A DNA stretch of 64,000 nucleotides, taken from Candidatus Pacearchaeota archaeon (GTDB lineage Archaea > Nanobdellota > Nanobdellia > UBA10117 > JAFCGA01). Positions 1 through 64,000 of this stretch are shown here, one piece after another (position 1 is the first letter of the stretch; each line of letters opens with the position of its first letter). A program made the translations under genes and the position numbers. The notes beneath the pieces are model-generated. The model saw only the letters and a list, made by a program, of their open reading frames with translations, did not search any database and was not told the origin of the DNA. The stretch is from positions 97,766 through 161,765 of the forward strand of contig JAFCGA010000001.1 in assembly GCA_017608345.1 (NCBI GenBank). The letters run 5' to 3'.

Positions 1-1
1 A

Positions 2-391
2 ATTGGTGACTTTAAGAGGAATTTACTAAACGGGGGCGGAGCTATCCTCGGTGTAATGGGTGCTAGCTTCTCAGAAGGGATTGACTTGCCCGGAGACTTA
101 TTGAAGGCTGTCGCAGTAGTCGGTATTCCTCTTGCACCGCCAGACTTAACTCAAAAAGCGCTAATAAACTATTATGAAACGAATTTTGGTAAGGGCTGGG
201 ATTATGGCTACATCTTTCCAGCTATGAACCGAGCTTTGCAAGCTGCTGGCAGATGCATTCGAAGTGAGAAAGATAAGGGCGTGATAGCTTTCTTCGATAA
301 AAGGTTTAGCTGGCCTAAGTATTCGAAGATCATACCGCCAGATTGGAATGCTAGAGTAGTTAGCGATTTTTCTAAGGTTGAGTATTTCTAA
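2..391 (+). CDS. XPD/Rad3 (DinG-like) SF2 helicase, C-terminal fragment; the 5' part lies upstream of the window
   Basis: The frame is open from base 2 (IGDFKRNLLNGGGAILGVMGASFSEGIDLPGD...). GxFSEGIDxPG and AAGRCIRSxxDKGVIxFxDxRF match the conserved C-terminal helicase motifs of XPD/Rad3 proteins. Confidence 0.75.
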   Translation: MGDFKRNLLNGGGAILGVMGASFSEGIDLPGDLLKAVAVVGIPLAPPDLTQKALINYYETNFGKGWDYGYIFPAMNRALQAAGRCIRSEKDKGVIAFFDKRFSWPKYSKIIPPDWNARVVSDFSKVEYF

Positions 392-410
392 GCATATCTG
401 CCAGATAGTA

Positions 411-424
411 AGCTTTTTAATATT
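411..424 (+). promoter_or_regulatory. BRE/TATA-like box (AGCTTTTTAATATT) upstream of ORF 443
   Basis: It matches the recurrent AAAGCTTTTTAA(A/T) motif seen 22-30 nt upstream of many start codons in this window. The ATG at 443 is ~22 nt downstream. Confidence 0.45.
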
Positions 425-442
425 ACTCCTAGATTCGAGTAT

Positions 443-757
443 ATGGAAATACTAATGATTGATACGGCGTGTAAATATTATTTGCCTGGTGACGTAGAAC
501 TAACTTTTAGGCTCAATGAAGACGGAACTCAATCATTGGATACATTCTCAATAGAGAATATAGTTATTGATTCAAAACAAGAAGGAGTATCTACAGAACA
601 AATTAAAGCAAGCCCGAGAGAACAATTAGCATTTATGTCTGGAGTAGATACTATAAGATTCAGAAAAGATTGGTTATATCGGAAAAGATTAGATGAAGCG
701 GATTCTGAGACAGGGCTCCGTGTTATTAAGTACTCATCTCATAGCTTAAGGCTGTGA
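443..757 (+). CDS. hypothetical protein (104 aa)
   Basis: An ORF with a consensus promoter box at the right distance; no recognisable motif. Confidence 0.4.
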   Translation: MEILMIDTACKYYLPGDVELTFRLNEDGTQSLDTFSIENIVIDSKQEGVSTEQIKASPREQLAFMSGVDTIRFRKDWLYRKRLDEADSETGLRVIKYSSHSLRL

Positions 758-792
758 TTCTTCTACGCTAAACAATTTTTTTTAAATTATTT

Positions 793-1533
793 GTGTATTA
801 TTCTATTACTTCGGAGATTATATTGACAAAAAAAGCTGCGGAAGAGAATATAGGTATTGGTGCGTATTCAATAACCGATAGAGCAGCATCCAGTAAGGGC
901 AGATTTAGCATAAAAGCAGGACCCTACGTCTTGCGATTTGCAGCTTGGGACTCTATTAAAATCATACACGAGAATCCAATTTCTGACTTAAGAACGATGG
1001 TGGAGACTCGAGCTTTTTGGAGAGAAAATTATATTCCTCCAGATTGGGAAGCTGGGATGGATCCTCTCACGCTTGAAATAAATTATATGCAGTTTCAGCT
1101 TAATAATACCAAGCATATATTTCAAGTTCGGAATAGAATATATGAAAACGAACTTAGGGAAGCCGGTTATGTTTTCGGGACAATAGAGAAAAATAAAACA
1201 TACATTGCTCGCGGCAGATTACCTACCTCTAAACTGGATAATCAAGTACTATTCGTTAATTTAGATGGAATCAGCAGCGCTAGCTGTGAAAATGGGGGCA
1301 CTCTAATCAAACTTCTAACTAACGATAAGAAAGAGGTCCTTGCTCTTAATTCAAATAGTATGGAAGATGCTATCGCTGTTTTTCAAGAAGCAGCAGCTAT
1401 CGTTGCATATGACCATTGTATCGAAACTTGGGGGAGGATAAATCAAGTTTATAATGATATAAAAAACATATGCAGAACTGATGAGCAAGCTATTGAGCTA
1501 ATTACAATGTATCGCGAATCTAGAACAAAATAA
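793..1533 (+). CDS. hypothetical protein (246 aa from the GTG; an alternative in-frame TTG start lies at 823)
   Basis: A long ORF. Its 5' ~30 nt fall inside a segment homologous to the upstream region of the next gene, so the true start is uncertain. Confidence 0.5.
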   Translation: MYYSITSEIILTKKAAEENIGIGAYSITDRAASSKGRFSIKAGPYVLRFAAWDSIKIIHENPISDLRTMVETRAFWRENYIPPDWEAGMDPLTLEINYMQFQLNNTKHIFQVRNRIYENELREAGYVFGTIEKNKTYIARGRLPTSKLDNQVLFVNLDGISSASCENGGTLIKLLTNDKKEVLALNSNSMEDAIAVFQEAAAIVAYDHCIETWGRINQVYNDIKNICRTDEQAIELITMYRESRTK

Positions 1534-1626
1534 ATTCCTCTACGCACTACTTCGCTAAACAATTCTTTTTATACGAGTAGTTACAACTCTCATCACTTCG
1601 GAGGACTACATAAGCAAAGATTTACA

Positions 1627-2595
1627 ATGACAGAAAACACACCTGAACCGCCAGCGTTAGGAGACTTATTTAAGAAAGGTGCTGGGAAGGTCAAGGAAAG
1701 ATTCATGCTATTAAGACCGCTCTCTAAGAAAGAGCAGTGGAGCGTTGACTCACTTAAGGAGTATATTTCTGAAGATAGTGCTAAAAAAGCGCTAGCGGCA
1801 GTCAAACAAAATAAGGCTGAGCTCAAATATATCAAGAAAGGTTTTTCATTTCTAATCGCTAATAAAGATTTAATACCTCAGCTAGATTCCGGAGAATTTG
1901 AAGATCTAAACAAGCAGATCGAGAAGGAATTCTATGCTACTAGCTTCAAAAACTTCGCGGAGCGGGCTTGGGGTGCCCTTCCGCAATACATCGGACCAAA
2001 TACATTAGGGCAGACCGAGATAAAGCAAGCGATTACTTTGCAGCTTTTCTCGCCTGAGCCAATTAAACTGCTGATACTGGGCAAGATAAACGCTGAGATG
2101 CTGACTTTTGCTAGGAAATTAGCGCCACCGGAGTTTCAGATCATTACGAACTTCTCACCAGAGAAGGAGCTAGATTTTGAGAAACCAATAATCACTAAAA
2201 CAGATAGGCAGACAAAACACTCAGACAAATTCGACCTGTTGTTCTTTACGAAAACCGCAGTGCTAAAAGACTTCGAAGATATTGCTGAGAAGATCATTAC
2301 TGGTAGCAAGGCCAAAGTCAAAGATGCGGATCTAGAATTCTTAAAAGAGTATATTGAGCAGGCTCGAGAGATCGAGGTGGAAATACCTGCGCACTTAGTT
2401 GAGCAATTAAAGAAGTTCATAGTTAAGCTAAAAAAAGAAGAATCAGAACTCAACTATTCTGTAACAACTGACTTCGTAGCTGTGGTGGTTAGCTTATGCA
2501 AAGCTGCTGCTCGGATGGAAATGCGGTCTCAGATAGATTCTAAGGACTTGGTAAGAGTTTTTGATATTGTTGAGAAATCGATTAGGGCAGAGTAA
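1627..2595 (+). CDS. MCM-derived protein lacking the ATPase core (degenerate Walker A; no Walker B or arginine finger recognisable)
   Basis: These blocks align with MCM: IGPNTLGQTEIKQAITLQLF (MCM IxGxxxxKxAxxLxLFGG), KLLILGKINAEMLTFARKLAPP (MCM hhLhGDPGTAKSxhLxxhxxhAPR with GDPGTAKS lost), KFDLLFF (SRFDLIF), LKEYIEQAR, and SVTTDFVAVVVSLCKAAARMEMRSQIDSKDLVRVFDIV (the lid helix ITxRQLEALIRLSEAxAKMxL...). Confidence 0.55.
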   Translation: MTENTPEPPALGDLFKKGAGKVKERFMLLRPLSKKEQWSVDSLKEYISEDSAKKALAAVKQNKAELKYIKKGFSFLIANKDLIPQLDSGEFEDLNKQIEKEFYATSFKNFAERAWGALPQYIGPNTLGQTEIKQAITLQLFSPEPIKLLILGKINAEMLTFARKLAPPEFQIITNFSPEKELDFEKPIITKTDRQTKHSDKFDLLFFTKTAVLKDFEDIAEKIITGSKAKVKDADLEFLKEYIEQAREIEVEIPAHLVEQLKKFIVKLKKEESELNYSVTTDFVAVVVSLCKAAARMEMRSQIDSKDLVRVFDIVEKSIRAE

Positions 2596-2647
2596 GCTTT
2601 ACAGAAACTTTAAATGCTTTTCCAACGATTCTACTTCAGTGATATTT

Positions 2648-3022
2648 ATGGGTATAGAAGATAATATGGTTGGAGGGATTATTATTGCAGGTAATCCTCC
2701 GAATAGCGATAGTTATACAATTATAGCTAAAGTAAGAAAAGGGTACTGGGCAGATAGTCAAAAAAGAATGCTGGGTATGGATCCAATTAAACGGATAAGC
2801 GTACTCATAGATATTATGAATTATTCAGATAGAGTTCTTTTTCCTGAGAGAAATCTATTAACTACACCAGAAATAAAGCATACTTTTAATTCTGCGAATA
2901 TACGCTACGAGGACATCAAAGATAAGTATGGGGAGAGCACCGTTATTGTCAATAAGAGCTTAGTAGGTTTGATACTCCCGCTTTCTCGAGGGGAATCTCA
3001 ACAATCAGATCGAGACCAATAG
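2648..3022 (+). CDS. hypothetical protein (124 aa from the ATG at 2648)
   Basis: The ORF 2561-3022 overlaps the end of the upstream gene. The first ATG at 2648 lies ~35 nt downstream of AAACTTTAAATGC. Confidence 0.4.
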   Translation: MGIEDNMVGGIIIAGNPPNSDSYTIIAKVRKGYWADSQKRMLGMDPIKRISVLIDIMNYSDRVLFPERNLLTTPEIKHTFNSANIRYEDIKDKYGESTVIVNKSLVGLILPLSRGESQQSDRDQ

Positions 3023-3030
3023 AATATTTT

Positions 3031-3162
3031 CTAATTGACTATCGCCCGAGCAATCGGTTTTATCTGCGCTACTACAAATCCAATTAGCTCTTTAGTCTGC
3101 GGTGTGAAATAATAAAGACCAAGGATTACAATGAATAGAATTATTATTATGAACCATTTCAT
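3031..3162 (-). CDS. possible small membrane protein (43 aa, MKWFIIIILFIVILGLYYFTPQTKELIGFVVAQIKPIARAIVN)
   Basis: An unlisted short ORF read by hand, with one strongly hydrophobic helix. Support is only ORF integrity. Confidence 0.2.
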   Translation of the reverse strand: MKWFIIIILFIVILGLYYFTPQTKELIGFVVAQIKPIARAIVN

Positions 3163-3200
3163 ACTGGACAAATAGATAACTAAGATATAAAAAGGTTCTT

Positions 3201-3255
3201 AACCAGAAATTAAAAATTTCTGGAGTAAAACTTACTTACGTAAGTTTTATAAATC
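3201..3255 (+). promoter_or_regulatory. copy 1 of a ~55-bp promoter/hairpin module (CCAGAAAT-N5-ATTTCTGG, AAAACTTAC-TTAC-GTAAGTTTT, TTTATAAATC) upstream of hicB
   Basis: It is a direct repeat of 3758-3812. The TATA-like TTTATAAA ends ~22 nt before the hicB ATG at 3276. Confidence 0.6.
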
Positions 3256-3275
3256 TCTAAAACGCTTAGAATAAT

Positions 3276-3545
3276 ATGGCAAAGGCAAGATTTTCTAAGA
3301 ACGGAATTACATTTAACGCTGATGTATATCCCGATGAGGACGGCTTTTTTGTAGCTCGTTGTGTCCAGCTAGATATAGCTAGCCAAGGAAAAACAGTAGA
3401 CGAAGCTATTGAAAACCTAAAAGAAGCTACTGAACTATATTTAGATGCTTATCCGGAAAAAGCTGCGTTAGGAAATCGTTTCTTTGTAAGCGCTACATTT
3501 GAGGTTCTCCAGAATGCCAAAATTACCCCTCCTGTCAGGGCATAA
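3276..3545 (+). CDS. hicB: HicB-family antitoxin (UPF0150-like)
   Basis: FNADVYPDEDGFFVARCVQLDIASQGKTVDEAIENLKEATELYLD fits the HicB N-terminal fold signature. It overlaps the downstream hicA. Confidence 0.7.
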   Translation: MAKARFSKNGITFNADVYPDEDGFFVARCVQLDIASQGKTVDEAIENLKEATELYLDAYPEKAALGNRFFVSATFEVLQNAKITPPVRA

Positions 3546-3747
3546 ACTAGTAAAACTGCTCGTTAACACTGCTGGATTCAAGATAATTAGACATAAGAAA
3601 GGTAGCCATACGATTCTTGAGAAGCGCGAGGAGGGTAAAGTAATAAGTACGGTTGTGCCCTTGCATCCCACTCTCGGACGCGGTATTCTACGAGAGATAA
3701 TTAAACAATGCAAGATGACTCGAGAAGAGTTCTTCGAACTAATTTAA
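3514..3747 (+). CDS. hicA: HicA-family mRNA interferase toxin
   Basis: MPKLPLLSGHKLVKLL..GFKIIRHKKGSHTILEK...VVPLHPTLGRGILREIIKQCKMTREEFFELI carries the YcfA/HicA hallmarks (GSH, VPxH, G..r.Ilkq). The ATG at 3514 overlaps hicB by 32 nt. Confidence 0.75.
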   Translation: MPKLPLLSGHKLVKLLVNTAGFKIIRHKKGSHTILEKREEGKVISTVVPLHPTLGRGILREIIKQCKMTREEFFELI

Positions 3748-3757
3748 TAACTTTTAT

Positions 3758-3812
3758 AACCAGAAATCAAAGATTTCCGGAATAAAATTCGCTGTCGCAA
3801 GTTTTATAAATC
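3758..3812 (+). promoter_or_regulatory. copy 2 of the ~55-bp promoter/hairpin module, upstream of the SRP RNA
   Basis: AACCAGAAATCAAAGATTTCCGGAATAAAATTCGCTGTCGCAAGTTTTATAAATC aligns to 3201-3255. The TATA ends ~20 nt before the GGGCTAGG RNA start. Confidence 0.6.
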
Positions 3813-3831
3813 AAAATTCTATTGTTTCTAT

Positions 3832-4080
3832 GGGCTAGGCTGGCCGGTGCAGGTGCGCGGCTGTTACCTGAAATCGTCTTTACAGGGGCCGAAAAGCTGG
3901 GGGCGGCATTGCTATTATTTGCTGTCCTGATTGTTAGCGTCGAAGCATCGCCTTCAGGGGTGTTATGTTCATATGAATCTGGTCAGACCTTGACGGGAGC
4001 AGCCATAGTGTGCTCATGGTGTGCTCTGGAGATACGGTGTGGAGCTGGCTTTTGGGGTTAGCAGTAAGTGATGGTTTTTT
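3832..4080 (+). ncRNA. signal recognition particle RNA (archaeal 7S/SRP RNA), ends approximate
   Basis: A GC-rich island in an AT-rich genome with its own TATA box at about -25 and a terminal T6 run. It contains UGGUCAGACCUUGACGGGAGCAGCCAUAG, which matches the universally conserved helix-8 core (compare E. coli 4.5S AGGUCAGGUCCGGAAGGAAGCAGCCAAGG). The 5' GGGCUAGGCUGGCC can pair with the 3' GCUGGCUUUUGGGGUUAGC. Confidence 0.65.
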
Positions 4081-4101
4081 CAACCTCAGTGACGCCCACT
4101 T

Positions 4102-4527
4102 TTAATTAAGTTGTCCCAACATTCTCAGAATTATAAACGCGAAGATAATAATAACCGCAATCTTAAGTAAGTCTATCGGATTGATATTTCCCTTTTTTGG
4201 CTTAAGATTATCTCTTAATAATCTCATATTATCCTTAAAGAATTCTTTTATTATATTTAACCTTTCCTTTATTGCTACAATATCCTTTTCTATAGAAATT
4301 AGACGGTTGTTATAGCTCAATTGGCGTTCAATTTCATCAATTTTCTTTAATTTCGAGATTATCCAATCAAAAGAAAGAATTATGAGAACAATGATTACTA
4401 TTGCAGCGATAGCTCCATAAAGCTGGTACTCTGTAATCACTTTGGAAGTATATATTAATAAACTAGTGACTAGGCTAATTATACCAAATAGGATAGTTAA
4501 TGCTTTAGAAGACCATTCTTGTTTCAT
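4102..4527 (-). CDS. hypothetical membrane protein with a coiled-coil middle (141 aa)
   Basis: The ORF has hydrophobic segments at both ends (ALTILFGIISLVTSLLIY, AIAAIVIIVLIILSF, IAVIIIFAFIILRML). Confidence 0.5.
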   Translation of the reverse strand: MKQEWSSKALTILFGIISLVTSLLIYTSKVITEYQLYGAIAAIVIIVLIILSFDWIISKLKKIDEIERQLSYNNRLISIEKDIVAIKERLNIIKEFFKDNMRLLRDNLKPKKGNINPIDLLKIAVIIIFAFIILRMLGQLN

Positions 4528-4682
4528 GTAGTTCAGCAGATACTCCTGTTCTTAAATGATTTTGTATCTTGTAGTCTAATCTATATTAATGCGCAATATA
4601 TATATAAATTATTGGTTAATTTAATAATAAAGGGTTAATAAACATAAGTCTTTTATGTGTTTAGTTTACTATATTAATTATT

Positions 4683-5591
4683 ATGAAAAATATCCTAGCT
4701 ATTAGTATTATTATAACACTCTTTGCGAGTATTCTTCTAGCTAGTGGCTGTGTCGAGCAAGATGTTACTTGTAACAAACCATACATTTTAGTTGGAAAAG
4801 ATTGTTGTTTGGATGCGAATGATAATTCTATTTGTGATACAGATGAGACGGTTAAGCAAGAAGAACCGAAAGCTCCAGAAGTAGCTGATACGCCTATCGA
4901 GCCTGAGCGAGTAGAAGAGCCAGTCATAACTGGCGAAGCGGTTAATGTGCCCGAAGAAGAACCAGAAGAGCAAGAGCGCGTGAACGTTATTTGTGGAGAC
5001 GATGACTGTGATGATAGTGAAATCGGAAGATGTTTCCCAGACTGTCCTGCAAATATTTATGGTGGAGATGACCCTTATGCTGATTACGAAGCTCCTTCTT
5101 GCGGTGACGGAGAGTGTAGCGGTTTTGAAGCAACTACTCAAACATGCCCAGAGGATTGTGATAGCACTCCCGATGTAGAAGAAGGGTGCCATATAGCGCA
5201 TAGCAGTTCTTCCCAGCCAGACTTTGAAGTCTGGTTTGAAGAGGATGGTGCTAGAGTAACAAGCTATACTGACAAAATAGCCGGAGTTGATTACACGAAT
5301 TTTGATTTGATGGTTGAGACGTTAACTGCATCAAGCTTAATTTGTGACGTAACTGAGTATTATAATGATGAAATAAATGAAGAATTTGAATTGCAAACTT
5401 TCGTTGATACATCTCTTGGAATAAACCCCATGAATATTATAATTGAACCTAAAGCTACGGAAGGAACATTACAAGTAAAATACCGATTAACTTGCTATAA
5501 TTTTGTGGAATATTCCTATAAAGATACTTGCGATACTATTGAATCTCGTACTAAGACGGCTACGATTCCATTATACTTTATTGAATCTTAG
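4683..5591 (+). CDS. secreted or lipobox-like Cys-rich acidic protein (302 aa)
   Basis: An N-terminal signal ends in LLASGC, followed by the CNKPYILVGKDCCLDANDNSICDTDE motif, an acidic linker and a further Cys-rich region. Confidence 0.6.
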   Translation: MKNILAISIIITLFASILLASGCVEQDVTCNKPYILVGKDCCLDANDNSICDTDETVKQEEPKAPEVADTPIEPERVEEPVITGEAVNVPEEEPEEQERVNVICGDDDCDDSEIGRCFPDCPANIYGGDDPYADYEAPSCGDGECSGFEATTQTCPEDCDSTPDVEEGCHIAHSSSSQPDFEVWFEEDGARVTSYTDKIAGVDYTNFDLMVETLTASSLICDVTEYYNDEINEEFELQTFVDTSLGINPMNIIIEPKATEGTLQVKYRLTCYNFVEYSYKDTCDTIESRTKTATIPLYFIES

Positions 5592-5609
5592 TGAAGCCCA
5601 CTAATATTC

Positions 5610-6113
5610 TTAGAAGTTGCTTATAAAGTCCTCTGAAGCTTTCTTAGCAGTCTCAATCTCTGCGTATAATCTCCTAAAACGTTCTGCATTAGAATGTGGA
5701 ACTGCGAAGTACTCGATTGGAGAATGAATAAGTGGCTCGAGATTTCTTAATAAACCTACTCTCTCTGAAAATCCTTCAATACTCTTAATACGACCAAAAG
5801 TATAGCTGCTATTCGAATTTTGGTAGAGATCGGCCCGTATAAATGCTTTATCTTCAGCTGGATGAGCTATTCCTTTCATCTTAACCGAGCGGCCTTGGAG
5901 AAGATCGGTGAGTTTTCCTTCTTCGAGTATGCCAATAAACGTCTGGCGATCCGGTACGGGAGTATCACCATACTTGAACTGGAGAGTCTTCTGGTCGGGA
6001 TCCATCTTCGGGTCATTATTTGTGATTATATATTCCTGACCCTCCAGTTTTACAATATATATAATGCGATCTGTCCGAGCTCTAAAATCTACGATCTCTA
6101 TTTCAGGTGCCAT
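5610..6113 (-). CDS. hypothetical protein (167 aa)
   Basis: Last gene of a tightly packed four-gene minus-strand string (7584 down to 5610). Confidence 0.5.
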   Translation of the reverse strand: MAPEIEIVDFRARTDRIIYIVKLEGQEYIITNNDPKMDPDQKTLQFKYGDTPVPDRQTFIGILEEGKLTDLLQGRSVKMKGIAHPAEDKAFIRADLYQNSNSSYTFGRIKSIEGFSERVGLLRNLEPLIHSPIEYFAVPHSNAERFRRLYAEIETAKKASEDFISNF

Positions 6114-6118
6114 ATGAT

Positions 6119-6727
6119 CTAATCTCCGACCTGCTCTCCCAGTAGAAGTTCTAGACCATCTGCCGCTTTCTGGATCTCAATAATCTGATTATCCTTGTAG
6201 TTAACCACTCCCCTGAGTTCTTGCTTTAATTCGCCATGACTAGACTGCAGGATTGATCCGCTATAAACTGGCAAGGAGGTATTAATACTTAATTTAGGTA
6301 TCTTTCTTGTTGAGATGGATAATAATAATGTCTCTTCAGGATTAAGCCCTAGCTCATGCATCACACTAAGGTAAGTTATTTTCTTGTTAATTGCAGCTTC
6401 AGGAAGCGGCTTATTAGTTAGCATATATATGTGTATGTCATCATGCGGCTTGAATACATAGACATTGCCCCATTCTGTTACTGGCTCGGATGGCAGCTCA
6501 GAGATCGCTCCGGATTCCCACTGCTTAATTAGCCTTCTGTCGACTTCAGTCTGAACATCATCAGGTAAAGCATCATAATTATCTAGCATGCCTTCTCCCC
6601 AGCGTTCATCAAAGAGCTCCGAATTAATCTCTTTTCTCTCTGTTACACTTATTTTAGTTCTAGTCGTAGTCGTGACAGTGTACCAACCATCCTGTCGAGT
6701 TTCCGTTTTAACATCTGCATCGCTCAT
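6119..6727 (-). CDS. hypothetical protein (202 aa)
   Basis: A long ORF 5 nt upstream of the next gene in the same string. Confidence 0.5.
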   Translation of the reverse strand: MSDADVKTETRQDGWYTVTTTTRTKISVTERKEINSELFDERWGEGMLDNYDALPDDVQTEVDRRLIKQWESGAISELPSEPVTEWGNVYVFKPHDDIHIYMLTNKPLPEAAINKKITYLSVMHELGLNPEETLLLSISTRKIPKLSINTSLPVYSGSILQSSHGELKQELRGVVNYKDNQIIEIQKAADGLELLLGEQVGD

Positions 6728-6791
6728 TTTAGATCAGCTAAGTTTCAGAGATAATTTCTTTTAAATATTTATACGCTGGAAGAAATAGTAC

Positions 6792-7115
6792 TTAATCTAA
6801 TTTAGACATCAAAGTAGCACAAGAAACACATTCTATTGGATCGCTCTCTGGATCAGCAGGTCTAGCTCGCCAACCATATTTTGCAAAAACTTCTCCGATC
6901 TTTTTTGGAGCTTTTTTATCGGGCAAATAGCAGACTTCGCATAGATCGCTGCGAACTAATACAGAATACTTGCGTAGTCCTTTCTTGAAAGTCATTATAT
7001 GATCTGGATGTAATCCTGTCTCTGGGTCTATAGAAGTAGCCCGCATAGATCCTAATCTATAGCCCTTGCTCTTTAAGTCGTGCATAATTTGTTTTAGATC
7101 TTCTCGTTCACTCAT
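6792..7115 (-). CDS. hypothetical protein (107 aa from the ATG at 7115)
   Basis: The start MSEREDLK overlaps the upstream gene end (7108) by 8 nt. The sequence contains CEVC...CVSC cysteine pairs. Confidence 0.5.
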   Translation of the reverse strand: MSEREDLKQIMHDLKSKGYRLGSMRATSIDPETGLHPDHIMTFKKGLRKYSVLVRSDLCEVCYLPDKKAPKKIGEVFAKYGWRARPADPESDPIECVSCATLMSKLD

Positions 7116-7584
7116 TGTCTCGCACCAGCAAGTCAGCCGGAATATCCTCATACAATAAATAATTATTCAGCGATCGAAAGTCGTATAACGCTTTGCACGC
7201 TTCCTTCAGTAGAATATAACTGCTGTGCGGTATCCTTGAAGTAAATTGATCAAATCTCGGATCATCCTCTATCCGCTCGAATTCCATGAGATTAAAGTAA
7301 ATCTCTTCAACCGGGACGCGGTGAGATCTAACATCTCTTAACACGTATTCATTAACATCTTGGTGATACATCTGAGCAGATGCTGGTCGCATTGACCTGC
7401 TCGAAGCAATTAACCCATAAACTTGCTTAGACTCGCCAGTACCAATATACTCCAGTTGTTCAAGCGTCGAGCTAAGGAAAACACCTTCCCACTTCTCGTT
7501 ACGCGCAGTAAGTAAAAAGCAAGTGGTTATATCATTCGTTTTAGTTATATGAAAGTTATGTGCCTGAGAAACAAACTCGATCAT
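7108..7584 (-). CDS. hypothetical protein (158 aa)
   Basis: First ORF of the four-gene string, with an AT-rich TATA region (TATATATAAATATT) upstream. Confidence 0.5.
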   Translation of the reverse strand: MIEFVSQAHNFHITKTNDITTCFLLTARNEKWEGVFLSSTLEQLEYIGTGESKQVYGLIASSRSMRPASAQMYHQDVNEYVLRDVRSHRVPVEEIYFNLMEFERIEDDPRFDQFTSRIPHSSYILLKEACKALYDFRSLNNYLLYEDIPADLLVRDNE

Positions 7585-7675
7585 TCAGTTTTCTTATCTC
7601 TTGTATATATAAATATTATTATTTTTCAGGAGCTAAAACTCCACAGCTTGCAGTGGTTTCTCGGAAAAATAATTA

Positions 7676-7700
7676 CAGAAATTAGTCTCAGGAATTTCTG
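7676..7700. promoter_or_regulatory. inverted repeat CAGAAATT-N9-AATTTCTG, related to the hairpins at 3203-3223 and 3760-3780
   Basis: Perfect 8-bp arms between two minus-strand genes. It uses the same half-site as the hicB/SRP promoter modules. Confidence 0.35.
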
Positions 7701-7748
7701 TTTATTATCTTTGTAACAACCGAATATAATCTATCACTTTAAGAGCTA

Positions 7749-8456
7749 CTAGCCGCAGAAATTCTGAGCAATATATACTTTATGACTCTTTTTATCAATC
7801 ACTACACTGATTCCATGCTTCTCAAAGAATTCAGAAAAAAGATTCCCTCCCTTGTCCGGATCACTCATCCATCCGCGGACGATAATCTCTGCTAGCTCTT
7901 CTTGCGACAGGAAATCATAGAATAGCCCTTTCTTTACTCGCGTCGGCTCAACTAAGACGTTCTCGCCCTTAAACGTGCACCCCAAATCTTCGTTCAAGTA
8001 TCTCTGAGAAAGATCTCCTAGCGCAGTTGGTTGTGATATATTGCCGAGCGTAACTAACTCCTCGCTCCTCGCTTTTGCAATCCTCGCTAGACTATGGCTC
8101 CACTTAATCTCGTGTATTCCCTGCGCTCCTCGCTCGCGATTAATTGCTTGATGTATCAGGGTGGAAATTGCTTCCTCATTTAGTTCTTGCTCTGAGACTG
8201 CGGAACCGGACACTTTTTGAGGCGTGGATTCCTTAGCTACTCCAGAGAACGAAGCAATCGACGCTGCTGCAATTATAATAGCAATAATAATTACACCGAT
8301 TATGCGCCGTTTGTCTAATTTGTCTGTTTTATAGCTGCTAGAATTTCGTCGCCGTATGTTATATAAATGGTATTTACGTTTTAGCTCACGCACATTTCGC
8401 GAGAAGTTCCATTTTAAGTCTTGAATCTTCCGCTCTAATTTATAATTCCGACGCAT
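7749..8456 (-). CDS. membrane-anchored CAP/SCP/PR-1-like domain protein
   Basis: It has an N-terminal basic region plus a TM helix (IIGVIIIAIIIAAASIASF). The AINRERGAQGIHEIKWSHSLARIAKARSEELV and GWMSDPDKGGNL blocks resemble CAP (YkwD-like) domains. Confidence 0.55.
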   Translation of the reverse strand: MRRNYKLERKIQDLKWNFSRNVRELKRKYHLYNIRRRNSSSYKTDKLDKRRIIGVIIIAIIIAAASIASFSGVAKESTPQKVSGSAVSEQELNEEAISTLIHQAINRERGAQGIHEIKWSHSLARIAKARSEELVTLGNISQPTALGDLSQRYLNEDLGCTFKGENVLVEPTRVKKGLFYDFLSQEELAEIIVRGWMSDPDKGGNLFSEFFEKHGISVVIDKKSHKVYIAQNFCG

Positions 8457-8557
8457 ATGTTAACTATAAGCTATTAATATAAAAGATTATTTGCTCGGAA
8501 CTGAATTGATTTTTGCTTAAGAAAAGCTTTTTAATAGCGTAATACTGCCCGAAAGTA

Positions 8558-9148
8558 ATGGTTAGAAAATATAATAAGCGAGAACTATCCAAAGCTAAGC
8601 TCCAAATACAAGATAATTCTAGCTTGCTAGATAAGATAAAATATCGCACTAAAGATATACTTAGCAGGAAAGCTACTTGGATAGCTACTGGTTGCGCTGT
8701 TCTAGATAATCTTAATACTCGCATATATTTAAATTCGCCCTCAGATGAGATGAATCAAGTCGCCAGATCGTTGATTGAGCAGTATGGTGTTGATAACGGA
8801 CTAACAATTTCCGCAGCAGTAGTTATCCCTCCGATGCTTGCCGGAGTTTATTTTATTGGCGAAATGATCCAGAGAAAAGCTAGTGAAAAAGATAGTGAAC
8901 CGATACTTAAAAAAATATTTTGCGGAGATCTAAGTGAGTATCTTATGTATAATCTAGCTGCCGGTAGCAGTGTCGCCGCTGCCGGATGGACTCTAAAGGA
9001 ATTCGTAGGTGACGGACTTATCGGGCAAGCGATATACGGCTGCTTATCTTCATTCTTTTTCTTAGATATGATTCGCATTAGTCTTGCTGTGCGTAAGTTA
9101 GATAAAGAATCTCGAGAGCAAGGAAGTAGTCATTGTTCGATAGATTAA
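8558..9148 (+). CDS. hypothetical membrane protein (196 aa)
   Basis: A consensus promoter box AAAGCTTTTTAATA lies at 8523-8536, and the protein has several hydrophobic segments. Confidence 0.5.
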   Translation: MVRKYNKRELSKAKLQIQDNSSLLDKIKYRTKDILSRKATWIATGCAVLDNLNTRIYLNSPSDEMNQVARSLIEQYGVDNGLTISAAVVIPPMLAGVYFIGEMIQRKASEKDSEPILKKIFCGDLSEYLMYNLAAGSSVAAAGWTLKEFVGDGLIGQAIYGCLSSFFFLDMIRISLAVRKLDKESREQGSSHCSID

Positions 9149-9215
9149 ATAACATAGTGCCGGAAAGATGGCTCCCAATCGATAAAGTTTTAAATACTAC
9201 TAATAAGTAAAATCT

Positions 9216-11963
9216 ATGACTGAAGACTTTAACTATGATGATATTTTTGCTCAAGTAGATCGAGAAAATGAGCAAGAGTCGGGACTTCGCGGTGAATGCG
9301 ATGATAATGGTTGTACTCCCTTATTTAATAAGCAAGGAAAGTACGTTGGATATGAGGATTCCGCGGGCAAGGTTCATTATGATAGCTTACATAAACAGCG
9401 AGGACGGCGAAACGTAGCATATGATTACGGTGCTAGAAAGCGGCTCGAAGAGAGAGCGCGCCGCCAGAAAATACGCGCGAGTCTCAAACCAGTAATAAAG
9501 AAAGTTAAATTAGCAGATAGGGATACAATTGAAGCAGAGACGATTCATCTATCTGCAAAAAATAGTAATTCGGTAATTGTTAATGATGCTGAGACTCTCG
9601 CCAAATTAGAAGAGGAATTTGAAGGTGTATACGCAGGATTTAATGGTTTCGGCGTGTTTGATATATCTGACGGTCGCCTAGATGAATTTGAAGAATTCGC
9701 AAAAGAACACAAACTAAAAGTATATCCTTTCCCATTAGCTACTTATTATCTAACTGAATCAAATTTTCGTAGCAAGCTAGCTGCACCAGCAGGTAATCAC
9801 AAGTATTGCATAATTGAAGAGCTGGACTTAGAAGATATGATCTTCTTTGATAAGGTGGTAAATAGAGAACTAATTGAAACTAATCTGAAGGGAGGAATAG
9901 ATTTACTAATCTCCACATGCAAATATATCGGATTCGACGATAGTACTGTCGCAGATTTAATTAACCAATTCAATCCCGAGATAGATAATACTCTCTTAAA
10001 CTACATCTTAGAAGAAGAAATTGGTGAATTCTTGGAAAATCGCCTCGATCTTCGAGCTAAATTAGAAACTGCAAGGAGAAAATGCTCAAACAGAGATGTA
10101 GCTAAATTAATCACTATAACGAATGACTCCGACCTTATTCAAGTTAAAGAAGAAATAATTGCGGGATTGCACACTAACGAGGAAATTGTGAATCATTACA
10201 TCAAACTGCAAACAAAAGGAGATAAACGTAAAATAAATTATCAGAAATCAGTGGATTTTTGGGATAACCTTGATCACAGAATAAGGAGTATGTGCAAAAC
10301 CGGTATAGTCCGCGGCAAAATAAAAGAGCTAGATCTAATCTCTAGTAGTAATAAATATCAATTAGATAATTTCCTAAGCAATAATCCTGAGATAAAACAA
10401 CTCTTCGAAGACAAAGCCATGGATTATTATGATTATAAAGCTCAGATTCTACTCAACTTAGATAAAGTAGATCTTGATATAACAAAGTCTTATCAAAAAG
10501 TTCAAAATGCCCAGAAAAGATTGAAGACTGCTCGAACTACCTTCGAAACTAAATTAAAACATAGCAACGAAAATTATGTTCCATTAAAACGGAGATTAAA
10601 TAGTTTAAAGTATTACTCAAAAGATGAAAACGCATCAGAAATCAAAGAGATAGAGCAACAAATAAAAAAGATTCAACTTACTGAACCAGCCTTATTTAAA
10701 AAACACGAAGATGCTAAATTTAAGATCCATCAATTGAAGCGGAGTTATGAGAACCTATTAGCAGATTCTAATCAATTACATGCCGCCCGGTGGGGCGAAA
10801 ACGAGAATACTTATCTTATTACTGCACTATTCGAAAATCGCATCTTGCTAACAGAAGAGCTAGATCAATCTTTCTTCTCGGAACTTGAATCCAAGCACTC
10901 TGCTTCAGAACTAATTAGAATACTTCCAGAACTAATTAGAGATTATAAGCCTCTAACGCTGGAAGACCTCGCCACAGATTCAGTAGACTCTGCCAAGAAA
11001 CAAATAAGTCAGATTTCCAATAAAGTTAAAGAACTATATGATAGAAAGGAGCTTATATTCAATAACATGCAGTGGAAGCGAGTAAAGCCAATGGTTTCAG
11101 CAGGATTAAGAACATTGCAAGGCAGATTAGATCGACTAATTTCTTTTGAAGATCGCAATAAAGATCGTTTTAGTGAAGCAGAAAATCTAAAAGGATATTA
11201 CTATTCTGGAGAGAGCAATGATAACTTAATCGAACATCATGATGAAATAAGCTTCCGAATAAAACAAATAGTAGCTGAGATTAAGCAACCAACGCCAACT
11301 AAAAAGGACGATGAAGATAAAAAGATTAGCATCGACAGTCGAGTAAGACTCGGAGTATTATCCAAGCTATCTTATTTAGATAAATTAATACAAGATCAGT
11401 CAAAACTATTCCATCAAGGAAGCAATCTCGTTAGGAATATAAGCAAATCCTTGCATAATCGTGATTACCTAGAGCTTCACTGGGCACAGGGTAACAATAC
11501 CTTCTACGTCAGTAAGGGAAATAAATATGCTGAATTAGAAGAACGCGGAGATGCCTGCCCAATGGGTTTAAGCAAGAACTGGTATACACCTAAGATAAGA
11601 TTCTTATCTAGTGGAATAGAGTTCTCCCAGCATTATTTCAATAACTTAGAAAATAAAATAATAACTGGGGAAGAAAAACCCGCTAAGATTGAATTCAAGG
11701 ATTATGATAATAGTTTTATCTTGCATTTAAAAGATAATCGTTCGGTTAGCCTGTCATTAAAGCATGCAGATGAATTACTAACACATATAGAAACCTACGC
11801 AATTGATGCGCTCCAGATAAGCTCCGCGAATAAGCAGAGTACAGGAGCTACTCCGACGATAGAGTATGATAGTGAGTTTATTAAACTAAGTGGTGAAAGT
11901 GATGTGGAATATAATTTATTTCACACTTACTCACGACTAAAAGAAGCTGTTGCTAATTGTTAA
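9216..11963 (+). CDS. large hypothetical protein (915 aa), Lys/Glu-rich with a probable coiled-coil
   Basis: A 2.7-kb uninterrupted ORF with no recognisable catalytic motif. Confidence 0.6.
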   Translation: MTEDFNYDDIFAQVDRENEQESGLRGECDDNGCTPLFNKQGKYVGYEDSAGKVHYDSLHKQRGRRNVAYDYGARKRLEERARRQKIRASLKPVIKKVKLADRDTIEAETIHLSAKNSNSVIVNDAETLAKLEEEFEGVYAGFNGFGVFDISDGRLDEFEEFAKEHKLKVYPFPLATYYLTESNFRSKLAAPAGNHKYCIIEELDLEDMIFFDKVVNRELIETNLKGGIDLLISTCKYIGFDDSTVADLINQFNPEIDNTLLNYILEEEIGEFLENRLDLRAKLETARRKCSNRDVAKLITITNDSDLIQVKEEIIAGLHTNEEIVNHYIKLQTKGDKRKINYQKSVDFWDNLDHRIRSMCKTGIVRGKIKELDLISSSNKYQLDNFLSNNPEIKQLFEDKAMDYYDYKAQILLNLDKVDLDITKSYQKVQNAQKRLKTARTTFETKLKHSNENYVPLKRRLNSLKYYSKDENASEIKEIEQQIKKIQLTEPALFKKHEDAKFKIHQLKRSYENLLADSNQLHAARWGENENTYLITALFENRILLTEELDQSFFSELESKHSASELIRILPELIRDYKPLTLEDLATDSVDSAKKQISQISNKVKELYDRKELIFNNMQWKRVKPMVSAGLRTLQGRLDRLISFEDRNKDRFSEAENLKGYYYSGESNDNLIEHHDEISFRIKQIVAEIKQPTPTKKDDEDKKISIDSRVRLGVLSKLSYLDKLIQDQSKLFHQGSNLVRNISKSLHNRDYLELHWAQGNNTFYVSKGNKYAELEERGDACPMGLSKNWYTPKIRFLSSGIEFSQHYFNNLENKIITGEEKPAKIEFKDYDNSFILHLKDNRSVSLSLKHADELLTHIETYAIDALQISSANKQSTGATPTIEYDSEFIKLSGESDVEYNLFHTYSRLKEAVANC

Positions 11964-11970
11964 TTTTATA

Positions 11971-12135
11971 CGCCGGGAACGGGATTTACATCGAACAAGT
12001 TCGCTAAAACAAACTACGTTCATTTTGAACCCGTATACCCCGAAGAGTCTAGCTAGCTACTACTTAAATTAGCAGGCTAGTGCCATTTTCTGCTGCCTTC
12101 AAAAGAAAGACAGTACCAGATTAGGCGATCCCGGC
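11971..12135 (-). tRNA. tRNA-Ser(GCU) precursor with at least three introns (D-loop region, canonical 37/38, T-loop)
   Basis: Read on the minus strand. Acceptor stem GCCGGGA/UCCCGGC is perfect and the discriminator is G73. The D-loop has A14 and G18G19. Anticodon stem CUAGC/GCUAG carries the loop CUGCUAA (anticodon GCU). The long variable arm is ACUC-UUCG-GGGU. T-arm ACGGG-UUCAAA[39 nt]AU-CCCGU. Total length is 165 nt against ~86-90 nt mature. Confidence 0.6.
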
Positions 12136-12195
12136 ACGAGATATCCTACTATAAATTTACTTAAAAAGTTGCCGATAGTTCTAATTTTAATAAAC

Positions 12196-12210
12196 GAAAG
12201 CTTTTTAAAT
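12196..12210 (+). promoter_or_regulatory. BRE/TATA box GAAAGCTTTTTAAAT upstream of ORF 12234
   Basis: A consensus motif ending 24 nt upstream of the ATG. Confidence 0.45.
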
Positions 12211-12233
12211 CAAAATTAGGGCGTTATTGTACA

Positions 12234-12605
12234 ATGACAACTAATAAACCACTAAAAAAGTGGTCCAAGATGGGAGAAGTATCTCCTGAACAAAGATTAC
12301 CTAAAGGCCAGCAAAGCTGGTTAACTAGAACTTGCAATCGAACTGGGATTAAAAATGTTCCCGAATACCAACCGACTATAGCACCAATACCTCGAGTCGG
12401 CGGACAGATTCACGCAGTCTCAACTCCATACGGAACTCAAGCTGCAGCTGAACTAACTAGCCAGAGACCGCTAGACTCCAGAGCAAAAAGCGCATTCGAG
12501 CTAGATCTTATTCTACGCGACGGTTTTACAATACCACAGAACAACGAAGGCGAAGCTGTTACTCAATGGCCTTGTCGGATCGGTAGTTATATCTCAAAAA
12601 AGTAA
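12234..12605 (+). CDS. hypothetical protein (123 aa)
   Basis: An ORF with a consensus promoter; no recognisable motif. Confidence 0.4.
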   Translation: MTTNKPLKKWSKMGEVSPEQRLPKGQQSWLTRTCNRTGIKNVPEYQPTIAPIPRVGGQIHAVSTPYGTQAAAELTSQRPLDSRAKSAFELDLILRDGFTIPQNNEGEAVTQWPCRIGSYISKK

Positions 12606-12612
12606 GCTCTTG

Positions 12613-12628
12613 AAAAGACTTTTAAATC
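12613..12628 (+). promoter_or_regulatory. TATA box AAAAGACTTTTAAATC upstream of tRNA-Phe
   Basis: It ends 24 nt upstream of the first tRNA base (12652). Confidence 0.45.
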
Positions 12629-12666
12629 ACTCTTTTACTTTAGTTATTATTGGGGTCGTAGCTCAG

Positions 12667-12703
12667 AGTCTTTCTTTCTCCTTGGGCGAGAAAGGCGAGT
12701 AAC
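12667..12703 (+). other. D-loop intron of tRNA-Phe (boundaries +/- 2 nt)
   Basis: The insert AGUCUUUCUUUCUCCUUGGGCGAGAAAGGCGAGUAAC lies between GCUCAG and UCGGGAGAGC. It has an internal hairpin CUUUCUC/GAGAAAG. Confidence 0.6.
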
Positions 12704-12747
12704 TCGGGAGAGCACTAGACTGAAGATCTAGGTGTCATGGGTTCAAA

Positions 12748-12859
12748 CGCTGCCCCTTTCTTTTAGAAAAAGAAAGGTGTAAGGTAGCCCAAAGAAAAGG
12801 CATTTACTACGCGACTTCGTCGCTCCGAATATGCCTTCGGCAACTTTGCAGCTGGAAAA
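12748..12859 (+). repeat. T-loop intron of tRNA-Phe, a member (C1) of the dispersed C-type structured repeat family
   Basis: A 10-bp hairpin CCTTTCTTTT-AGA-AAAAGAAAGG, then CCCAAAGAAAAGG and CGACTTCGTCGCTCCGAAT blocks, align with 38573-38670 and with the reverse complement of 35449-35552. The intron ends GCUGC/GCAGC pair next to the T-stem. Confidence 0.6.
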
Positions 12860-12873
12860 TCCCATCGACCCCA

Positions 12874-13305
12874 CTAAATTTTATAAAATAATTTTATGCA
12901 AAAATCCTGATCGAGGATAAGCTGTTTCTCTAAGGCTTCTTCCGGAGAAGCCCATTCAAAAGTCTTATGCTCAGTAGAATTAATCAAAATGCTTGGCTTA
13001 TCAGCTAATTTGAGATGAAACATATAGTAGACAAAATCAAACTCGGGATATTTAACATAGAGCTTATCAAAATAAGCTAACTGAGACTCAGTTATAACTA
13101 TTCCCGTTTCTTCTTTTAATTCTCTCAGCAGTGCGTTAATTGGAGATTCGCCTTCATCAATCTTACCTGCGGGAACGCCCCAAGTATTACCCTGCGGTTT
13201 GCGATCCTGTCGGTGCAATAATAGGATCTTTCCATCAAACTCCACTAGGCAGCTAACTACTTCGAATTTCGGATTGAATTCCTCGGGGCTAGCTCTAAAA
13301 ATCAT
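12874..13305 (-). CDS. NUDIX hydrolase
   Basis: Nudix box GKIDEGESPINALLRELKEETGI (GX5EX7REUXEEXGU). Confidence 0.8.
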   Translation of the reverse strand: MIFRASPEEFNPKFEVVSCLVEFDGKILLLHRQDRKPQGNTWGVPAGKIDEGESPINALLRELKEETGIVITESQLAYFDKLYVKYPEFDFVYYMFHLKLADKPSILINSTEHKTFEWASPEEALEKQLILDQDFCIKLFYKI

Positions 13306-13347
13306 TATTTACGTAAAGGATATATAGTATTAATTAAATATTTTTAT

Positions 13348-16035
13348 ATGACTGATTGGCATTCTATTCCGCTAGATAGTTTATTCAAAGAGCTAAATAC
13401 TTCTAAGCATGGATTAACTCAGGAAACAGCGAGATCGAGGCTAGCAAAATATGGAGAAAACAAGCTCAAGCAGGCTAAAAAGATTTCTCCGATTACAATT
13501 TTTATAAATCAGTTCAAGAATTTCTTGGTTCTTTTATTAGTGCTAGCTATAGCGATATCTATTGCGATTGGGCATTTTATTGATGCTGCAGTCATAGGAG
13601 TAATAATTTTAGTAAATGCTATTCTGGGATTTATACAAGAATACAAAGCTGAGCGAGCTATGGAAGCGCTCAAGAAGCTCTCTGCGCCGAAAGCAAAGGT
13701 TACTCGAGATGGAGAGTTTCGTACGATTCCAGCTACACAACTAGTTCCGGGAGATATCATTCTACTCGAGCAAGGAGACAGAATCCCTGCAGATGCTAGG
13801 CTCATAGAAGCCATTAATCTCCGCATTGACGAAGCTTCACTAACCGGAGAGTCGATTCCAATAATGAAGGACATCGCAGTAATCAAAAAGGCTAAACTAG
13901 CTATTGGCGATAAAAAGAATTGCGTGTTTATGAACACAATCGTAACCTACGGTCGGGGAACGGCTATGGTTACGCAAACCGGTATGCAAAGCGAGGTTGG
14001 CCATATTGCTAAGCTCCTTCAGACAACTGAGACACAACCTACTCCGCTGCAAAACAAGCTAAAAGACGTTGCTAAGACGCTAGGTATAGCTATTCTCATA
14101 ATCTGCGGAGCTATGTTTGCAGTAGGACTTCTACGGGGAGTCGATATATTTGAGATGTTCATAACTGCGATAGCGCTAGCTGTAGCCGCTGTTCCCGAAG
14201 GCTTGCCCGCAGTTGTTACTATAACTCTAGCCATTGGGCTAAACCGTATGGCTAAATCAAAAGCGATAGTTCGGCGATTGCCAGTTGTTGAAACTCTTGG
14301 TGCCGCGACAGTTATCTGCTCAGATAAAACCGGAACACTGACTAAAAACGAGATGACTGTTAAGGAGATTTACACAAATAAGAAAACATATACTGTGCTT
14401 GGTTCAGGATATGAGCCAAAAGGAGAAATACTCGACGGCAAGAAAGAGGCAAAAATAGATAAGAATCTAGACATGCTACTCAAAGCTTCGATCTTGTGCA
14501 CAACAGCTAATCTTTATCAAGATAAAGGCTGGAAAATCTCCGGTGATCCGACTGAAGGCGCGCTAGTTGTAGCAGCTGCCAAAGCTAATCTAATAAAAAA
14601 CAAATTAGTGAAAGAGTATAAATCCCTTGCTGAACTGCCATTTGATTCTAAGCGTAAGCGAATGTCGATAGTGTATGCGACGCCGACAAACAAAAAAGTA
14701 GCTTATGTTAAAGGCGCTCCGGAGATAATCTTAGGCAAGTGTGTAAGTATCTTTGAAGATGGAAAAGTTAGGAAACTCAGCGAGCTAGACAAAAAGCGAA
14801 TTTTAACTAAGAATCAGAATATGGCTTCCCGTGCGCTGCGGATTTTAGCTATTGCATATCGAGTAATGCCTAATGTAAAGAAATACTCCATTGAAAATAC
14901 TGAAAAAGATCTTGTTTTTGTTGGTCTTGAGGGAATGATTGACCCGCCGCGGATGGAAGCTAAGAAAGCTATCTCGCTCTGTTCCAAAGCAGGAATTAAG
15001 GTGATAATGATCACTGGAGACCATGAGCTAACCGCGCGGGCGATTGGAAAAGAACTTGGCATTGTTGGAAAAGCCGTAGATGGAGCAGAACTAGACCGAT
15101 TAAAAGCTAAAGGTTTGCTGGGAATTGTCGAAAAAACAGCTATTTTTGCGCGAGTTTCTCCAGAACATAAAGTTATGATCGTCGAAGCGCTGAAGAACAA
15201 AGGTCATATTGTTGCTATGACTGGTGATGGAGTAAATGACGCTCCTGCGCTGAAGAAAGCGGACATAGGAGTAGCCATGGGTATCAAAGGTACTGATGTT
15301 GCTAAAGAAGCTTCAGACATGATCTTAGAAGATGACAATTTTGCAACGATTGTATCGGCTGTCCGCGAAGGGCGAGGAATTTTTGATGATATTCGCAAGT
15401 TTATACTTTATTTATTATCCTGCAATGTTGGCGAGATTATGGCAATCTTTGGGGCTTCCCTTATCGGCTTACCGATTCCGTTACTAGCTGTTCAAATATT
15501 ATGGATGAATTTGCTGACCGATGGTTTGCCAGCTCTTGCTCTCGGTGTTGAGCCGCCAGGAGATCATATCATGGAAAGACCGCCTCGCGATCCGAAAGAA
15601 CACACGATTAACAAGCAAATGTGGACAAATATAGGTCTTGTTGGGACGGTTATGTGTATTGGTGTGTTATCTCTATTCTTCCTAGCAGACCCATCTAAGA
15701 ACTTGCCTTACGCTAGAACAATGGCTTTTTCCTCTATAGTTATGTTCCAATTGTTTAATGTATTTAATACTCGCTCAGATGGCTCGGTATTTAAAACAAA
15801 CTTCTTTAGCAATAAATACTTGTTATTAGCAGTCATTAGCTCGCTTTTGTTGCAGTTCTTTGTAGTCTATGTGCCATTCATGCAGCCGCTATTTGGAACC
15901 GTTGGATTAGCGGCCATGGATTGGGTGAAGATTGTGGGGGTTAGCGCTTCGATTATATTAGTTGTTGAGGTTTGGAAACTCGTCTCTAAATTAAGAAATC
16001 CACAATCCGTGAACACTGCAATACATTCTAGCTGA
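13348..16035 (+). CDS. P-type cation-transporting ATPase (type II, Ca2+/SERCA-PMCA-like)
   Basis: It carries the DKTGTLT phosphorylation site, TGES, MITGDH and MTGDGVNDAPALKKADIGVAMG, with multiple TM segments over 895 aa. Confidence 0.9.
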   Translation: MTDWHSIPLDSLFKELNTSKHGLTQETARSRLAKYGENKLKQAKKISPITIFINQFKNFLVLLLVLAIAISIAIGHFIDAAVIGVIILVNAILGFIQEYKAERAMEALKKLSAPKAKVTRDGEFRTIPATQLVPGDIILLEQGDRIPADARLIEAINLRIDEASLTGESIPIMKDIAVIKKAKLAIGDKKNCVFMNTIVTYGRGTAMVTQTGMQSEVGHIAKLLQTTETQPTPLQNKLKDVAKTLGIAILIICGAMFAVGLLRGVDIFEMFITAIALAVAAVPEGLPAVVTITLAIGLNRMAKSKAIVRRLPVVETLGAATVICSDKTGTLTKNEMTVKEIYTNKKTYTVLGSGYEPKGEILDGKKEAKIDKNLDMLLKASILCTTANLYQDKGWKISGDPTEGALVVAAAKANLIKNKLVKEYKSLAELPFDSKRKRMSIVYATPTNKKVAYVKGAPEIILGKCVSIFEDGKVRKLSELDKKRILTKNQNMASRALRILAIAYRVMPNVKKYSIENTEKDLVFVGLEGMIDPPRMEAKKAISLCSKAGIKVIMITGDHELTARAIGKELGIVGKAVDGAELDRLKAKGLLGIVEKTAIFARVSPEHKVMIVEALKNKGHIVAMTGDGVNDAPALKKADIGVAMGIKGTDVAKEASDMILEDDNFATIVSAVREGRGIFDDIRKFILYLLSCNVGEIMAIFGASLIGLPIPLLAVQILWMNLLTDGLPALALGVEPPGDHIMERPPRDPKEHTINKQMWTNIGLVGTVMCIGVLSLFFLADPSKNLPYARTMAFSSIVMFQLFNVFNTRSDGSVFKTNFFSNKYLLLAVISSLLLQFFVVYVPFMQPLFGTVGLAAMDWVKIVGVSASIILVVEVWKLVSKLRNPQSVNTAIHSS

Positions 16036-16368
16036 CTTTATCTCGCTCTTGCTTGCTTGGAAGATAGATTCGGGTTTATTAGTTGGTGTTAAAAACTTCC
16101 TACAGTTTCCTTTCTCAGTTTCTATCTCAATCCATTCAATATAGTGGTCTTCTTGCATCGGATGCTCGACAGCGCCGACCTTAACTTTTGTTCCATCTTT
16201 AGTTTCTTCTAGCACTGGCGCATGTTTGGCAGCATACTCTCCAGTAGATTGCTCTTCGATTAGCTCCATAGGCGCTCCGCAGCAGACTAGCTCGCCCGAA
16301 CTAGTGTGGAGAACTTCAATTATGTTGCCACAGATATGGCATTTATAAATTTGTGATTGCTTTGTCAT
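15991..16368 (-). CDS. dfx: desulfoferrodoxin (2Fe superoxide reductase)
   Basis: An N-terminal desulforedoxin CHICGN...CCG is followed by the SOR core KHAPVLEE...HPMQEDHYIEWIEI...YCSVHGLW. Confidence 0.85.
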   Translation of the reverse strand: MTKQSQIYKCHICGNIIEVLHTSSGELVCCGAPMELIEEQSTGEYAAKHAPVLEETKDGTKVKVGAVEHPMQEDHYIEWIEIETEKGNCRKFLTPTNKPESIFQASKSEIKSARMYCSVHGLWIS

Positions 16369-16418
16369 GCTCAGCTAAAGTGCGTTAAATATTTAAGAAT
16401 TATGCACAATTAGTATAT

Positions 16419-16796
16419 ATGGGACATACGAGAGGAATAAGCTTCACTGTATCTTTCCCCACATTAGCTAGACTCACAGAGATACCGCAAGAACTCTCTC
16501 AAAGACATGGAGCTATTGATCTAATGAAAGTCATTGGTGAAGAAACACAGGAAATATATGCGTTAGAGAATATGATATTAAATGCTATTTATAGTCCAGT
16601 AGAGCAAGTAAGGACTGAAATCCATAATGCTATTGATCTCTGTCTTTTGGGCACAGTTGAAGATGTAATTATCCGAGATAGACGAATATTTCTAAGTCTA
16701 CAAGCAGAAGGTGCACCTAAGAAGCTAGCTTACTTATGTGATATTCCCAACGAATATATGGATAAAACACAGTATTCTTATGCATCGCAAGTATAG
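16419..16796 (+). CDS. hypothetical protein (125 aa)
   Basis: ORF only; its 3' end overlaps the convergent radical SAM gene by 19 nt. Confidence 0.35.
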   Translation: MGHTRGISFTVSFPTLARLTEIPQELSQRHGAIDLMKVIGEETQEIYALENMILNAIYSPVEQVRTEIHNAIDLCLLGTVEDVIIRDRRIFLSLQAEGAPKKLAYLCDIPNEYMDKTQYSYASQV

Positions 16797-17875
16797 CAGT
16801 GGTTCTTTAGCTTACACGTCGATACAGTTCCGGACATTATTCCCTCTAGATTTTCGATGAACCACTTAAATTCTCGGTCGTGAAAGTTAGTTAGCTCAGC
16901 TTTTACTTGCGAGTAAGGCTTAGTGAAAAGATTAGAAATAATTGAGTGGTTGCAATTTACTGCTTCGAATGAAGCGCACAAATTTAGATCTCCGTTCGGC
17001 TCGATAATAATTCCCGGCCATTTTACTAAATCCGGACAGACGTATTCACTCATGGCTGCTTCGAACTGCTGAGTATAAGCATCAAGTATTCCTTGATTAG
17101 ACAAATATTGCTCAAATCTTCCGAAGGGATAAACTCGCGTGTCAATTGGCGGAATTATTATTTCGATAGCTTTTGTTCCTAGACTGGTTGAATACTCCGT
17201 ACGGTCGTTGATAACATCAAGGTGAACTCCTTCGAATATGGTTCTCTGATTGCCCCAGAAGGTGTTCTCTACCTCTTCTGCTCGCGTAGGGTTCTGCTGA
17301 GAGTAAATGTCTCCTAACAAGGAGATTAATATTTTATCTGAGAACTCCATTGAATTTCTTATCGACTGATTGAATGCCTTTGCTAGCTTTCCAGTATCTA
17401 ACTTATCGTAGTAATGGTGGTACGTTAGCATAATTTCTATGCTGACTTCGCGTTCGATTGAGAATTGCGCTAGCTTATCGATTATCGATGTGTGCTTATT
17501 CTGAAGCCCGAAGGCTAATGTGAATTCATTGATTCCATTATCATACAGAAACTCAAGAATATCAACTATGTCGTGTCCTTCAGAATTATAGATTAAAGGA
17601 TTTCCTCGCCGCCCGAAGTCAACAACGGAGAATATTTTCAGAAACTCGGGGTCGATTGAAGTAAATGAGCTATAGCTCATAACTTCTCCAGCCATATTTG
17701 AATCTGCAACACAATGTAAGCAGGAATGCTCGCACTGATTGCTCGGGGAAATAATCAGTCGTGGGTTTTCAGCGAACAAATCAGATATTTCGGTTACTTC
17801 AGTTGTTAAGTCTGCTTGCGCTCTGAGAACTGTCTGATAGATGGTTTGTAGTTCTGCAGGCGATAAAGAACTCAT
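16778..17875 (-). CDS. radical SAM enzyme with a SPASM/twitch-like C-terminal cysteine domain (putative peptide maturase)
   Basis: It has CEHSCLHC (CX3CX2C) and a GGE-like GRRGNPL. The C-terminus has CPDLVKWPGIIIEPNGDLNLC (C-x14-G-x4-C), VNCNH and STCKLKNHCYTC (C-x5-C-x2-C). Confidence 0.8.
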   Translation of the reverse strand: MSSLSPAELQTIYQTVLRAQADLTTEVTEISDLFAENPRLIISPSNQCEHSCLHCVADSNMAGEVMSYSSFTSIDPEFLKIFSVVDFGRRGNPLIYNSEGHDIVDILEFLYDNGINEFTLAFGLQNKHTSIIDKLAQFSIEREVSIEIMLTYHHYYDKLDTGKLAKAFNQSIRNSMEFSDKILISLLGDIYSQQNPTRAEEVENTFWGNQRTIFEGVHLDVINDRTEYSTSLGTKAIEIIIPPIDTRVYPFGRFEQYLSNQGILDAYTQQFEAAMSEYVCPDLVKWPGIIIEPNGDLNLCASFEAVNCNHSIISNLFTKPYSQVKAELTNFHDREFKWFIENLEGIMSGTVSTCKLKNHCYTCDA

Positions 17876-17876
17876 T

Positions 17877-18242
17877 TTATAAATATCTACAAGGATTTAT
17901 CCCGCCACGACTCAAGCTCATTCTGTACATCCTACAGGGATTTATTCCTCCGCGCGGCGTCAAGTCTCGCATTAACACCTCTAATGATCGGTCCAATTCC
18001 AGCTCTATCCGAGTATCCATTAGGTTTAGCCCCTTCTTTGATATAGTGTTATCTTCTTCTAACACGCCCCTCTGATGCAAGTAATTGACAATTGTATCAT
18101 ATTGTTCCTCTGGGAAAGACTCTTTTGGGGGTAATGCTTCTTTTTGTTTCAGCAAATGGTAGAAATTACCGAATGTGCGTGAATCTATTTCGAGGCGCTT
18201 TAACTCATCCTCAATCGTTAACCTACGCTCTAGTCTCGGCAT
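17877..18242 (-). CDS. precursor-like protein B (121 aa) ending in 2x RGGINPCR
   Basis: The C-terminus is ...TPRGGINPCRMYRMSLSRGGINPCRYL*. The stop lies 1 nt from the rSAM ATG. It is a paralog of the upstream ORF. Confidence 0.55.
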   Translation of the reverse strand: MPRLERRLTIEDELKRLEIDSRTFGNFYHLLKQKEALPPKESFPEEQYDTIVNYLHQRGVLEEDNTISKKGLNLMDTRIELELDRSLEVLMRDLTPRGGINPCRMYRMSLSRGGINPCRYL

Positions 18243-18661
18243 GGTGCAAAACCCCCCGTACTTCCTAAGTATCTATCTTGGCAAGGCGCGAATCCGCCAG
18301 AGTTCCCGGAGAGTACTCTGCTTCTAGCTCTAAACCTATTTTGTTGTTCCATATTTATTTCTCGCTGTCTTTCCAATACCTCCTCCCAAAGCTTATCCTC
18401 TAAGTCATAACGAGCCTTAAATAATTTAGCTGCATCGGGAATTAAGTTTCCATTATCCGCAATTACGTTACTGCTTCTCAGGTAAGCTACAATTGCGTTG
18501 TATTCTCTCACAGACGTTAATTTCGAGATTATGGATTCACACGGAGGGAGCTTTTCTTTAGCTGCTAATTCAGTATAAAAAATCTCGAAGTGATCTACAT
18601 TTATTTCTAGCGCTGTTAGTTTATATAAAATCGTTTTTCTTGCTTCTTCGGGCAATATCAT
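18230..18661 (-). CDS. precursor-like protein A (143 aa) ending in 2x GGFAPC(Q/R)D
   Basis: The C-terminus is ...SGNSGGFAPCQDRYLGSTGGFAPCRD*. It overlaps the next ORF by 13 nt. The N-terminal ~100 aa are paralogous to ORF 17877-18242. Confidence 0.55.
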   Translation of the reverse strand: MILPEEARKTILYKLTALEINVDHFEIFYTELAAKEKLPPCESIISKLTSVREYNAIVAYLRSSNVIADNGNLIPDAAKLFKARYDLEDKLWEEVLERQREINMEQQNRFRARSRVLSGNSGGFAPCQDRYLGSTGGFAPCRD

Positions 18662-18687
18662 TCTACTGCAACCTCTTATTTTACTAT

Positions 18688-19536
18688 TTACATATCCGCC
18701 ATTACTGGCTTGTCTGCTATGAACTTACAAAGTAGATTAAGCTTTTTAAAGTATTTGCACATCTCCATGCATGCAAATTTCTCTGTTGAATAATGTGTTC
18801 CGCCGAGAATACTAATTCCTTCTTGCTTTGCAAAGTCATGAGCTTTCTGCGAGTACTTATTCTTTATTGATATCCCAGTTATATGTAAATTTACTCCTTC
18901 CTTCGCGACTTCCTTAAGCAAATCTATATCATTTCCGCCGCCAGGAATAACTGAAACCAAGCCGTCTTTTATTTCGCTAGCTCCATAATTATATAATTCA
19001 GTTCTGTGTCCGATCGCTTCCTCGAATTTCTTCTTTAATTCTTCAATAGTTTTGCACTTTGTTTCCCCGATCACTCCAGATAACGAACCAAAATAGTGTG
19101 CAAACGCCTTCTTAGGTTTAATTCCAAGCGCTTTTGCTAGACTTACTCCGGTTGAATATGGACCATAATTATCGAGCGGAACATGAAGGTTATATATTGA
19201 AATTCTGTTTTCTCTGAATTTTTCGAGCAGCTTTCTATCCATTTGATAAAAAGCTGGATCTTTCCTTACATCCCAGATAGATGGATGATGAACAAAAAGC
19301 ATAGCGTCCTGTGTACCTTTATCTAAAATCTCCTTCATTACTTTCTTCGAAGGAAAGACAGCTGTATAAACTCGATTTATCTCTTCTGCGAAGTCGCAGA
19401 CTAAACCCATTGATCGCTTCTTAAAATTCTCGCTAAGAAAATCTGCGACAGAATCCATATATTTTGCCCACTCATCACTTAGTCCCGGATTTATGAAATC
19501 CTTTTCTAGCTGCGCGTAGAGTTTAGTTGCTTTCAT
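18688..19536 (-). CDS. NIF3-family dinuclear metal centre protein (GTP cyclohydrolase I type 2 homolog)
   Basis: MKATKLYAQLEKDF..., VHHPSIW, LHVPLDN and GGTHYSTEK are typical NIF3/YbgI blocks. Confidence 0.8.
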   Translation of the reverse strand: MKATKLYAQLEKDFINPGLSDEWAKYMDSVADFLSENFKKRSMGLVCDFAEEINRVYTAVFPSKKVMKEILDKGTQDAMLFVHHPSIWDVRKDPAFYQMDRKLLEKFRENRISIYNLHVPLDNYGPYSTGVSLAKALGIKPKKAFAHYFGSLSGVIGETKCKTIEELKKKFEEAIGHRTELYNYGASEIKDGLVSVIPGGGNDIDLLKEVAKEGVNLHITGISIKNKYSQKAHDFAKQEGISILGGTHYSTEKFACMEMCKYFKKLNLLCKFIADKPVMADM

Positions 19537-19910
19537 GTACTGATGCTACCCTTTGCGTCCCTAATAAGAACCTCTAAGCGATTAGGATCATCAATGTTGC
19601 TTCCCCTTTCCATTAAGAGTACATCGAGTCCAAAATAGCTGTATTCTCTTATTGCTCTTGAGGCAGTGTCAGAGAGATACGAAAGCAGAGTATTTGTGCA
19701 CCTGAATATCTCTCCGTCATGAGGCGAATATTTCGGGATAAAAGTATCTCGATAAAAATCAATAAATATCTGACCGCTATGGATTAGTCTCTCCTCGCGT
19801 TTCTTTATTCTTCCCAGATCCGAAGACATTGGCTCGTGCCTTGGATGCAGTTCTAAATAACGCTTACTCAAATCTTCTAAATCAGATACTAATGCAGCTA
19901 ATTGATTCAC
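19533..19910 (-). CDS. hypothetical helical protein, tandem paralog B (126 aa from the GTG at 19910)
   Basis: The GTG start sits in the same GTGAATCAATTAGC context as paralog A. (M)[20 protein letters not shown]... aligns with paralog A along its whole length. Confidence 0.5.
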   Translation of the reverse strand: MNQLAALVSDLEDLSKRYLELHPRHEPMSSDLGRIKKREERLIHSGQIFIDFYRDTFIPKYSPHDGEIFRCTNTLLSYLSDTASRAIREYSYFGLDVLLMERGSNIDDPNRLEVLIRDAKGSIST

Positions 19911-20287
19911 TGTACCGTCACCCCCGCTTTTGCTCTTTCGATAAACTTTTCTAGAACAGTTGGCTCGCCAATAAAAGAACTTTTCGTACACATCAGAACA
20001 CCTAATGCAAAATAGTTAGAATTACTTGCTGCTTCTGCGGCCTTTTGAGAAAGACCTAAAAGTAAATCCTTCGCCTCGCGGAAAATTGGTCCCTTCTCGG
20101 GAGCGTATCTCTGTTTGAAAATACTTTGATAAAAATCAATGACTAACTCTCCACTTTCTATCAGCGGATCCTTAATTAGATGTAGCTGTCCGATCGAGGG
20201 AGCGGCATCCATTGCAGAATTCAGAAGACCCAAATAAGTCTTATTAAGTTCCTCCAAATCCTCGATAAGTTCAGCTAATTGATTCAC
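19907..20287 (-). CDS. hypothetical helical protein, tandem paralog A (126 aa)
   Basis: The GTG start overlaps the cyclophilin stop (GTGA). The sequence is [21 protein letters not shown]...[27 protein letters not shown]. Confidence 0.5.
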
Positions 20288-21000
20288 TCTACCGTCACCT
20301 TCTCCATCACAATCGGCTCTAGCGGTCGATCCATTGGGCCAACTTCAACACTTCCAATTGCCATTAGCACGTCCTCGCCTTCGATTACATGACCGAAAAC
20401 TGCGTGTTTGTTGTCTAGCCAGGATGTTGCGGCGAGAGTTACGAAAAATTGACTGCCACCAGTGTTAGGGCCAGAATTAGCCATTGATAAAATTCCGGCT
20501 TTGTCATGTCCTAAGTCAGGATGGAATTCATCCTCAATTGAGTAGCCTGGGCCGCCTGTGCCATCGCCGTTTGGATCTCCGCCCTGAATCATAAAGTCTT
20601 TGATAACTCGGTGGAATACCAAGCTGTCGTAGTATCCCTTCTGAGCTAGATCAATAAAATTCTGAGATGTTTTAGGCGCTTTTTCAGTTTCTAGCTGGAA
20701 CTTCATAGTTCCTTTGTTTGTTTCGATAGTTACTATTCCTTTCATGTTAGTTTCCTCAGTTTCCCCAATAGGTTCTTCTATTCTCGCGGGTACTATATCT
20801 TCTTCTGTCAGAGGCTCAGTATCAGGAGCTTCTGGTTCCGACGTGTCTGCCTGCTCTCCATCTTGATCTTCAGTTTTAGCTGAATCCGTTGACTCTATTG
20901 CTCCTTTATCTCCTGCGAATACAAAATAAACCACGCTGCTGATAAGAGCTATTGCAATAATAGCGATTATTATTTTAGTGAGCTTTTTCATGAGCATCAA
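20284..21000 (-). CDS. membrane-anchored cyclophilin-type peptidyl-prolyl cis-trans isomerase
   Basis: An N-terminal TM helix and acidic linker precede [15 protein letters not shown]...GGPGY...[17 protein letters not shown]...[11 protein letters not shown]. Confidence 0.85.
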
Positions 21001-21084
21001 TTAAAGTAATAAGTTAAATGGTTTTCGACTGATCTCCGAGCGAAGAATCGATAAATATATAGAAAAGGAAGCGATCTGATTATC

Positions 21085-21495
21085 ATGCAAATTAGAAATT
21101 ATCAGGATTCTGATTTTCCACAAGTAGAAGGATTATTGAAAACTTTAGGTCTATTTCACCCGCATTTAGATACTCAAGATATTTATTCTACAAAAATAAA
21201 ATCAGATGCAGAGTCAATAATCCTGGCGCTTCAAGACAATAAGCCCGTTGGTTGTATTTTCTTCGTTTATGATCCATGGATTTCAACAATATTCCATCTG
21301 GGAGTTCACCCAGAATACCGGAATAAAGGAATTGCATCACAATTACTCGAAGAGGCAGAAAGAAGAATTCAAAGCAGAGAAGCTAATTCTGTTGGGATAC
21401 ATGTGGAAAATCAAAACAAAGAAGCATTAGAATTCTATAGAAAAAGAGGATACAGTGATTTTGGTACATATTTATGCTTAGAGAAGAGCTTTTAG
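21085..21495 (+). CDS. GNAT-family N-acetyltransferase
   Basis: It has the acetyl-CoA motif LGVHPEYRNKGIASQLLEEAERR and the C-terminal FYRKRGY. Confidence 0.8.
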   Translation: MQIRNYQDSDFPQVEGLLKTLGLFHPHLDTQDIYSTKIKSDAESIILALQDNKPVGCIFFVYDPWISTIFHLGVHPEYRNKGIASQLLEEAERRIQSREANSVGIHVENQNKEALEFYRKRGYSDFGTYLCLEKSF

Positions 21496-21634
21496 TCAAT
21501 ATTTTTACCAATCACGATGCTAGTTACTAGCACAAGGAGCATATCTATGATCGATAGCTTGCCGAGTTTGGTTAGTTTTTTCATGAGAATGTAAATTAGC
21601 GAGAGTTTTTATAGCTTATGCAGTTATAATTATA

Positions 21635-24376
21635 ATGCTAACACCCCCGCTAGAAGAAATACTTTCGAACTCGGCAGTTAAACTAAGAGAACAATTACTG
21701 ATACCAGAGATAGAAGTATTTGATGAGATATATACGAAAGTTCTATCTGAATTTAGAGCAGATATTAAGCTTGCTCAAGCCGAGAATAAGCTAGCTAAAT
21801 CAAGTGCTTTGCAAATAAGACAGCTTAAGCTTAGTGATCTATCTGAGAGTAAGGAAGAAATCTTAGAAACAATCGTCGGAGAAGAAGTAAATTACACTTC
21901 GTTCGAATATTCAGATCCGCCCGAGGGAGAGAAACTCGTATCAGTATTCATGCCAGTAAAGAATGGACGCGGGAAAATACTAAGATCTCTCTTCGGACTC
22001 AAAAAAGAACTTGACGCGCTAGACAAAAACGGATTCGAATACATAATTAATATTTGCATCAATAACACGCAAGATGGAACGCTAGAACGCGTATTAAAGT
22101 TCAAGCAGTTGTTTCCTCAAGCACCGCTCAATATTTATGAACTAGATAAGGAAAGTTTGCGAGCAACTGGAAAGATATATTCCCTGAATCTTTTGTATAC
22201 GCTACTAAAAAATAATATCAGTTCTGGAGAAAATGTCTACATTCATGTTGCAGACGATGATATTGGTTATCCCAAACCAACAAGCGGGATACTGTCAAAC
22301 ATTCAGGAGTTGCAGAATAATGACTCGCTAAAAGCCATTTGTGGCACATATACTACTAGCAAATCCACTGAAGGATTTCATTTTCTAAATTCAATTAGGA
22401 AAGATCGCGGAATTCTCGCTAAGGTTGGTCCATTGCCACAAGTTTATGGTGGCGCATTAACTATTAATTTTCAAGACTTCCCTGCAGAAGGTCTACCGCC
22501 AGATACTTCTTTTGATTGCTTTATTACGCTATACTATCTCAAGGATAAAATAACTAATATTGGCGCTTTAATTGAAAATCCCGAGGACTTACCAATCAGA
22601 ACAAATCCTGAATTCCTAATCGAGCATCCCGAAGAGCCGGCTTTCGCAAAATTTGTATGGCGCTTTTTGAGAGATGTAGACTGGAGAAAAAAGAGTGCAG
22701 AACAGCTTGGCGGCGATAAACTCGAAACAGAATTTCTAAAATTAAGACGGACACTATACGACAAAATAACGCAGACAATAGAAGAATTACCAAATACAGA
22801 TCCGCGGAAAATAGGTCAGAAGTGGTTAAGATTAATTAGAGATGAAGTATATTCACAGCGAGATTCTGGAGAGTTAACTCGAGAGCTTGTTGTTCCGCTA
22901 CTCCAAGACGGAAGTTCTGCAGATGAGCAAGCATTCTGCCATAGTTTAATAAAAGATATTCCGCGGTTTAATAGCACGTTAGAGCTGCTTGCACAAAATA
23001 GCTACTTCGATACTAATTCCCTCACTGAACTGTCTAAGCCCGAGTTAACCGAGAAAGTCAAATTCAAACACATTGAACGAGCAATTAATAAAAATAAAGA
23101 TCATCTCAGGGAGAATAATTGGTTAGGAGATCCGACAATTTATTTATTAGACTCGATTATCGAAAGAACATTATCACAACGGGAGCTATTATGTAAAGAA
23201 ACTACCTTAAGAGCAATATTCGAAAGAGCAGATATTAATTTAGGAAAAGACATAAATATCGAAAGACATGAAGCGCTCGGAAATTGCAATTTCTCTTTTT
23301 TCATAGAATCAGATGGACAAAAATATTTCTTAAGATATCATGATCCGTTAGGATTCAGATGGTTTCAGCGGCATACTCCGCGTAAAACAACTTACTTCAG
23401 CGTTTTGTGCGAGGAGATTTTCGGAGAATTGCTCGGAAAGGAAGCTGTCATCGGGACAATCTTTCCTAGCCTTGAAACAGCTGCAGATAACTACTTCGGA
23501 CTCGAGGAAACAAATCCAATTGAGAAGATCGCCCAGAGAGTACTGATTCAGAAAGACATTCGTAAGGACTATACTGAACTTATAAATTACTGTGAACTTG
23601 GTCTTGATTTACATCAAGCTACAGAGATATATGCTAGCATTCTTGCAGAGTATCATGGAAAATCCTTGGGAATAACAAAATATTTCCGAAACTCAGAGCA
23701 TAGTGACAAGAAATTTATGAAACTATTAAACCTAGCGGGAGAAGATATAAGATTCTCAAATGCAGCTAGCTATCAAACTTGGTTATGTGGTCCGAACTGG
23801 GTCACTCGAATATTTAATTCCTTAGAAGATGAATTCCATCGAGATAATCAATTTTATCATTGCGTTAAATCAATGCTCAACGAAGCAGACGTGGACATAT
23901 CTAACAAATTCTCTGAGGTTTGCACCCGATCTGTTAAGAGATTTGAAGAAGGCTCACTCGGACATCTTGATTTTAAACTAAATAATCTGTTTGTTAATCA
24001 AAACAATACTCTGGATCGAAAAATATACGATTTTGACCATATAACTTTCTTAGATCCAATGTATGAAGCAGGACATAGTATATATTCGCTAGTTAAACAT
24101 GCACTGCTAGCAGAAAATGCAAATGCAAATGAGCTCCTCGAGCTAACTGAGACTTTTAACAACACATATTATTCTCAATTTCAGCATCAGCTAGAGATCG
24201 GAAACTTTGCGGGTAAAAAGCAAATAATTACTTCAGCGAATCTACTGGCAGACTCAAACTTCTTTGCTGGAATAACTCTCTTATCCGTATTTGCTTCAGA
24301 GTATAAGAATTATAATCTATCTCCAGGTCAGCTGGAATCAATCAAGCAAGTATGCTATGCGTTACTAAAACAATGA
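21635..24376 (+). CDS. fusion protein: N-terminal GT2-like glycosyltransferase plus C-terminal APH/choline-kinase-like phosphotransferase
   Basis: VSVFMPVKNGRG...ICINNTQDGTLE...HVADDDI resembles GT-A/GT2. HLDFKLNNLFV...IYDFDHITFLDPMYEAG matches the HxDxxxxN...DFD kinase catalytic and activation motifs of the APH/ChoK family. Confidence 0.55.
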   Translation: MLTPPLEEILSNSAVKLREQLLIPEIEVFDEIYTKVLSEFRADIKLAQAENKLAKSSALQIRQLKLSDLSESKEEILETIVGEEVNYTSFEYSDPPEGEKLVSVFMPVKNGRGKILRSLFGLKKELDALDKNGFEYIINICINNTQDGTLERVLKFKQLFPQAPLNIYELDKESLRATGKIYSLNLLYTLLKNNISSGENVYIHVADDDIGYPKPTSGILSNIQELQNNDSLKAICGTYTTSKSTEGFHFLNSIRKDRGILAKVGPLPQVYGGALTINFQDFPAEGLPPDTSFDCFITLYYLKDKITNIGALIENPEDLPIRTNPEFLIEHPEEPAFAKFVWRFLRDVDWRKKSAEQLGGDKLETEFLKLRRTLYDKITQTIEELPNTDPRKIGQKWLRLIRDEVYSQRDSGELTRELVVPLLQDGSSADEQAFCHSLIKDIPRFNSTLELLAQNSYFDTNSLTELSKPELTEKVKFKHIERAINKNKDHLRENNWLGDPTIYLLDSIIERTLSQRELLCKETTLRAIFERADINLGKDINIERHEALGNCNFSFFIESDGQKYFLRYHDPLGFRWFQRHTPRKTTYFSVLCEEIFGELLGKEAVIGTIFPSLETAADNYFGLEETNPIEKIAQRVLIQKDIRKDYTELINYCELGLDLHQATEIYASILAEYHGKSLGITKYFRNSEHSDKKFMKLLNLAGEDIRFSNAASYQTWLCGPNWVTRIFNSLEDEFHRDNQFYHCVKSMLNEADVDISNKFSEVCTRSVKRFEEGSLGHLDFKLNNLFVNQNNTLDRKIYDFDHITFLDPMYEAGHSIYSLVKHALLAENANANELLELTETFNNTYYSQFQHQLEIGNFAGKKQIITSANLLADSNFFAGITLLSVFASEYKNYNLSPGQLESIKQVCYALLKQ

Positions 24377-25206
24377 GAGCAGCAATATTAGCCAAATTAT
24401 CACCAATACACAATGGACTAGTTGAATTTATCAAACTCGTTTATGCGGAAGCTGAATCAGTGTTTTTTCTTGTTGGCGGTTCCTCGAAGCAATCAATCAA
24501 ATATCCATTTTCATATACCGAAAGAGTAACTATGCTAAAACGAACAATGACAGATTGCTTTAACAACAAAGATTACTCCTACGGTCCGGTTGAGGGCGTA
24601 AGAGGAAATGACCAGAAATGGCTCGAGCAGATTATTTCAGCGTACGGCGATAGATTTGATGTGCTATATTCCGGCAATCCACATGTCAGAAAAATCTTCA
24701 GTGATAACGACATCGCTGTCAAGTCACACAACTTGGATGAGCTAATCTCTGCGACTAGCATCAGAGAACGGATTATTAGCGGTGAGCCTTATCAGCACTT
24801 AGTCCCGAAAGCTGTATTTGATTATCTTCAAGAAATAGACGCACATACAAGGCTCTGCGCGTTTAATGAAGAACTGCCTAGATCTGCAGTTTATGATAAG
24901 TATGCTAATTCAAAGCAGCCATTTGTTCCTGCGCAAGGTCATAATCTTTCATCGATGGAAGAATTTTCTCAAATGATAATATCAATAAATGAATTTACCG
25001 AGTCTGAGCTAATCTACCAACTTGAATGGGATTCACAGAATACATTAAAACTAATAACTACCAAAGATAGTTTCAATCTTGCTCGCCTGAAAGGAGAGTA
25101 TTTGGAAATCTTACCGATCGATAAACTAGTCAGCATTATGGGCACTACTCACACAGACATAGCGCGGTATTTATTTAATGGGATTGAAGAGCTCCAAGTG
25201 CAATAG
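24373..25206 (+). CDS. archaeal NMN adenylyltransferase-like nucleotidyltransferase with a degenerate HxGH motif (HNGL) and a C-terminal extension
   Basis: AKLSPIHNGLVEFIK (versus GRxQPFHxGHLxVIK), VLYSGNPHVRKIFSDNDIAV and ISATSIRERI align with archaeal NMNAT. The ATG overlaps the upstream stop (ATGA). Confidence 0.55.
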   Translation: MRAAILAKLSPIHNGLVEFIKLVYAEAESVFFLVGGSSKQSIKYPFSYTERVTMLKRTMTDCFNNKDYSYGPVEGVRGNDQKWLEQIISAYGDRFDVLYSGNPHVRKIFSDNDIAVKSHNLDELISATSIRERIISGEPYQHLVPKAVFDYLQEIDAHTRLCAFNEELPRSAVYDKYANSKQPFVPAQGHNLSSMEEFSQMIISINEFTESELIYQLEWDSQNTLKLITTKDSFNLARLKGEYLEILPIDKLVSIMGTTHTDIARYLFNGIEELQVQ

Positions 25207-25316
25207 TAAACGCCTTACAGAGGATTACAATAAATTCAGTTTAACAAATATTTTAGTCCCCTTACAAATATAACTAAAACAGGAATATTTAAAAATAAGT
25301 AAGGGTAAGATTTTAC

Positions 25317-26159
25317 ATGCAAATCATCAAGAAAAATGGCTATTACTATCTAAAGCATTCTCTTCGGAGAAGCGGAAAAGTCATAACAAAAGAGAGATAT
25401 CTCGGAAAAGAGATTCCAGAGAATATTGAAGCGCTAAAACAAGAACTTAAGAAAGAAAGCCAGGAAGCCGTATATCAAAAGCTAGAAAAAATACGAGCTA
25501 GCTTTCAAAAGGAATGGAAGCGACTGCCCGAGAGCGCTAAGCAGCGGGAAAAGGAAGAGCTAGCGATAGCTTTTACTTATAATACAAACGCTATCGAAGG
25601 TTCGGCTATAACTCTTGCGGAAACTCGGGAGATAATTGTTGATAAAACTGCGCCAAATAAATCTCTAGCAGATATTCATGAGACAGAGGCGCACTCTAAA
25701 GTGTTCTTAGAATTGCTAGACAAACACGAAAAGCTATCTAAGGCCATTCTATTGAGATGGCACAAGGATATCTTCGGAGAAACTAAGTCTGATATCTCAG
25801 GCAGATATCGCGACTTTCGAGTGAGGGTTGGAACCTACATTGCTCCAGACTGGCAAGATGTTGAGAAACTAATGCTCAGTCTTATTAAGTTTTTGAAGAA
25901 TACAGAAATGAATCTAGTAGAACTGTCTGCACGAGCACACTATCAGTTTGAGAAGATTCATCCATTTGGAGATGGGAACGGCAGGATTGGTCGGCTGCTA
26001 ATGAACCACATCTTATGGTTTGCTGGCTACCCTATGCTAATTATTGAGTACAAGAAGAGAAAGTCTTATTACCGCGCCTTACAGCGAGAAGAAGACGGTT
26101 TTGTGAATTACTTCTTAAGGAGATATTTGACTGTGCATAAGCGACGGCTCATTAACTAA
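25317..26159 (+). CDS. Fic-domain protein (AMPylase family)
   Basis: Fic motif HPFGDGNGRIGRLLMNH. Confidence 0.85.
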   Translation: MQIIKKNGYYYLKHSLRRSGKVITKERYLGKEIPENIEALKQELKKESQEAVYQKLEKIRASFQKEWKRLPESAKQREKEELAIAFTYNTNAIEGSAITLAETREIIVDKTAPNKSLADIHETEAHSKVFLELLDKHEKLSKAILLRWHKDIFGETKSDISGRYRDFRVRVGTYIAPDWQDVEKLMLSLIKFLKNTEMNLVELSARAHYQFEKIHPFGDGNGRIGRLLMNHILWFAGYPMLIIEYKKRKSYYRALQREEDGFVNYFLRRYLTVHKRRLIN

Positions 26160-26274
26160 GAAGTTAAATGATTTTCGCCGGATTAATATTTTTTGTTAAA
26201 TAATCTTCTTCATTAATTCAGAAGTAGTACTAAATAGGTATCTTTTTAAAAGACTAGAAAATTCTATTGATGAA

Positions 26275-26853
26275 ATGGGACTTATAAATAAAATCCAATT
26301 ATACCTTACTAAGAGAAGAGCAGAGCCCGCAAAAAATATTCATAGAAAAGCGCTAGAGCCAAAATGGAAATTAAGGACATACAAATTGGACGAAAAAATT
26401 GACGAAGAGATCCTACAAGAAGTTGGACAACTTGAAATGACTCTTATGATGAATATCGCAAGAGGATTAGATAGTGAAGTAGACGGCGATATAGTCGTTA
26501 AAGTTGCAAGTATAAGAAATCATGATGAATATGTAAATGAAAAGCATCTTATTTGGGTCGCAGAAAGATATACGACCGAAGGACAAACTATCGATTTACT
26601 CTTAACGCAAATATCAAAAGATTCTCACGGCATAACAAGTTTCGACGCTACAAGCTGGTCTAGGAACTTTGACGCCGGTGCTTTAATGGAAAAAGGTAAG
26701 TTCTTGACAGCATATAAAGAAACTGATGCTATAAATGCAAGGAATAAGCAGATAAAAGCAAATCTAAACCTTAACTTCGGATATGGCAAAGGTTGCTTTC
26801 CGGCATGTCCATATCAAGATGTATCAAGAAGTGCTGTCTTAGGGCGGGCTTGA
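26275..26853 (+). CDS. hypothetical protein (192 aa)
   Basis: ORF only. Confidence 0.4.
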   Translation: MGLINKIQLYLTKRRAEPAKNIHRKALEPKWKLRTYKLDEKIDEEILQEVGQLEMTLMMNIARGLDSEVDGDIVVKVASIRNHDEYVNEKHLIWVAERYTTEGQTIDLLLTQISKDSHGITSFDATSWSRNFDAGALMEKGKFLTAYKETDAINARNKQIKANLNLNFGYGKGCFPACPYQDVSRSAVLGRA

Positions 26854-26868
26854 TTTGGGGATTTGAAT

Positions 26869-27234
26869 ATGACAATACTAACTGATTTACTAACGCGTTT
26901 TGCAGGGCAACAGCTAAATAGAATCAAAAAAGAGAGTAGAGTTCTTCAAAGAGCTCAGATAGATTATATTTTCAATGAGCTTATGGGAAATAGTAGTTGG
27001 GTATATGAAACAACAGATGCTCAAAGAAAACATGGAGATATGGACGATGGTTACTTATACATCCCAATATCTCAACGTCCCGGTCCAGGCGGATTTCAAC
27101 CATTAATCGGATATTCTCAATTGGAATCTGGTCTCATTGTTAAAGACTGGCTAGCTAAAGAATCCGGTCTAGAACATGAACCCTTCAAAGACAAAGCAAG
27201 CATTATTCTCAGAGAGCTTGCATATCGCGCTTAG
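26869..27234 (+). CDS. hypothetical protein (121 aa from the ATG at 26869)
   Basis: The ORF lies 15 nt downstream of the previous gene, on the same strand. Confidence 0.4.
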   Translation: MTILTDLLTRFAGQQLNRIKKESRVLQRAQIDYIFNELMGNSSWVYETTDAQRKHGDMDDGYLYIPISQRPGPGGFQPLIGYSQLESGLIVKDWLAKESGLEHEPFKDKASIILRELAYRA

Positions 27235-27304
27235 TAGCTCTCTGAGAGAAGTATTTTCTATTAATCTTAGCAAACTATTTAGTCTAAAAATTCTTAACTA
27301 GCTT

Positions 27305-28111
27305 ATGGCTAGATATCAAGATCCATGGACAAGACCTGACTTAATTGACGAGGCACAGAGAAGGACAAAACAGTTCGTCAGGAAAGTACATACACTTATT
27401 CAAAAGACTAATTTTGATATAATCATCGCTGCTGGAAATTCCGGGCTCATGATGACCAAGCTAACTAAGCTAACTTACAAGCAGCTTAATCTGAAGATGC
27501 CTCTGGTTGTTAAGATTCCAATTTATCTTAGAGATAAGAGGGGAGTAAGAAATAGATTTGATAATTCTGTTCTAATTCCTGCGGTTAAAAAACAGCTCAG
27601 TGCGGTTGATAAAATTGAAAATATTTTGTTCGTTGATGATGAATTAAGTGAAAAAGATCCGAAAACATTCAGAGAAAGTATAAAGCTAATCAAAACTGCT
27701 GGAAAAGATAAAGTATCTACGCAGTTGAAAGTTTTTGTAGTAGCGGAGGGTGGCGAGCTAGGAGAATTAAGGAGAACTAAAGTCCTAAAGTGCGAAATAA
27801 AATATATACCTTTTGCTAAGCAGACAAAAGAATGGAAAGGAGTAACTAATTTTGTTGCTTATGAAATTCCTTGGAGTATTAAGAAGCAAGTATTAGAAGT
27901 TTATTCAGATGATGAACTATCTGCAGCGGAGTTATTCTGTACTCTGATTGGCGAGCCAATAAGAATAAAAGGCGAGCTAAGAAATGGAAAGCCTTTCTTT
28001 TCAAATAAATTTGAGATTCTGCTGAAGCGGGATGTGAAAAACTTTGAGGGGTTGCAGGCAGAATTTGAAGAACATTTAGTGCGGTTGGTTAACGGAGCAA
28101 TAAGGAACTAA
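27305..28111 (+). CDS. hypothetical protein, weakly phosphoribosyltransferase-fold-like
   Basis: FDIIIAAGNSGLMM and ILFVDDELSE resemble the PRTase core strands, but the TGxT part of the PRPP loop is absent. Confidence 0.35.
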   Translation: MARYQDPWTRPDLIDEAQRRTKQFVRKVHTLIQKTNFDIIIAAGNSGLMMTKLTKLTYKQLNLKMPLVVKIPIYLRDKRGVRNRFDNSVLIPAVKKQLSAVDKIENILFVDDELSEKDPKTFRESIKLIKTAGKDKVSTQLKVFVVAEGGELGELRRTKVLKCEIKYIPFAKQTKEWKGVTNFVAYEIPWSIKKQVLEVYSDDELSAAELFCTLIGEPIRIKGELRNGKPFFSNKFEILLKRDVKNFEGLQAEFEEHLVRLVNGAIRN

Positions 28112-28195
28112 TTGATTTTCTCACCGAAATTATATTGTGCAGCTATTTAGTGTAATAATGACAAGATTTATAAGTTTTCACCTCAGTATATAATT

Positions 28196-29062
28196 ATGAT
28201 TAAAAGCAATTCCTATACTGGAGCTTTTGAAGAGCTCGCAAAATATGACTTGCAGGAAATATCTGACTACACAGTTAGGCGACTTGGTGGACGGTCATCA
28301 GAATCGCCGCTCGAGGATAGCAGAGATTCAGTACCGTCTACGGCATTCTTAGAATGGGTAATTTCAGCTGCCGTACAAGCGAATCAGGAACATGTATATC
28401 GAGGAATCAAAGAAGGAGCACTAAAATGTCTTGAAAATGCTTTAGACACTGACGGAACGGGAATTATTTCTGATATTTGCACGACGCTTAATACGTTACT
28501 TGAGGATCTTAATGATAAAACCCGAGACGAAATTCGCACAGACTTAAGAGCTTATTTCATTCCCGAAAAAGATTCAAGAGTATCAGAGCTTCCGCCCACT
28601 GATTTACTTAACTTAATTTATACATTTAGTAAGTCAACTACACCTGCTGCGAAAAATGATCCGGAATTAGTAGCTTATTGGAGAGAAATGCAGGAAGATC
28701 CGAATCCGTTGAAGGGGCTCTTCTCAGATACTCATGTCCTTGCTAGCAGTGCAATCGCACTCATGGGAGATGTATCTGAAAGTTGGTGGACTTCATTAAA
28801 TGAACACATCATTTTGCCTAGATTCAATGAGTACATGAAAAAACGATCAGAAGCACCCGAAGAAGGACCAAATAGCAGAATACGCGAGTACTCTCCAGAG
28901 GATCTTTACATACATAGCGCTAAATGGTCAATTATAGGACTACAAAAACGTGGAATTCTAAAGGATAGTCATATGGATGAAAGAATAGCGTTTCTGAAAA
29001 CTTCTTCTTCAGAACTTGCTAATTATGAACAGAGATTATTACAGGAATTAAGAGCTAGTTAA
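28196..29062 (+). CDS. hypothetical protein (288 aa)
   Basis: ORF only. Confidence 0.4.
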   Translation: MIKSNSYTGAFEELAKYDLQEISDYTVRRLGGRSSESPLEDSRDSVPSTAFLEWVISAAVQANQEHVYRGIKEGALKCLENALDTDGTGIISDICTTLNTLLEDLNDKTRDEIRTDLRAYFIPEKDSRVSELPPTDLLNLIYTFSKSTTPAAKNDPELVAYWREMQEDPNPLKGLFSDTHVLASSAIALMGDVSESWWTSLNEHIILPRFNEYMKKRSEAPEEGPNSRIREYSPEDLYIHSAKWSIIGLQKRGILKDSHMDERIAFLKTSSSELANYEQRLLQELRAS

Positions 29063-29087
29063 TAACTACGAAGATTTTTGTAAGAGA

Positions 29088-29258
29088 TTATTTCTCTTTT
29101 AATCTATCCATTAAGGTCCTAACGTCTGTAGGATCAGGAATTCCACCCAGATCACTCACTATTTCATGAGGTAATTCCTCAGCAATACATTGAGATTCTA
29201 GTAGATATAATCCAGTTGTGATTAACTCTAATTCTCTCTGGTTTAGTTGATATTTCAT
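29088..29258 (-). CDS. small hypothetical protein (56 aa, MKYQLNQRELELITTGLYLLESQCIAEELPHEIVSDLGGIPDPTDVRTLMDRLKEK)
   Basis: An unlisted ORF read by hand. Its ATG overlaps the stop of ORF 29255-29545 (ATGA), which suggests translational coupling. Confidence 0.35.
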   Translation of the reverse strand: MKYQLNQRELELITTGLYLLESQCIAEELPHEIVSDLGGIPDPTDVRTLMDRLKEK

Positions 29259-29545
29259 TTTTGCGCTGTTTGAAATAACTCACTCCCGTCAGCTAAAGAA
29301 TAATAAAATATGTTATTTCCGGTCTCGAGAACTGCAACACCCTCAATATGTTCTGATTGAAGCTTTTCCGGGAGAGAAGCAGTCTCAGTCTGTATATATA
29401 ATCTACGCACGAAGCTAGTGGGTCTATCTTCTATCTGGATTCCATCATTATATTCCCGCATAAAAGTTATTAGTTCTAAGGGCAATTGTTTGCTCGCAAG
29501 ATCTAAAGTTCCTAACTTACTCGACAAATCTACTATTTCTACCAT
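29255..29545 (-). CDS. hypothetical protein (96 aa)
   Basis: An ORF in a minus-strand gene string downstream of rubrerythrin. Confidence 0.4.
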   Translation of the reverse strand: MVEIVDLSSKLGTLDLASKQLPLELITFMREYNDGIQIEDRPTSFVRRLYIQTETASLPEKLQSEHIEGVAVLETGNNIFYYSLADGSELFQTAQK

Positions 29546-29595
29546 ACTTTCACTACTTTCTAGTGTTTTATAAGCTTACCGATTGCGCTATTAGC

Positions 29596-30039
29596 TCAGA
29601 ACATAGCAATTTTTCTCTCTTGATTAGGGGGTATTGAAAAGGCATTTCGCCAGTAAGTACTCATTGCTGTCCATTTCAAGCGATTAGCTCCTAGCCAACG
29701 AACTTCGCCAATAGGATTATAAGCATAAGCACACCCACTAGCGAGACATTCAGATACGCCGTCACGTATAATAATTGTTCCACTCAGCTTAAGATCCAGC
29801 GCATTGATCCGTGCTACTAGATCGCTACGGTCGCTGAATTTCTGACCTTCTAGCACCTGATACATCTCAGAGGTATTAATTAATTTAAAGGTATGTCTCC
29901 CTGTCCGTTTACTCCGTCTCAAGGGAGCTCTGTCATCACTGCTCCGATAGCTTTCCCGACTATTCTTAAAGCTCTCTCGGCTATCCTTAAAAATCTCTCG
30001 ACTACCTCGATAGCGATGCATGAAATAAGTTATTCGCAA
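29596..30039 (-). CDS. hypothetical protein (147 aa) with an N-terminal SRE(I/S)(F/Y)(K/R)x heptad repeats
   Basis: The ORF contains three tandem 7-aa units, GSREIFKDSRESFKNSRESYRS. Confidence 0.4.
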   Translation of the reverse strand: MRITYFMHRYRGSREIFKDSRESFKNSRESYRSSDDRAPLRRSKRTGRHTFKLINTSEMYQVLEGQKFSDRSDLVARINALDLKLSGTIIIRDGVSECLASGCAYAYNPIGEVRWLGANRLKWTAMSTYWRNAFSIPPNQERKIAMF

Positions 30040-30091
30040 GTTTATTTAATCCTTTTGGCAGCAGAGGAGATTAGTACTCTTCACACTTCAG

Positions 30092-30349
30092 CTAATCAAT
30101 CTTCACGCTTCCGCCAGGGTATTGATACTTACCTTTTGGAAGCTTCTCTCCAGGCGTTAGATTATGAAGCGTTTCACCAGAATAAGGCGGACGTTCATCA
30201 ATCTCCCCTACTTTACGCACATAATTAACATCTGGGGCGTCGGCAATAGCCTGCTCAACTCGTTCATCAATTGCTTCTCCTCGACTCTCAGATGCAGCAA
30301 TAATTATGTCTAGTTCGACCAGAAGCTCTTCTCGTGTCTTTTTTCCCAT
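30092..30349 (-). CDS. hypothetical protein (85 aa)
   Basis: The ATG shares one base with the rubrerythrin stop (TAATG). Confidence 0.45.
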   Translation of the reverse strand: MGKKTREELLVELDIIIAASESRGEAIDERVEQAIADAPDVNYVRKVGEIDERPPYSGETLHNLTPGEKLPKGKYQYPGGSVKID

Positions 30350-30921
30350 TAGTATTCCTCGCTCTTCAGCTGATAATAGCTCTGTGGATGATCACAGCTA
30401 GGACACTTCTTCGGAGCTTCTTCACCATAATGCACATATCCACACTCTCGACAAACCCACGAGACTTTCTTGGACTTCTTAAAGACTGTGCCAGCTTCGA
30501 CTTCCTTTAACAGCTGCTTATAGCGCTCTTCGTGGTGCTTTTCAGCAACTGCTATTGATCGAAGGCGCTTAGCAATCTCTTTATAGCCTTCTTTCTCGGC
30601 AACATCAGCGAATTCAGGATACATCTCTGTATGTTCATAGTGCTCGCCGGCAATTGCAGCCTTCAAATTGTCTTTTGTCTTACTATAGACTAGCGGCGCC
30701 GCAGCAGCCACTTCTAGCTCATCAGTCTTGCCTTTAAGCGACTGTATGTGTTCGAAAAGTCTCTTAGCGTGCTCTTTCTCCTGCTCAGCAGTTTCAAGAA
30801 ATATCCCTGCTATTTGCTCATAGCCTTCTTTTTTAGCAACTTTTGCGTAGAATGAGTAGCGGTTTCTAGCTTGGCTCTCGCCAATAAAAGCTTTGGTTAG
30901 ATTCATAATAGTTTGTTTCAT
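30349..30921 (-). CDS. rbr: rubrerythrin
   Basis: Ferritin-like diiron motifs ([36 protein letters not shown]) are followed by a C-terminal rubredoxin-like CRECGY...CPSCDHP. Confidence 0.9.
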
Positions 30922-30983
30922 AAAAATTCACCTACTCTCTAAAACAGTTAAAAGTTTTTAAGTTTGTCCATACCAAAATATGC

Positions 30984-31367
30984 ATGCAAAAGGTGTATTT
31001 AGCACATTCAACTCACTTTGATTATAAAACGCTCTATGATTCAATAAGAAGTAGTTTGCTAGATAGCAAATACGATTTCATTCTCCCGCATGAGAACAGC
31101 GATGAACAATTTAACTCTAAAGAACTTTTTCAGCGAGAGAGACCGATTATTGTACTAGAAGCCTCGTTCTGGAGTCCAGGTCCATTTATTGAATTCGGCG
31201 GCGGAGTATGGATGCTCGGACTTTCTGGCATTACGATGTATAACAAAGAATCTAGATTCTCACAGTCTCTTGACGAAATCAGTCAGCGAATATTCATTTA
31301 CAAAGATTATCCAGATATGATTTCGAAGTTAGGTTCTGCGCTTGAAAAAGTTGCAGCCGAGCTCTGA
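30984..31367 (+). CDS. hypothetical protein (127 aa)
   Basis: ORF only. Confidence 0.4.
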   Translation: MQKVYLAHSTHFDYKTLYDSIRSSLLDSKYDFILPHENSDEQFNSKELFQRERPIIVLEASFWSPGPFIEFGGGVWMLGLSGITMYNKESRFSQSLDEISQRIFIYKDYPDMISKLGSALEKVAAEL

Positions 31368-31504
31368 GTTTAAGCTATCCTTGTCTATTTAATCATTTTT
31401 ATGAACATATTGCAAGGAAGTACTTAGCAGAAGAAGAAATAATAGTACTGTGACGGATCAGAAGTTATGCAAATCCTTAAATATCTCTATAACCTTATAC
31501 GAAT

Positions 31505-32002
31505 ATGAATTTAGATCCAGAATTTCTGGAAGTTGCACAGCTCAGCACACTCTACGGATTAGCTAGTTTTGCTATTGGAGTGTTTTGCTGGACAGTATAT
31601 GATTTCTTTGATAAATGTAATTTTAACAAACAAATAAAAGCTCATCCAGAGATTCGACCGCTATGTGAAGAAATAAATAGCTTACACTTTGCATATAGCG
31701 TATTGCGGAGGGATAGCCCGAAACAGCGCGGAGCGTTAAAGCAAGCTTATCAGCAGCACTATTCTGGATTACTTGAATCAGCTCCAGAAGGTCTCGAGAG
31801 AATAGCTAAGCAAGCTCGCTACAGAACTCCGGGCGAAAGGGTTTTATCTGTTCTTCCTGCATCCACGCTTCGAGATTTTGCACCGCAGATTGAAACTCTG
31901 CTAGTAGATACTGGTCGAACTATTGAGGACATCAAAGATCCAAATCTCTATAGAAAAATAACTGCAATTAAAGCTGGCGAACCGCTTTACCTCGTTCAAT
32001 AA
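31505..32002 (+). CDS. hypothetical protein (165 aa) with an N-terminal hydrophobic segment
   Basis: ORF only. Confidence 0.4.
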   Translation: MNLDPEFLEVAQLSTLYGLASFAIGVFCWTVYDFFDKCNFNKQIKAHPEIRPLCEEINSLHFAYSVLRRDSPKQRGALKQAYQQHYSGLLESAPEGLERIAKQARYRTPGERVLSVLPASTLRDFAPQIETLLVDTGRTIEDIKDPNLYRKITAIKAGEPLYLVQ

Positions 32003-32026
32003 ATAATAAGAAATAGTAGGTCTAGC

Positions 32027-33052
32027 CTACTCGTTCTTTTTGTCTTTATTTTTATTTCCTTTATCTTCGCTATCGTCTTCAGAATCTACAGCATTGCCAG
32101 TTACTTCAGTATCTGCGTCTTCTGAATCTTCGGAATCTGCATCATCAGCAGTTTCATCTGCATCCTCTGCATCATCAGAGCCTTTGTCTTTCTTATTTCC
32201 TTTGTCCTTAGCTTCGTCTTCTGTTTCAGTATCCTCTGCTACTTCCTCTAGCTCTTCAGGTTCTTCTGTCTCTGCCTCATCAGCTGTATCTGCTTGGTCC
32301 TTAAGCTTCTGCTTCTCCTGTAGCTTTATTTTAATCTGCTCTTTCTTGTTCTGAATCTTTACTTTTAACTCTTCAGCGCTTCCTTCCAAGTCAGAGAACT
32401 TTGCCATCAATTTGGTTTTTGTTGCTTCAGGGATATTTACATTAGCAGATATCTTTGCCTTGACTTTCTCGAGAGCAGCTAGATGATTAGCCATTCCATT
32501 CTCGATCCCAGTCATTTTCTCTTCGGCGATGTCTTCGATCTTTCCGATATCTTCTTTTATTTTACCTAGTGCCAATCCATGCTCTTTTTCTGCTTTCTCC
32601 ATAGCTTTGTCCTTGCCTTTCTCAGCCATGGCTTTTACTTCTAGCAGTCTCTCTTGAGCAATCTCTAATCCTTTCCTAGCTTTCTTCTCAGGATCCATTG
32701 TTAGAGCATAGCTAATCTTATCAAGAGCTACATCTATTCCCCAGAACGGACTATCTGGCGTTACTCCAGCATCTCCCTCAAGATCATCATCAGTCGTTTC
32801 AGGTATTTCAACCACATCTGTTTGCTCAATTTCGGGTTCAGTTTCAACCGGTTCAGTTGTTTCTGGCGTTTCTTCATCTATAGTTTCAGCATCTGTTGTT
32901 TCTGGAATCACTTCCACATCAGCGTCATCAGTTATTTCAGAATCAGTGCCGTCATCCATAATTGTAAGTGGTGTATCTTCAGCTGCGGCGCTAGCTGGGA
33001 ATATAAACATCACAACTATTGCCAAAGCAATTAATATTTTTTTCATTTCCAT
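32027..33052 (-). CDS. secreted, highly acidic protein with low-complexity Asp/Glu/Thr tails
   Basis: A signal peptide MEMKKILIALAIVVMFIFPASAAA precedes a central helical block PDSPFWGIDVALDKISYALTMDPEKKARKGLEIAQERLLEV. Confidence 0.55.
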   Translation of the reverse strand: MEMKKILIALAIVVMFIFPASAAAEDTPLTIMDDGTDSEITDDADVEVIPETTDAETIDEETPETTEPVETEPEIEQTDVVEIPETTDDDLEGDAGVTPDSPFWGIDVALDKISYALTMDPEKKARKGLEIAQERLLEVKAMAEKGKDKAMEKAEKEHGLALGKIKEDIGKIEDIAEEKMTGIENGMANHLAALEKVKAKISANVNIPEATKTKLMAKFSDLEGSAEELKVKIQNKKEQIKIKLQEKQKLKDQADTADEAETEEPEELEEVAEDTETEDEAKDKGNKKDKGSDDAEDADETADDADSEDSEDADTEVTGNAVDSEDDSEDKGNKNKDKKNE

Positions 33053-33150
33053 TTTAACTCCAAGGTTAAATCCTTATTTTAACATAGAACTACCTATATA
33101 TTATATCTTTGTGAAACAAGATGAAACAATATATCTAACTTATTGAAACA

Positions 33151-34011
33151 TTACCTAAGCTCAATATAATTAGTTGTTCCATGCGGGATTCGCTTAATAA
33201 CACCGCGCTCTTCGAGATGTCTGAGAACCCTACTTAGTTTAGCTTTTGAGAAGTCGACTTGCTTTTCAATTTGCTTCTGTCTTATTGGCTCCTTATACTG
33301 CTTAATTATATCTACAACTCGCGCTTCATCACCGAGCAGTCTGACTTTTGGTTTAGACTTGCGTCTCAATTTCTTTCGGTAAAATATGTATGTGGGTGGG
33401 ATAAGCAATAGCAAAAGCAGAATATACCAATAATTTACTTGCTGGGCTTGCTCATAAATAGCAGAAACTTCGAAATCTCTACTCAGATTTTCCCGCTCAA
33501 AAAGGAGAATTATTCTGCGACCATCTGAGTAAACGCTCGTAGGCTCGGGAGTTACATATTTATTTATATCTTCAGAGATTATAACATATCCTTCAGGCAA
33601 TTTTAAGCGGAATCTAAGTTCTTCTGTTTCGAAGTTGAATCTAATAGTCTGTTTGAATATTCTCTTATTGTGCAACGGTACAACCGGGTACTCCGTCTTA
33701 AAACTCGCTGTTATAAAGTAGTCTGAGTCTATTCCTGCTAGCGGACAGGTGATTTTAGTAGCGCCCCTGATGAGTTCCTGCTCGCAAGATGTGGCTCGGT
33801 CGTTGATTTTTAGGTCTAGCTCCTCAATGTCTGGCGGCAAGAAAAGAATTATCTTTCTCCCGCTATCATATTTAACAAATATTTCTAGCTGCTCGCTAGC
33901 AATACCTTTATCTAGAACTGCCTCTAAGTCATAAGAATAAAATTCTAAAGCCGAGGCAGCAGGTATCAATACCAACATCAGGAAAAATATAGCTAAGCGC
34001 CGAATGAACAT
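33151..34011 (-). CDS. membrane-spanning protein with an extracellular N-domain and a cytoplasmic C-terminal winged-helix DNA-binding domain
   Basis: It has a signal or TM segment at the N-terminus, a TM helix WYILLLLLLIPPTYIFY, then VVDIIKQYKEPIRQKQIEKQVDFSKAKLSRVLRHLEERGVIKRIPHGTTNYIEL (MarR/TrmB-like wHTH). Confidence 0.55.
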   Translation of the reverse strand: MFIRRLAIFFLMLVLIPAASALEFYSYDLEAVLDKGIASEQLEIFVKYDSGRKIILFLPPDIEELDLKINDRATSCEQELIRGATKITCPLAGIDSDYFITASFKTEYPVVPLHNKRIFKQTIRFNFETEELRFRLKLPEGYVIISEDINKYVTPEPTSVYSDGRRIILLFERENLSRDFEVSAIYEQAQQVNYWYILLLLLLIPPTYIFYRKKLRRKSKPKVRLLGDEARVVDIIKQYKEPIRQKQIEKQVDFSKAKLSRVLRHLEERGVIKRIPHGTTNYIELR

Positions 34012-34073
34012 GTAGTAATATTAAGTAATATTCTTTTAAATTTACGCTTTTGCACTGAAATAACTAACAAATA

Positions 34074-34085
34074 CCTTTTTAAATT
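34074..34085 (+). promoter_or_regulatory. TATA box CCTTTTTAAATT positioned for the orphan ATG at 34105, not for the intact aIF2-gamma ATG
   Basis: It ends 20 nt upstream of 34105. No comparable box precedes 34231. Confidence 0.45.
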
Positions 34086-34104
34086 CCCTTCTTTACTTTT
34101 CTAC

Positions 34105-34158
34105 ATGACAAAAGAATGCCTCCCCGAAATGAATATTGGTCTCATCGGCCATGTTGAG
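34105..34158 (+). pseudogene. orphan duplicate of the first 18 codons of aIF2-gamma
   Basis: ATGACAAAAGAATGCCTCCCCGAAATGAATATTGGTCTCATCGGCCATGTTGAG encodes MTKECLPEMNIGLIGHVE. The gene start encodes MVKECLPEMNIGLIGHVD. Most differences are synonymous. Confidence 0.7.
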
Positions 34159-34230
34159 GTCACTCACTTTTCCTCGTGGGTTTACAACCCGACTCGCAAA
34201 ACCGAGGCCAAAAACCAAAGAGAATAACAA
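34159..34230 (+). repeat. I-type structured insert (72 nt) between the orphan and the intact aIF2-gamma 5' ends
   Basis: GTCACTCACTTTTCC...GCAAAAC...CCAAAAACCAAAGAGAATAACAA shares its terminal blocks with the reverse complement of 61274-61362. It has nested hairpins CCTCG/CGAGG and GGGTT-TAC-AACCC. Confidence 0.6.
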
Positions 34231-35448
34231 ATGGTAAAAGAATGCTTACCCGAAATGAACATTGGCTTAATCGGCCATGTTGATCATGGAAAAACAACCC
34301 TAACTGCGGCGCTCTCTGGCAAGTGGACAGATATTCATTCTGAAGAACTTAAGCGAGGTATCACTATAAAGTTAGGATACGCAGATGTAGACATACGAAA
34401 GTGTCCCAAATGCAAAGCACAGGAAGCTTACACTACTAAAGAAAAATGTCCGAAATGCAAATCAAAGACTAAACTCCTCAGAAAAGTCTCGCTAATCGAC
34501 GCTCCTGGCCACGAAACGCTTATAGCAATCATGATCTCCGGAGCTGCAATTATGGATGGCGCGCTATTAATGATCGCTGCTAACGAGCCTTGTCCTCAGC
34601 CGCAAACCCGCGAGCATTTAGCTGCATTAAAAATTCTAGGAATCAAAAATCTAGTAATTATTCAAAATAAAGTTGATCTAGTAACTAAAGAAGAAGCTAA
34701 GAAAAATCACAAAGCTATAAACAAGTTCGTAACGGAAGCTCTCGGTTTCGAGGTTCCAATCATACCAATCTCTGCTCAGAAACAAGCAAACGTAGACTTT
34801 GTAGTCGAAGCAATTGAAGAACTTTTGAAAGCTCCAGGCAAATGCAGTGGAAATCCAGAAATGGTAATTGCACGTAGCTTCGACATTAACAAACCTGGAA
34901 CTAAAATTCCCGAACTCTGTGGCGGTGTTCTTGGCGGAGCAATTATTTCCGGCGAGTTCAAAGTCGGAGATAAACTAGAGATCAGACCTGGTCCAAAGAA
35001 CGAGAAAGGACAATGGGAACCTATAATAACGAAGCTGAACTCAATAGCTTGCGGTTGTGTATGCGTTAAATCAAAGTGCTCTGGCGGTTCTATAGCCTTT
35101 GCAACCGCTCTAGATCCTTCGATGACAAAAAGCGACTCCCTTGTAGGTAATCTAGTTGGAATTGCTGGCAAAATGCCTCCGGTTTTTCATAACCTCGAAT
35201 TAGAAACAAAGCTCTTCGGTAAAGTTATGGGCGTTAAAGAAGACACACTTATCGCACCAATAAAAGGTAACGAGCCACTTATGATTTCTGTAAGCACCTG
35301 TACAACGCTCGGAATAGTAGCTCAAGCAGGCAAAAAGATCAGATTAAATCTAAAACGCCCAGTATGCGCACATAAAGGAGATAAGGTAGCAATTTCTCGC
35401 CAGATTAGAAATCGCTGGCATTTGATTGGCTTTGGGATTATTAAATAA
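34231..35448 (+). CDS. eif2g: translation initiation factor aIF2 gamma subunit
   Basis: G-domain NIGLIGHVDHGKTTL, DAPGHE, NKVD; zinc ribbon CPKC...CPKC; 405 aa. Confidence 0.95.
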   Translation: MVKECLPEMNIGLIGHVDHGKTTLTAALSGKWTDIHSEELKRGITIKLGYADVDIRKCPKCKAQEAYTTKEKCPKCKSKTKLLRKVSLIDAPGHETLIAIMISGAAIMDGALLMIAANEPCPQPQTREHLAALKILGIKNLVIIQNKVDLVTKEEAKKNHKAINKFVTEALGFEVPIIPISAQKQANVDFVVEAIEELLKAPGKCSGNPEMVIARSFDINKPGTKIPELCGGVLGGAIISGEFKVGDKLEIRPGPKNEKGQWEPIITKLNSIACGCVCVKSKCSGGSIAFATALDPSMTKSDSLVGNLVGIAGKMPPVFHNLELETKLFGKVMGVKEDTLIAPIKGNEPLMISVSTCTTLGIVAQAGKKIRLNLKRPVCAHKGDKVAISRQIRNRWHLIGFGIIK

Positions 35449-35552
35449 AGCGAGCTGATGAGTGAGCGATTATTCCCGAGCGCAGCGAGCAATCTGCTTC
35501 TTTCTTTTTGGACGCCTAGTTTTTCTTTCTTGCAAGAAAGAAAAAATGGCTT
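35449..35552 (-). repeat. C-type structured repeat (C2, inverted orientation) inserted between the two copies of the aIF2-gamma 3' end
   Basis: Its reverse complement aligns with 38573-38670 and 12748-12859. Shared parts are the polypyrimidine/polypurine hairpin (TTTTTCTTTCTTGCAAGAAAGAAAAA), CCAAAAAGAAAG, and GCTCGCTGCGCTCGGGAATAATCGCTCACTCATCAG. Confidence 0.6.
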
Positions 35553-35594
35553 AGAAATCGCTGGCATTTAATCGGATTCGGAATAATTAAGTAA
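35553..35594 (+). pseudogene. orphan duplicate of the last 13 codons plus stop of aIF2-gamma
   Basis: AGAAATCGCTGGCATTTAATCGGATTCGGAATAATTAAGTAA encodes RNRWHLIGFGIIK*, as does 35407-35448. There are 7 differences and all are synonymous third positions. Confidence 0.7.
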
Positions 35595-35602
35595 ACTGGA
35601 TA

Positions 35603-37288
35603 CTATAATCTCTGTGCTGTTCCAGCGCGTAGTTTAAGCGTAACAGGTATTGTTTCTATATATATATAGTTATAATCTATATCTGCAAGCGCAGTGAGCG
35701 TTTGATAGGGCGCACCGCCGAGGTATTCATCATCTACATAAAAATTCAGATAAACTACTTCACTCTTCCCTACTTCGAGTGGTCGCAAATATTCTCGAAG
35801 ATAGCTCTCAGATAATTCATAGTGCTGCAACTTAGGGTACTGATTTCCGGCTACATAAGTCTGTCCAGTTTTTCTAAATTGGCTTCCCGTGCTAACTGCA
35901 GTCACATGTTTTGCAGGCAATACTAAAGTAAGGCTATTAATCGACAACTGATTACTAAAATCCCCAGATTTAAACGCAATCCCTAAATCTTGTCGGTATG
36001 TTGAAGTTGGCTCGTTTTCAACTGCAGGCAAGAAACTATCTGAAGGGTTCCCGCTGGAAAATACACTAGTAAGAAAATCCTTTTTCGAAACTCTTGCCAA
36101 ACCCATTGACAAGTCAATTGTTTTTCCATCGCTAGCTACGTGCGCTTTAGTCTGATCCGCAGTTATTTTAAAGCGATCTGCTGGATTGCCAATATACGAA
36201 GCAGTATCTGTAACAAATAGATTCTTAGAAACTTTCGCACGCGTATTGTGAATCAGTTTGAAAGTTACTTCGAAAGTTCGTAATGGCATCTTGAGAAGAT
36301 CAGACGTCCCAAGTGGGGGATGAGTACATGTAAATCGAGTATCACTTATACTGGTAACGGTGAATGAGTTTTCTCCTTCGAAACCAAAAAGCTCGCAAGT
36401 CCAATCATGTGCTAACTCTGGTGCTGTCGCTAACGGATCTGGATCAATTCCTAATGTCAACATTACGTTCTCATCTGCAAAAGTGCTAATCGCATCTAAC
36501 GTACCGCTAATGCGAATAGGATCGCCAGTAAAAAAATCCACTGGTGCGCCCAAATCATGAATTACCACACCTGCACCGTCATTAACTACTAATTCCGAAG
36601 AGATTTCTCCTGAATCCCATTGCTGACCGGGTCCAACAGTAATTGTCTGCCACATGTTACTTAAATGCCCTTTAGCTGGTCGGAATGCGTTCATCAATCC
36701 AACTTTGGTTTCTACTCCTTCACTACCTATTACTCCCCCAATATAAGTTCCTTCAACAGAAGGCGCAATAAAGAAGATATATACTAAATAAAGTATTCCC
36801 AGAACTATCAAAATAAGTAATAAATGTCTAAAGAAATACCCCGTTTTATGTCCTGCTTCAGCAATTTTCGCTCTATGCTCTTCGCCTGCTTGCTTCCATC
36901 CTGAAGCAAGAGATGACTCTCTCATTAACGCCTTTTCCTTAAATTTAGCTAATCTGGTTTGCTCTTTTTCTTCTTTTTCTTTAACTGGAATCTCCCGAAC
37001 TTGCTCTTCTTCTATTACTTCTTCCTCGGGGTCTTCTCTCGGTTTCCCACCAATCCATGCAAGAGCTTTTGTCCTGGCTTTTTCTTTAAATTCACCTGCG
37101 CCAGCTTTTGCTTTTTCTTTAAATTGGCTTGTACTTGCTCTTACTCGTGTCGGTGCATATTTAGCTCTAGCACCGAATGATCTAAATCTTGCTGTAAATT
37201 TAAGTGCGCCATTACACCATACACAATAATTCTGACCCGCTGGTGTTTCTTTTCCACAATGAGGACAAATCTCAGATTTTTCAATCAT
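35603..37288 (-). CDS. zinc-ribbon / single-pass membrane protein with a large extracellular domain (561 aa)
   Basis: An N-terminal CPHCGKETPAGQNYCVWC is followed by a Lys/Glu-rich linker, the TM helix FFRHLLLILIVLGILYLVYIFFI, and ~380 aa beyond it. Confidence 0.55.
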   Translation of the reverse strand: MIEKSEICPHCGKETPAGQNYCVWCNGALKFTARFRSFGARAKYAPTRVRASTSQFKEKAKAGAGEFKEKARTKALAWIGGKPREDPEEEVIEEEQVREIPVKEKEEKEQTRLAKFKEKALMRESSLASGWKQAGEEHRAKIAEAGHKTGYFFRHLLLILIVLGILYLVYIFFIAPSVEGTYIGGVIGSEGVETKVGLMNAFRPAKGHLSNMWQTITVGPGQQWDSGEISSELVVNDGAGVVIHDLGAPVDFFTGDPIRISGTLDAISTFADENVMLTLGIDPDPLATAPELAHDWTCELFGFEGENSFTVTSISDTRFTCTHPPLGTSDLLKMPLRTFEVTFKLIHNTRAKVSKNLFVTDTASYIGNPADRFKITADQTKAHVASDGKTIDLSMGLARVSKKDFLTSVFSSGNPSDSFLPAVENEPTSTYRQDLGIAFKSGDFSNQLSINSLTLVLPAKHVTAVSTGSQFRKTGQTYVAGNQYPKLQHYELSESYLREYLRPLEVGKSEVVYLNFYVDDEYLGGAPYQTLTALADIDYNYIYIETIPVTLKLRAGTAQRL

Positions 37289-37362
37289 CTTAATACACTA
37301 TTGATAAGTATTAATCAACCCACACTAATCTAATTTAACCATTTGGCTCTTCTAAGAAGTAG

Positions 37363-38526
37363 TTACTCGTTCTTAATCGTAATCTTAAGCTTGCTTATCT
37401 CAGCATCGTCTTCAGCTGACAAAGTTATCTTATTAGTTCCTTCGTGTATCTTCTCGCAAATATCATCCCTTACTTCGCCGCCTTCGAAAGAATATATCTT
37501 AGCATTGGAATTTATGGTAACAGTAATTTTATCTGCGCCGTGATCTTTTAGCAAGTATAGTTCGCAGTCGTACTTCTTTGGTTGGTTAGCGAAGTACATG
37601 TCATCCTTGCTAACTGAAAAATAGTACCGCTCCGCACCTTCTTCGACTGCTAACTCATTAACAGTTACTTCGGCGTATTTCGTGCTATACTTGCCTCCGC
37701 GGTCTGTAGACCAAGTGATTGTATTTGAGCCGTAATTTAATAAATGAGATGGAAGCGCTACAGTAAGATCAGCATCGGGTATTGCGTTAAAGATTTGCTC
37801 GTCATTCAAAGCAATCTCTAGATTAACTCTGCTTCCGAGGGTTTTAATGAGTGCTGTGAGTTTAGCGGTTTCCATGCTTTTAGCAGAATTCTGTGTCAGC
37901 GAGAAATGCTGAGTTGATTCAGTATCGGGATAGTTATCTATCTCAAGGCGGACGTCAGTTAGCCCGTAGGATTTAGTCCGCCATACATCGCTACCGAGGA
38001 TCGATATCCGGATATTATTGACTTCTTCATGCAAGTACATCCTTGGGAAAGCAATATCTAGAGTCTCACCAACACCTGCCGCTCTTGAAAATACAGTATG
38101 CTGGTTAAGGCGTACAGTTAATATTCCATTTCCAACTTTTTCAGATACAGCAAAATGTAGCCTTGCTGAAGAGAACATGTCTGTGTTGATCGAGAAGTCA
38201 TAATCGTTATGCACAGACTTTATTAGACTCTTCGTGATGGTTAGCTGATCGCTAATATACCTGCTCTCGGGCGCCGGAGAATTATCGATGATGGCCCCAG
38301 ATAGCTTAATCATTTTAATACTCGATCGCTCGCTAGCAGGTCTTATTAATCCCGGAGTAGCATCTAGAATTACATTATTATACTCCGCAGTGGGTAAGTC
38401 CGGCAGCTGTCCCTCTCGCCAAGGAGCTGGCACAATCGCGAAATAGCCAACAATTCCTCCCAGCATAATAAGGATAATCGTCATAGCAGCAGTATTTCCC
38501 TTTAGCTGAGCTCGCTTAGACTTCAT
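37363..38526 (-). CDS. membrane-anchored extracellular protein (387 aa)
   Basis: N-terminal anchor AAMTIILIMLGGIVGYFAIV; no recognisable motif. Confidence 0.5.
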   Translation of the reverse strand: MKSKRAQLKGNTAAMTIILIMLGGIVGYFAIVPAPWREGQLPDLPTAEYNNVILDATPGLIRPASERSSIKMIKLSGAIIDNSPAPESRYISDQLTITKSLIKSVHNDYDFSINTDMFSSARLHFAVSEKVGNGILTVRLNQHTVFSRAAGVGETLDIAFPRMYLHEEVNNIRISILGSDVWRTKSYGLTDVRLEIDNYPDTESTQHFSLTQNSAKSMETAKLTALIKTLGSRVNLEIALNDEQIFNAIPDADLTVALPSHLLNYGSNTITWSTDRGGKYSTKYAEVTVNELAVEEGAERYYFSVSKDDMYFANQPKKYDCELYLLKDHGADKITVTINSNAKIYSFEGGEVRDDICEKIHEGTNKITLSAEDDAEISKLKITIKNE

Positions 38527-38572
38527 AATTTAACTTAAGGTGGTTCCAAATAAATACTTTTCCCCTGTCAAT

Positions 38573-38670
38573 CCCTTTTCTTTGCGAAAGAAAAGGTCTA
38601 GACGTTACCCCAAAAGAAAGCAGTTAACTCCGCTTCGCTCCGAATTAAACGCTCACTCATCAGTTCGCTC
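38573..38670 (+). repeat. C-type structured repeat (C3) in the divergent intergenic region upstream of the primase
   Basis: A perfect 10-bp hairpin CCTTTTCTTT-GCG-AAAGAAAAGG (38574-38596) is followed by CCCCAAAAGAAAG, CTCCGCTTCGCTCCGAATTAAACGCTCACTCATCAG. Confidence 0.6.
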
Positions 38671-38712
38671 TAAACTACCATATTCTTATTAAACTTTCTT
38701 ACTACTAGCAGT

Positions 38713-40068
38713 ATGATGGTTCGCCAATCGGAAGTTATTAAGCATTATTCCAATCCGGCGGTTGCTGCTGAGCTAATTAGAGTATCACAAGATCGAGAGG
38801 TTAGTGTTCAACTGCGGAGTAAGGGTTACGGTAAAAGACCCTCAGTGTTGCAGTTTCCAGCTGAAGTCAAGGATCTGGTTAGATCTGGAGCTACTTCGTT
38901 TCATATGTCAGAAGAAAGATGGTCGGATCCTATGCAATTGCGGACAGATATGAATAAACGGGAGCTGAACGATCTTCGTATTGGCTGGGATTTCATAATC
39001 GATATTGATTGTCCTTGGTTTGAATACTCGACTATTGCCGCTTCGGTGTTGCTCGACGCGATTAAACAACATGGAGTGAAAGCTGCCCTTAAATTCTCAG
39101 GTAATCGTGGCTGGCATATTGGAATTCCGTTTGAAGCTTTTCCCGCAGAGATTGGTCGGCGTAAAACTGAATCTCTTTTTCCAGCAATTACTGCTACGAT
39201 TATAACTTACTTAAAGCAGTATACTGAAAGCTCGATGAGCGACAGAATAATTGAATTTGAGGGCAGTGATGTGAAAAATATTCTAAAACGTACGGGTAGG
39301 AAAAAAGAAGATTTTATGGTATCGGGCAAATTAGACATATTCACGCTTATCGAACTAGACCTTGCCCTCAGCTCCTCACGGCACTTGATAAGAGCACCGT
39401 ATTCAATACACGAGAAGACTGGTCTTATTTCGATTGTTATTGATCCGGATAAGCTGAACTACTTTAAGCGAGAGCATGCTAAACCTGAAAATATAGCGGA
39501 AATTAATGACTCTTTTCTAAATCCTTCAAAGATTGCGGCTGGTTCTGCTTCGCAATTATTGACGCAGGCTCTTGATTTTGAAGCACAAGAGAAAAGTAAA
39601 GCTAATTCTGAAAAAGTTACTGTGGAGTTCGAGCCGTTCGAAGGCAAGGTGCCCAAAGAGAAATTTCCTCCGTGCGTAAAGAATATACTAGCAGGACTAG
39701 AAGACGGTCGTAAAAGATCATTATTTGTTTTGATGAATTTCTTAAAGTCGGTCGGCTGGCCTTGGCCAGATATTGAAAATGAGGTCAGAGAATGGAACTT
39801 AAAGAACAAGCCGCCGATGAAAGACGGCTATCTTAATAGCCAGCTAAAATGGTCCAAGCAACAGAGTTCGGTGTTTCCTCCACCTAATTGCGCAGATGTT
39901 GGCCACTACAAAGATACTGGAATCTGCAAGCCAGACAAGTTCTGCGAGAAAATCAAGAATCCGCTGACGTATGTGAAAAGACAGCTAAGATTTAGTGCTA
40001 CTCAACCTAAACGTAGAAAAAAGAAGAAGTCAGAAGCTCCAGTAAAATCAGCACCAATAAAAACGTGA
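38713..40068 (+). CDS. archaeo-eukaryotic DNA primase, fused PriS-like catalytic domain plus PriL-CTD-like domain
   Basis: WDFIIDIDC and FSGNRGWHIGIPF are PriS catalytic blocks. The C-terminal FPPCVKNILAGLEDGRKRSLFVLMNFLKSVGW resembles the PriL Fe-S domain PPC(M/I) helix region. The tail is basic. Confidence 0.7.
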   Translation: MMVRQSEVIKHYSNPAVAAELIRVSQDREVSVQLRSKGYGKRPSVLQFPAEVKDLVRSGATSFHMSEERWSDPMQLRTDMNKRELNDLRIGWDFIIDIDCPWFEYSTIAASVLLDAIKQHGVKAALKFSGNRGWHIGIPFEAFPAEIGRRKTESLFPAITATIITYLKQYTESSMSDRIIEFEGSDVKNILKRTGRKKEDFMVSGKLDIFTLIELDLALSSSRHLIRAPYSIHEKTGLISIVIDPDKLNYFKREHAKPENIAEINDSFLNPSKIAAGSASQLLTQALDFEAQEKSKANSEKVTVEFEPFEGKVPKEKFPPCVKNILAGLEDGRKRSLFVLMNFLKSVGWPWPDIENEVREWNLKNKPPMKDGYLNSQLKWSKQQSSVFPPPNCADVGHYKDTGICKPDKFCEKIKNPLTYVKRQLRFSATQPKRRKKKKSEAPVKSAPIKT

Positions 40069-40123
40069 TTCTCGTTCACTCAGCCATAAAAATCTACTTA
40101 AGCTTTCTCTCGTAAGTTAATTC

Positions 40124-40900
40124 ATGGTGGACGCGTATAGCTACGAAGATCTTTATGAACTTCTCAGGATAGAAAGAGCGTCAGCTGACCTTGAAAAGCT
40201 AGAACTTAAGGATTTAGAGAAGATCGCCGCATATCTTAAAGCCAAGGAAGAGCTGCTCAAAAAACAGGAAATATCGACAACTTTTTTTAGCACTAAAGGA
40301 CGAGTTAAAATCCAGCTAGAAATAGATAATGCGCTTCAGCTGCTGAAAGATCTATTTGAAAAGCGCGAAGGGAAAGTTGTTAATCGAGCGATGTTTAGCA
40401 TCCGCGCTGATTCCAAGCTAAAAGACACAACTAACATGCTCGAGCATGAAGAGGAGCTATATAATGCGCTTCTCGAGCTACTGCAGAAGAATAAAGAATC
40501 CTTTTTTACAATTATTGAGACGCAGAAAGCGCTAGCTCAATCAACAATTCCTAGCGAACTAGAGATTAAGAGCGCTGCGGAATTAGTTCCGAAGCCAGAG
40601 ATTAGACAAGAAGAATCAAAGACCGAGCTGACAAGTAACGGCTCTGAAAAGCTAGAACCTGCCACTGAAATAAAAAAGCCCGAGCCGGAGATAACGTCAG
40701 ATCCTACTCCAGAAATAGCAGAAGCTCCTTCTAAGCTAACACACGAAACTAAATTAATGGAGTTTCTAGCAGACACGCCCGAGTTCGTAGATGAGACCCT
40801 AACTCCTTGCGGGCCATTTAAACAGGGCGATCAGGCCAAATTATCTTACACAATTTGTAATATTTTACTAAAACAAGGGAAAGCGAAAGAGGTTAATTAA
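40124..40900 (+). CDS. hypothetical protein, possibly GINS-like (N-terminal helical domain) with an acidic low-complexity middle
   Basis: YSYEDLYELLRIERASADLEKLELKDLEKIAAYLKAKEE resembles the archaeal GINS A-domain N-terminus. Primase-adjacent GINS genes are known in other archaea. The call is weak. Confidence 0.35.
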   Translation: MVDAYSYEDLYELLRIERASADLEKLELKDLEKIAAYLKAKEELLKKQEISTTFFSTKGRVKIQLEIDNALQLLKDLFEKREGKVVNRAMFSIRADSKLKDTTNMLEHEEELYNALLELLQKNKESFFTIIETQKALAQSTIPSELEIKSAAELVPKPEIRQEESKTELTSNGSEKLEPATEIKKPEPEITSDPTPEIAEAPSKLTHETKLMEFLADTPEFVDETLTPCGPFKQGDQAKLSYTICNILLKQGKAKEVN

Positions 40901-41124
40901 TGAAACTACAAACATTTAGTATATCCGAATCAGAACTAACAGCTAAAATTAAGGAGCTAGAAGCAGAGTACGATATCCAATTTAGGCCAGAATCAACAGC
41001 TAACACCCACAAAAGGTACAAAACAGCCGAGCCATATGTAAAAGATGGCTATGAATTCGAACTAATTGCGGAATTCTGGAACGGCCAGCTGACAATATAT
41101 CCAACCAGATTAAATACTAATTAA
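40900..41124 (+). CDS. hypothetical protein (74 aa)
   Basis: The ATG shares one base with the upstream stop (TAATG). Confidence 0.35.
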   Translation: MKLQTFSISESELTAKIKELEAEYDIQFRPESTANTHKRYKTAEPYVKDGYEFELIAEFWNGQLTIYPTRLNTN

Positions 41125-41168
41125 CGCTTAAACGAAACTGTTTAAAGGCTTTGCTGAGAGGATATTTT

Positions 41169-43580
41169 ATGAAAAAGATAGCCATATTCTTAATGTTAAC
41201 TATCGCTCTAGCTAGTTTAGTTACTTTTGCAGATGCTAGCACAACTGAGCCACTTATAATTGAGGAATGGATTGACTTCGGTTGTCCATTTTCTGCGAGA
41301 GTGCAAGACGCTCTAGTCGGGATCCAAAACGAGTTTGGAGATCGTGTGCAGATAGAGCTTAAACATCACCCTTGGGAGATTCACGAAGGCGCATACGAAG
41401 CGGCACTAGCTTATGAATGTGCTAAGGATCAAGGCAAAGCAACAGAATATGCTGCTAAACTATTTTCGTACTACCCTGAATCCCTTAATGAGTTTGCTGA
41501 AGGAGAATTTATTAGGTATGCTAACGAGCTAAATCTCGATGAGACGCGGTTCGAAACCTGCCTGTCTTCGAGAGAATTTGAGCGAGTTATTGAATCAGAT
41601 ATGCAGGAAGCAAGGTCTAAGGGAGTAACTGGCACACCTACGTTACTTATCGGATCACAGACTATAACTGGTGCTCATCCTTATGAGAAAATCCGAGATG
41701 CAGTATTATCCGAGCTAGGAGATACTTGCATAGATTATATTTGCGAGAACGGAGAAACAGCTGAGTGCCATTTTGAAGGAGATACTTGCGTCTGCGAGGC
41801 TTGCGCAGATGAAGACGTACTAGAATGGGATGAACCAATTATTACATTTGATGATGGACAGGCTCCGCAGATTGGAAGTTGTTGGGTTCGAATGGACAAT
41901 GAATGGGTTCAGTTCAAATTCGATAATATTGATAAAACCAAAATTGATAGCTATGTGCTAGTTGAGCTTAATCTCGGAGTGACTAACCGAATGAGCGGCT
42001 CGGGGGGATTAGACGGCCTTCTTGACGTTGTGATCAATCCAGACAGTTCAGATTCTAAGACTTACCGAGAAGTATTATTCAATAACGTAGACACTAATAA
42101 TATAGTAAAAGAGTTCTATACTTCCGGATCATATGATACTAAAGCCTATGTCGCTATTCCAAAGGAATACATAAGCGATGACGGCGAATTAATAATTAAA
42201 GTAATTAGGCACAGAGATAATTCTCGTGCTCCTCAGGCTCCAACAGGACATCGAGTCCCGATACGAGCATACGGCGGAGAAAGGTATCTAGCAAACGTCT
42301 ATGAAAATAGCGATCCGCACACAGTTCACCTCGGAGTCAGCTCTCCTAGTTGCGAAGATGGAGCTAGAATAACTGCTGGAGAAGTAGTTGTAAAATCAGA
42401 CAGGATCGTTGAATTTACTTGTACAGATTCCGACGGCGGAGAGAACTACTACCTTCCCGGAGCTGCTTTACGGATCGAACAAGGCGAGTATTATAGCTAT
42501 ACGGATCGATGTATAATGCCAAATGGACAATCTAATGGCGGATACGTTACAGACGGAACAATATGGTACGATGATATCTATAGTTGTGATGGCGATGCTT
42601 GTCGGCTAGCAGAAGCCTTCTGTACTGACGCGTCAGACCCATTTATCGTTTATGACTGCCAGTACGGCTGCTCAAACGGAGCTTGTATTGAAGAAAGTAA
42701 TCAAGGAATAATCGTCGACGGGAGTCCATCAGATTGGGATGAAAGCGATGTTGTCTATACGTATTTAGGCGACGACAAGAATGAAGTGAGCCATACGATT
42801 CGGAAAGACGGTACCCCGAATTGGGTTAAAAGACTGTCCATTACTGATGATGGTGAGAAAATATACTTCTTAATGGAAATGAGAAATCCTATTTTATTCA
42901 ATTATAACGAACAAGAATACATAAAGCTAGATTTAGATGCTAATGAAAATACTGGCTGTGCAGGTAGTGAAATAAGTTTCACAATAACCGACCAGTACAA
43001 GTATCTGGGCGACGTAAGAGACTGCAGTGCAGGACCAAATTCAGACTTCAATACTGAAGAAATAGCAGTTTATGGGCAATATATTGAAGTATCTGCACCG
43101 CTATCCACCTTAGCACGTATCTATGGTCACGTAAGTAAAATCGGCATTTCTACTCAGCCAGGTGTATCACAACCACTATTCTATTATGTTGGAGATGAGG
43201 TTGCAGAAGAAGTAACTGAAGAAGTTATTGGAGATAGCTGCCCAATAGGTTGCATTTGTACTGAGGACTCAATAACTTGCGAAGGAAGCAGTAGTTCTGG
43301 TGGCGGAGCAGGTCAGCTAGCATGCATTTCCGGATGTAAGCTTAACGATAAGTGCTTAGCACACGGAATAAGAATAATGTTAGATGGTAAAAACTCCTTT
43401 TGCGATCTAAATAGCGAGTGGGAACTCCAGAAAGACACAGGAAAGAACTGTCAGAACAGCTATGAATGCGAGACTAACTTCTGCTCGAAAGGTGCTTGCG
43501 TAGATATTGCTGGGCAGATGGAAGAAAACAGAAGCTTGATGGAGAAGATATTAGCTTTCTTTAGAGGCTTGTTTGGGTAA
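41169..43580 (+). CDS. secreted DsbA-like thioredoxin-fold domain (CPFS instead of CxxC) fused to a ~600-aa Cys-rich extracellular region
   Basis: The ATG at 41169 follows a GAGAGG SD-like site. A signal peptide precedes EEWIDFGCPFSARV...KGVTGTPTLLIGSQTITGAHPYEKI (DsbA/FrnE family blocks), followed by many Cys pairs. Confidence 0.65.
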   Translation: MKKIAIFLMLTIALASLVTFADASTTEPLIIEEWIDFGCPFSARVQDALVGIQNEFGDRVQIELKHHPWEIHEGAYEAALAYECAKDQGKATEYAAKLFSYYPESLNEFAEGEFIRYANELNLDETRFETCLSSREFERVIESDMQEARSKGVTGTPTLLIGSQTITGAHPYEKIRDAVLSELGDTCIDYICENGETAECHFEGDTCVCEACADEDVLEWDEPIITFDDGQAPQIGSCWVRMDNEWVQFKFDNIDKTKIDSYVLVELNLGVTNRMSGSGGLDGLLDVVINPDSSDSKTYREVLFNNVDTNNIVKEFYTSGSYDTKAYVAIPKEYISDDGELIIKVIRHRDNSRAPQAPTGHRVPIRAYGGERYLANVYENSDPHTVHLGVSSPSCEDGARITAGEVVVKSDRIVEFTCTDSDGGENYYLPGAALRIEQGEYYSYTDRCIMPNGQSNGGYVTDGTIWYDDIYSCDGDACRLAEAFCTDASDPFIVYDCQYGCSNGACIEESNQGIIVDGSPSDWDESDVVYTYLGDDKNEVSHTIRKDGTPNWVKRLSITDDGEKIYFLMEMRNPILFNYNEQEYIKLDLDANENTGCAGSEISFTITDQYKYLGDVRDCSAGPNSDFNTEEIAVYGQYIEVSAPLSTLARIYGHVSKIGISTQPGVSQPLFYYVGDEVAEEVTEEVIGDSCPIGCICTEDSITCEGSSSSGGGAGQLACISGCKLNDKCLAHGIRIMLDGKNSFCDLNSEWELQKDTGKNCQNSYECETNFCSKGACVDIAGQMEENRSLMEKILAFFRGLFG

Positions 43581-43582
43581 AC

Positions 43583-43598
43583 GCAAGCTTTTTAATAC
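43583..43598 (+). promoter_or_regulatory. BRE/TATA box GCAAGCTTTTTAATAC upstream of the L44e-S27e genes
   Basis: A consensus motif ending 22 nt before the ATG at 43620. Confidence 0.5.
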
Positions 43599-43619
43599 CT
43601 AATTTGAATCCGTAAGCTA

Positions 43620-43910
43620 ATGAAAGTAGTTAAGCAAGCAAAAAAGTACTGCCCTAAGTGCAAAAAGCATACTGCTCATAAGATTAAGCAGCAGAAAGTT
43701 AAGCCCCGACCGAAAACTAAGAAACATGGCTTGAAGTGGGGAGTAAGACATCAGGCTAAAATCGAAGCAGGCTACGGCAGCTTCCCAAAGCCAAAAGCTG
43801 CTAAATCAGAAAAGACTAGCAAGCACCCAACGTTTGTTTGTACTTGCTCAGTTTGTAATAAATCTCAGATAAAAGTTTATAGGAGAACTAAGAAAGTTAG
43901 TCAAGTATAG
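43620..43910 (+). CDS. rpl44e: ribosomal protein L44e (eL42)
   Basis: YCPKCKKHTAHK...AGYGSFPKPK...CSVCNKS is the zinc-ribbon pattern of L44e. Confidence 0.85.
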   Translation: MKVVKQAKKYCPKCKKHTAHKIKQQKVKPRPKTKKHGLKWGVRHQAKIEAGYGSFPKPKAAKSEKTSKHPTFVCTCSVCNKSQIKVYRRTKKVSQV

Positions 43911-43916
43911 TTTAAG

Positions 43917-44099
43917 ATGAAAGATAAAGGTCCAAAATCAAGATTTGTAAGAGTAAGATGCGCTAAATGTAAAAACGAGCAGACTATATTCGGCCATGCT
44001 TCTCGTGTGGTTAAGTGCTTAGTTTGTAGCGAAGTTCTAGCTGAGCCGCGAGGCGGAAAAGCTAATATTAAAGCTAATGTTCTAGAAGTTTTGAGCTAA
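43917..44099 (+). CDS. rps27e: ribosomal protein S27e (eS27)
   Basis: [41 protein letters not shown]. Confidence 0.9.
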
Positions 44100-44135
44100 G
44101 AAAGGCTTTTTAAGGTTTTATTTAGCGATTATCGC

Positions 44136-44426
44136 ATGATAAGTGCTCATGCTCACATAATTACTAAAAATAATAATAATCGAGTAGATCTGTATTATAT
44201 TCTAGAATCCTCTAAATATTCAGCTCTCGGTTCAAGGCGAAGACGAAAGAAAAACAAGGGTCTTGAAGTCATAATTACTGAAATTCAAATTCCTTTCGGA
44301 GAAATAGACCTAATTCTGAAATTAGAATCCAAAGAAAGAGGATTAATTGAGAAATTCGCTGAGAAATATTTAAGGAAGTTAGAAGAAGTTGAAAAAGTGG
44401 AGATAACAACTGAGCCGAAACTCTAA
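44136..44426 (+). CDS. small Lrp/AsnC ligand-binding (RAM)-domain-like protein with an insertion after strand 1
   Basis: VIITEIQIPFGEIDLILKLESKERGLIEKFAEKYLRKLEEVEKVEI has the pattern of stand-alone RAM domains. It uses the same promoter box as the next gene. Confidence 0.35.
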   Translation: MISAHAHIITKNNNNRVDLYYILESSKYSALGSRRRRKKNKGLEVIITEIQIPFGEIDLILKLESKERGLIEKFAEKYLRKLEEVEKVEITTEPKL

Positions 44427-44461
44427 GAAAGGCTTTTAAGTTTTTATCTAGAGAGCAGAAT

Positions 44462-44932
44462 ATGGTAATTGGATTTGTATTAATAAGCGCCGATTCAGGA
44501 AGAGAGCATGATGTATATCATGGACTTACTGAAAAGTATATGAAAAAAAGCGAATCTGCTAAACAAACAGTGGACTTTACAATATCAAATATACCTTGTA
44601 GTAAGCAATATGATTTAGAAGTACAGATCCAGATCACAGATAAAGCCAGCAATGAACTAATTGCTGAGAGCAAGACTGACCTCGGAGAATTAGTGCTGAA
44701 TGCAAACGAGGAATATAACTTAAAGACGAGCATTTACATCGGATTACCAACAGAAGATATGAAAAACGCACCTGGTGAAATTCTAGAAATAAAACCGCTG
44801 TTCGGAGAGTATGATATGATCGCGAAAATATATGCTAAGGGATTTAACGAAATTGGAGAGTTTGTAGTAGATTGTATTCGAGCAGAACCCGGAGTAACAG
44901 GCACAAAAACTCTAACGGGAATCACGTTCTAA
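44462..44932 (+). CDS. Lrp/AsnC ligand-binding (RAM)-domain-like protein interrupted by a ~75-aa insertion
   Basis: MVIGFVLISADSGREHDVYHGL...[insertion]...ILEIKPLFGEYDMIAKIYAKGFNEIGEFVVDCIRAEPGVTGTKTLTGI. Confidence 0.45.
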   Translation: MVIGFVLISADSGREHDVYHGLTEKYMKKSESAKQTVDFTISNIPCSKQYDLEVQIQITDKASNELIAESKTDLGELVLNANEEYNLKTSIYIGLPTEDMKNAPGEILEIKPLFGEYDMIAKIYAKGFNEIGEFVVDCIRAEPGVTGTKTLTGITF

Positions 44933-44971
44933 ATAACTAATTTTATAAAGCCTCTTTCTTAGTATTCTTCT

Positions 44972-45751
44972 ATGTTTAAGAAGCCAGGCTTCCCTGAAAA
45001 GGGAGATTTCGTCATATGTACCGTAAATGAAGTTAGGCAGTATGCTATCCGCATGGATCTAGATGAATATGATCATAAGCAAGGCATGCTTTATACTTCG
45101 GAAATAACGCGGCGGCTGGTCAGAACGCTCAAGATTTTCTTTAAGGTCGGTAGGAAAGTGATTTGCAAGGTTATGGATGTCGACCCGGAAAAGGGCCATA
45201 TAAATCTCTCACATCGTCGAGTCGGCGCTGGACAAGAGCGGAACAAGCAGAAGGACTGGAAAAAGGAGAAGCGAGCAGATGACTTGCTCAAGCAATTAGC
45301 TAAGCTAAACAAGCTAGACATAAAGAAGCTCCATAAAGAAATCGCTCTAAAACTAATTAATAAATACGGTGCGGTGTTTCCTGTTTTTCTTGAGGTCGCT
45401 CGCGGCGATGAATCTTATTTGAGCATTATTGATAAGAAAATAGCTACTAAGCTAATCGCTCTGATCAAGCAGAGAATTCTTATTCCTAAAGCTGTGATTC
45501 GAGGCACGCTAGTTATGAGTTCTGAAGCTTCGGACGGCGTTGATGTTGTAAAGAAAGCAGTGGATAAGGCATACGATGTTTCTAAGAAAGCCAAGTGCGA
45601 GCTAGAGATTAAATATATTGGCGCTCCCAAGTATAAGTTAATGCTAAGCTGTACTGAGTTTAAGGAAGCTCAGAAAGCTCTGGACTCAGTAGTTGCTGCT
45701 GTTGAGAAAGTTATTGGGAAAGCGGGCAAGGTTGAGTTTAAGAAAGCTTAG
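44972..45751 (+). CDS. eif2a: translation initiation factor aIF2 alpha subunit
   Basis: N-terminal S1 fold FPEKGDFVICTVNEVRQYAIRMDLDEYDHKQGMLYTSEI, then helical and alpha-beta domains; 259 aa. The TATA TTTTATAAAG lies at 44941-44950. Confidence 0.85.
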   Translation: MFKKPGFPEKGDFVICTVNEVRQYAIRMDLDEYDHKQGMLYTSEITRRLVRTLKIFFKVGRKVICKVMDVDPEKGHINLSHRRVGAGQERNKQKDWKKEKRADDLLKQLAKLNKLDIKKLHKEIALKLINKYGAVFPVFLEVARGDESYLSIIDKKIATKLIALIKQRILIPKAVIRGTLVMSSEASDGVDVVKKAVDKAYDVSKKAKCELEIKYIGAPKYKLMLSCTEFKEAQKALDSVVAAVEKVIGKAGKVEFKKA

Positions 45752-45785
45752 AAAACTTTAAAACGTTCACTGAATAACTACTGAT

Positions 45786-46169
45786 ATGGAACTAAAAAAA
45801 GCTCTCGTTATCAGCATAGACGGTCTTTGCGAACCAATTACAACCTCTCTCATTCACGCAGGAGTTCTTCCATATATACACCAAAACCTTGGAATTATTC
45901 ATACAGGAAGCGCTCCCTCAGAAGAAGAAATCGCAAATTATGTCTATGAACACCCTTCAGAATATGACGCTATACTCATCCATGAAATATATGATAATGT
46001 AGGCACCATACTTCGAGAAAAAGGAAACATTAATGGAAAACTAGTAAGAGTAACATCAGTAAGTTCTGAAAGTAATCCACCGCCATATGCTCCTGACTTT
46101 CAAGTCTCCTCTAGACAGATTTGCGATTTTGAAAAAACACCGACTCTCCTGAATCAAATGGGATTATAA
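45786..46169 (+). CDS. hypothetical protein (127 aa)
   Basis: An ORF with an upstream GAAAACTTTAAAACG box. Confidence 0.4.
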   Translation: MELKKALVISIDGLCEPITTSLIHAGVLPYIHQNLGIIHTGSAPSEEEIANYVYEHPSEYDAILIHEIYDNVGTILREKGNINGKLVRVTSVSSESNPPPYAPDFQVSSRQICDFEKTPTLLNQMGL

Positions 46170-46203
46170 CAACCCTTTTATTCTTTTATTCCCTTTTTAA
46201 CTT

Positions 46204-47079
46204 ATGCTAACTCGCAAACCAGCAGTAGCAGGCTCATTCTATGCAGCTGATCCAAATAAGCTAGCTAATCAACTCCAACAAGCTTTCAAAGCCTGTGGCG
46301 AGCCCGAGAAGCCTACCGATCGGAAGATAATCGCGGGGATTGTTCCGCATGCAGGCTACACCTATTCCGGATCCACAGCCACCTACGCTTACAAAGCTAT
46401 GGCAGAATCAAAACGCCCAGATACAATTATTCTTTTAGGACCAGACCACCGGGGCTTGGGAACGTCAGCTTCTATCTGGCAAGGCTCTGCGTGGGAAACG
46501 CCACTCGGACAGCTAGAAATAGATTACGAGCTCGGTAGAATTATTCTCCAAGAGGATCACATCTTTAACAAAGAGCTAGATCCGCATCAGGAAGAGCACT
46601 CGCTAGAAGTTCAGCTGCCTTTCATACAAGCAATTTACAAAGACCCGCCAAAGATCATTCCGGTCTCTATCTCTACGCAGTTGGACATAGCAATGGCTCG
46701 CAGGATGGGCGAAGCGATTTATCGCGCGACTAAGGGAAGAAACATAATATTCCTAGCTTCCTCAGATTTTACTCATTACGGCGTAAATTATGGCTATTTT
46801 CCCTTCTTTGGCTCATCAGCAGAGGTTGAAAAGCAAGTCCACGAGCTAGACATGACTGCTATCAAAGCAATCGAGGCGATAAAGCCAGATGAGTTTCTCG
46901 ACCACATTCAGCGAACAAAAGCCACGATTTGCGGAGCAATGCCCATAGCGATCCTACTAAATACACTAAAATCAATGAAAATAGAAAAAGGCAAGCTGCT
47001 AAAATATGCAACTTCAGCCGATGTTACTGGCGACCGTGAGAATTTTGTAGCTTACGCGAGTATTATTTTCGAGAAGTAA
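46204..47079 (+). CDS. MEMO1-family protein (AmmeMemoRadiSam system protein B)
   Basis: RKPAVAGSFY..., GIVPHAGYTYSG, LGPDH, EHSLEVQLPF and SSDFTHYG are the conserved Memo blocks. Confidence 0.8.
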   Translation: MLTRKPAVAGSFYAADPNKLANQLQQAFKACGEPEKPTDRKIIAGIVPHAGYTYSGSTATYAYKAMAESKRPDTIILLGPDHRGLGTSASIWQGSAWETPLGQLEIDYELGRIILQEDHIFNKELDPHQEEHSLEVQLPFIQAIYKDPPKIIPVSISTQLDIAMARRMGEAIYRATKGRNIIFLASSDFTHYGVNYGYFPFFGSSAEVEKQVHELDMTAIKAIEAIKPDEFLDHIQRTKATICGAMPIAILLNTLKSMKIEKGKLLKYATSADVTGDRENFVAYASIIFEK

Positions 47080-47125
47080 TCTTTTTAAATACTGGGCTAT
47101 ACTATCTAGCAGAGGTTATTTTGAT

Positions 47126-49363
47126 ATGAAAAAGCTAATTTTCCTAATAATAGCAGCTATGCTTTGCTTTAGCGTTGCTACTGCTGATGAAATTATAGAT
47201 GCAGATGGCGATGGCATTCCTAACGAAATTGATAATTGTGTAAGCATCCCAAACGAAGATCAGGCAGACGCCGATGGAGATGGCGTTGGTGATGTCTGTG
47301 ATACTTGTCCGGGATCAGATGATAGAAATGATAAGGATAATGATAATATCCCCGATGGATGTGATGCAGAGGCTTGCGGAGCAAATGCGGAATTAAAAAC
47401 TGTCGAAGGAGATATTTGGTGTGAATGCATCGACGACTACGAAGACGCTAATGGGGATCAATATGATGGCTGTGAAGTAGATACTCAAACTGATTATATT
47501 GTCGTAGATAATAATTGGATAGAAGCAGATTATAACGAAGGCGATAAAATAGTCATCGGAAATTCAGAATACTTCTTTGATTATAATGCTTTTACATCTA
47601 TCGAAGACGCAATTGATGCGGCAAACGAAGAAGAATTTGCACTTGATGCTCAAGTAGAACCCGTACCTGGAGACGGAGATTTCACGAGAAGTACTATCTA
47701 TGTTTATGAAGGTACTTATGAAGGATATAGCATAGGCATTGGAAAGAGTGTAGAAATAATTGGAGAAAATAAAGACACAACTATAATTAATGATCCTGAC
47801 TGCGGTAATGTTTTCGACATATTCCCAGATGGAGAGGTTCCAATCGCAGTAGCTCTTAGTGGCTTCACTCTTTCGGGCAATAACTGGATGGGTACAGAGG
47901 AGGACGAGACATATGCTATCTATGTAGATTCTGTAAGCAATATTGAATTGAATAATCTGATATTCACCAATGCGCAGAGGTATTACAACATATACATCAC
48001 GGATACGCTAGCAGGAACTATCGAAAATAGTGAAATAAGCAACGCATGTAGTGGAATCTATATCGAACAATCAAGCAATATAATTGTTCAAGATAATACT
48101 ATTGATTCAAACGGAGATGGAGAAATGTGCGGTGGAGACACTGGAGTAGACATCATAACTTCTAGCAATGTAAATTTACTTAGAAACACAATAATTGACA
48201 ACAACGGTGGAGTTAAAGTTGATGAGATTCAAGTCCCAGACGGCGGTGACGTTTTTAATCAGATGATCGAATGCAGTATTGACATCACACTTCTAGATAA
48301 TATAATTACTGGGAATTCAGGATACGGAGTTGCTTCTACCTGTGGTCAAACAGACGCAAGATTAAACTACTGGGGATCAGTAGATGGACCGAGCAGAGAT
48401 GGGACAGAAACCGATGGAGATTCAATAATTGGGGATGTACTATACTCCCCATGGTTTACTTCTGAAGACCTTAATTCAATCTTAGCTGAATCTGACTTAA
48501 ACGGAGAAACTAACATGCGAAGCATAACCGTTCCGGAATTAGAATTCTCAATTGGTGAAAATATATTAGTGGAGATACAAGACGGAACCACTATAAGTGG
48601 AGATACAGATCTATGGGATGGAACATTCAACTCGCCGGAGCTAGCAGAGAGCGCAGCAACAGCTCCTCCGACAACTGCAGGGTATACTAACTCGGTTGAT
48701 AATATAATTGAGATTGGTTTCCCAACTGCTAAACTTCTATTGAACAAAGCTGCAAAAATAACTCTTAGCGGAGTAACTGGAAGATTAATCGGATACACCC
48801 GAGCTGGAGAAGACTTCACTAAGATAACAACTCTATGTAAGGCTATCGATGACTCAAGCAATATAGATGGAAATGGAGATTGCTATTTCGACGATGGAAC
48901 TAACACAGTTATTTGGACTAAGCACTTCACTCAGTTTGTAACTTACACGCAGAGCGCTCTTCCAGCAGATCCAGCACCGACAATCACCAGTGGAAGATCT
49001 AGCAGCGGTTGTAGTCCGCTCTGGACTTGCGGAACTTGGTCAGATTGTACTAATGGAATCAAAACAAGACACTGTGATATCGTAAGAACCTGCGGCACAG
49101 CAGGACCAGAAACAACAAAAACTTGTGATATTCCGTTGATAGCTACATCTAGCGAGCCAGTTCAAGAAAAAGAACTAGAGCAAGTCAAATCTGACTTAAA
49201 CAATACTAAAAGCAATCGATTAGAAACCGGAAGCTTAGGAGTCGGACAAGCGACTAGCTTCATGGACGGACTCAGAGAAAGATGGTGGGCAATATTAGTA
49301 TTCCTTGGAATATTTGGATTACTAGCAGGTTTTGGGTTCAAGACTAAGAAGCAGAAGAAGTAA
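47126..49363 (+). CDS. surface protein: TSP type-3-like Ca-binding repeats, parallel beta-helix region, six-Cys module and C-terminal TM anchor
   Basis: A signal peptide precedes DADGDGIPNEIDNCVSIPNEDQADADGDGVGDVCDTC. Then come repetitive NosD/pectate-lyase-like I-x-N/G turns, CSPLWTCGTWSDCTNGIKTRHCDIVRTCGTAGPETTKTC, and ...LRERWWAILVFLGIFGLLAGFGFKTKKQKK. A GAGGT SD site lies 10 nt upstream. Confidence 0.7.
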   Translation: MKKLIFLIIAAMLCFSVATADEIIDADGDGIPNEIDNCVSIPNEDQADADGDGVGDVCDTCPGSDDRNDKDNDNIPDGCDAEACGANAELKTVEGDIWCECIDDYEDANGDQYDGCEVDTQTDYIVVDNNWIEADYNEGDKIVIGNSEYFFDYNAFTSIEDAIDAANEEEFALDAQVEPVPGDGDFTRSTIYVYEGTYEGYSIGIGKSVEIIGENKDTTIINDPDCGNVFDIFPDGEVPIAVALSGFTLSGNNWMGTEEDETYAIYVDSVSNIELNNLIFTNAQRYYNIYITDTLAGTIENSEISNACSGIYIEQSSNIIVQDNTIDSNGDGEMCGGDTGVDIITSSNVNLLRNTIIDNNGGVKVDEIQVPDGGDVFNQMIECSIDITLLDNIITGNSGYGVASTCGQTDARLNYWGSVDGPSRDGTETDGDSIIGDVLYSPWFTSEDLNSILAESDLNGETNMRSITVPELEFSIGENILVEIQDGTTISGDTDLWDGTFNSPELAESAATAPPTTAGYTNSVDNIIEIGFPTAKLLLNKAAKITLSGVTGRLIGYTRAGEDFTKITTLCKAIDDSSNIDGNGDCYFDDGTNTVIWTKHFTQFVTYTQSALPADPAPTITSGRSSSGCSPLWTCGTWSDCTNGIKTRHCDIVRTCGTAGPETTKTCDIPLIATSSEPVQEKELEQVKSDLNNTKSNRLETGSLGVGQATSFMDGLRERWWAILVFLGIFGLLAGFGFKTKKQKK

Positions 49364-49400
49364 TTCTTCTTTTCTTTTCTGATTTTTTTATTTTATTAAT
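49364..49400 (+). terminator. T-rich tract (TTCTTCTTTTCTTTTCTGATTTTTTTATTTTATT), a probable archaeal oligo-T terminator
   Basis: Multiple T4-T7 runs directly after the stop codon. Confidence 0.4.
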
Positions 49401-49546
49401 CTGCTGATTGATTTATTCGAAAGATTAATGCGAAGTTTTTATCTGATTAACCGAGATTTTCTTGTTTTAATTTTTACTACTATTCTCGATAACATAAAAT
49501 AATATAAAGGTTCTACCAATAATTAATCCATAGCAGAGGTTTTAGG

Positions 49547-52500
49547 ATGAAAAAGGCAATTAAGAAAGTAATATCTATAATTATTATAGCTGCAGTGTTT
49601 ATTTTAGTAGTACCAATCATAACTGCAGGTGCAACTGAGGCAAGTATTGTTGTAAGTGAAGTTCAAACAGATAGTACTGTTGGTGCAGGAGGCACAGCAG
49701 ATGATTGGGTCGAACTGTATAACCCAACAGATTCTGCGGTGATTTTAGATGGCTGGTCAATCCAAGAAGGATTAAGTGATGGATCTTCTTTTTATCGGAA
49801 AGAACTAATTGGAACAATCCCCGCACAGGGTTATTTCTTAATCGTTAGAAGTGATGCAGATTCTTCACTAACAGACCTAGCGGATGTAATTGCAGCAACT
49901 AGTTTTTCGCTAACAGACGATAATGTTATTTATTTAGTTAATAATAATGAAGATATTACTGGTGCAGATGATCCAGATATTGTTGATTTAGTTGGATTTG
50001 GAGATTCTACCATTTTTGAAGGCACTGGCACTGCAGCTAATCCTGCTGAAAGTGGAAGCATAGAAAGAAAATCTGGAGAGATTCATTCCGAAGGAAAGGG
50101 AAATGGATGGGATAGTAATGATAATTCTGCTGACTTCTTTGTCTCAACTCCAAATCCACAGAATACGGCGAGCACTTCTGAAGCGCCGCCGCTAGACGTC
50201 TGTAAGACAGGATGTGTTTATTCAACAATCCAATCTGCAATAGACGCTGCAACAGAAGGAGACACAATTAATGTTGCTGCTGGGACTTATACTGAAGACC
50301 TAACAATTGATATAGGAATTACTATGTCTGGTTCAGACGCGTCGGAAGTAACTGTAAATGGTGAACATACAATATCTTCAGACGATGTAACTTTGGAAGA
50401 AGTTACTTTTAATATAGCTGCAGATACTGCAGGAATATTAATTGATTCATCTTCTTCTACAATAAATAATATTATAATTACAGATTCTGTTTTTGATTTT
50501 CCAAGTAATCCGGGAACCGGAGTTGTAGGAATTATACTTGGTGGATATTCTTCACCAAATAAGGTATCAAATATATATATCAACAATAACGTATTCAATG
50601 GACCGGATAACAAAAACTGCAATCCTTGGAAAATCGGTGGAGGATTCGGTAGCCCGGTCTCTTGCGAAGTTCAAGACGTAGACTTTGAAAATAACGCTGT
50701 TGATAGATGTTCAACGCCAATAAATTTACAGGATAGTAATATTGATGACCTTTTAATAAATAATAATGTATATACAAACACAGACGGAGTTCTATATGTA
50801 TGGGCTCAAGATGGATCAGCACCATCCGGAGCTTTGTCTAACTTTGTATTTACAAACAACGATGTTGATTCTACGAATTCTTATGGTGTAGCTTTCTTCG
50901 ATAATGATCTAAATGGAGATACTTTTACCGATACGAACTTCGGAACAGGCAATAGGATCAATAATAATGAATTCGTCGGAATTACTGAAACATATGGATT
51001 AAAATCTCTTAGCATGCTAGCAGATCTAACTACTTATGAATTAGATGCAGAAAACAACTGGTGGGGCTGCAATGAAGGTCCTGGAGAAGCTGGCTGTGAT
51101 GCGGTAAGTGGAACTGTTGATTACACTCCATGGACAGTTCAAGCTGAAGACACTATCTCAACTACTAATGGAATAGCAGAAACAGTTGATACAGCTGGAA
51201 CAGCCGCGGGACTCACTATAACTACCATCGGAGATCAATCAGGAACAGTAACTATCCAGCAATCTAGCGAAGAATATCATGGCGGATTCGGAGCTACAGC
51301 ACTCGGAAAGTTCATCAATATTGAATCAACAATAGCTAATGAAGATATCTCCGAAGTTGAGATAAGAATTAGTTATACTGATGATGAGCTTACTGCAATC
51401 GGACTAGATGAAACTTCTCTGAAGCTATACTGGTGGAATTCTGCTAGCGAAGCATGGGAACTTCTAGGAAGTACGGGTGTTAATACAACTGGAAATTATG
51501 TGTGGGCCATCACAAACCACTTCAGCGATTTTGGAGTTGGGGGTGACCCAGATACTGACGCGCCAGTTATAACTGATGTTTACACTTCACCAAAATACGC
51601 TAGTCTAGCTGATAAGCTAGTGACAATATTTGCTACAATTGCAGATGGTGGAAGCGGAGTGAAACATTCTTTCTTATATTATCAAATCGGAGACGAAGAT
51701 TTACAAAATATTACTTTCAGTGGTCCACTAACTGGCGGAAGCGCGGGAATATTCCATGGAAATCCTCAAGATGGAATTGTAGTAAATTACCATATTAATT
51801 CTACAGATAATGTAGATAACAGCGCAAGATATCCTGGCTCGGGCTGGCTAAGCTATACTTATGATGGCACAGATCCAGTCACAACCTTGACAATCGACGA
51901 TCCGAAATACGGCTCGACATTCATTAGCTCTTCAACAAGTATCGAGCTAAGCTGCACTGATGCGACTAGCGGCTGCAACAAAACATACTATCGCATTAAT
52001 GAAGGTAGCGTTACTGAATATACTACTCCTTTCACCGTCGCTAATGAAGATGGAGATCATACAATACATTATTACAGCGTAGATAATGCAACAAATGAGG
52101 AAAACTCAACACCGGAAGTAATAACTCTAGATAATAGCGCCCCAATCACCACAGATAATGCAGCAAGTGATTGGCAAGGCGCCGACCTAGTCGTAGGTCT
52201 TACACCAACAGATGGCTCAGGAAGCGGTGTAAACATTACTAAATATTGTGTTGACACAACCGGAGCGTGTACTCCAGCTACGCAAGGTATTTCTGCATCA
52301 GTTACCTGCGCTGCAGATAGCGTTTGTGAAAGTCAATATGTAAATTATCAATCGCAAGACAATCTTGGACAATGGGAAACTGCGCATATGTCAAGTATAA
52401 TTAAAATAGACAAAGAAAAGCCAGATACAACCGACGATGCTTCGAGTGATTGGCAAAATACGAATGCAACTGTCTCTCTTACCTGCGAGGATCATGAAGC

Positions 52501-55500
52501 TAGCGGGTGCCAAGTAACATATTATACAACTGACGGGAGCGACCCAACAACTGGATCTGCTCAAGGTACTGAGATTCTAGTAACAGCAGACGGAACAAGT
52601 ACGGTAAAGTACTTTTCAGTTGATAATGTCGGCAATTCAGAAGCAGTGCAAACTGCAGCAAATACCGTTAAGATCGATAGAACTGTTCCTACCATTACAG
52701 AGGATTATGCGAATGATGGAGTATGGGTAAATGAAGCTCAGGATGTCACTTTAGATCCAACCGATACCGGTGGTTCTGGAATTGGAGATGTAGAATATTG
52801 CGAAGGTGAGGGATGTGCTCCTAATATCGTGCTTGCTGCACCATACTTACTGTCTTACCTGGCAGACAAAAACACAATAGTAAGATACAAAGTAACAGAC
52901 AGGGCTACAAATCCAAGCGAAATTGATGAGTTTAACCTCAAGCTTGATATGACTATACCAACAATCACGGATAACTACGAACATGACGGTACATGGGTAT
53001 CAGAAAACCAAACTGTCACTCTTTCTCCAGCAGATGCTCTTAGTGGGATAAACGTTGTTAAATACTGCACCGGAGCAGCATGTACACCCGACATTACAAC
53101 AACAGACTACGCTATTGAGTTTAACGGAGATCAGGACACCATCTTAAGATACCAAACTTGGGACAACGCAAGTAATCCTAGCGAAATCGGAGAAGTTAAT
53201 ATTAAAATAGACACAACTGGACCAACAATTATCGATGACTATGCAAATGATGCTGTATGGGTAAACACAGATCAGACGATTACTCTAACTCCCAGTGATT
53301 CAGGTGGCTCAGGAATAAAAGAAGTAAAATATTGTAGCGGAGCTGAGTGCACACCTACAAATGTTCTAGCAGCACCTTATCAATTAGCTTACACTACTAA
53401 TCAAGATACAATTGTTAGGTATATTGTTGTAGATAATGCTAACCGAGAATCTGGGATCGGAGAATTTAATGTTAAGATTGACAAGACTATACCAACAGTT
53501 ACTGAGGATTACGGGAATGATGGTGTATGGGTAACTACCGATCAGACAGTTAATCTAACTCCTGCTGACGAAGGTGGCTCAGACATCGACGTCGTTGAAA
53601 TATGTTACAGTGCTGGGTGCACTCCATCTGACGAACTAGAGGAATACGCAATTTCCTTCACCGAAGATATAAACATGATGGTGAGATATCAAGCATGGGA
53701 TAATGCAGACAATCCATCGTTGATTGGCGAATTCAAGATCATGCTAGATAAGCATGCGCCAACATTCATAACAAATGAAGGAACAGACGGAGAAGCTGTA
53801 ACTAGCGATATAATCAATGTGAACGTTGATGATACTTACTTAGATGAAAGTTCATTAAATTATGGATTTAGCGCAGATATTAATTGCGAGGAAGAAGTTG
53901 CATGGGAAGAGGGATTTACAAATAACGTTGATTTCACAATCACTGGAGATCATACAGATTATTTATGCGTAAAAGCAGCGGATCTTGCAGGAAATATTGG
54001 CTATCATCTAGTTGGACAGTTGAATGTGGATAATTCAAATCCAACTTTGACAAGTGTATCTATTATGTCCAGTAATACGAACAATGCATATGCGCAAGTT
54101 GAAGATACAGTTACAATTGCATTTACTGCAAGTGAAGATCTTAAAGCGACTCCTGACGTCACAATTGATGGCAATACTGCAACAATAACGCAGCAAGAAA
54201 CTGCTAGCACTTGGATAGCAACTCGAACAATGCAAACTGGAGATACAGCTGGAGTTGTAACTTTCGCTATTGACTTCAGTGATCTTGCAGGTAATGATGG
54301 CACTCAAGTAACTGATGTTACTGACGAGAGCTCAGTCACGTTCGACGAAACTAATCCTGTTGGAGACCTCGCAGACATTCCGGTGGAATGGCAGAATACT
54401 GACGCTACGCTAACGCTATCTTGCACTGATTCAGAAGGAAGCGGATGCAATTCTAATGAATTCTACCTGACAGTTGTGCCGATTGGGGATTTTGGGGTGG
54501 ACATGGCTATAAGCAACGGTGGATGTACTCCTATCGACCAGTATACTGAACCAGTATTCGTATCTGAGCATTCAACAGTTTGTTGGAGAGTAACAGATAA
54601 CGCAGGGAATGTCCATTCGGGTTCAGCAGAAATCACTGTTGATGAAATTGATCCAGATCTAGAAGATGATTATGGCGAGAATAATGGAATGTGGGTAAAC
54701 AGCGACCAGACGATCACTTTATTCCATTCAGATAGCGGGAATTCAGATATAGATGACGTTCTAATCTGCTACGGATCTGAATGTGATCCGGATATTGACG
54801 GTACTGAACTAAATGAACCATATACAATCGACTTTAACAACGATACTGATACGGTTTTGAGATATCAAGCGTGGGATAATGCGGGTAATCCTTCAGGGGT
54901 TGGTGAAATAGACATTATGATAGACAAAACTATTCCTACAACAAATGATGATTATGCCTACGATGCGGTTTGGATAAATACAGACCAAACCATTACGCTA
55001 ATTCCTTATGACGAACTAAGCGGGGTGGATGAAGTGCTATACTGTATCGGAAGTGAATGCGAACCAGATCTGCTGATTAACGAACCTTATGATGTACCTT
55101 TCTCGGGAGACACTGTAGCAACTTTAAGATATCTAACAATTGATGCTGCAGGCAATTCTGGCGAAACAGAAGAAGTTATTGTAAAGATTGACGAGACCAT
55201 ACCAACGATTGCGGATGATTACCTCTTCGACGACATTTGGGTTAATACAAATCAATTAGTAACTCACACACCTACAGACGGTCTAAGTGATATAAAAGAA
55301 GTCAGATACTGCAATTCTGGTCCTGATTGCGAGCCAGACACACTATTAACTGGGCTCTATCAGATAACTTATGTAACTGACCAGGAAACTACGGTGAGAT
55401 ATCGAGCATGGGATAATGCAGACAATCCGTCTGTAGTTGGTGAATACATCGTCAAAATTGATACTGTATCTCCAGATGTAACTAATTCCGGACCTAGTGG

Positions 55501-56050
55501 AGAACTTGATTACAGCACGCCTACGCTAACCGTAACAACTGATAAGGAAACAATCTGCAAATATGACACTAATCTGAAGTCCTTTGATAATATGGCTAAT
55601 TACTTAGGTTCATCAGAGACGCTGGGGCTAGCACATACAGCTAACTTGAACCTATATGATGGTAGCTATACCTACTATATCCGATGCAGAGACAAAGCAA
55701 ACAATGAAATATCAACTACTGTAACCTTCACGATTGATACCGCAGCTAACTATGGATTTACTGAAAATTTAGTACCTACTTGGGATACTTTCACTCTCCC
55801 TAAATTCGTGCTAGAAGATCTCGGCTACACAACTCCTGAACTAAGAAGCCCTGAAAGTATATTAGCCTCCATCGCAAGCAATTATGAGATAATCTGGTAT
55901 TATGACGGAGTTAATTGGGTATCTTACAAACCAGATACACCTGAATGGACTAATGACTTAATTGAATTTAATGACATGCAGAGCAATCCTTATTGGATAA
56001 CAATGATCAATGAAGATAGACTTGAGATAGCCGATTTAAATGAAATATAG
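49547..56050 (+). CDS. giant surface/adhesin-like protein (2167 aa): N-terminal anchor, lamin-tail-domain-like module, beta-helix region, and arrays of ~90-aa Ig-like repeats
   Basis: The N-terminal TM or signal is followed by VVSEVQTDS...DDWVELYNPTDSAVILDGWSI (LTD signature) and NNN-rich beta-helix turns. There are at least 7 well-conserved plus at least 3 diverged repeats of the type (K/M)IDxTxPTxxDDYxxDxVWVNxDQTxTLxPxDxxSGIxxVxYCxGxxCxP...xRYxAWDNAxNPS. Confidence 0.8.
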   Translation: MKKAIKKVISIIIIAAVFILVVPIITAGATEASIVVSEVQTDSTVGAGGTADDWVELYNPTDSAVILDGWSIQEGLSDGSSFYRKELIGTIPAQGYFLIVRSDADSSLTDLADVIAATSFSLTDDNVIYLVNNNEDITGADDPDIVDLVGFGDSTIFEGTGTAANPAESGSIERKSGEIHSEGKGNGWDSNDNSADFFVSTPNPQNTASTSEAPPLDVCKTGCVYSTIQSAIDAATEGDTINVAAGTYTEDLTIDIGITMSGSDASEVTVNGEHTISSDDVTLEEVTFNIAADTAGILIDSSSSTINNIIITDSVFDFPSNPGTGVVGIILGGYSSPNKVSNIYINNNVFNGPDNKNCNPWKIGGGFGSPVSCEVQDVDFENNAVDRCSTPINLQDSNIDDLLINNNVYTNTDGVLYVWAQDGSAPSGALSNFVFTNNDVDSTNSYGVAFFDNDLNGDTFTDTNFGTGNRINNNEFVGITETYGLKSLSMLADLTTYELDAENNWWGCNEGPGEAGCDAVSGTVDYTPWTVQAEDTISTTNGIAETVDTAGTAAGLTITTIGDQSGTVTIQQSSEEYHGGFGATALGKFINIESTIANEDISEVEIRISYTDDELTAIGLDETSLKLYWWNSASEAWELLGSTGVNTTGNYVWAITNHFSDFGVGGDPDTDAPVITDVYTSPKYASLADKLVTIFATIADGGSGVKHSFLYYQIGDEDLQNITFSGPLTGGSAGIFHGNPQDGIVVNYHINSTDNVDNSARYPGSGWLSYTYDGTDPVTTLTIDDPKYGSTFISSSTSIELSCTDATSGCNKTYYRINEGSVTEYTTPFTVANEDGDHTIHYYSVDNATNEENSTPEVITLDNSAPITTDNAASDWQGADLVVGLTPTDGSGSGVNITKYCVDTTGACTPATQGISASVTCAADSVCESQYVNYQSQDNLGQWETAHMSSIIKIDKEKPDTTDDASSDWQNTNATVSLTCEDHEASGCQVTYYTTDGSDPTTGSAQGTEILVTADGTSTVKYFSVDNVGNSEAVQTAANTVKIDRTVPTITEDYANDGVWVNEAQDVTLDPTDTGGSGIGDVEYCEGEGCAPNIVLAAPYLLSYLADKNTIVRYKVTDRATNPSEIDEFNLKLDMTIPTITDNYEHDGTWVSENQTVTLSPADALSGINVVKYCTGAACTPDITTTDYAIEFNGDQDTILRYQTWDNASNPSEIGEVNIKIDTTGPTIIDDYANDAVWVNTDQTITLTPSDSGGSGIKEVKYCSGAECTPTNVLAAPYQLAYTTNQDTIVRYIVVDNANRESGIGEFNVKIDKTIPTVTEDYGNDGVWVTTDQTVNLTPADEGGSDIDVVEICYSAGCTPSDELEEYAISFTEDINMMVRYQAWDNADNPSLIGEFKIMLDKHAPTFITNEGTDGEAVTSDIINVNVDDTYLDESSLNYGFSADINCEEEVAWEEGFTNNVDFTITGDHTDYLCVKAADLAGNIGYHLVGQLNVDNSNPTLTSVSIMSSNTNNAYAQVEDTVTIAFTASEDLKATPDVTIDGNTATITQQETASTWIATRTMQTGDTAGVVTFAIDFSDLAGNDGTQVTDVTDESSVTFDETNPVGDLADIPVEWQNTDATLTLSCTDSEGSGCNSNEFYLTVVPIGDFGVDMAISNGGCTPIDQYTEPVFVSEHSTVCWRVTDNAGNVHSGSAEITVDEIDPDLEDDYGENNGMWVNSDQTITLFHSDSGNSDIDDVLICYGSECDPDIDGTELNEPYTIDFNNDTDTVLRYQAWDNAGNPSGVGEIDIMIDKTIPTTNDDYAYDAVWINTDQTITLIPYDELSGVDEVLYCIGSECEPDLLINEPYDVPFSGDTVATLRYLTIDAAGNSGETEEVIVKIDETIPTIADDYLFDDIWVNTNQLVTHTPTDGLSDIKEVRYCNSGPDCEPDTLLTGLYQITYVTDQETTVRYRAWDNADNPSVVGEYIVKIDTVSPDVTNSGPSGELDYSTPTLTVTTDKETICKYDTNLKSFDNMANYLGSSETLGLAHTANLNLYDGSYTYYIRCRDKANNEISTTVTFTIDTAANYGFTENLVPTWDTFTLPKFVLEDLGYTTPELRSPESILASIASNYEIIWYYDGVNWVSYKPDTPEWTNDLIEFNDMQSNPYWITMINEDRLEIADLNEI
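52670..53749 (+). repeat. four tandem 264-270-nt coding repeats (repeat block A) inside the giant protein gene
   Basis: Unit starts at 52670, 52940, 53204 and 53474 (KID-T-PT...). Each unit contains one Cys pair (for example KYCSGAECTP). Confidence 0.75.
54641..55462 (+). repeat. three further tandem ~265-280-nt coding repeats (repeat block B) of the same family
   Basis: Units start near 54641, 54920 and 55184, separated from block A by ~900 nt of non-repeat sequence. Confidence 0.7.
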
Positions 56051-56110
56051 GTCAATACTTCGGGATTAAGAAAAAACTATATAAGTGATTAAGATATTAC
56101 ATAACCTAAA

Positions 56111-57412
56111 ATGAAAAAGATAAACCTAATTTGGCTAACTGTATTACTTGCTCTTGTGTCTGTTAGTATGGCGCTAGCCCTTGGCGATCAAGCAGACGAA
56201 GAAATTCCTTGCGAGTTTTATGGTACAATTACTGTCAACGGAGATGATAACACCTTTGATACCACTACAGTCACAGCTTATTTAACTATGAGTGGAGAAA
56301 ATGCGAACTACCTATATGGTATAAATACAACTCCTCCTGCAGGTAATTACTTTATTCGAATAAGCAATATTGGTTCAGAGATAGGATTTAAGATAAGTGG
56401 CGTGAATGCAGATCAAGAACCAGTTATATGCGAATCAGGAATTAGAACCGAGCTAGATCTAACAGCTACGCTTCAGAGCATTATTGGTTCAGAAGAAGAT
56501 ATGCTAACAAATCTTGAAAACCTAGACGTAGTTGTTGGAGGATCAACTGACCTAACACAAACCTATTTTGGCGAGCAAACAGTACAATTCAAAGAGGGAG
56601 AGGATGTTCTGGTAGAATTTACTTTTGATTTTACTGGAAATCAGCTGAACTTAACTGCAATAACAATAAACAAACAAGATAACACTTCTGAGACTGGCGG
56701 AATAGAAATCAGCGGCATTGACCTACTGGAAGGTCAAACAAAAACAGCTTACATTGATATAATAAATAATAAAAGCTACGTATGTATTAAAGACGAAGAG
56801 AACGCTGCGATCTCAGAAATGGCTAATGATTGCGCCGGGGACTTCTCGGTTGCATGCGATGGAATAGAAACTGCTGAAGGATATGCTTGCACCGAAGAAG
56901 GCAGCAAATTAAAAATAACTGGTCTAAAGCACTCGGCTGTTACGGAATATACGCCAGCTGAAGAAGAAGCAGAAGAAGAAACAAGTACTGATGATACTAC
57001 GGACACTACTACAACTTCTACGGGCGGAGGCGGTGGCTGTTCACCTTATTGGACTTGCGAAGCATGGTCAGAATGTAGTGCAGATGGAACCCAAACTAGA
57101 GAATGTATAATATTAAGAACTTGTGGCGGTCCAGGCCCCGAGCTAGTTAAAGAATGTACTCCCACAATAGCACCCCTTGCAACAACTGCCGCAGAAGAAC
57201 AGCCAGAAGAAGTTGAAGCACAACCTGAAGAAACTACAATCAGCACGGAATCTGCAGCTGAGACCGGAAGTGTCGGAGTCGGAATGGCAACAGGAATTTT
57301 CGGGACACTAAAAGAGAGATGGTATGTAATTCCAATATTTATGACGATACTTGGGTTATTATCTGTGTTTGGATTCAGAGCTAGATCTGTAAAAAGAAAG
57401 CGCAAGCGCTAA
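56111..57412 (+). CDS. surface protein with the six-Cys module and a C-terminal TM anchor (433 aa)
   Basis: It has a signal peptide, CSPYWTCEAWSECSADGTQTRECIILRTCGGPGPELVKEC, and ...LKERWYVIPIFMTILGLLSVFGFRARSVKRKRKR. Confidence 0.65.
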   Translation: MKKINLIWLTVLLALVSVSMALALGDQADEEIPCEFYGTITVNGDDNTFDTTTVTAYLTMSGENANYLYGINTTPPAGNYFIRISNIGSEIGFKISGVNADQEPVICESGIRTELDLTATLQSIIGSEEDMLTNLENLDVVVGGSTDLTQTYFGEQTVQFKEGEDVLVEFTFDFTGNQLNLTAITINKQDNTSETGGIEISGIDLLEGQTKTAYIDIINNKSYVCIKDEENAAISEMANDCAGDFSVACDGIETAEGYACTEEGSKLKITGLKHSAVTEYTPAEEEAEEETSTDDTTDTTTTSTGGGGGCSPYWTCEAWSECSADGTQTRECIILRTCGGPGPELVKECTPTIAPLATTAAEEQPEEVEAQPEETTISTESAAETGSVGVGMATGIFGTLKERWYVIPIFMTILGLLSVFGFRARSVKRKRKR

Positions 57413-57450
57413 TTTTCTTTTTTATTCTTATTTTTTATTATATTCCTAAT
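57413..57450 (+). terminator. T-rich tract after the stop, a probable oligo-T terminator
   Basis: TTTTCTTTTTTATTCTTATTTTTTATTAT. Confidence 0.4.
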
Positions 57451-57494
57451 TTCAATCCGTAAGATTTATAATCAACCCGTGTTTGATATCGAAT

Positions 57495-57944
57495 ATGAAA
57501 AAAATAGTACTTCTTCCACTCCTCCTTATCTTTATGCTCGCACCAGTATTAGCTGAGTGCATACCGAACTTCTCATGTACTGACTGGTCAGAATGTAATG
57601 ACGCGGGTATACAAACTCGAACCTGCGCAGTAGTCAACATGTGTGGAGAGCCTAGCCCAGAGATAGCAAAGAGTTGTCTGCCACCAAATATGTCTCCCGA
57701 GGAACCCGAGATAGAAATAGAACAAGAAGAAACCGCCGAAGAAATCATCGAGCCAAAAGTAATTGATGGCGCGGGAATAACTGGAGCAGCGACAGTAGAT
57801 GGTTCACAAGTTACTGGCTTCACAGTCGGCGGAGTTAATTTATCAATCGACACTCTTGCAATTGCAGCTGCGCTATTCATTGGCGTAGGGATGATGGCTT
57901 TCGTTGGACGAAGACCAGCTCGCAAGAAGAAACGTAAGCGCTAA
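57495..57944 (+). CDS. small surface protein: signal peptide, six-Cys module, acidic linker, TM anchor and basic tail (149 aa from the ATG at 57495)
   Basis: MKKIVLLPLLLIFMLAPVLAECIPNFSCTDWSECNDAGIQTRTCAVVNMCGEPSPEIAKSC...AALFIGVGMMAFVGRRPARKKKRKR. Confidence 0.6.
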   Translation: MKKIVLLPLLLIFMLAPVLAECIPNFSCTDWSECNDAGIQTRTCAVVNMCGEPSPEIAKSCLPPNMSPEEPEIEIEQEETAEEIIEPKVIDGAGITGAATVDGSQVTGFTVGGVNLSIDTLAIAAALFIGVGMMAFVGRRPARKKKRKR

Positions 57945-58318
57945 GCACTCTTTTCCTTAAATTCTATTTGATAATCTTGGTTAGCTGCTATATTTGAAAC
58001 TAAAGTATAAAAAGTACCTAATATTTTATAGAAATTAGTATCACGGCTCTTCCTTGGAAAATCCACATCCGCAAAGTAGAATGTTCCAATAATCTTATCA
58101 ATAGTAGTATGATTACCATTAACATCTGGTCCGATTGCTAGTACTTGATCCTGAAAAGTATATTCTTCGCGGGTTAGCTTTGCATCTCCCTGCCCACTTA
58201 ACTTTGCGAATTCAGTTAACAATGCATCGATACAGTCTTCTGGCTGTGGAACCAAGATAATTTGACAGTGTTCATTATCAATCTGATACGTTATTAACCC
58301 TTGTTTACTTCTTTTCAT
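57941..58318 (-). CDS. hypothetical protein (125 aa)
   Basis: An ORF whose start codon lies 2 nt from the structured element at 58321-58440. Confidence 0.45.
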   Translation of the reverse strand: MKRSKQGLITYQIDNEHCQIILVPQPEDCIDALLTEFAKLSGQGDAKLTREEYTFQDQVLAIGPDVNGNHTTIDKIIGTFYFADVDFPRKSRDTNFYKILGTFYTLVSNIAANQDYQIEFKEKSA

Positions 58319-58320
58319 AT

Positions 58321-58440
58321 GTCGGGAATACCACCAGTCTACTGACTGGTGGTCCAGTGAGTGTATTCCCGAGCATGCTCAAGGATGGACCAACTGGAAC
58401 ATGCCACCGGTCTATTGACCGGTGGTCCTTGACATATTGC
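58321..58440. other. densely structured element: two paralogous 9-bp hairpins plus nested inverted repeats (candidate small RNA or structured 5' leader of the minus-strand gene)
   Basis: Hairpins CCACCAGTC-TACT-GACTGGTGG (58331-58352) and CCACCGGTC-TATT-GACCGGTGG (58404-58425); outer stem CGGGAATA/TATTCCCG (58323-30 / 58364-71); palindrome GAGCATGCTC (58371-80). A minus-strand TATA (GTAAGTTTTATAA) lies at ~58453-58465. Confidence 0.45.
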
Positions 58441-58510
58441 TACTTAACCGTTACCTTATAAAACTTACGCAAGGAGAAACCTTTATCTACTTCTGCACTA
58501 TTAATTCTCT

Positions 58511-59185
58511 GTGAAATCCGTAATTAAGCTAACTGATGTTTATAAAACATATATGATGGGTAGCGTAGAGGTGCAAGCAGTTAGGGGAATCAATCTAGAG
58601 ATACATTCTGGCGATTTCATTATATTAATGGGACCTTCTGGCAGCGGCAAATCAACAGCTATGAATTTAATCGGCTGCTTAGATACACCATCTCAAGGAA
58701 GCATCTTTCTAGATGGACAGGATATATCACAGTTAGACGAGAGTAAGCTAGCTCAGATTCGCGGCAAGAAGATTGGATTTGTATTTCAGAAGTTTAACTT
58801 ATTACCTGCACTAACTGCTAAAGAGAACGTAACAATCCCGATGATTTTTCAAGGGATTCCGGAGTCAGAAGCTAATCAACGAGCATTAGAACTTCTAAGA
58901 TTAGTTGAATTGCAAGATAGATCACATCACAAACCAAACGAACTGTCTGGTGGCGAACAGCAGCGAGTGGCTATCGCGCGAGCCCTAGCTAATGATCCCG
59001 AAATAATACTTGCTGACGAGCCAACAGGTAATTTAGATACGAATACGGGAAATACAATTATGGAACTTCTAGTCAGTCTAAACAAAAAAGGTAAGACGCT
59101 AATAGTAGTTACTCACGATCCAGATGTGAGAAAATTTGCTAAGAATGAGAAAGTCTTTAATATACGTGATGGTAAACTTATTTAA
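58511..59185 (+). CDS. ABC transporter ATP-binding protein (MacB/LolD-type)
   Basis: Walker [11 protein letters not shown]-loop, signature [15 protein letters not shown] and Walker [12 protein letters not shown]; GTG start. Confidence 0.9.
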
Positions 59186-59186
59186 T

Positions 59187-60086
59187 ATGAAAAAAATAAT
59201 CTTTGTTTTAGCGCTACTTGCATTTATACCGCTAGCTAGCGCGGCATTGAATACTGCAGAGCTAGGCAATGTTCTTGTCGAAGAGACAAAATATGATCCT
59301 TATCCTGCTGAGCCAGGTAAATATATAACGGTTTGGATTAGCGTAGACAATCAAGGATCAACAACGATGGATAATATGTTCTTCAAGTTTGATCCAGATT
59401 ATCCTTTTCAGCTAAATCCTGGACAAAGCGGAATAGTAAGCACTGGGAAGCTGCCTCCAGGTCAAGATAAGCTAGTTGAGTATACGCTAAGAGTTGACGA
59501 AGAGGCCATGGAAGGCAGTTATGAGCTTGATTTAAAACTATGTTATGGTAGCGATTGTTCTAGCTGGGCGAGAACTTATAGCCTTCAGATATCTGTCCGT
59601 ACCGGCGGAGAGCCAAAAGTCGAGCTAGGATTAGAAGAAACCGACGTATTCAATGCAGGTAAATTAGGTGAATTCACACTTAATATTGTAAATCGAGGTC
59701 AATTAGATACTAAATTCCTAAGAGTTGCAGTTCAGGAGTCAGATAACTATGAGATTATCGGGCCTGCGGAGAAATATATTGGAGAGCTAGAATCAGACGA
59801 CTTCGAGACTGCTCAATATCAAATATTCATTGAGAATAATATCGGAAGCGAAGAAAGTGAAATGTTAGAAGTTCCGATTAAAGTAGAATACAGCGATGAG
59901 AATAATAAAGACTATTCAGATTTCCAGACAATATATCTAAAGTCATATTCTACAGAAGATTTAGAAAAGATGCATCTCGCGGCTAGCAGTCTCACTTGGA
60001 TTTGGGTTCCAATTGTAATTATTATAGGTATTAGTTATTTCATCTATATACGGGTTAAAAAGAAGAAACAGCAGAAAAAGGCATAA
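59187..60086 (+). CDS. secreted protein with a C-terminal TM anchor, encoded between the ABC ATPase and permease (299 aa)
   Basis: The ATG at 59187 lies just after the ATPase stop. It has a signal peptide MKKIIFVLALLAFIPLASA and the C-terminal WIWVPIVIIIGISYFIYIRVKKKKQQKKA. Confidence 0.6.
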   Translation: MKKIIFVLALLAFIPLASAALNTAELGNVLVEETKYDPYPAEPGKYITVWISVDNQGSTTMDNMFFKFDPDYPFQLNPGQSGIVSTGKLPPGQDKLVEYTLRVDEEAMEGSYELDLKLCYGSDCSSWARTYSLQISVRTGGEPKVELGLEETDVFNAGKLGEFTLNIVNRGQLDTKFLRVAVQESDNYEIIGPAEKYIGELESDDFETAQYQIFIENNIGSEESEMLEVPIKVEYSDENNKDYSDFQTIYLKSYSTEDLEKMHLAASSLTWIWVPIVIIIGISYFIYIRVKKKKQQKKA

Positions 60087-61273
60087 TGATCGAGTATCTA
60101 AAGATAGCCGTAAGGAATATTTCTCAGCGGAAACTTAGAAGCTGGCTAACTATTATTGGTGTAATTATCGGTATTGGCGCGATTATTTCTCTTATTTCCA
60201 TTTCAAACGGAATGGAGCATGCTATTACAGAACAGTTTGAATCATTTGATACCGATCTTATAACTATTACTCCTTCTAATTTTAGAGGTCCGGGAAGTTC
60301 CTCAGGGGAATTCACAGATAAAGAAGTTGATGCGATTCGTAAAATCTCTGGACTAAAACATGTAACTCCGATGATTATGAGTAGTGCAAAAATCAGTTTT
60401 CATAACCAAGATAAATATTTATCTGTCATGGCGTACGAGGCCACTTCGGAGTCAGAAGATATGTGGGAGGATTTTGGGTTCGAGATAAATAAAGGCCGCT
60501 TTCCGCGAGAAGGTCAAGGTAAAGTAGTTGGGTTGGGCGCAAGGGCTGCAACTGATTTATTTGATGATGAACTTCACGTTAGAAATAATATCTACATTGA
60601 TGATATTAAATTTAAGGTTACGGGAATAGCCGATGAAATAGGCAATGCTCAAGATGACAATGCTATATTCATGCCCCTTGATACTGCTAAAGAGTTATTC
60701 AATAAAACAAATTATGGATTTATTATTGCTGTCGTAAACGAAGGCGTTGATGTAGATAAAATGGCTGATAGAGTTGAGAAAAAGATGAGTCGGCTTCGCG
60801 ATGAAGAAGAATTTCAAGTCATGACTGCTACTGAGATGCTAGCAACAGTCGGTACGATCCTCGGAATATTACAGCTCGTATTAGTGGGAATCGCAGGGAT
60901 TAGCTTGTTGGTCGGAGCAGTTGGTATTATGAATACGATGTACACATCAGTTATGGAACGAACGCGAGAGATTGGCGTGATGAAAGCCATCGGAGCTACA
61001 AACAGATCGATTATGACTATATTCTTATTTGAAGCCGGCATTATTGGGATAATTGGTGGAACAGCTGGTGCAGCGATAGGTACAGGGATTGCTCAGGTAG
61101 TCGGATTCGTAGCTTCAAATATGGCTTTACCGCTACCATTAAAAGTAATTATCGAATGGAAACTAATCGGCTACTGTATTGCATTTGCTTTCGGATTGGG
61201 CGCCTTAAGCGGATTCTTGCCTGCTAGGTCAGCTGCTAAAATGAAGCCTGCGGATAGTCTTAGGTATGAATAA
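60086..61273 (+). CDS. ABC transporter permease, MacB/FtsX family
   Basis: It has an N-terminal TM helix, a large extracytoplasmic domain, and a C-terminal FtsX-type three-TM bundle (GAVGIMNTMYTSVMERTREIGVMKAIGA). The ATG shares one base with the upstream stop. Confidence 0.85.
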   Translation: MIEYLKIAVRNISQRKLRSWLTIIGVIIGIGAIISLISISNGMEHAITEQFESFDTDLITITPSNFRGPGSSSGEFTDKEVDAIRKISGLKHVTPMIMSSAKISFHNQDKYLSVMAYEATSESEDMWEDFGFEINKGRFPREGQGKVVGLGARAATDLFDDELHVRNNIYIDDIKFKVTGIADEIGNAQDDNAIFMPLDTAKELFNKTNYGFIIAVVNEGVDVDKMADRVEKKMSRLRDEEEFQVMTATEMLATVGTILGILQLVLVGIAGISLLVGAVGIMNTMYTSVMERTREIGVMKAIGATNRSIMTIFLFEAGIIGIIGGTAGAAIGTGIAQVVGFVASNMALPLPLKVIIEWKLIGYCIAFAFGLGALSGFLPARSAAKMKPADSLRYE

Positions 61274-61362
61274 AGCTAGAGCTAGCCATTATGGCTCTTT
61301 GATTTTTTGATCTCACTTTTGCCGACCGAAGTATGAAGAGGGAAAAGTGAGTGATGAATCTA
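61274..61362 (-). repeat. I-type structured insert (89 nt, inverted orientation) between the two copies of the permease 3' end
   Basis: The reverse complement reads ...TCATCACTCACTTTTCC...GGCAAAAG...TCAAAAAATCAAAGAGCCATAA..., sharing its terminal blocks with 34159-34230. It contains a 9-bp hairpin CTCACTTTT/AAAAGTGAG. Confidence 0.6.
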
Positions 61363-61386
61363 GCGGATAGTCTTAGGTATGAGTAA
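61363..61386 (+). repeat. second copy of the permease 3' end (GCGGATAGTCTTAGGTATGAGTAA), overlapping the stop of the convergent gene
   Basis: 23 of 24 nt are identical to 61250-61273, and the single change GAA>GAG is synonymous. The last codons and stop of minus-strand ORF 61373-61969 lie inside it. Confidence 0.7.
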
Positions 61387-61969
61387 TCAAGGACTCCATA
61401 ACTATTGGTTTAATTTTCTCCCGCATTATAGCATAAACGACTTCAAATAATTGATTCTCAGTTAGAATTACTCTTGTAGCGCGTTTAGGCTTAGGAAGCA
61501 CTTTATAGATACATTCGCGTAATGATTCCGTCCGCCAGTATCTCCTATCTCCCTCGACCTTGTGCACAATTACATACCTACCTTTCTTATCTGTCGAATC
61601 TGCTTCTAACATAAGCACTACAGGGATACTTCCAGGATCAAATAGTTTATTTATCTCCCTAAGCGTCGGGAATTCTCCTGCTTGATATTGCTTATCCCAA
61701 GCACCACATAAAATATATTCCTCGGGATAAAGGCTAGCAAAATTATCTGGTGCAACAGAAGTTATGAAATTCCCATAATAAGGTCCAGTTAAGGCGTATT
61801 TTCGGTCTAATTTAGCCAAAACAATCTTGCCCGCAAGATCATCCCGACCGCCGCAAACAACTTTTATGTCTCGTTTGGGCGTTCCAAGCCAGACTCCGAT
61901 TCCATGCTTATCCACTATCTCTTGTATATACGCTCGTCCAAGCGTGCCAGGAATATCTTTTCTAATCAT
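61373..61969 (-). CDS. hypothetical protein (198 aa)
   Basis: ORF only. Confidence 0.5.
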   Translation of the reverse strand: MIRKDIPGTLGRAYIQEIVDKHGIGVWLGTPKRDIKVVCGGRDDLAGKIVLAKLDRKYALTGPYYGNFITSVAPDNFASLYPEEYILCGAWDKQYQAGEFPTLREINKLFDPGSIPVVLMLEADSTDKKGRYVIVHKVEGDRRYWRTESLRECIYKVLPKPKRATRVILTENQLFEVVYAIMREKIKPIVMESLITHT

Positions 61970-62002
61970 TCTCGAGTTAACTAAAGTAAGCTTTTTATTC
62001 TT

Positions 62003-62434
62003 TTATCTTTCCGAAGAACTGTGGTTATTCGTTATCCATTCCTCAAACGCTTCTTTACTAGTAAAAATCTTAGTAGAATGATAAACTAGCCAAGAGTGAT
62101 CTTCTTTTCCACTTGTGACAATAGAATAGATTGGCTTATTCCAGAGATAAGCATAAACCATCTCTTGGTAGGTTCCAATAGAAGATGAGCCGTCGATGAT
62201 CGCGACCAAGCCCTCAGTACGTTCAATCAGAGCCAAGTCGTCGGGAACAACTTCTTCTGGAGGTTTTATTCTCGGATTAGGAACTCCAGCGTCTAAGTCT
62301 TCTATATCTGGTCGATAAACATCATAAAACGGGTTAAGTAATTGAATACTCGTTCGCTTTTCAATGCCTTGCTCCCATTTTCGCACCGCGTGGCGAGATA
62401 CGAGCGGATGCGCAAGATATAGCTCAGAAGTCAT
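62003..62434 (-). CDS. nucleoside 2-deoxyribosyltransferase-like protein (weak call)
   Basis: The N-terminal LYLAHP, GLVAIIDGSSSIGTYQEMVYA and KPIYSIV resemble the YLAGP / G(T)xxExGxA / P(V/I) pattern of the NDT-like Rossmann family. Confidence 0.4.
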   Translation of the reverse strand: MTSELYLAHPLVSRHAVRKWEQGIEKRTSIQLLNPFYDVYRPDIEDLDAGVPNPRIKPPEEVVPDDLALIERTEGLVAIIDGSSSIGTYQEMVYAYLWNKPIYSIVTSGKEDHSWLVYHSTKIFTSKEAFEEWITNNHSSSER

Positions 62435-62484
62435 GCTAATTCAAAATAAGTAACATTTATATCTTTTTAGGATATCCACACTAT

Positions 62485-62769
62485 ATGAAAATCCAAAACT
62501 CTGGCGAGAAATTAGATGATGATCAAAAGGCTATTCTTAGCAATGTAATCGCAGGCTTTCACTTTCAAAACCACACTGAGCTGCTAGAAATAAATCTAAA
62601 AACATACGACAAAGAAGGCAACCGAGCTAAGTGGGTCTCGAATATACGGGCTTCAACTGATTGGGGCTTATTCACCGCAGAAGCTGATGATTGGAAGCTG
62701 AATCTCTCGGCTAAGCAAGCTCTTCGAAAGCTAGAAGAACAACTCGAGAAAGCAAAAACTAAACGATAA
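62485..62769 (+). CDS. small protein with a ribosome hibernation factor (HPF/YfiA/RaiA)-like pattern (weak call)
   Basis: Its 94-aa length, beta-alpha-beta-beta-beta-alpha-like pattern and the C-terminal AKQALRKLEEQLEKAKTKR resemble Ai..a.dKLeRQL.K.K.K of HPF. Confidence 0.3.
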   Translation: MKIQNSGEKLDDDQKAILSNVIAGFHFQNHTELLEINLKTYDKEGNRAKWVSNIRASTDWGLFTAEADDWKLNLSAKQALRKLEEQLEKAKTKR

Positions 62770-62802
62770 CAGCGCAGTATAGCGATATCCCCTTCATATA
62801 AA

Positions 62803-62820
62803 GAGAAAGCTTTTTAAATC
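62803..62820 (+). promoter_or_regulatory. BRE/TATA box GAGAAAGCTTTTTAAATC upstream of ORF 62846
   Basis: A consensus motif ending 26 nt upstream of the ATG. Confidence 0.45.
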
Positions 62821-62845
62821 AATTTTAAGTTCACTTATTAGTTAA

Positions 62846-63763
62846 ATGGTAGATCGCTCACAAATAATAGCTAGCTTAGAGGAATATAGACTAATTAAGG
62901 ATCAGCTTGAATACGAACGTGCTGTATCGCAATTAGGTCATGAATTTACAGCAGGGCAACTCGAACAAATTCTATTTAATCTCGGCGGAAAACCTGCTCA
63001 GATTGCAAAACCAGTAAATAAGTATACTGATCAATCTCTAAACTCATTACAGCACTATTGGCGAGTATTCAATCTTGATGCAAAGCAACGAATGCAAGTA
63101 TTTGAAGCTGCTGCGGATAAAGGAAAAGCACTAGAAACTCCGGAAAATATAAGACTACGACTCGAGCCTTCTGAGGAAGCCGCAGTGGGATTCGATGGAG
63201 ATTTTGAGAAATACGCATTCCCTACGACGATGCATCGATATGATAAATTATGTTCTCAGATTTCGGCTAGAATGCCAGATGCGTCATTAAAAGAAATACA
63301 CGAATCTGCTGCAAATAAACTAATTGATATTAATTATAGCAGATCATACCTTGGCGGAAGCCCTGGTCGATGGACTGCGAAAATACTCGAAGAACTTAGC
63401 GAGCCGCTACAGCAATCCTTTCTTATAATCAACAACGATGATCTTCTTGCTACAGATGGCCTCGTGGGAGCTTTCCAGAGCAGATTTATATTATACCAAG
63501 CGCTAACTAAGAAAATGGATCCAGGATTCTTAGCATCTATCCAAGGTTTCAAGACAATGAATGATATGATTTCGAGATACAGCAATGCCGGAAATTTAAC
63601 CGTCAATATAACTGACTGTATAATTCAAGGAAGCAATCTCAATTTCGGTACATATTCTAATGGAAAAGTCGATATAGATAACTCAGTTATCCAACGCTCA
63701 GAAATTGATGCTAGCAAAGGAAAAATCTCCGATACAGTTATTCAGCGTTCAAGGATAGAATAA
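62846..63763 (+). CDS. hypothetical protein (305 aa) with C-terminal short repeats (VIQRSxI)
   Basis: An ORF with a consensus promoter. It converges on uvrA with a 1-nt gap. Confidence 0.45.
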   Translation: MVDRSQIIASLEEYRLIKDQLEYERAVSQLGHEFTAGQLEQILFNLGGKPAQIAKPVNKYTDQSLNSLQHYWRVFNLDAKQRMQVFEAAADKGKALETPENIRLRLEPSEEAAVGFDGDFEKYAFPTTMHRYDKLCSQISARMPDASLKEIHESAANKLIDINYSRSYLGGSPGRWTAKILEELSEPLQQSFLIINNDDLLATDGLVGAFQSRFILYQALTKKMDPGFLASIQGFKTMNDMISRYSNAGNLTVNITDCIIQGSNLNFGTYSNGKVDIDNSVIQRSEIDASKGKISDTVIQRSRIE

Positions 63764-63764
63764 A

Positions 63765-64000
63765 TCATACGATTTTACGTAGATATTGTCCAGTATAGCT
63801 TTTCTTAATCTTACTAACTTCTAAAGGAGTTCCTGAAGCAATCACTTCCCCACCTTTAGCTCCGCCTTCTGGCCCGAGGTCAATGATCCAGTCAGCGTTC
63901 TTGATAACATCTAAGTTATGCTCAATGACTACTACTGTGTTGCCATTCTCCACCAACTTATTGAGCAGCTTTAACAACTTCTCAATATCTGCCATATGCA
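63765..64000 (-). CDS. uvrA: excinuclease ABC subunit UvrA, C-terminal fragment (the gene continues beyond the window end)
   Basis: ...(H)[60 protein letters not shown] matches the end of the second UvrA ABC domain. The frame is open to base 64000. Confidence 0.85.

Follow-up and report, generated by a model that had tools for sequence, protein, structure and literature searches.

Coding-constrained duplications of gene ends around small hairpin-bearing inserts in a DPANN archaeal genome

Certain genomic islands and prophages restore the end of the gene that they interrupt, either a 5' end, as in dusA, or a 3' end, as in trmE and tRNA genes (PMC4482086, PMC8409611). In the dusA case, the island supplies a new 5' end, the displaced original end marks the outer limit of the insertion, and attL and attR are imperfect (PMC4482086). 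Here, we describe apparent gene-end replacement of this known kind in miniature at three sites in the window, i.e., the whole 64,000-nt stretch of DNA that was analysed. Insert X lies at the 5' end and insert Y at the 3' end of the gene for the translation initiation factor aIF2-gamma, while insert Z lies at the 3' end of a MacB/FtsX permease gene; a fourth case is found at the permease site of a distant relative, L026. The preliminary description had presented the 3' end of aIF2-gamma as a single isolated site, which does not hold, and had likened its layout to attL and attR around an element supplying a replacement gene end, a resemblance that does. As in the islands, insert-borne sequence completes the gene and supplies its functional end, the apparently native end is displaced and forms the outer boundary, the imperfect flanking direct repeats contain an identical core, insertion is into a conserved part of a housekeeping gene, variants exist at both 5' and 3' ends, and relatives have empty sites. 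Those islands are 10–100 kb long and carry their own integrase, whereas the inserts described here measure 73–104 nt, or 316 nt in L026, where one cargo gene is included, and are otherwise non-coding. They are too small to hold an integrase, and Pfam scans of the 64-kb window (≈57 ORFs) revealed no integrase, transposase or nuclease. Also in contrast to the islands, one module family is found here with different cores at different genes, and excision is only a candidate.

A similar arrangement results from C-terminal displacement in rhs, CDI and T6SS loci (PMC2935791, PMC5361080), where a new tip and its flank are inserted after a conserved stretch, and the resident tip is shifted downstream as an orphan that keeps a short conserved piece; homology-facilitated illegitimate recombination (HFIR) was proposed as the mechanism. 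The same architecture of body, new tip with flank, and displaced old tip was present at all three sites. The tips in those systems are different toxins with immunity genes, and displacement serves diversification, whereas here both ends encode the same peptide, 5' as well as 3' ends are hit, one of the genes encodes an essential translation factor, and a tiny hairpin module is involved. Nor is the flank an arbitrary piece of donor DNA lacking a conserved junction module, as in rhs and T6SS, since the same module occurs in X, Z and L026. CIMEs (PMC5704250) are likewise non-autonomous, have att-like repeats and are presumed to depend on a recombinase encoded elsewhere, but they are kilobase-scale derivatives of ICEs and IMEs with recognisable att sites, and no parent element was recognised here.

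MITEs, REP and Correia elements are likewise small, non-coding, hairpin-forming and multi-copy, with possible terminator-like signals. Unlike MITEs, the inserts have a very low copy number (two copies per family in 64 kb rather than many dispersed copies), and their flanking repeats, 24–53 nt long, are gene-specific and partly diverged. X, Y and Z have no terminal inverted repeats and no fixed short target-site duplication, the flank identity varying from 14 to 24 nt. Integron attC core sites (RYYYAAC / GTTRRRY) were absent from the module ends. PATEs of IS200/IS605 have subterminal hairpins at both ends and no target duplication; the inserts differ from them in having flanking repeats, in sharing a hairpin on the orphan side only and in the absence of TnpA and TnpB from the window.

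The functional aIF2-gamma gene (34231–35448, + strand; PF00009 and PF09173, with thousands of homologues) encodes 405 aa and has a codon usage typical of the genome. Positions 35407–35448 and 35553–35594 each encode RNRWHLIGFGIIK and a stop codon. The earlier account of this repeat, 13 codons plus stop around a 104-nt insert with only silent differences, was exact in its coordinates and its count: all seven nucleotide differences are in third positions and all seven are silent. At its maximal extent, the repeat covers 45 nt (35405–35449 and 35551–35595) with 84% identity. The copies are 146 nt apart, start to start, so the second is out of frame; it also has no start codon and lies behind a stop codon, so that it would go untranslated in its present context, as first described. 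An overlapping gene, raised previously as an alternative, was checked for, and none explains the orphan. In the functional gene, the 3' core (35405–35423) is followed by a putatively imported remainder and stop (35424–35448); in the orphan, denoted B' (35551–35595, + strand), the core TTAGAAATCGCTGGCATTT (35551–35569) is followed by a remainder at 35570–35594. The differences are distributed bimodally, with a 19-nt identical core and then a stretch in which 7 of 8 codons differ (pS 0.91). None of the four core codons differs (Fisher p = 0.01 against the 7 of 8 elsewhere, calculated by hand). This repeat had a z of 12.1 when every gene end in the window was scanned at the protein level. The probability of no amino-acid change given seven nucleotide changes, under a model of identical duplication followed by neutral evolution of the orphan, was 0.0002, in line with the original judgement that such a pattern is unlikely under neutral decay.

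Insert Y (35449–35552, + strand) is 104 nt long and sits between the two copies. Its left part consists of GAGCG repeats and CTGATGAGTGAGCG; its right part has T-runs and a 12-bp hairpin (35520–35545; hairpin z = −3.0) that ends 7 nt short of B'. A second member of the family, Y2, with 74% identity to Y, lies inverted at 38540–38672 (− strand) between divergent genes (hairpin z = −2.1), and no target duplication, flanking repeat or orphan gene end was found in its flanks. The Y family has two known copies, both in the window, and is not widely dispersed. Scans of large metagenome and genome collections that did not include the source genome, and motif scans of viral contigs, returned either nothing or chance matches of 19–20 nt in high-GC bacteria. 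Thus, of the proposed dispersed repeat family, one more copy in the window could be substantiated, and the description is only weakly true, as these scans yielded no true copies. Viral contigs contained no attP-like version of the 3' core of aIF2-gamma. Identification of Y as a known RNA was rejected: Rfam searches were empty at gathering and permissive thresholds, no tRNAs were found, and on inspection the CUGAUGA motif is neither a hammerhead nor a convincing C/D box.

The 5' end of aIF2-gamma is duplicated as well. Positions 34105–34157 and 34231–34283 form a 53-nt repeat with 85% identity around the 73-nt insert X (34158–34230, − strand), a member of the X/Z hairpin-module family whose GGAAAAGTGAGTGA end adjoins the upstream copy. 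The copies differ by eight nucleotides and one amino acid (T2V), and the repeat had a z of 18.5 in the gene-end scan of the window. The upstream copy, orphan A' (34105–34157, + strand), comprises what appear to be the native first 17 codons, MTKECLPEMNIGLIGHV, plus GA (P = 0.0036 under neutral decay) and ends with an identical 14-nt core, ATCGGCCATGTTGA, at 34144–34157. Its counterpart in the functional gene is a putatively imported remainder (34231–34269) followed by the core (34270–34283). TATA-like hexamers peak at −30 to −27 from the start codon in 37 of 61 genes, which is a leaderless signature. The TATA-like box TTTTTAAAT (34076–34084, + strand), presumably the native aIF2-gamma promoter, is 21–29 nt upstream of the orphan ATG, beginning at −28 to −26 relative to position 34105. 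No TATA-like box was found within 60 nt upstream of the functional ATG at 34231, and X has no promoter. Read through X, A' becomes a 40-codon upstream ORF (34105–34227, + strand) with a TAA stop 3 nt before the functional ATG; this ORF is presumably translated. Transcription would still be leaderless from the orphan ATG, and aIF2-gamma would therefore be a second cistron, reached by reinitiation after the upstream ORF. Termination–reinitiation is supported at spacings of −8 to +10 nt (PMC10666635), and the 3-nt gap falls inside this range.

At the third site, the functional 3' end of the permease gene (60086–61273), encoding ADSLRYE and stop, occupies 61250–61273 (+ strand) and consists of a 20-nt core (61250–61269) followed by A-TAA. 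The 89-nt insert Z (61274–61362, + strand) has a left hairpin and a T6 run, followed by the X/Z module (61305–61351), whose hairpin CTCACTTTT/AAAAGTGAG (z = −3.5) adjoins the orphan 3' end (61363–61386, + strand), where an identical 20-nt core is followed by G-TAA. The last 9 nt of Z (ATGAATCTA) are not a copy of the conserved gene end, because they would place Leu at an invariant Pro. The last 14 nt of the orphan double as the 3' end of a convergent gene (61373–61969, − strand). In the distant relative L026 (67% identity, the figure for the nearest permease), the permease end is duplicated at the same site, the last codon, with a core of 24 nt, and an X/Z-type module adjoins its orphan. The hairpin of this module shows a compensatory A-T to G-C change. 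The L026 insert includes an 80-aa ORF, which we considered as an element-encoded protein and rejected: it is a widespread small Cys-rich protein and was classed as cargo because it is widely found in ordinary bacterial contexts. The target site is empty in two intact relatives lacking Z (L034 and L035), which are distant relatives and not strains. A further candidate in the window, the C-terminus of 18230–18661, proved to be a tandem paralogue pair and not an orphan end.

X and Z are homologous: when the reverse complement of X was compared with Z, two independent collinear blocks were found, matched by 0 of 2000 and 2 of 2000 shuffles, respectively. X also matched a structured module pattern on the minus strand at 34163–34213, with 0 matches expected, and 0 of 2000 shuffles was as good as X against the L026 module. 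The family has two copies in 64 kb, X and Z, and a third member in L026; the orphan-side hairpin is the only part common to its members. In X, Y, Z and L026, the distance between hairpin end and orphan is 4–11 nt. The identical cores, on the junction side of each repeat, are 14, 19 and 20 nt long, and the X core has about 8–9 of 14 positions in common with the Z/L026 core, as judged by eye. X and Z have the same polarity relative to the orphan and functional copies and opposite orientations relative to transcription of the host gene, which argues for a process at the DNA level. A scan of viral contigs with the module pattern found a single Microviridae lineage, judged to be a chance match, and no attP-like donor was seen there. 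An autonomous relative with an integrase or endonuclease, which the preliminary description had suggested looking for, was likewise found neither in the window nor in the viral contigs. The notion of X-gene-Y as a unit with inverted, related end modules was abandoned, as no significant similarity was found between the right half of Y and X, Z or the L026 module.

The two repeats of aIF2-gamma and that of the permease are set apart from every other gene end in the window. Together, the aIF2-gamma ends have 15 nucleotide differences that lead to one amino-acid difference over 30 codons, compared to 8.9 expected under drift of the orphans, and none of 20,000 simulations of duplication followed by neutral decay matched the observed constraint. 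Recent duplication followed by neutral decay is thus rejected. Because both copies carry the signature of coding constraint, one of them presumably came from a diverged functional allele. The donor was presumably a close relative, since both copies share lineage-specific residues (KEC..., ...GIIK) found in none of 119 other homologues. In three of three cases, the homology ends exactly at the ATG or the stop codon, as expected if the copies come from genomes with unrelated flanks. Because the relatives retrieved included no close strain or insert-free haplotype, the argument for a recent import is a statistical one.

As for which copy was imported, the evidence indicates that the orphans are the native ends and the functional ends beside the inserts the imports. 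The codon choices read as imported are GTA..TTA..AAC..GGC TTA at the 5' end of aIF2-gamma and TTG ATT GGC TTT GGG ATT ATT AAA at its 3' end. A' is taken to be native because it keeps the canonical TATA-like box (−28), while the functional copy has none. A convergent gene (35603–37288, − strand) has its stop 8 nt away from B', and its L001 orthologue (E = 1e-70) directly overlaps the aIF2-gamma stop; B' is taken to be native because it keeps this ancestral adjacency. L001 lacks Y, as do L002–L004 at aIF2-gamma, all of them distant relatives and not strains (the nearest aIF2-gamma homologue is 77% identical). The overlap of the permease orphan with its convergent neighbour was counted in the same direction. 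Codon usage was tried as a discriminator and was uninformative. The preliminary description was therefore right that one copy of the aIF2-gamma end came from a diverged allele, both copies being coding-constrained, and apparently wrong in taking the orphan for the import.

To account for the observed anatomy, constraint statistics, polarity, relatedness among the inserts and the presence of one affected site in two lineages, we propose terminal displacement at the DNA level, tied to the small hairpin modules, an explanation to which we give about an even chance. A short segment would recombine into the gene within the core of perfect identity (14, 19 or 20 nt; 24 nt in L026). It would comprise two parts: the remaining coding sequence as far as the start or stop codon, taken from an allele that is diverged yet closely related, and a non-coding module of 73–104 nt in which T-runs and a hairpin occur. 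The imported coding part would then function as the gene end, and the native end would be shoved outward as an orphan, still joined to its native flank, i.e., the promoter on the 5' side or the convergent neighbour on the 3' side. Such a geometry would be that of attL and attR in a target-restoring island, or of a Campbell-type insertion of core, gene-end remainder and module, with the recombination enzyme presumably acting in trans. With Y, convergent genes that natively abut would be separated by T-runs and a hairpin. The aIF2-gamma ends may have been hit separately or by one import of a module-flanked allele; two of three events falling in one gene has a probability of ≈0.025 if they were independent (hand calculation), and this improbability hints at a single import of the whole allele.

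Terminal displacement has difficulties of its own. At 113–146 bp, the unit is very small to pass through a double-stranded circular intermediate, the use of different cores at different genes by one X/Z family is unusual for a site-specific recombinase, and the families have few members (2–3), including Y2 with no duplication. An alternative involves no dedicated element. By HFIR, one-ended break repair or template switching with congeneric donor DNA, a donor strand anchored in the conserved gene end would be copied or exchanged out into an unrelated donor flank (X, Y and Z), and an illegitimate junction would link its far end to the recipient slightly upstream, by a few nucleotides, duplicating a short recipient core; perhaps a whole donor allele was imported once and both heterologous flanks were resolved in this way. 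This possibility, which we consider doubtful, shares its architecture with the rhs, CDI and T6SS loci for which the mechanism was proposed (PMC2935791, PMC5361080). It accounts for the identical recipient-derived cores, for homology ending at CDS boundaries, for the absence of a recombinase from the window and for both ends of one gene being hit, and the variable core lengths (14–24 nt) suit it better than a fixed transposase stagger. It does not, however, lead one to expect a single module family at three junctions, spread over two genes and two lineages, with the hairpin end always within 4–11 nt of the orphan and with constant polarity, or the shared insertion point in the last permease codon in the window and L026. 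Moreover, HFIR usually deletes recipient DNA instead of duplicating it, and X lacks a promoter, unlike a donor's native upstream region. The related idea that the resident gene interior was swapped in one step for a foreign cassette X-aIF2gamma-Y, with X and Y as donor flanks and the whole working gene foreign, has the appeal of a nested, parsimonious single event that yields two orphans, both equally undecayed. We regard it as improbable, since identical cores beside both junctions would be unexpected (≈1e-2 to 1e-3, hand calculation), X has a homologue, Z, at an unrelated gene and is placed with its hairpin end precisely at the junction, and no relationship as terminal inverted modules was seen between X and Y. 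The typical codon usage of the gene body also counts against it, although a congeneric donor would look alike.

It is just as improbable, in our estimation, that the ends were duplicated in situ upon module insertion, by a long target-site duplication or slippage, and diverged while both copies remained under selection because both were used, e.g., through BHB RNA splicing or frequent alternating DNA excision. B' lies behind a stop codon with no start, the permease orphan shows non-synonymous decay where it is unconstrained, long independent evolution should have altered the variable residues KEC and IIK, and a perfect core beside saturated synonymous divergence is unexpected. The case for splicing draws on BHB-type mini-introns that, in the two closest relatives with introns, occupy exactly this P-loop position, and on the preservation of the reading frame when the insert and one repeat are removed; the permease cores, identical within each genome and different between genomes, likewise favour duplication in place. 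Against this, a BHB scan of the three window duplications gave background scores only, from a scanner that discriminates poorly even on positive controls, the window lacks the exon–exon outer helix of L001 and L003, and X and Z are oppositely oriented relative to transcription. Least probable of all is an artefact, i.e., a chimeric join of two co-occurring strains during metagenome assembly. The repeats do differ as strain variants do, and cores of 19–20 nt are close to k−1 of small k-mers; yet a strain switch in the graph yields a switch and not a duplication around novel sequence, the copies are parted by unique structured inserts at three sites within one 245-kb contig, and everything is coherent in the reading frames, the placement of the promoter and the position of the upstream-ORF stop, 3 nt ahead of the ATG. 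In addition, L026, an independent assembly from another sample, has the same architecture and module at its permease site.

Extending terminal displacement further, the X/Z and Y inserts might constitute a new class of miniature mobile modules in DPANN archaea that spread between related genomes, a reading that is tentative and, taken as a whole, rather unlikely. Such modules would recombine in 14–24 nt of identity at the extreme ends of conserved genes, carry a recoded gene terminus along to keep the host gene intact, be mobilised in trans, and rewire expression through a reinitiation-dependent second cistron and terminators between abutting genes. If this were so, the "bring your own gene end" strategy of large islands would also work at ≈100 nt, a scale below the reach of gene callers and mobile-element finders, and the case concerns reduced DPANN genomes and a universally essential translation-initiation gene. 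It also offers a testable instance of a leaderless gene turned into a reinitiation-dependent second cistron. In annotation, it is easy to misread orphan gene ends and short P-loops that are interrupted. Where population data are scarce, repeats with synonymous differences only can sensitively mark recent recombination between diverged lineages.

Archaeal BHB introns in protein-coding genes are known from cbf5 of Crenarchaeota, with lengths of 16–44 nt, and the reported cases do not include aIF2-gamma or DPANN (PMC2738675, PMC7714728). In L001 and L003, the aIF2-gamma gene has inserts of 31 and 33 nt, respectively, at the same P-loop position as X. Their unconstrained MFE folds contain an hBHBh' motif, with two 3-nt bulges and a 4-bp helix, and their removal restores the ORF; by these predicted folds, they look like BHB-type introns. 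If confirmed, they would extend archaeal pre-mRNA splicing beyond cbf5. The likeness holds for L001 and L003 and not for the window, where the inserts show no convincing BHB, have a duplicated exon end instead and, given the opposite orientations of X and Z, lack the fixed orientation relative to transcription of BHB introns. As part of the tentative mobile-module reading, modules might compete with BHB mini-introns for the P-loop site in sister lineages. Gene callers truncated aIF2-gamma in the two relatives because of the apparent mini-introns. In sister lineages, L001 among them, a LAGLIDADG gene lies adjacent to the mini-intron site.

The preliminary description of a repeated 3' end in the aIF2-γ gene (34231..35448, 405 aa) was exact: 35407-35448 and 35553-35594 each encode RNRWHLIGFGIIK*, flank a 104-nt insert (Y, 35449-35552) and differ at seven positions, all of them silent third positions. 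The ORF list revealed that the 5' end of the same gene is duplicated too, with 34105-34157 (MTKECLPEMNIGLIGHV) matching 34231-34283 (MVKECLPEMNIGLIGHV) over 53 nt at 85% identity and a 73-nt insert (X) between them. The MacB/FtsX permease gene (60086..61273) provides a third case: its terminal 24 nt (ADSLRYE*) are repeated at 61363-61386, beyond an 89-nt insert (Z). When every gene end in the window was scanned at the protein level, only these three emerged (z = 18.5, 12.1 and 6.5), and a scan of relatives' loci found no further duplicated ends among 82 more gene ends. The copies detached from the genes are referred to as orphans.

All three repeats have a perfectly identical core on the junction side: ATCGGCCATGTTGA in the aIF2-γ 5' repeat, TTAGAAATCGCTGGCATTT in the 3' repeat and GCGGATAGTCTTAGGTATGA in the permease repeat. 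The remainder past the core reaches exactly the start or stop codon, where the homology ends. In the aIF2-γ 3' repeat, differing codons number 0 of 4 in the core versus 7 of 8 in the remainder (Fisher p = 0.01, calculated by hand). This pattern is as expected after a crossover inside the core that joined the resident gene to an incoming copy whose flanks were unrelated.

We simulated a duplication that was identical at the outset, in which the functional copy took synonymous changes only and the orphan drifted freely. Over 30 aIF2-γ codons, the simulations gave a mean of 8.9 amino-acid differences, compared to the one observed, which was matched in 0 of 20,000 runs; under this drift model, P was 0.0002 for the 3' repeat alone and 0.0036 for the 5' repeat alone. 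The aIF2-γ repeats are more than chance and are not a decaying duplicate. The permease orphan fits drift where it is unconstrained, with “MNL” in place of an invariant proline. Both aIF2-γ copies have lineage-specific residues in common (KEC..., ...GIIK), found in none of the 119 other listed homologues. The proteins encoded by the two alleles were therefore closely related, even though synonymous divergence approaches saturation (pS 0.91 outside the core of the 3' repeat).

TATA-like hexamers cluster at −30 to −27 from the start codon in 37 of 61 genes, and only 9 of the 61 have an SD-like motif, indicating that most mRNAs in this genome are leaderless. The 5' orphan has TTTTAAAT at −28 to −26, and there is no TATA-like hexamer within 60 nt upstream of the functional aIF2-γ ATG. 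At the other end of the gene, the stop of a convergent gene, 35603..37288(-), lies 8 nt from the 3' orphan. In L001, a locus from a relative, the orthologue of this convergent gene (36% identity, E = 1e-70) directly overlaps the aIF2-γ stop, and the aIF2-γ 3' end there has neither Y nor a second copy. Similarly, the convergent gene 61373..61969(-) shares its 3' end with the last 14 nt of the permease orphan. The promoter, neighbor and overlap contexts thus identify the orphans as the native ends in their native context, and the gene ends adjoining the inserts are the newcomers. This reverses the earlier proposal that the aIF2-γ 3' orphan had been imported, while the likeness to attL/attR flanks suggested at the same time agrees with an orphan that is native. 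Codon usage does not discriminate between native and imported copies, and the gene body looks native.

Transcription is still expected to begin at the orphan ATG. The ORF initiated there (34105-34227) runs for 40 codons through X, and its stop codon (34225-34227) precedes the functional ATG by 3 nt, a gap inside the −8 to +10 nt range over which termination–reinitiation works in archaea (PMC6728339, PMC10666635). The insertion would have made aIF2-γ an exception among genes that mostly appear leaderless, with its own ATG 126 nt into the predicted transcript. Y and Z would put T-runs and hairpins between convergent gene pairs that, in the native arrangement, abut or overlap.

Taken as its reverse complement, X is collinear with Z over two blocks, each significant independently of the other (0/2000 and 2/2000 shuffles). 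Both inserts match the structured pattern T-run-G-R-Y-CTC-R-S-TTTT ... AAAAGYGAG; a third match does not occur in the window. In both, the GTGAGTGA end adjoins the orphan and the opposite end adjoins the functional gene end; the two are oriented oppositely with respect to their host genes (X antisense, Z sense). The polarity is thus constant relative to the rearrangement and not to transcription, which argues for a DNA-level mechanism. The right half of Y is laid out in the same way, containing T-runs and a 12-bp hairpin that stops 7 nt short of the orphan; it has no significant sequence similarity to X or Z, and we therefore count two insert families. The dispersed repeat family to which Y had been assigned was an overstatement, although one relative exists (Y2, 38540-38672, 74% identity), located between divergent genes without a duplication. 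Neither family has a match in Rfam or terminal inverted repeats.

The same permease site is duplicated in a second lineage. In locus L026, which comes from another sample and encodes P0123, at 67% identity the closest relative of the permease, the working copy reads ACCTGCTGATTCTCTAAGATTCGA followed by ATGA, and an orphan with the identical 24 nt followed by GTAA lies 316 nt downstream. The insertion point, within the last permease codon (GA|G TAA), is common to L026 and the window. The L026 insert ends in TTTTGGCCTCGCTTTTCTTAAAAGCGAG, which is significantly similar to the reverse complement of X (0/2000), and a compensatory pair separates its hairpin (CTCGCTTTT/AAAAGCGAG) from that of Z (CTCACTTTT/AAAAGTGAG). 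In two other loci (L034 and L035), the intact permease gene ends in GAA TAA without a second copy. The genes downstream of the permease differ in all four loci, and the events in the window and L026 therefore look independent.

Also within the L026 insert is an 80-aa Cys-rich ORF (L026:5195-5437) without a Pfam family. It belongs to a very large family, 70–80% identical across Bacteroidota/Ignavibacteria-like, Chlorobi, Patescibacteria and DPANN contigs, an unusually strong conservation for an uncharacterized small protein. The family is widespread in ordinary bacterial contexts, and the ORF is cargo rather than a recombinase. Just upstream of the conserved C-terminal LPAR...ADSLRFE, the L026 permease gene has an apparent ≈29-nt deletion and frameshift (L026:5070-5130), reflecting either a pseudogene or an error in the assembly. 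Convergent genes, unrelated to one another, run antisense through the permease 3' end or orphan in three lineages (L035:2660-2697, L026:5456-5502 and window 61373-61386), their C-terminal residues (e.g., RILKN, RILEN) being dictated by the ADSLR(Y/F)E codons.

The best-supported explanation is terminal displacement linked to small hairpin modules. A unit consisting of a core, a gene-end remainder from a diverged allele and a module would recombine into the gene within the core, and the window case is a new, miniature form of known gene-end-replacing insertions. The chief alternative is homology-facilitated illegitimate recombination without a dedicated element, as proposed for C-terminal displacement in rhs and T6SS genes (PMC2935791, PMC5361080). 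This process accounts for the missing enzyme (Pfam scans of about 57 window ORFs detected no integrase or transposase and no homing or splicing endonuclease), for the variable core lengths and for the effect on both ends of one gene, but it leaves unexplained why the same module occurs with the same polarity at three junctions and why the insertion point is identical in two lineages. Duplication in situ with dual use of both copies, replacement of the whole gene in one step and an assembly artefact are all disfavored. As for the source of the proposed units, the Y motif and the aIF2-γ 3' core are absent from the viral contigs scanned; the only viral match to the module pattern, in a single Microviridae lineage, was judged to be chance. 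Metagenome and genome scans gave chance matches only, and the source genome is not among these collections.

In two relatives, L001 (77% identity) and L003 (69%), aIF2-γ is interrupted exactly at GH|VDHGKT in the P-loop, by 33 nt with an in-frame TAA (L001:2555-2587) and by 31 nt causing a frameshift (L003:5016-5046), and both genes were truncated by gene callers. In both, unconstrained MFE folding gave a canonical helix-bulge-helix-bulge-helix, with a 4-bp central helix (UUGG/CCAA), a 3-nt 5' bulge and inner hairpins of unrelated sequence. The outer exon 1/exon 2 helix (UGGUCUA/UAGACCA) has 7/7 and 6/7 Watson–Crick pairs, versus 3–5 scattered pairs in intact alleles. If both strands were cut 2 nt 3' of the central helix, the intact ORF would be restored. 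On the basis of these folds, the inserts are candidate BHB introns in a DPANN protein-coding gene; established BHB-spliced mRNAs comprise only cbf5 (16–44-nt introns) and one Haloferax 5' UTR (PMC2738675, PMC7714728).

The position of X coincides with this site, within the 14-nt ambiguity of its core, and the L003 exon 1 helix sequence (TGGTCTC) is also present in the 5' orphan. Immediately upstream of and in frame with L001 exon 1 is a 456-aa ORF (L001:1192-2562) with two LAGLIDADG-like motifs, scoring exactly at the Pfam LAGLIDADG_3 cutoff. The layout recalls “collaborative homing”, in which a free-standing homing endonuclease is paired with an endonuclease-less intron. The coincidence of X with the candidate intron position may reflect a hot spot common to both, located in the gene's most conserved DNA, or the target of a homing endonuclease; alternatively, an intron of ancestral origin may have been displaced in the window lineage.

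The window is AT-rich archaeal chromosome (39% GC) encoding an MCM-lid protein, a fused PriS-PriL primase, GINS, aIF2-α and L44e, and homologues of its proteins are labelled Woesearchaeota/Nanoarchaeota. The fused primase is a single 451-aa protein (38713-40068) matching the small and large subunit families. A 2167-aa ORF (49547-56050) with internal repeat families of ≈170 nt and 71 nt, at spacings of 270, 534 and 537 nt, is probably a large repetitive surface protein. At 16778-18661(-), tandem small paralogous genes (17877..18242 and 18230..18661) with repeated C-terminal GG(F/I)xPC(R/Q) motifs adjoin a 365-aa protein containing a CxxxCxxC motif and lacking a Pfam match, and may form a peptide-precursor and maturase cluster. 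Lastly, a 71-nt direct repeat (77% identity; 3185-3255 and 3742-3812) lies on either side of a small ORF (3276..3545) with a weak DUF7387 match, each copy containing two palindromes, CCAGAAAT...ATTTCTGG and AAAACTTAC..GTAAGTTTT.

Follow-up and report, generated by a model that had tools for sequence, protein, structure and literature searches.

Do three neighbouring surface-protein genes of a very small DPANN archaeon carry a new sorting or attachment signal? The window, a stretch of 64,000 nucleotides from a Candidatus Pacearchaeota archaeon, contains neighbouring genes for exported proteins of 745, 433, and 153 amino acids, each of which has one six-cysteine module (from ORF calls and translation). 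A reading made from the sequence only had proposed that this module and a conserved C-terminal anchor form a cassette of that kind. We find that the window's genes are ordinary members of a six-cysteine family on a plain membrane anchor, not a new sorting system.

Three neighbouring genes and their module

The features discussed below are as follows (TM, transmembrane; TSR, thrombospondin type-1 repeat):

41169..43580, + strand: gene for an exported DsbA-like thioredoxin-fold protein (Pfam DSBA, 2.9e-15; Thioredoxin_4, 2.6e-15)
47126..49363, + strand: gene for the 745-amino-acid protein, a predicted type-I surface protein (ORF call)
49010..49126, + strand: six-Cys module copy 1, predicted TSR-like, residues 629-667 of the 745-amino-acid protein (translation; profile E = 1e-20; 80 bits in another profile search)
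49226..49288, + strand: juxtamembrane motif TGSLGVGQATSFMDGLRERWW, residues 701-721 of the 745-amino-acid protein (alignments; tail profile match of 102 bits)
49283..49360, + strand: C-terminal TM helix WWAILVFLGIFGLLAGFGF and basic tail KTKKQKK of the 745-amino-acid protein (hydropathy scan)
56111..57412, + strand: gene for the 433-amino-acid protein, a predicted type-I surface protein and a paralog of the C-terminal half of the 745-amino-acid protein (ORF call; BLASTP)
57038..57157, + strand: six-Cys module copy 2, predicted TSR-like, residues 310-349 of the 433-amino-acid protein (translation; AlphaFold pLDDT 95.2)
57263..57325, + strand: juxtamembrane motif TGSVGVGMATGIFGTLKERWY, residues 385-405 of the 433-amino-acid protein (alignments; tail profile; cassette model)
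57320..57409, + strand: C-terminal TM helix WYVIPIFMTILGLLSVFGF and basic tail RARSVKRKRKR of the 433-amino-acid protein (hydropathy scan; modelled as a single long helix, pLDDT about 94)
57483..57944, + strand: gene for the minimal protein of 153 amino acids (ORF call)
57558..57677, + strand: six-Cys module copy 3, predicted TSR-like, residues 26-65 of the 153-amino-acid protein (translation; profile E = 2e-22)
57777..57827, + strand: two "hTG" juxtamembrane motifs (ITGAATV and VTGFTV) before the TM helix of the 153-amino-acid protein (motif scan)
57852..57941, + strand: C-terminal TM helix TLAIAAALFIGVGMMAFVG and basic tail RRPARKKKRKR of the 153-amino-acid protein (hydropathy scan)

All three ORFs have a signal-peptide-like N-terminus, and in all three a linker, a single hydrophobic helix, and a tail of Lys and Arg come after the module, as originally described. 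The 745-amino-acid protein consists of a signal peptide, TSP3-like calcium-binding repeats, a right-handed beta-helix, the part that is common to the 433-amino-acid paralog, the module, a linker, the TM helix, and the basic tail; its Pfam matches are Beta_helix (2.7e-13), NosD, and TSP_3. The 433-amino-acid protein has no family match in Pfam or NCBIfam. The smallest protein has just a signal peptide, the module, an acidic linker, a Gly-rich segment with ITG, the TM helix, and the basic tail, and its translation may actually begin with the ATG at 57495. A fourth paralog, an 838-codon open frame (822 amino acids from its likely start; TGTVGVGFASGLFGRIKERWY), is found on contig C3 of the same genome.

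The module is 39-40 amino acids long, with the pattern CxxxWxCxxWSxCxxxGxQTRxCx5Cx10C. Translation gives CSPLWTCGTWSDCTNGIKTRHCDIVRTCGTAGPETTKTC, CSPYWTCEAWSECSADGTQTRECIILRTCGGPGPELVKEC, and CIPNFSCTDWSECNDAGIQTRTCAVVNMCGEPSPEIAKSC for the three copies, whose positions in the sequence-only reading were exact to the base. When we compared a module profile to all six-frame ORFs of the 1.05-Mb genome, four copies scored at E = 2e-22 to 3e-17 and the next ORF had E = 0.07, so the match among the four copies is far beyond chance. The invariant columns of the alignment are C1, C7, W10, C13, R21, C23, C29, and C40, and W5 is nearly invariant.

The module has no sequence match in Pfam, NCBIfam, or the PDB. 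(The sole PDB hit of the module profile, the 24-residue peptide HSTX-I, is noise, with E = 0.22.) Also, a word-indexed homology search with residues 300-433 of the 433-amino-acid protein recovered only that protein. Word-indexed search is insufficient for this family, which was found by exhaustive profile search.

The cassette had been thought to be shuffled among surface proteins. However, residues 400-745 of the 745-amino-acid protein align with residues 69-429 of the 433-amino-acid protein (E = 6e-31, BLASTP), so the two are paralogous across about 360 residues, well beyond the cassette, and this indicates the divergence of a gene family more than cassette shuffling. Recent shuffling or gene conversion does not fit the DNA either: identity within the cassette is patchy, at about 67-73% over 70-80 bases.

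Distribution and predicted fold of the module

The module is not specific to this lineage, as had been suggested, and belongs to a huge family across DPANN archaea and Patescibacteria. Profile search found 7,954 representative clusters (at 50% identity) with E <= 1e-3, of which 1,866 had E <= 1e-10, and the proteins have 1-18 copies each. Within the phylum, the module is present in 313/401 genomes and 229/281 genera. A contig search with a narrower module alignment gave 80 best named records, of which 62 were archaeal (Woese-, Pace-, Nano-, Aenigmat-, Iain-, and Micrarchaeota) and 18 were bacterial, mostly from Patescibacteria. The multi-copy relatives lack Pfam coverage as well, and full-text literature searches on DPANN, CPR, and Woesearchaeota turned up no published account of the domain. 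The module is an independent domain of a very large and uncurated family.

DPANN archaea and Patescibacteria have small genomes and a life attached to other cells, and nothing in those genomes is less well understood than the surface proteins. A 40-residue domain that is found in about four of five genomes of the phylum, and in thousands of clusters, is absent from Pfam and NCBIfam, and naming it would help to interpret many giant surface proteins that are now "hypothetical."

The module is often close to the membrane. A TM helix lies within 150 amino acids after the last module in 30/51 module-bearing ORFs from relatives, with a median gap of about 35 amino acids, which is in line with the initial idea of a stalk. 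By the terms of the initial reading, positions away from a C-terminal anchor would count against a cassette, and this is partly what we see: in relatives the module is also N-terminal, mid-protein, or repeated in tandem as many as 18 times. Minimal proteins with a signal peptide, a module, and a TM helix recur in relatives, such as L009 (129 amino acids) and L017 (170 amino acids). These module-only proteins suggest that the module may have a binding role of its own.

The AlphaFold model of the copy from the 433-amino-acid protein is confident and has four short strands, and the fold looks TSR-like. Its best Foldseek matches are TSRs, and most of the 11 matches listed are TSR-bearing or TSR-like; the matches listed include Unc5A (prob 0.91, TMq 0.58), entries for complement C5b-6 and the membrane attack complex, and pleiotrophin, and the best E value is 0.55. 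With hhalign, WSxC..GxQTR(x)C aligned to the TSR core, with a probability of 27-41% over 14-17 columns, which is below significance. Neither the whole proteins (searched at E <= 1) nor the modules by themselves (at E <= 10) matched Pfam's TSP_1-type families. So, the resemblance to TSRs that was noticed in the sequence extends to the predicted structure and the core motif, but homology is not established, because the Foldseek E value is 0.55 and the hhalign probability is at most 41%. The "NTSWSxW" tandem repeats of the C13 giant protein were considered as a bridge to TSRs and rejected, as they have no TSP_1 match in Pfam.

The six invariant cysteines within 40 residues could also be a metal-binding cluster (zinc-ribbon-like or Fe-S) instead of disulfide staples. 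DPANN archaea are often found in anoxic habitats, where disulfides outside the cell are less expected. On the other hand, a signal peptide is present in every carrier, and in a type-I topology the module would face away from the cytoplasm. The predicted structure is a TSR-like, beta-rich knot that shows no pattern of His or Asp ligands: the cysteines are the only invariant potential ligands. Up to 18 tandem copies in exported proteins is typical of disulfide-rich extracellular repeats. Finally, the window encodes the DsbA-like oxidoreductase, which might form or isomerise disulfides in such modules. We consider a metal cluster to be extremely unlikely.

The membrane anchor and the motif before it

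If the module and the anchor were a sorting or attachment cassette, then the motif, TM helix, and basic tail would be a tripartite C-terminal signal, and a dedicated enzyme would cleave off the helix and attach the protein to lipid or the envelope, as for PGF-CTERM with archaeosortase, PEP-CTERM with exosortase, or LPXTG with sortase. The layout does fit, as a conserved motif immediately precedes the C-terminal TM helix with its Lys/Arg tail. This motif, TGS(L/V)GVGxAT...L(R/K)ERW(W/Y), had been noticed in two of the proteins; it is present in the 745- and 433-amino-acid proteins and is kept in the paralog on C3 as well. In distant members of the class, weak look-alikes (L034, L035, and L038) also precede a C-terminal TM helix, and L038 has the six-Cys module upstream.

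Several observations argue against a sorting signal. First, we did not detect a known processing enzyme in the genome. In this 88%-complete assembly, there was no match to archaeosortase/exosortase (PF09721), sortase (PF04203), or rhomboid (PF01694), and the control genomes were positive for all three (14/14 for rhomboid). No archaeosortase was found above the 23-bit cut-off of TIGR04178 in the same assembly. The frame at C1:26302-26487 was rejected as an archaeosortase: it scored just 14.4 bits against TIGR04178 and is an 81-amino-acid frame with an internal TGA. Second, the curated CTERM sorting models (NCBIfam) match neither the full proteins nor the tails of the four module proteins, even at E <= 10, and an LPXTG-type motif is absent from the tails of the window's module proteins.

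Third, the motif is found in only three proteins in the genome, and the 153-amino-acid protein has the module and the anchor without it. Across 401 genomes of the class, a profile of the tail had strong matches only in the window's own genome; the six other hits scored 16-22 bits, and about that many are expected by chance at this threshold. Fourth, the motif has 21 residues and continues directly into the TM helix in the model, while known sorting motifs are 3-5 residues long.

Furthermore, the TM helix and basic tail are the genome's general anchor. They terminate 36 filtered ORFs, of which five bear the module or the motif and several others are polytopic or probably spurious. The ORFs with this ending that lack the module include at least six PGF-pre-PGF proteins. 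Overall, the sorting-signal reading is not supported, and we think it is very unlikely to be correct.

What does the motif do? In the model of the cassette from the 433-amino-acid protein, the module is confident, the linker is disordered, and the motif forms short helical turns that run into the TM helix, with KERW beginning one long helix. As modelled, GVGxAT...(K/R)ERW(W/Y) is a stretch next to the membrane that passes into the TM helix and forms its cap, and it is specific to a small group of paralogs. It looks like a variant of a phylum-wide juxtamembrane motif, "hTG." Its 21 residues are well conserved among the three paralogs and have weak look-alikes in distant genomes, which a plain anchor leaves unexplained.

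Another possibility is that the juxtamembrane stretch (hTGxhV and also, in these paralogs, GVGxAT...ERW) is a recognition or assembly element. Without being cleaved, anchored proteins would dock through it to a shared partner, for example the S-layer, a protein next to them, or a complex for host contact. Within 35 amino acids of TM helices, hTGxhV is enriched 4.5-fold in this genome and 5- to 24-fold in relatives' proteins, and it is found after N-terminal anchors as well as before C-terminal ones. In L061, RITGAVVGGGATSW is followed by a TM helix and resembles ETGSLGVGQATSF of the 745-amino-acid protein, and the same FAITG strand ends this genome's PGF-pre-PGF domains. But the motif is short and degenerate, the counts are low (11, 6, and 4 occurrences), and the enrichment could arise from the biased composition of membrane-adjacent linkers that are rich in Gly, Thr, and Val. 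We view a docking element as unlikely.

We think it quite likely that the module is one copy of a widespread, uncurated extracellular mini-domain with a TSR-like predicted fold, and that it serves as a stalk or contact element on a plain membrane anchor rather than as part of a sortase-type signal. The four proteins would be exported via Sec by their N-terminal signal peptides. Outside the cell, the module would be oxidised, perhaps by the DsbA-like protein that is encoded 3.5 kb upstream of the first gene, to give a beta-rich knot with six invariant cysteines, presumably in three disulfides, around the conserved W...W-S...G-x-Q-T-R core. A stop-transfer TM helix would retain the protein in a type-I topology, with the Lys/Arg tail in the cytoplasm by the positive-inside rule. 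A disordered acidic/Pro/Thr linker would then place the module some 50-60 residues beyond the membrane, as the last folded unit beneath a variable ectodomain (a beta-helix, Ig-like repeats, or nothing). In such adhesin-like surface proteins, it might serve as a stalk or contact element that is rigid and resists proteases.

Comparison with known systems

The window's proteins resemble PGF-CTERM substrates of archaeosortase A in that a membrane-proximal domain and a low-complexity linker are followed by a C-terminal TM helix and a basic tail. The PGF-pre-PGF proteins of this genome have the same build (GFSYFAITGE, a linker, a TM helix, and a K-rich tail). In contrast to PGF-CTERM, the window's tails have no PGF motif and no TIGR04126-type match, and archaeosortase was not found in the genome; a permanent anchor is the most plausible role for the helix.

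The module can be compared with TSRs, as represented by Pfam's TSP_1 (PF00090) and its relatives and by the structures 1lsl, 7yyk, Unc5A (4v2a), and complement C6. The TSR fold is elongated, with three strands and three disulfides. Like TSRs, the module is a small six-Cys extracellular domain that has a W-S-x-C ... G-x-(Q)-x-R-x-C core and a layered fold made up of strands only (predicted, for the module). Both occur as single or tandem copies in surface proteins of the adhesion type. Unlike TSRs, which have about 52 residues, the module has about 40. It also lacks the position of the CSxTCG cysteine pair and the CWR layers, in which a WxxW(xxW) Trp ladder stacks with an RxR Arg ladder: the module has only W5, W10, and a single invariant Arg. 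Correspondingly, the hhalign alignments to TSRs have a 4-residue deletion at CSxTC and a 2-residue deletion at RxR.

A more ambitious proposal is that the module is a true, minimal prokaryotic branch of the TSR superfamily, which was expanded in and exchanged between the ultra-small, host-attached DPANN archaea and Patescibacteria, and that the juxtamembrane hTG or GVGxAT...ERW motif is the docking or recognition signal of a novel DPANN system for surface assembly or processing. We consider this combination to be quite improbable. If the TSR-like fold does reflect common descent, then an adhesion module that is regarded as eukaryotic would gain a large prokaryotic branch.

The closest relatives are in the unnamed six-Cys family of DPANN and Patescibacteria, with the consensus CtpnWxCxxWsxCxngxQtRtCtDxNxCgtxxxkPxxxqsC. 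All four copies from this genome match the family's profile A3 (among the matches listed, two copies score 55.6-56.1 bits over positions 1-41). The six cysteines, W5, W10, the G-x-Q-T-R core, and the overall length are all common to both, with the cysteines, W10, and R21 in register, as are the exported setting and the frequent membrane-proximal location. The window's copies are a divergent subgroup: their C4-C5 loop is (D/I/A)(I/V)(V/L)(R/N)(T/M) instead of the family's tDxNx, and their last loop is two residues shorter. Also, each of the window's proteins has one copy, whereas many relatives have tandem arrays.

Module-bearing proteins and their neighbours

Translation of 49010-49126, 57038-57157, and 57558-57677 gives exactly the three six-cysteine modules (39–40 residues) of the sequence-only reading. 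They lie in three of four neighbouring genes for exported proteins:

47126-49363, same strand as its three neighbours: ORF for a 745-aa exported protein, with module
49547-56050, same strand as its three neighbours: ORF for a 2167-aa exported protein
56111-57412, same strand as its three neighbours: ORF for a 433-aa exported protein, with module
57483-57944, same strand as its three neighbours: ORF for a 153-aa exported protein, with module

All three carriers have a signal-peptide-like N-terminus, and in all three, as claimed, the module is followed by a linker (acidic or of low complexity), a single hydrophobic helix, and a tail of Lys/Arg. The motif TGS(L/V)GVGxAT...L(R/K)ERW(W/Y) stands immediately ahead of the helix in the 745-aa and 433-aa proteins, also as described. 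In a scan of the whole assembly (1.05 Mb, 15 contigs), we found a fourth carrier on contig C3. In this 838-codon open frame (822 aa from the likely start), the module is followed by a linker, TGTVGVGFASGLFGRIKERWY, and a TM helix, and the C-terminus is extended and basic. The four copies match the module profile with E values of 2e-22 to 3e-17, while the next best ORF in the genome has E = 0.07. The shared module is confirmed and is beyond chance.

The sequence-only reading had proposed that a cassette (module, linker, TM helix, and basic tail) is shuffled among surface proteins. By BLASTP, residues 69-429 of the 433-aa protein align to residues 400-745 of the 745-aa protein (27% identity, E = 6e-31), and the alignment of the C3 protein with the 745-aa one starts some 65 residues before the module. 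Because the protein alignment reaches beyond the cassette, and DNA identity from cassette to cassette is only patchy, we rejected a recently moved cassette. Instead of shuffling, the alignment over the C-terminal half points to paralog divergence: the four genes are diverged paralogs that share this half.

We propose that the carriers are most likely exported through Sec, that their modules would be oxidized outside the cell, and that the proteins would stay in the membrane with type-I topology. The module would then sit close above the membrane as a compact disulfide knot, carried by a flexible acidic linker. The ectodomains that it would bear are variable: TSP3-like Ca-binding repeats and a beta-helix in the 745-aa protein, Ig-like-looking repeats (judged by eye) in the C3 protein, and none besides the module itself in the 153-aa protein. 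An 803-aa protein (41169-43580, + strand) has a DsbA-like thioredoxin domain at its N-terminus (E = 2.9e-15), and its long C-terminal part is rich in Cys. A profile scan of the genome's ORFs did not find the six-cysteine module in this protein, which may act outside the cell as a disulfide oxidoreductase or isomerase.

Directly upstream of the 745-aa gene is a Memo-like gene (46204-47079, + strand; PF01875, E = 2.5e-77) of the AmmeMemoRadiSam system protein B type; this adjacency is probably coincidental. Downstream of the cluster (58511-60086 and the next ORF) are three genes. These encode an ABC ATPase-like protein (Walker motif and LSGGQ signature, by eye), a 316-aa protein that matches CARDB weakly, below the threshold, and ends in a TM helix and K-rich tail, and a 404-aa possible permease. 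They may form a surface-protein/ABC export neighbourhood.

The C-terminal anchor and the proposed sorting signal

Using a simple hydropathy and charge filter, we found a TM helix with a basic tail in 36 ORFs of the genome, several of which are polytopic membrane proteins or probably spurious frames. This arrangement is the general C-terminus of the genome's surface proteins. In at least six large proteins among the 36 (for example, C1_-_56745, C4_-_28785, C6_-_38466, C6_-_31655, and C13_+_8662), the last domain is PGF-pre-PGF, ending in GFSYFAITGE, and an acidic/Pro linker connects it to the TM helix and K-rich tail. TIGR04213 matched the two that we tested with E values of 5e-6 and 3e-4, both under the curated cut-off. 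The PGF-pre-PGF-type domain with its linker, TM helix, and Lys-rich tail is a second membrane-proximal cassette of this genome, in which we found neither PGF-CTERM nor an archaeosortase.

The module, helix, and basic tail had been likened to sorting signals such as PGF-CTERM. Neither the full proteins nor any of the four tails matched a curated C-terminal sorting model, even at E ≤ 10. Exosortase/archaeosortase, sortase, and rhomboid proteins were undetected in this 88%-complete genome, and the control genomes gave hits each time. Across 401 genomes of the class, the strong matches to a profile of GVGxAT...ERW plus the TM helix were this genome's own three proteins only. Six other matches scored 16–22 bits. 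Three of these six weak matches have a related layout ahead of a C-terminal TM helix: L034 (SSGIGSATGFFNNLKADLWW), L035 (VTGFSINKTGEMFKEKWYY), and L038, which has the six-cysteine module, a linker, and then PLGVSAATGIFRQMKTNW. When the cassette of the 433-aa protein is modelled with AlphaFold, the module comes out confident and residues 57-89 disordered. GIFG and KER are modelled as short helical turns, and everything from residue 101 onward as one long helix (pLDDT ~94 at its start). A sortase-like signal at this tail is unlikely, as nothing supports it, and we read GVGxAT...ERW, which a small paralog group shares, as a cap beside the membrane on a permanent type-I anchor.

A shorter juxtamembrane motif, hTGxhV ([ILVFM]TG.[AVILT][VIT]), is more frequent within 35 residues of predicted TM helices than elsewhere: 0.41 versus 0.09 per 1000 aa in this genome, 0.82 versus 0.17 in 150 database proteins, and 1.6 versus 0.07 in loci from the phylum. 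This is a 4.5- to 24-fold enrichment from small counts. The motif occurs behind N-terminal anchors (as in GSGITGAAVSN or PGITGLVVEG) and ahead of C-terminal ones, as in the 153-aa protein (GAGITGAATV and VTGFTV, 57777-57827) and in L061 (RITGAVVGGGATSW, which resembles ETGSLGVGQATSF of the 745-aa protein). The genome has many such sites (e.g., GITGAAV), and they also occur in loci L044, L056, L061, and L063. Just inside the membrane, the module-bearing relatives L058, L063, L064, L062, and L018 have another motif, L..xGW(P/S)xxx(I/V)(N/D)KA(L/I), which looks like a small conserved cytoplasmic domain.

A widespread six-cysteine family

Pfam and NCBIfam had no family for the module, be it searched as part of the whole proteins or alone (at E ≤ 10), and a profile search of PDB sequences with the module gave nothing meaningful. 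The sequence-only reading had linked the cassette to this lineage, which does not hold for the module. Within the same order, the module is in 14 of 39 genomes; across the phylum, at least one copy is present in 313/401 genomes and 229/281 genera (23-sequence profile, E ≤ 1e-4), with mostly 1–13 matches per genome. When 1.84 billion representative proteins were searched exhaustively with HMMER, 7,954 clusters matched at E ≤ 1e-3; 1,866 clusters pass E ≤ 1e-10, and 216 pass E ≤ 1e-30. Matched copies number 3 to 18 per protein among the top ones, where Pfam does not cover the repeats, only accessory domains such as PG_binding_1, CARDB, and Kre9_KNH.

A pattern scan with one genome per species gave 267 relatives. 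The best 80 records comprise 62 archaeal ones (Woese-, Pace-, Nano-, Aenigmat-, Iain-, and Micrarchaeota, and unclassified archaea) and 18 bacterial ones, from Patescibacteria (groups such as Buchanan-, Staskawicz-, Kerfeld-, and Parcubacteria), one Omnitrophota, and three MAGs labelled Gammaproteobacteria. One top match has UvrA and UvrC adjoining and peptidoglycan-binding domains in the same protein, which fits a bacterial origin. From 651 distinct copies, the family consensus is CtpnWxCxxWsxCxngxQtRtCtDxNxCgtxxxkPxxxqsC; by comparison, the window's copies are a divergent subgroup. We found neither a description of the domain in the literature nor a curated family, yet it is extremely common.

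The module had been expected next to the C-terminal anchor, and this is partly so. Among 51 module ORFs from archaeal relatives sampled by genome search, 30 have a TM helix within 150 aa behind the last module (median gap ~35 aa). Minimal signal peptide-module-linker-TM proteins that resemble the 153-aa protein recur in relatives (L009 and L017). The module also lies right behind the signal peptide of larger proteins (L013 and L023), in five tandem copies (L006), or mid-protein, followed by other domains that include PGF-pre-PGF-like and Hint-like segments (L044, L050, and L049). Only 14 of the 150 best database matches, which are biased to multi-copy, partly bacterial proteins, have the last module ≤140 aa from a C-terminal anchor. 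These varied positions, with the 30/51 TM-proximal ORFs, show that the module is an independent domain and that membrane-proximal use, as a putative stalk or binding element, is a common context for it in the phylum. In L049 (G543:C29), the module is directly followed by a Hint/intein-like segment, CFPAGTKILMADN...HN, which suggests an autoprocessing surface protein.

Fold and comparison with thrombospondin repeats

The AlphaFold2 model of the module (23-sequence alignment) is confident, with a mean pLDDT of 95.2 (≥90 at 38/40 residues), and contains four short strands. Foldseek against the PDB gave no match at E ≤ 0.001. Still, most of the 11 matches listed are structures with thrombospondin type-1 repeats (TSRs) or TSR-like ones, namely the Unc5A ectodomain (E = 0.55, probability 0.91, TM 0.58 over the query), six chains of complement C5b-6/membrane-attack-complex entries, and two pleiotrophin entries.

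A giant surface protein on contig C13 (minus strand, 2100-codon open frame, stop-to-stop start at reverse-strand offset 28654) has at least four tandem ~55-aa repeats, CD(Y/F)CTPxxxNTSWSxWxxxxxC..DT..Q.R....YD...CGE..NQTF.EYQ. With their WSxW, these look closer to canonical TSRs than the six-cysteine module does. Pfam found no TSP_1 in them. After the repeats comes a PGF-pre-PGF-like domain, and then a TM helix with a K-rich tail. The N-terminus of this protein has the L..xGW(P/S) motif (HAGWDESLVNKTI).

We aligned the module with hhalign to a small alignment of real TSRs drawn from PDB alignments. Only the core WSxC..GxQTR aligned, with a probability of 41%, or 27% with a 400-copy module profile. 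Where TSRs have CSxTC and a second Arg, both alignments needed deletions in the module. The TSR-like look suggested by the sequence-only reading stands for the core and for the kind of structures matched, and not for two defining features of TSRs: the module neither matches the Pfam model nor has the W/R ladders. The window's module proteins have a plain membrane anchor and are ordinary members of a TSR-like domain family that is widespread and unnamed. The likeness to TSRs themselves falls below significance, and the model suggests a module that looks, and would work, like a shortened TSR.

What the first reader, a model, noticed from the sequence alone, without database searches (positions are those of the whole stretch)
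61250..61386. Third gene-terminal duplication: an 89-nt insert splits two convergently overlapping genes while keeping both 3' ends intact
Seen: the permease ends ...GCGGATAGTCTTAGGTATGAATAA (61250-61273). The same 24 nt, with GAA>GAG (silent), recur at 61363-61386 after an 89-nt insert. The convergent minus-strand ORF (61373-61969) takes its last four sense codons and stop from inside the second copy. Removing the insert and one copy reconstructs two genes whose 3' ends overlap by ~14 nt. The duplication therefore looks like the mechanism that allowed an insertion without truncating either gene. The insert is the inverted homolog of the aIF2-gamma 5' insert: both share TCACTCACTTTTCC at one end and AAAAA(C/T)CAAAGAG at the other.
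Basis: partly seen in the sequence, partly recalled or inferred. Interest (0 to 1): 0.75.

Follow-up and report, generated by a model that had tools for sequence, protein, structure and literature searches.

The report
Gene-end duplication around a hairpin spacer
An 89-base non-coding hairpin spacer separates two converging genes of a DPANN (Woesearchaeota-like) archaeon, and the last 24 bases of one gene are repeated beyond it so that both genes keep intact ends; a related genome has the same design at the same site.

Summary
61250-61273 recurs at 61363-61386 (23/24 identical) after an 89-nt insert, "B". The convergent 198-aa gene takes its last four codons and stop from the second copy. Deleting B plus one copy gives a 14-nt overlap. 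Repeats this strong were absent from five simulated windows.

B is homologous to the insert in front of aIF2-gamma, "A" (1 of 5000 shuffles reach the score). No further copy turned up in the genome, metagenome or viral collections, but the source contig is in neither the genome nor the metagenome set.

The key new result is L051, the contig with the closest permease homolog (67%). Its last 27 permease nt are repeated (25/27) around a 316-nt insert. That insert holds an 80-aa ORF and a hairpin homologous to B's, with one compensatory base-pair change.

The window also has other repeat-flanked inserts with other cargo. The two aIF2-gamma repeat pairs differ almost only at synonymous sites, so they look like two functional alleles, not a decaying target-site duplication.

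My best reading (0.4) is a recombinational insertion that carried its own copy of the gene end, like a miniature e14-in-icd. The main rival is a transposon-like insertion with a staggered cut. This is a new variant of a known kind, of moderate interest.

The parts
60086..61273 (+). FtsX/MacB-type ABC-transporter permease gene. It is the last gene of the operon 58511-61273.
   Evidence: Pfam MacB_PCD 3e-34 and FtsX 3.3e-24. Its C-terminus ...KPADSLRYE* is the family's canonical end.
61250..61273 (+). Repeat copy 1: the last 7 codons plus the stop of the permease. The extended repeat starts at 61241.
61274..61362 (.). Insert B, an 89-nt non-coding spacer element. It is homologous, in inverted orientation, to insert A (34158-34230).
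   Evidence: No Rfam match.
61278..61308 (+). Hairpin AGAGCTAGCCATTATGGCTCT followed by TTGATTTTTT. This is a terminator-like site directly behind the permease stop codon. It contains the block CTCTTTGATTTTT (61295-61307).
   Evidence: Terminator scan; fold; coordinates.
61312..61351 (.). Second hairpin. The stem CTCACTTTT (61312-61320) pairs with AAAAGTGAG (61343-61351). It is the conserved core of the A/B/L051 element family.
   Evidence: Fold: -25.6 kcal/mol, z = -2.6. The motif CTC[AG][CG]TTTT...AAAAG[CT]GAG is found only in B, in A and in the L051 insert.
61363..61386 (.). Repeat copy 2 (extended repeat from 61354). Its minus strand supplies codons I-T-H-T and the stop of the 198-aa gene.
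61373..61969 (-). 198-aa gene of a conserved uncharacterised family. The conserved part ends at ...PIVMESL, exactly at the edge of copy 2.
   Evidence: 126 remote homologs of about 190 aa; alignment A1. Confident model, pLDDT 87, with only partial OB/S1-like fold matches.
34158..34230 (+). Insert A, sister copy of B. It lies between a 53-nt relic of the aIF2-gamma 5' end (34105-34157) and the complete gene (from 34231).
35450..35550 (+). Insert C, from a different element family. It lies between the aIF2-gamma 3' end (35405-35449) and a 45-nt relic copy (35551-35595).

Best explanation
What it is (shown). B is an 89-nt non-coding spacer. It belongs to a small family of hairpin elements with a pyrimidine-rich arm CTCRSTTTT paired to a purine-rich arm AAAAGYGAG. 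B begins at the first base after the permease stop codon. A second copy of the permease's last 24 (possibly 33) nt lies on its far side. The convergent 198-aa gene used to end inside those bases. Now each gene owns one copy and both are complete.

What it does now (inferred). It uncouples two overlapping convergent genes. It also gives the ABC-transporter operon a hairpin plus T6 termination signal.

How it arose (inferred; my preferred mechanism). This was not a transposase cut. A DNA segment that already carried 'permease end + element' recombined into the chromosome. The short conserved coding terminus served as the region of homology, either by a single crossover of a small circle or by a homologous join on one side and an illegitimate join on the other. 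That leaves the terminus on both sides of the insert, just as attL and attR flank a prophage that integrates into a gene end and brings a replacement end (e14 in icd). The repeat stops exactly at the ORF boundary because homology between donor and recipient stops there.
For: 1. Structure and significance of the repeat, and completeness of both genes.
2. Same design at the orthologous site in an independent assembly. In L051 the permease end at 7133-7159 is repeated at 7476-7502 (25/27). The insert has different cargo (an 80-aa ORF). It carries the hairpin CTCGCTTTT-ctt-AAAAGCGAG 9 nt before copy 2, against 11 nt in B, with a compensatory A:T to G:C change.
3. Repeat-flanked inserts with unrelated cargo point to a host-level route rather than an element-encoded one:
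   - a hicBA cassette between 71-nt repeats;
   - element E between two 28-nt hairpins that differ by compensatory changes;
   - C;
   - a 139-aa gene between 35-nt promoter-like repeats in L051.
4. In every coding case (A, B, C, L051) one repeat border coincides with the start or stop codon.
5. The sister repeats look like two functional alleles. In the aIF2-gamma 3' pair, 7 of 7 differences are third codon positions and silent, although the relic lies in no ORF with a start codon. In the 5' pair, 6 of 8 differences are silent. Under random substitution P = 5e-6 and 6.5e-5.
6. The L051 element matches A better than B in the hand-aligned 18-nt block ending in the stem's 5' arm (16/18 vs 12/18, read). 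This argues against simple vertical inheritance at this one site.
7. Precedent: icd, e14 and the icdC fragment, which differ by synonymous changes (PMC13626634).
Against: - For B itself the two copies differ at a single base, so nothing distinguishes an imported copy from one duplicated in place.
- No donor, no circular form, no integrase and no empty site was seen.
- Homology of 24-53 nt at 84-96% identity is short for homologous recombination. The longest perfect runs are 19, 19 and 14 nt.
- No clear microhomology was seen at the inner junctions.
- In the window and in L051 the two copies within each genome are far more alike (1/24 and 2/27 differences) than the orthologous copies between genomes (8/24). 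That requires either two independent events at the same site or gene conversion.
- The statistical support for L051-A/B homology taken alone is weak (E 0.15-0.7). It rests on position and on stem covariation.
Confidence: 0.4

Rival explanations
1. Transposon-like insertion. A/B is a miniature non-autonomous mobile element. Its insertion made staggered cuts 24-53 nt apart, and fill-in created the repeat as a target-site duplication. Selection then kept only insertions whose duplication spared both genes.
For: - There is a repeated element, with A and B in the window and a relative in L051.
- Each copy is flanked by direct repeats of target sequence.
- B's repeat is nearly perfect (23/24), as expected for a young duplication.
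- The L051 copy lies at the same site. It matches A better than B in the hand-aligned 18-nt block ending in the stem's 5' arm (16/18 vs 12/18), which suggests mobility.
Against: - The element has no terminal inverted repeats.
- Repeat length is not constant (24, 27 and 53 nt).
- Inserts with unrelated cargo have the same kind of repeat.
- Sister-family copies D and the tRNA-intron copy have no repeat.
- The aIF2-gamma repeats differ only at function-preserving sites, which neutral decay of a relic does not predict.
- No transposase gene was identified; the flanking genes checked are a permease, a 198-aa gene with no family match and a weak Nuc_deoxyrib_tr match.
- No copies were found in three public collections.
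Confidence: 0.25
2. An old local duplication. A short tandem duplication of the overlapping gene ends arose once in a common ancestor of the window organism and L051 and resolved the overlap. Spacer sequence (hairpin, ORFs) accumulated between the copies later. Gene conversion keeps the two copies alike within each genome.
For: - Two genomes share the same junction, directly after the stop codon, and the same hairpin next to copy 2.
- GAA in copy 1 versus GAG in copy 2 is shared by both genomes.
Against: - Seven sites group the copies by genome and only one groups them by position.
- No conversion is seen in the aIF2-gamma repeats, which are 15% diverged.
- The neighbouring gene differs: the 198-aa gene in the window and the 143-aa ortholog in L051.
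- No relative shows the repeat without an insert.
Confidence: 0.15
3. Copy 2 is the last remnant of a second, paralogous permease gene. That gene was deleted except where it overlapped the convergent gene.
For: FtsX permease genes often come in pairs (my own knowledge). The family's C-terminal motif is highly conserved.
Against: - 23/24 DNA identity is too high for an old paralog.
- No other permease remnant exists in B.
- In L051 the space holds an unrelated 80-aa ORF.
- This idea cannot explain the nested aIF2-gamma arrangement.
Confidence: 0.05
4. B is an RNA-level element, either a bulge-helix-bulge (BHB) intron or a small RNA gene. The repeated ends would let spliced and unspliced mRNA encode the same protein.
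For: - The sister family C/D is homologous to the 112-nt T-loop intron of a tRNA-Phe gene.
- Relatives carry a 31-33-nt BHB intron in aIF2-gamma only 5 nt from where A's repeat ends.
- Both repeat copies of A and C look selected for coding.
Against: - No acceptable BHB motif joins equivalent positions of the two copies for A, B or C.
- B lies outside the permease ORF.
- There is no Rfam match, and no C/D boxes in a usable arrangement.
- A/B shows no significant similarity to C.
Confidence: 0.05
5. Assembly artefact. The repeat would come from misjoined strain variants.
For: The contig comes from a metagenome. The sister repeats look like two alleles.
Against: - The same architecture occurs in an independent assembly from another sample (L051).
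- The shared perfect runs (14-19 nt) are shorter than usual assembly k-mers.
- The inserts are not explained by a strain bubble.
Confidence: 0.02

Closest known systems
[quoted passage not shown]
   Same: The gene terminus is present on both sides of the insert. The functional gene runs into the copy next to the insert, and a displaced fragment lies beyond. The copies differ by synonymous changes, as seen here for the aIF2-gamma repeats (PMC13626634).
   Different: e14 is a 15-kb prophage with its own recombinase and a fixed att site. B is 89 nt and non-coding, with no recombinase found. Related inserts use different gene ends, so any targeting would have to come from the carried homology.
MITEs and insertion sequences with target-site duplications, including IS families said to make long variable duplications such as IS1634 (recalled from memory, not checked here)
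   Same: A short, non-coding, repeated element flanked by direct repeats of the target sequence.
   Different: B has no terminal inverted repeats. Repeat length varies from 24 to 53 nt. Copies of the sister family lack repeats. Repeat differences are not neutral. The copy number seen so far is very low.
Archaeal bulge-helix-bulge (BHB) introns in tRNA, and in cbf5 pre-mRNA (PMC2738675)
   Same: Both are short hairpin-rich inserts. The sister family C/D is homologous to a tRNA-Phe intron in this window. Relatives have a BHB intron in aIF2-gamma next to the site of A.
   Different: B has no BHB motif at its borders. It lies outside the ORF and needs no splicing. Homology of A/B to any intron is not shown.
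Bidirectional terminator hairpins and REP-like intergenic palindromes between convergent genes
   Same: B sits between convergent genes. It has two stable hairpins and a T6 run directly behind the stop codon.
   Different: Ordinary terminators are not flanked by a duplicated coding terminus, and they do not recur upstream of another gene, as A does.
Designed separation of overlapping genes by duplicating the overlap in recoded synthetic genomes (my own knowledge)
   Same: The logic is the same: duplicating the shared bases gives each gene a private copy.
   Different: Here it is natural, and a spacer element lies between the copies.

Membership tests
MITE / transposon-derived element | Terminal inverted repeats | tested here: not met
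   The ends of B (AGCTAGAGCTAGCC... and ...GTGATGAATCTA) and of A show no inverted similarity. The hairpins are internal.
MITE / transposon-derived element | Target-site duplication of characteristic, constant length | tested here: not met
   24 (33) nt for B, 53 nt for A and 27 nt in L051.
MITE / transposon-derived element | Many dispersed copies in the genome | tested here: inconclusive
   There are two copies in 64 kb and one in L051. No true match was found in the genome, metagenome or viral collections. The source contig (244,767 nt) is in neither the genome nor the metagenome collection, so the rest of the genome was not searched.
Integrative element with att duplication inside a gene (e14-icd type) | Target gene terminus present at both junctions, with the gene restored by the insert-proximal copy | tested here: met
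   The same holds in L051.
Integrative element with att duplication inside a gene (e14-icd type) | The two copies are different functional alleles (synonymous differences) | tested here: inconclusive
   Met for the sister inserts A and C. B has only one difference in its 24-nt core.
Integrative element with att duplication inside a gene (e14-icd type) | Site-specific recombinase encoded by the element | tested here: not met
   An 89-nt insert has no room for a gene. The flanking 198-aa gene has no match in Pfam, PHROGs, NCBIfam or PDB sequences and only partial OB-fold similarity.
Archaeal BHB intron | Bulge-helix-bulge motif (3-nt bulge, 4-bp helix, 3-nt bulge) at the two borders | tested here: not met
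   My own scan found only weak motifs (outer and inner helices of 2-3 bp) around B, and they give a 115-nt out-of-frame excision. The same scan recovers the introns of L004, L005 and tRNA-Phe.
Archaeal BHB intron | Removal restores a conserved gene product | tested here: not met
   The permease is already complete before B, so no splicing is required.
Intrinsic-terminator-like intergenic hairpin | Stable hairpin followed by a T run just after a stop codon | tested here: met
   61278-61298 followed by TTGATTTTTT; fold z = -2.6. Termination activity itself cannot be tested with these tools.
Known RNA families (C/D box sRNA and others) | Match to an Rfam covariance model | tested here: not met
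   No match in 61200-61400 at gathering score or at E <= 5.

The most novel reading that the evidence does not exclude
These Woesearchaeota-like genomes may host a class of integrase-free mini-cassettes. Each would be a hairpin element, bare or with a small ORF or toxin-antitoxin cargo, that moves between related genomes. It would carry a recoded copy of a conserved ORF terminus or promoter and recombine through that copy, so every insertion is flanked by a function-preserving duplicate. The elements may be related to mobile bulge-helix-bulge introns: the C family equals a tRNA-Phe intron, and A sits next to the aIF2-gamma intron site of relatives.
Probability: 0.2. Interest if true: 0.8.

Novelty: new variant of a known kind. 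Interest (0 to 1): 0.55.

Why it matters
DPANN genomes are extremely compact, and gene ends often overlap. It is unclear how new DNA can enter such genomes without destroying a neighbour.

This locus and its relatives show one recurring answer: the boundary sequence is present on both sides of the insert, so both neighbours keep working. That boundary can be a coding terminus, a promoter or a hairpin.

If the route is homology-guided, as the allele-like repeats around aIF2-gamma suggest, it would be a simple recombinase-independent way for small elements and gene cassettes to spread among related archaea. It would also leave a signature that annotation pipelines currently miss or misread as pseudogene fragments.

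The possible link to intron-like elements would bear on how archaeal introns spread.

Tried and rejected
1. Copies elsewhere. The two-block pattern CACTCACTTTTC-N(25-50)-AAAAYCAAAG gave two chance hits in genome contigs and none in viral contigs. It gave 45 hits in metagenome contigs. By eye most of these are a multi-copy repeat that carries telomere-like AACCCTAAA units (probably eukaryotic); the rest look like chance. The source contig was not retrieved from either collection. The look-up of encoding contigs holds none of its proteins.
2. BHB splicing of 'insert + one copy' for A, B and C: no convincing motif.
3. Hammerhead or C/D-box reading of the CTGATGAGTGAGCG core of C/D: helix II/GAAA and the D box are absent when read by eye, and Rfam finds nothing.
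4. Diversity-generating-retroelement-type repeats: mismatches are not confined to adenines of one copy.
5. A third, decayed copy of the permease end beside the 143-aa gene, and a diverged copy downstream of the L053 permease: neither scores above shuffles.
6. Homology of A/B with C/D/E beyond a shared GTGAG: not significant.
7. The 198-aa gene as an orphan or chimeric ORF: rejected. It has 126 remote homologs, and its conserved end lies at the repeat border. Its best homolog is not next to a permease.
8. The 198-aa protein as a recombinase or nuclease: no support.
9. Microhomology at the inner repeat junctions: none convincing by inspection.
10. Which aIF2-gamma repeat copy is ancestral, using relatives as outgroup: synonymous sites are saturated and give no signal (reading).
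Full report
**Setting**

The window has 39% G+C. It encodes archaeal proteins, including aIF2-gamma and a fused PriS-PriL primase. The best named relatives of aIF2-gamma and of the permease are Woesearchaeota, Nanoarchaeota and other DPANN archaea. The proteins are singletons in a 15-billion-protein collection and come from one 244,767-nt contig. That contig is in neither the genome nor the metagenome collection available here.

**Observation**

- GCGGATAGTCTTAGGTATGAATAA (61250-61273) recurs at 61363-61386 with one silent change, after an 89-nt insert that I call B. A weaker extension brings the repeat to 33 nt.
- The permease (Pfam MacB_PCD + FtsX) ends with the family's canonical ...LRYE*.
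- The 198-aa minus-strand gene has its stop at 61373-61375 and its last four codons inside copy 2. Deleting B and one copy gives a 14-nt overlap.
- The window holds 13 direct repeats of this strength at distances of 25-800 nt. Five order-2 Markov simulations held none.

**The 198-aa gene is real**

A word-based search found only the protein itself. A full HMMER scan found 126 remote homologs of about 190 aa. In the alignment the family ends ...P(I/V)xME(P/S)L plus a few residues.

The window protein ends ...PIVMESL-ITHT*. Its conserved part therefore stops exactly at the border of copy 2, and the tail is read from the repeat.

The function is unknown. There are no Pfam, PHROG, NCBIfam or PDB sequence hits. 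A confident model (pLDDT 87) gives only partial OB/S1-like matches. Nothing suggests a recombinase.

**The insert**

B folds into two hairpins.
- The first (61278-61298) is followed by TTGATTTTTT and scores as a terminator-like site directly behind the stop codon.
- The second pairs CTCACTTTT (61312-61320) with AAAAGTGAG (61343-61351).

B, read on the minus strand, aligns with insert A (34158-34230). They share TCACTCACTTTTCC exactly, and AAAAA(C/AT)CAAAGAG at matching spacing. Only 1 of 5000 dinucleotide shuffles reaches the real score.

No further copy exists in the window. Rfam has no match. There are no terminal inverted repeats.

**Sister cases in the window**
- A lies between a 53-nt relic of the aIF2-gamma 5' end, which keeps the TATA-like box and the leaderless start, and the complete gene.
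- Insert C (35450-35550) lies between the gene's 3' end and a 45-nt relic.
- Element E (58356-58400) lies between two 28-nt hairpins that differ by compensatory changes.
- A hicBA cassette lies between two 71-nt repeats. The second repeat holds the TATA-like box just upstream of an SRP RNA gene.

C belongs to a different family from A/B. It is homologous to D, in the divergent promoter region 38560-38680 (0 of 5000 shuffles). Through D it is homologous to the 112-nt T-loop intron of an unannotated tRNA-Phe gene. D and the intron copy have no flanking repeats. Repeats are therefore not an obligatory by-product of these elements.

**The repeats around aIF2-gamma are not decaying duplicates**

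In the 3' pair all 7 differences are third codon positions and silent, yet the relic lies in no ORF with a start codon. In the 5' pair 6 of 8 differences are silent, including two CTC/TTA leucine pairs. Random substitutions would give this with P = 5e-6 and 6.5e-5.

Both copies look like functional alleles that diverged in different genomes. This is the pattern of a gene end supplied by an incoming element, as with icd, e14 and icdC (PMC13626634).

The two pairs flank one gene and have equal divergence (84% and 85% identity). A single event may explain both: a foreign copy, A - gene - C, replacing the interior of the resident gene.

**Relatives of the aIF2-gamma locus**

L004 is syntenic with the window: aIF2-gamma at 77% identity, a convergent 498-aa versus 561-aa gene, then a 384-aa versus 387-aa gene. 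It has no C insert, and its two convergent genes overlap by 8 nt.

L004 and L005 carry 33- and 31-nt intervening sequences between the codons for G-H and V-D-H-G-K-T-T. These fold as bulge-helix-bulge (BHB) motifs, and their removal restores NIGLIGHVDHGKTT. That site is 5 nt from the inner end of A's repeat. This is suggestive, but I found no usable BHB in A.

**Relatives of the permease locus (the decisive part)**

L051 holds the closest permease homolog (67% identity). It comes from an independent sample and assembly.
- The last 27 nt of its permease gene (7133-7159) recur at 7476-7502, 25/27 identical, with the same GAA/GAG difference.
- The 316-nt insert holds a promoter-like TATA, an 80-aa cysteine-rich ORF and the hairpin CTCGCTTTT-ctt-AAAAGCGAG. 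The hairpin ends 9 nt before copy 2; in B the distance is 11 nt.
- Relative to B's stem, one base pair has changed on both sides (A:T to G:C). A has CTCGGTTTT / AAAAGTGAG. The motif occurs nowhere else in the window or in 48 kb of related loci.
- Sequence statistics alone are weak (E 0.15-0.7). Position and covariation carry the argument.
- The convergent gene in L051 is the ortholog of the window's 143-aa gene (60% identity), not of the 198-aa gene. It reads through copy 2 to a stop in the hairpin loop.

Other relatives:
- L055 has a plain 38-nt overlap of the permease with an unrelated convergent gene.
- L052 and L054 have a same-strand neighbour and no repeat.
- No relative shows the repeat without an insert.

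**What this means**

Within each genome the two copies are nearly identical (1/24 and 2/27 differences). The orthologous copies differ at 8 of 24 positions between the genomes. There are two possible readings: the same kind of event happened independently at the same gene end in both lineages, or one old event is kept homogeneous by gene conversion.

The L051 element matches A better than B in the hand-aligned 18-nt block ending in the stem's 5' arm (16/18 vs 12/18; read). The neighbouring genes also differ between the two genomes. Both points favour independent events by a mobile family.

Five things point to a host recombination route rather than a transposase cut:
- the variable repeat length;
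- the varied cargo;
- the exact coincidence of one repeat border with the ORF boundary;
- the repeat-less copies in the C family;
- the allele-like aIF2-gamma repeats.

In that route the incoming DNA already carried the conserved boundary sequence. I hold this at about 0.4. The staggered-cut model stands at 0.25 and an old tandem duplication with conversion at 0.15.

The descriptive core is much more secure, at about 0.85: a real insert, a real duplication, both genes preserved, an element family, and recurrence in a relative.

**Present function (inferred)**

B separates two converging transcription units and supplies a hairpin plus T6 signal for the transporter operon. Oligo-T tracts are the known archaeal termination signal (my own knowledge).

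**Novelty**

Duplicated gene ends around integrated elements are well known. So are short repeated intergenic hairpins and BHB introns. Three things are unusual here:
- the miniature, recombinase-free form;
- its recurrence with different cargo at ORF boundaries in compact DPANN genomes;
- the possible link to intron-like elements.

I rate it a new variant of a known kind.

Noticed in passing
window 12652-12875 (+): An unannotated tRNA-Phe(GAA) gene with two non-canonical introns, about 35 nt in the D-loop (12669-12703) and 112 nt in the T-loop (12748-12859). ARAGORN and Rfam miss it, but after removing both inserts ARAGORN folds a perfect cloverleaf. The T-loop intron is homologous to elements D and C.
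   Followed up: yes
L005 10016-10046; L004 2555-2587: The closest aIF2-gamma genes are interrupted by 31- and 33-nt sequences between the G-H and V-D-H-G-K-T-T codons. These form bulge-helix-bulge motifs (central helix UUGG:CCAA), and their removal restores the conserved P-loop. They are candidate mRNA introns; cbf5 is the archaeal mRNA BHB intron described in the paper found (PMC2738675). Gene callers truncated both genes.
   Followed up: partly
window 34105-34233: The 53-nt relic of the aIF2-gamma 5' end keeps the TATA-like box and a leaderless ATG. It opens a 40-codon ORF that runs through insert A and stops (TAA, 34225-34227) 3 nt before the real ATG. This suggests that aIF2-gamma is now translated by termination-reinitiation coupling.
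   Followed up: partly
window 3185-3812 and 3828-4101: A hicB/hicA toxin-antitoxin pair (3276-3747) lies between two 71-nt repeats (77% identical, two hairpins each, ending in TTTTATAAATC). The second repeat sits directly upstream of an archaeal SRP RNA gene, which scores 95 bits, 1.5 bits below Rfam's gathering cut-off. The syntenic relative L004 has a hicBA pair at a different place without repeats.
   Followed up: partly
window 58328-58428: Two copies of a 28-nt palindromic hairpin (86% identical, with a compensatory A:T to G:C change) flank a 45-nt insert whose start (AGTGAGTGTATTCCCGAGC) resembles element C. They lie in a divergent promoter region.
   Followed up: partly
window 38560-38680: Element D is a full-length inverted homolog of insert C. 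It lies between the divergently transcribed 387-aa gene and the primase gene, without flanking repeats.
   Followed up: yes
L051 1498-2010 and 7080-7130: A 139-aa gene is flanked by 35-nt promoter-like repeats (80% identical). Separately, the L051 permease gene has a frame break about 60 nt before its end, so the gene call stops early.
   Followed up: no
window 38713-40068 (+): A single 451-aa protein matches both the small and the large primase subunit families, so it is a fused PriS-PriL.
   Followed up: no
L006-L050 (metagenome hits): The search pattern accidentally matches a multi-copy repeat of about 130 nt in a few JGI samples (Ga0228710/11, Ga0315913-15). The repeat carries telomere-like AACCCTAAA units and is probably eukaryotic. 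It is unrelated to the finding.
   Followed up: no
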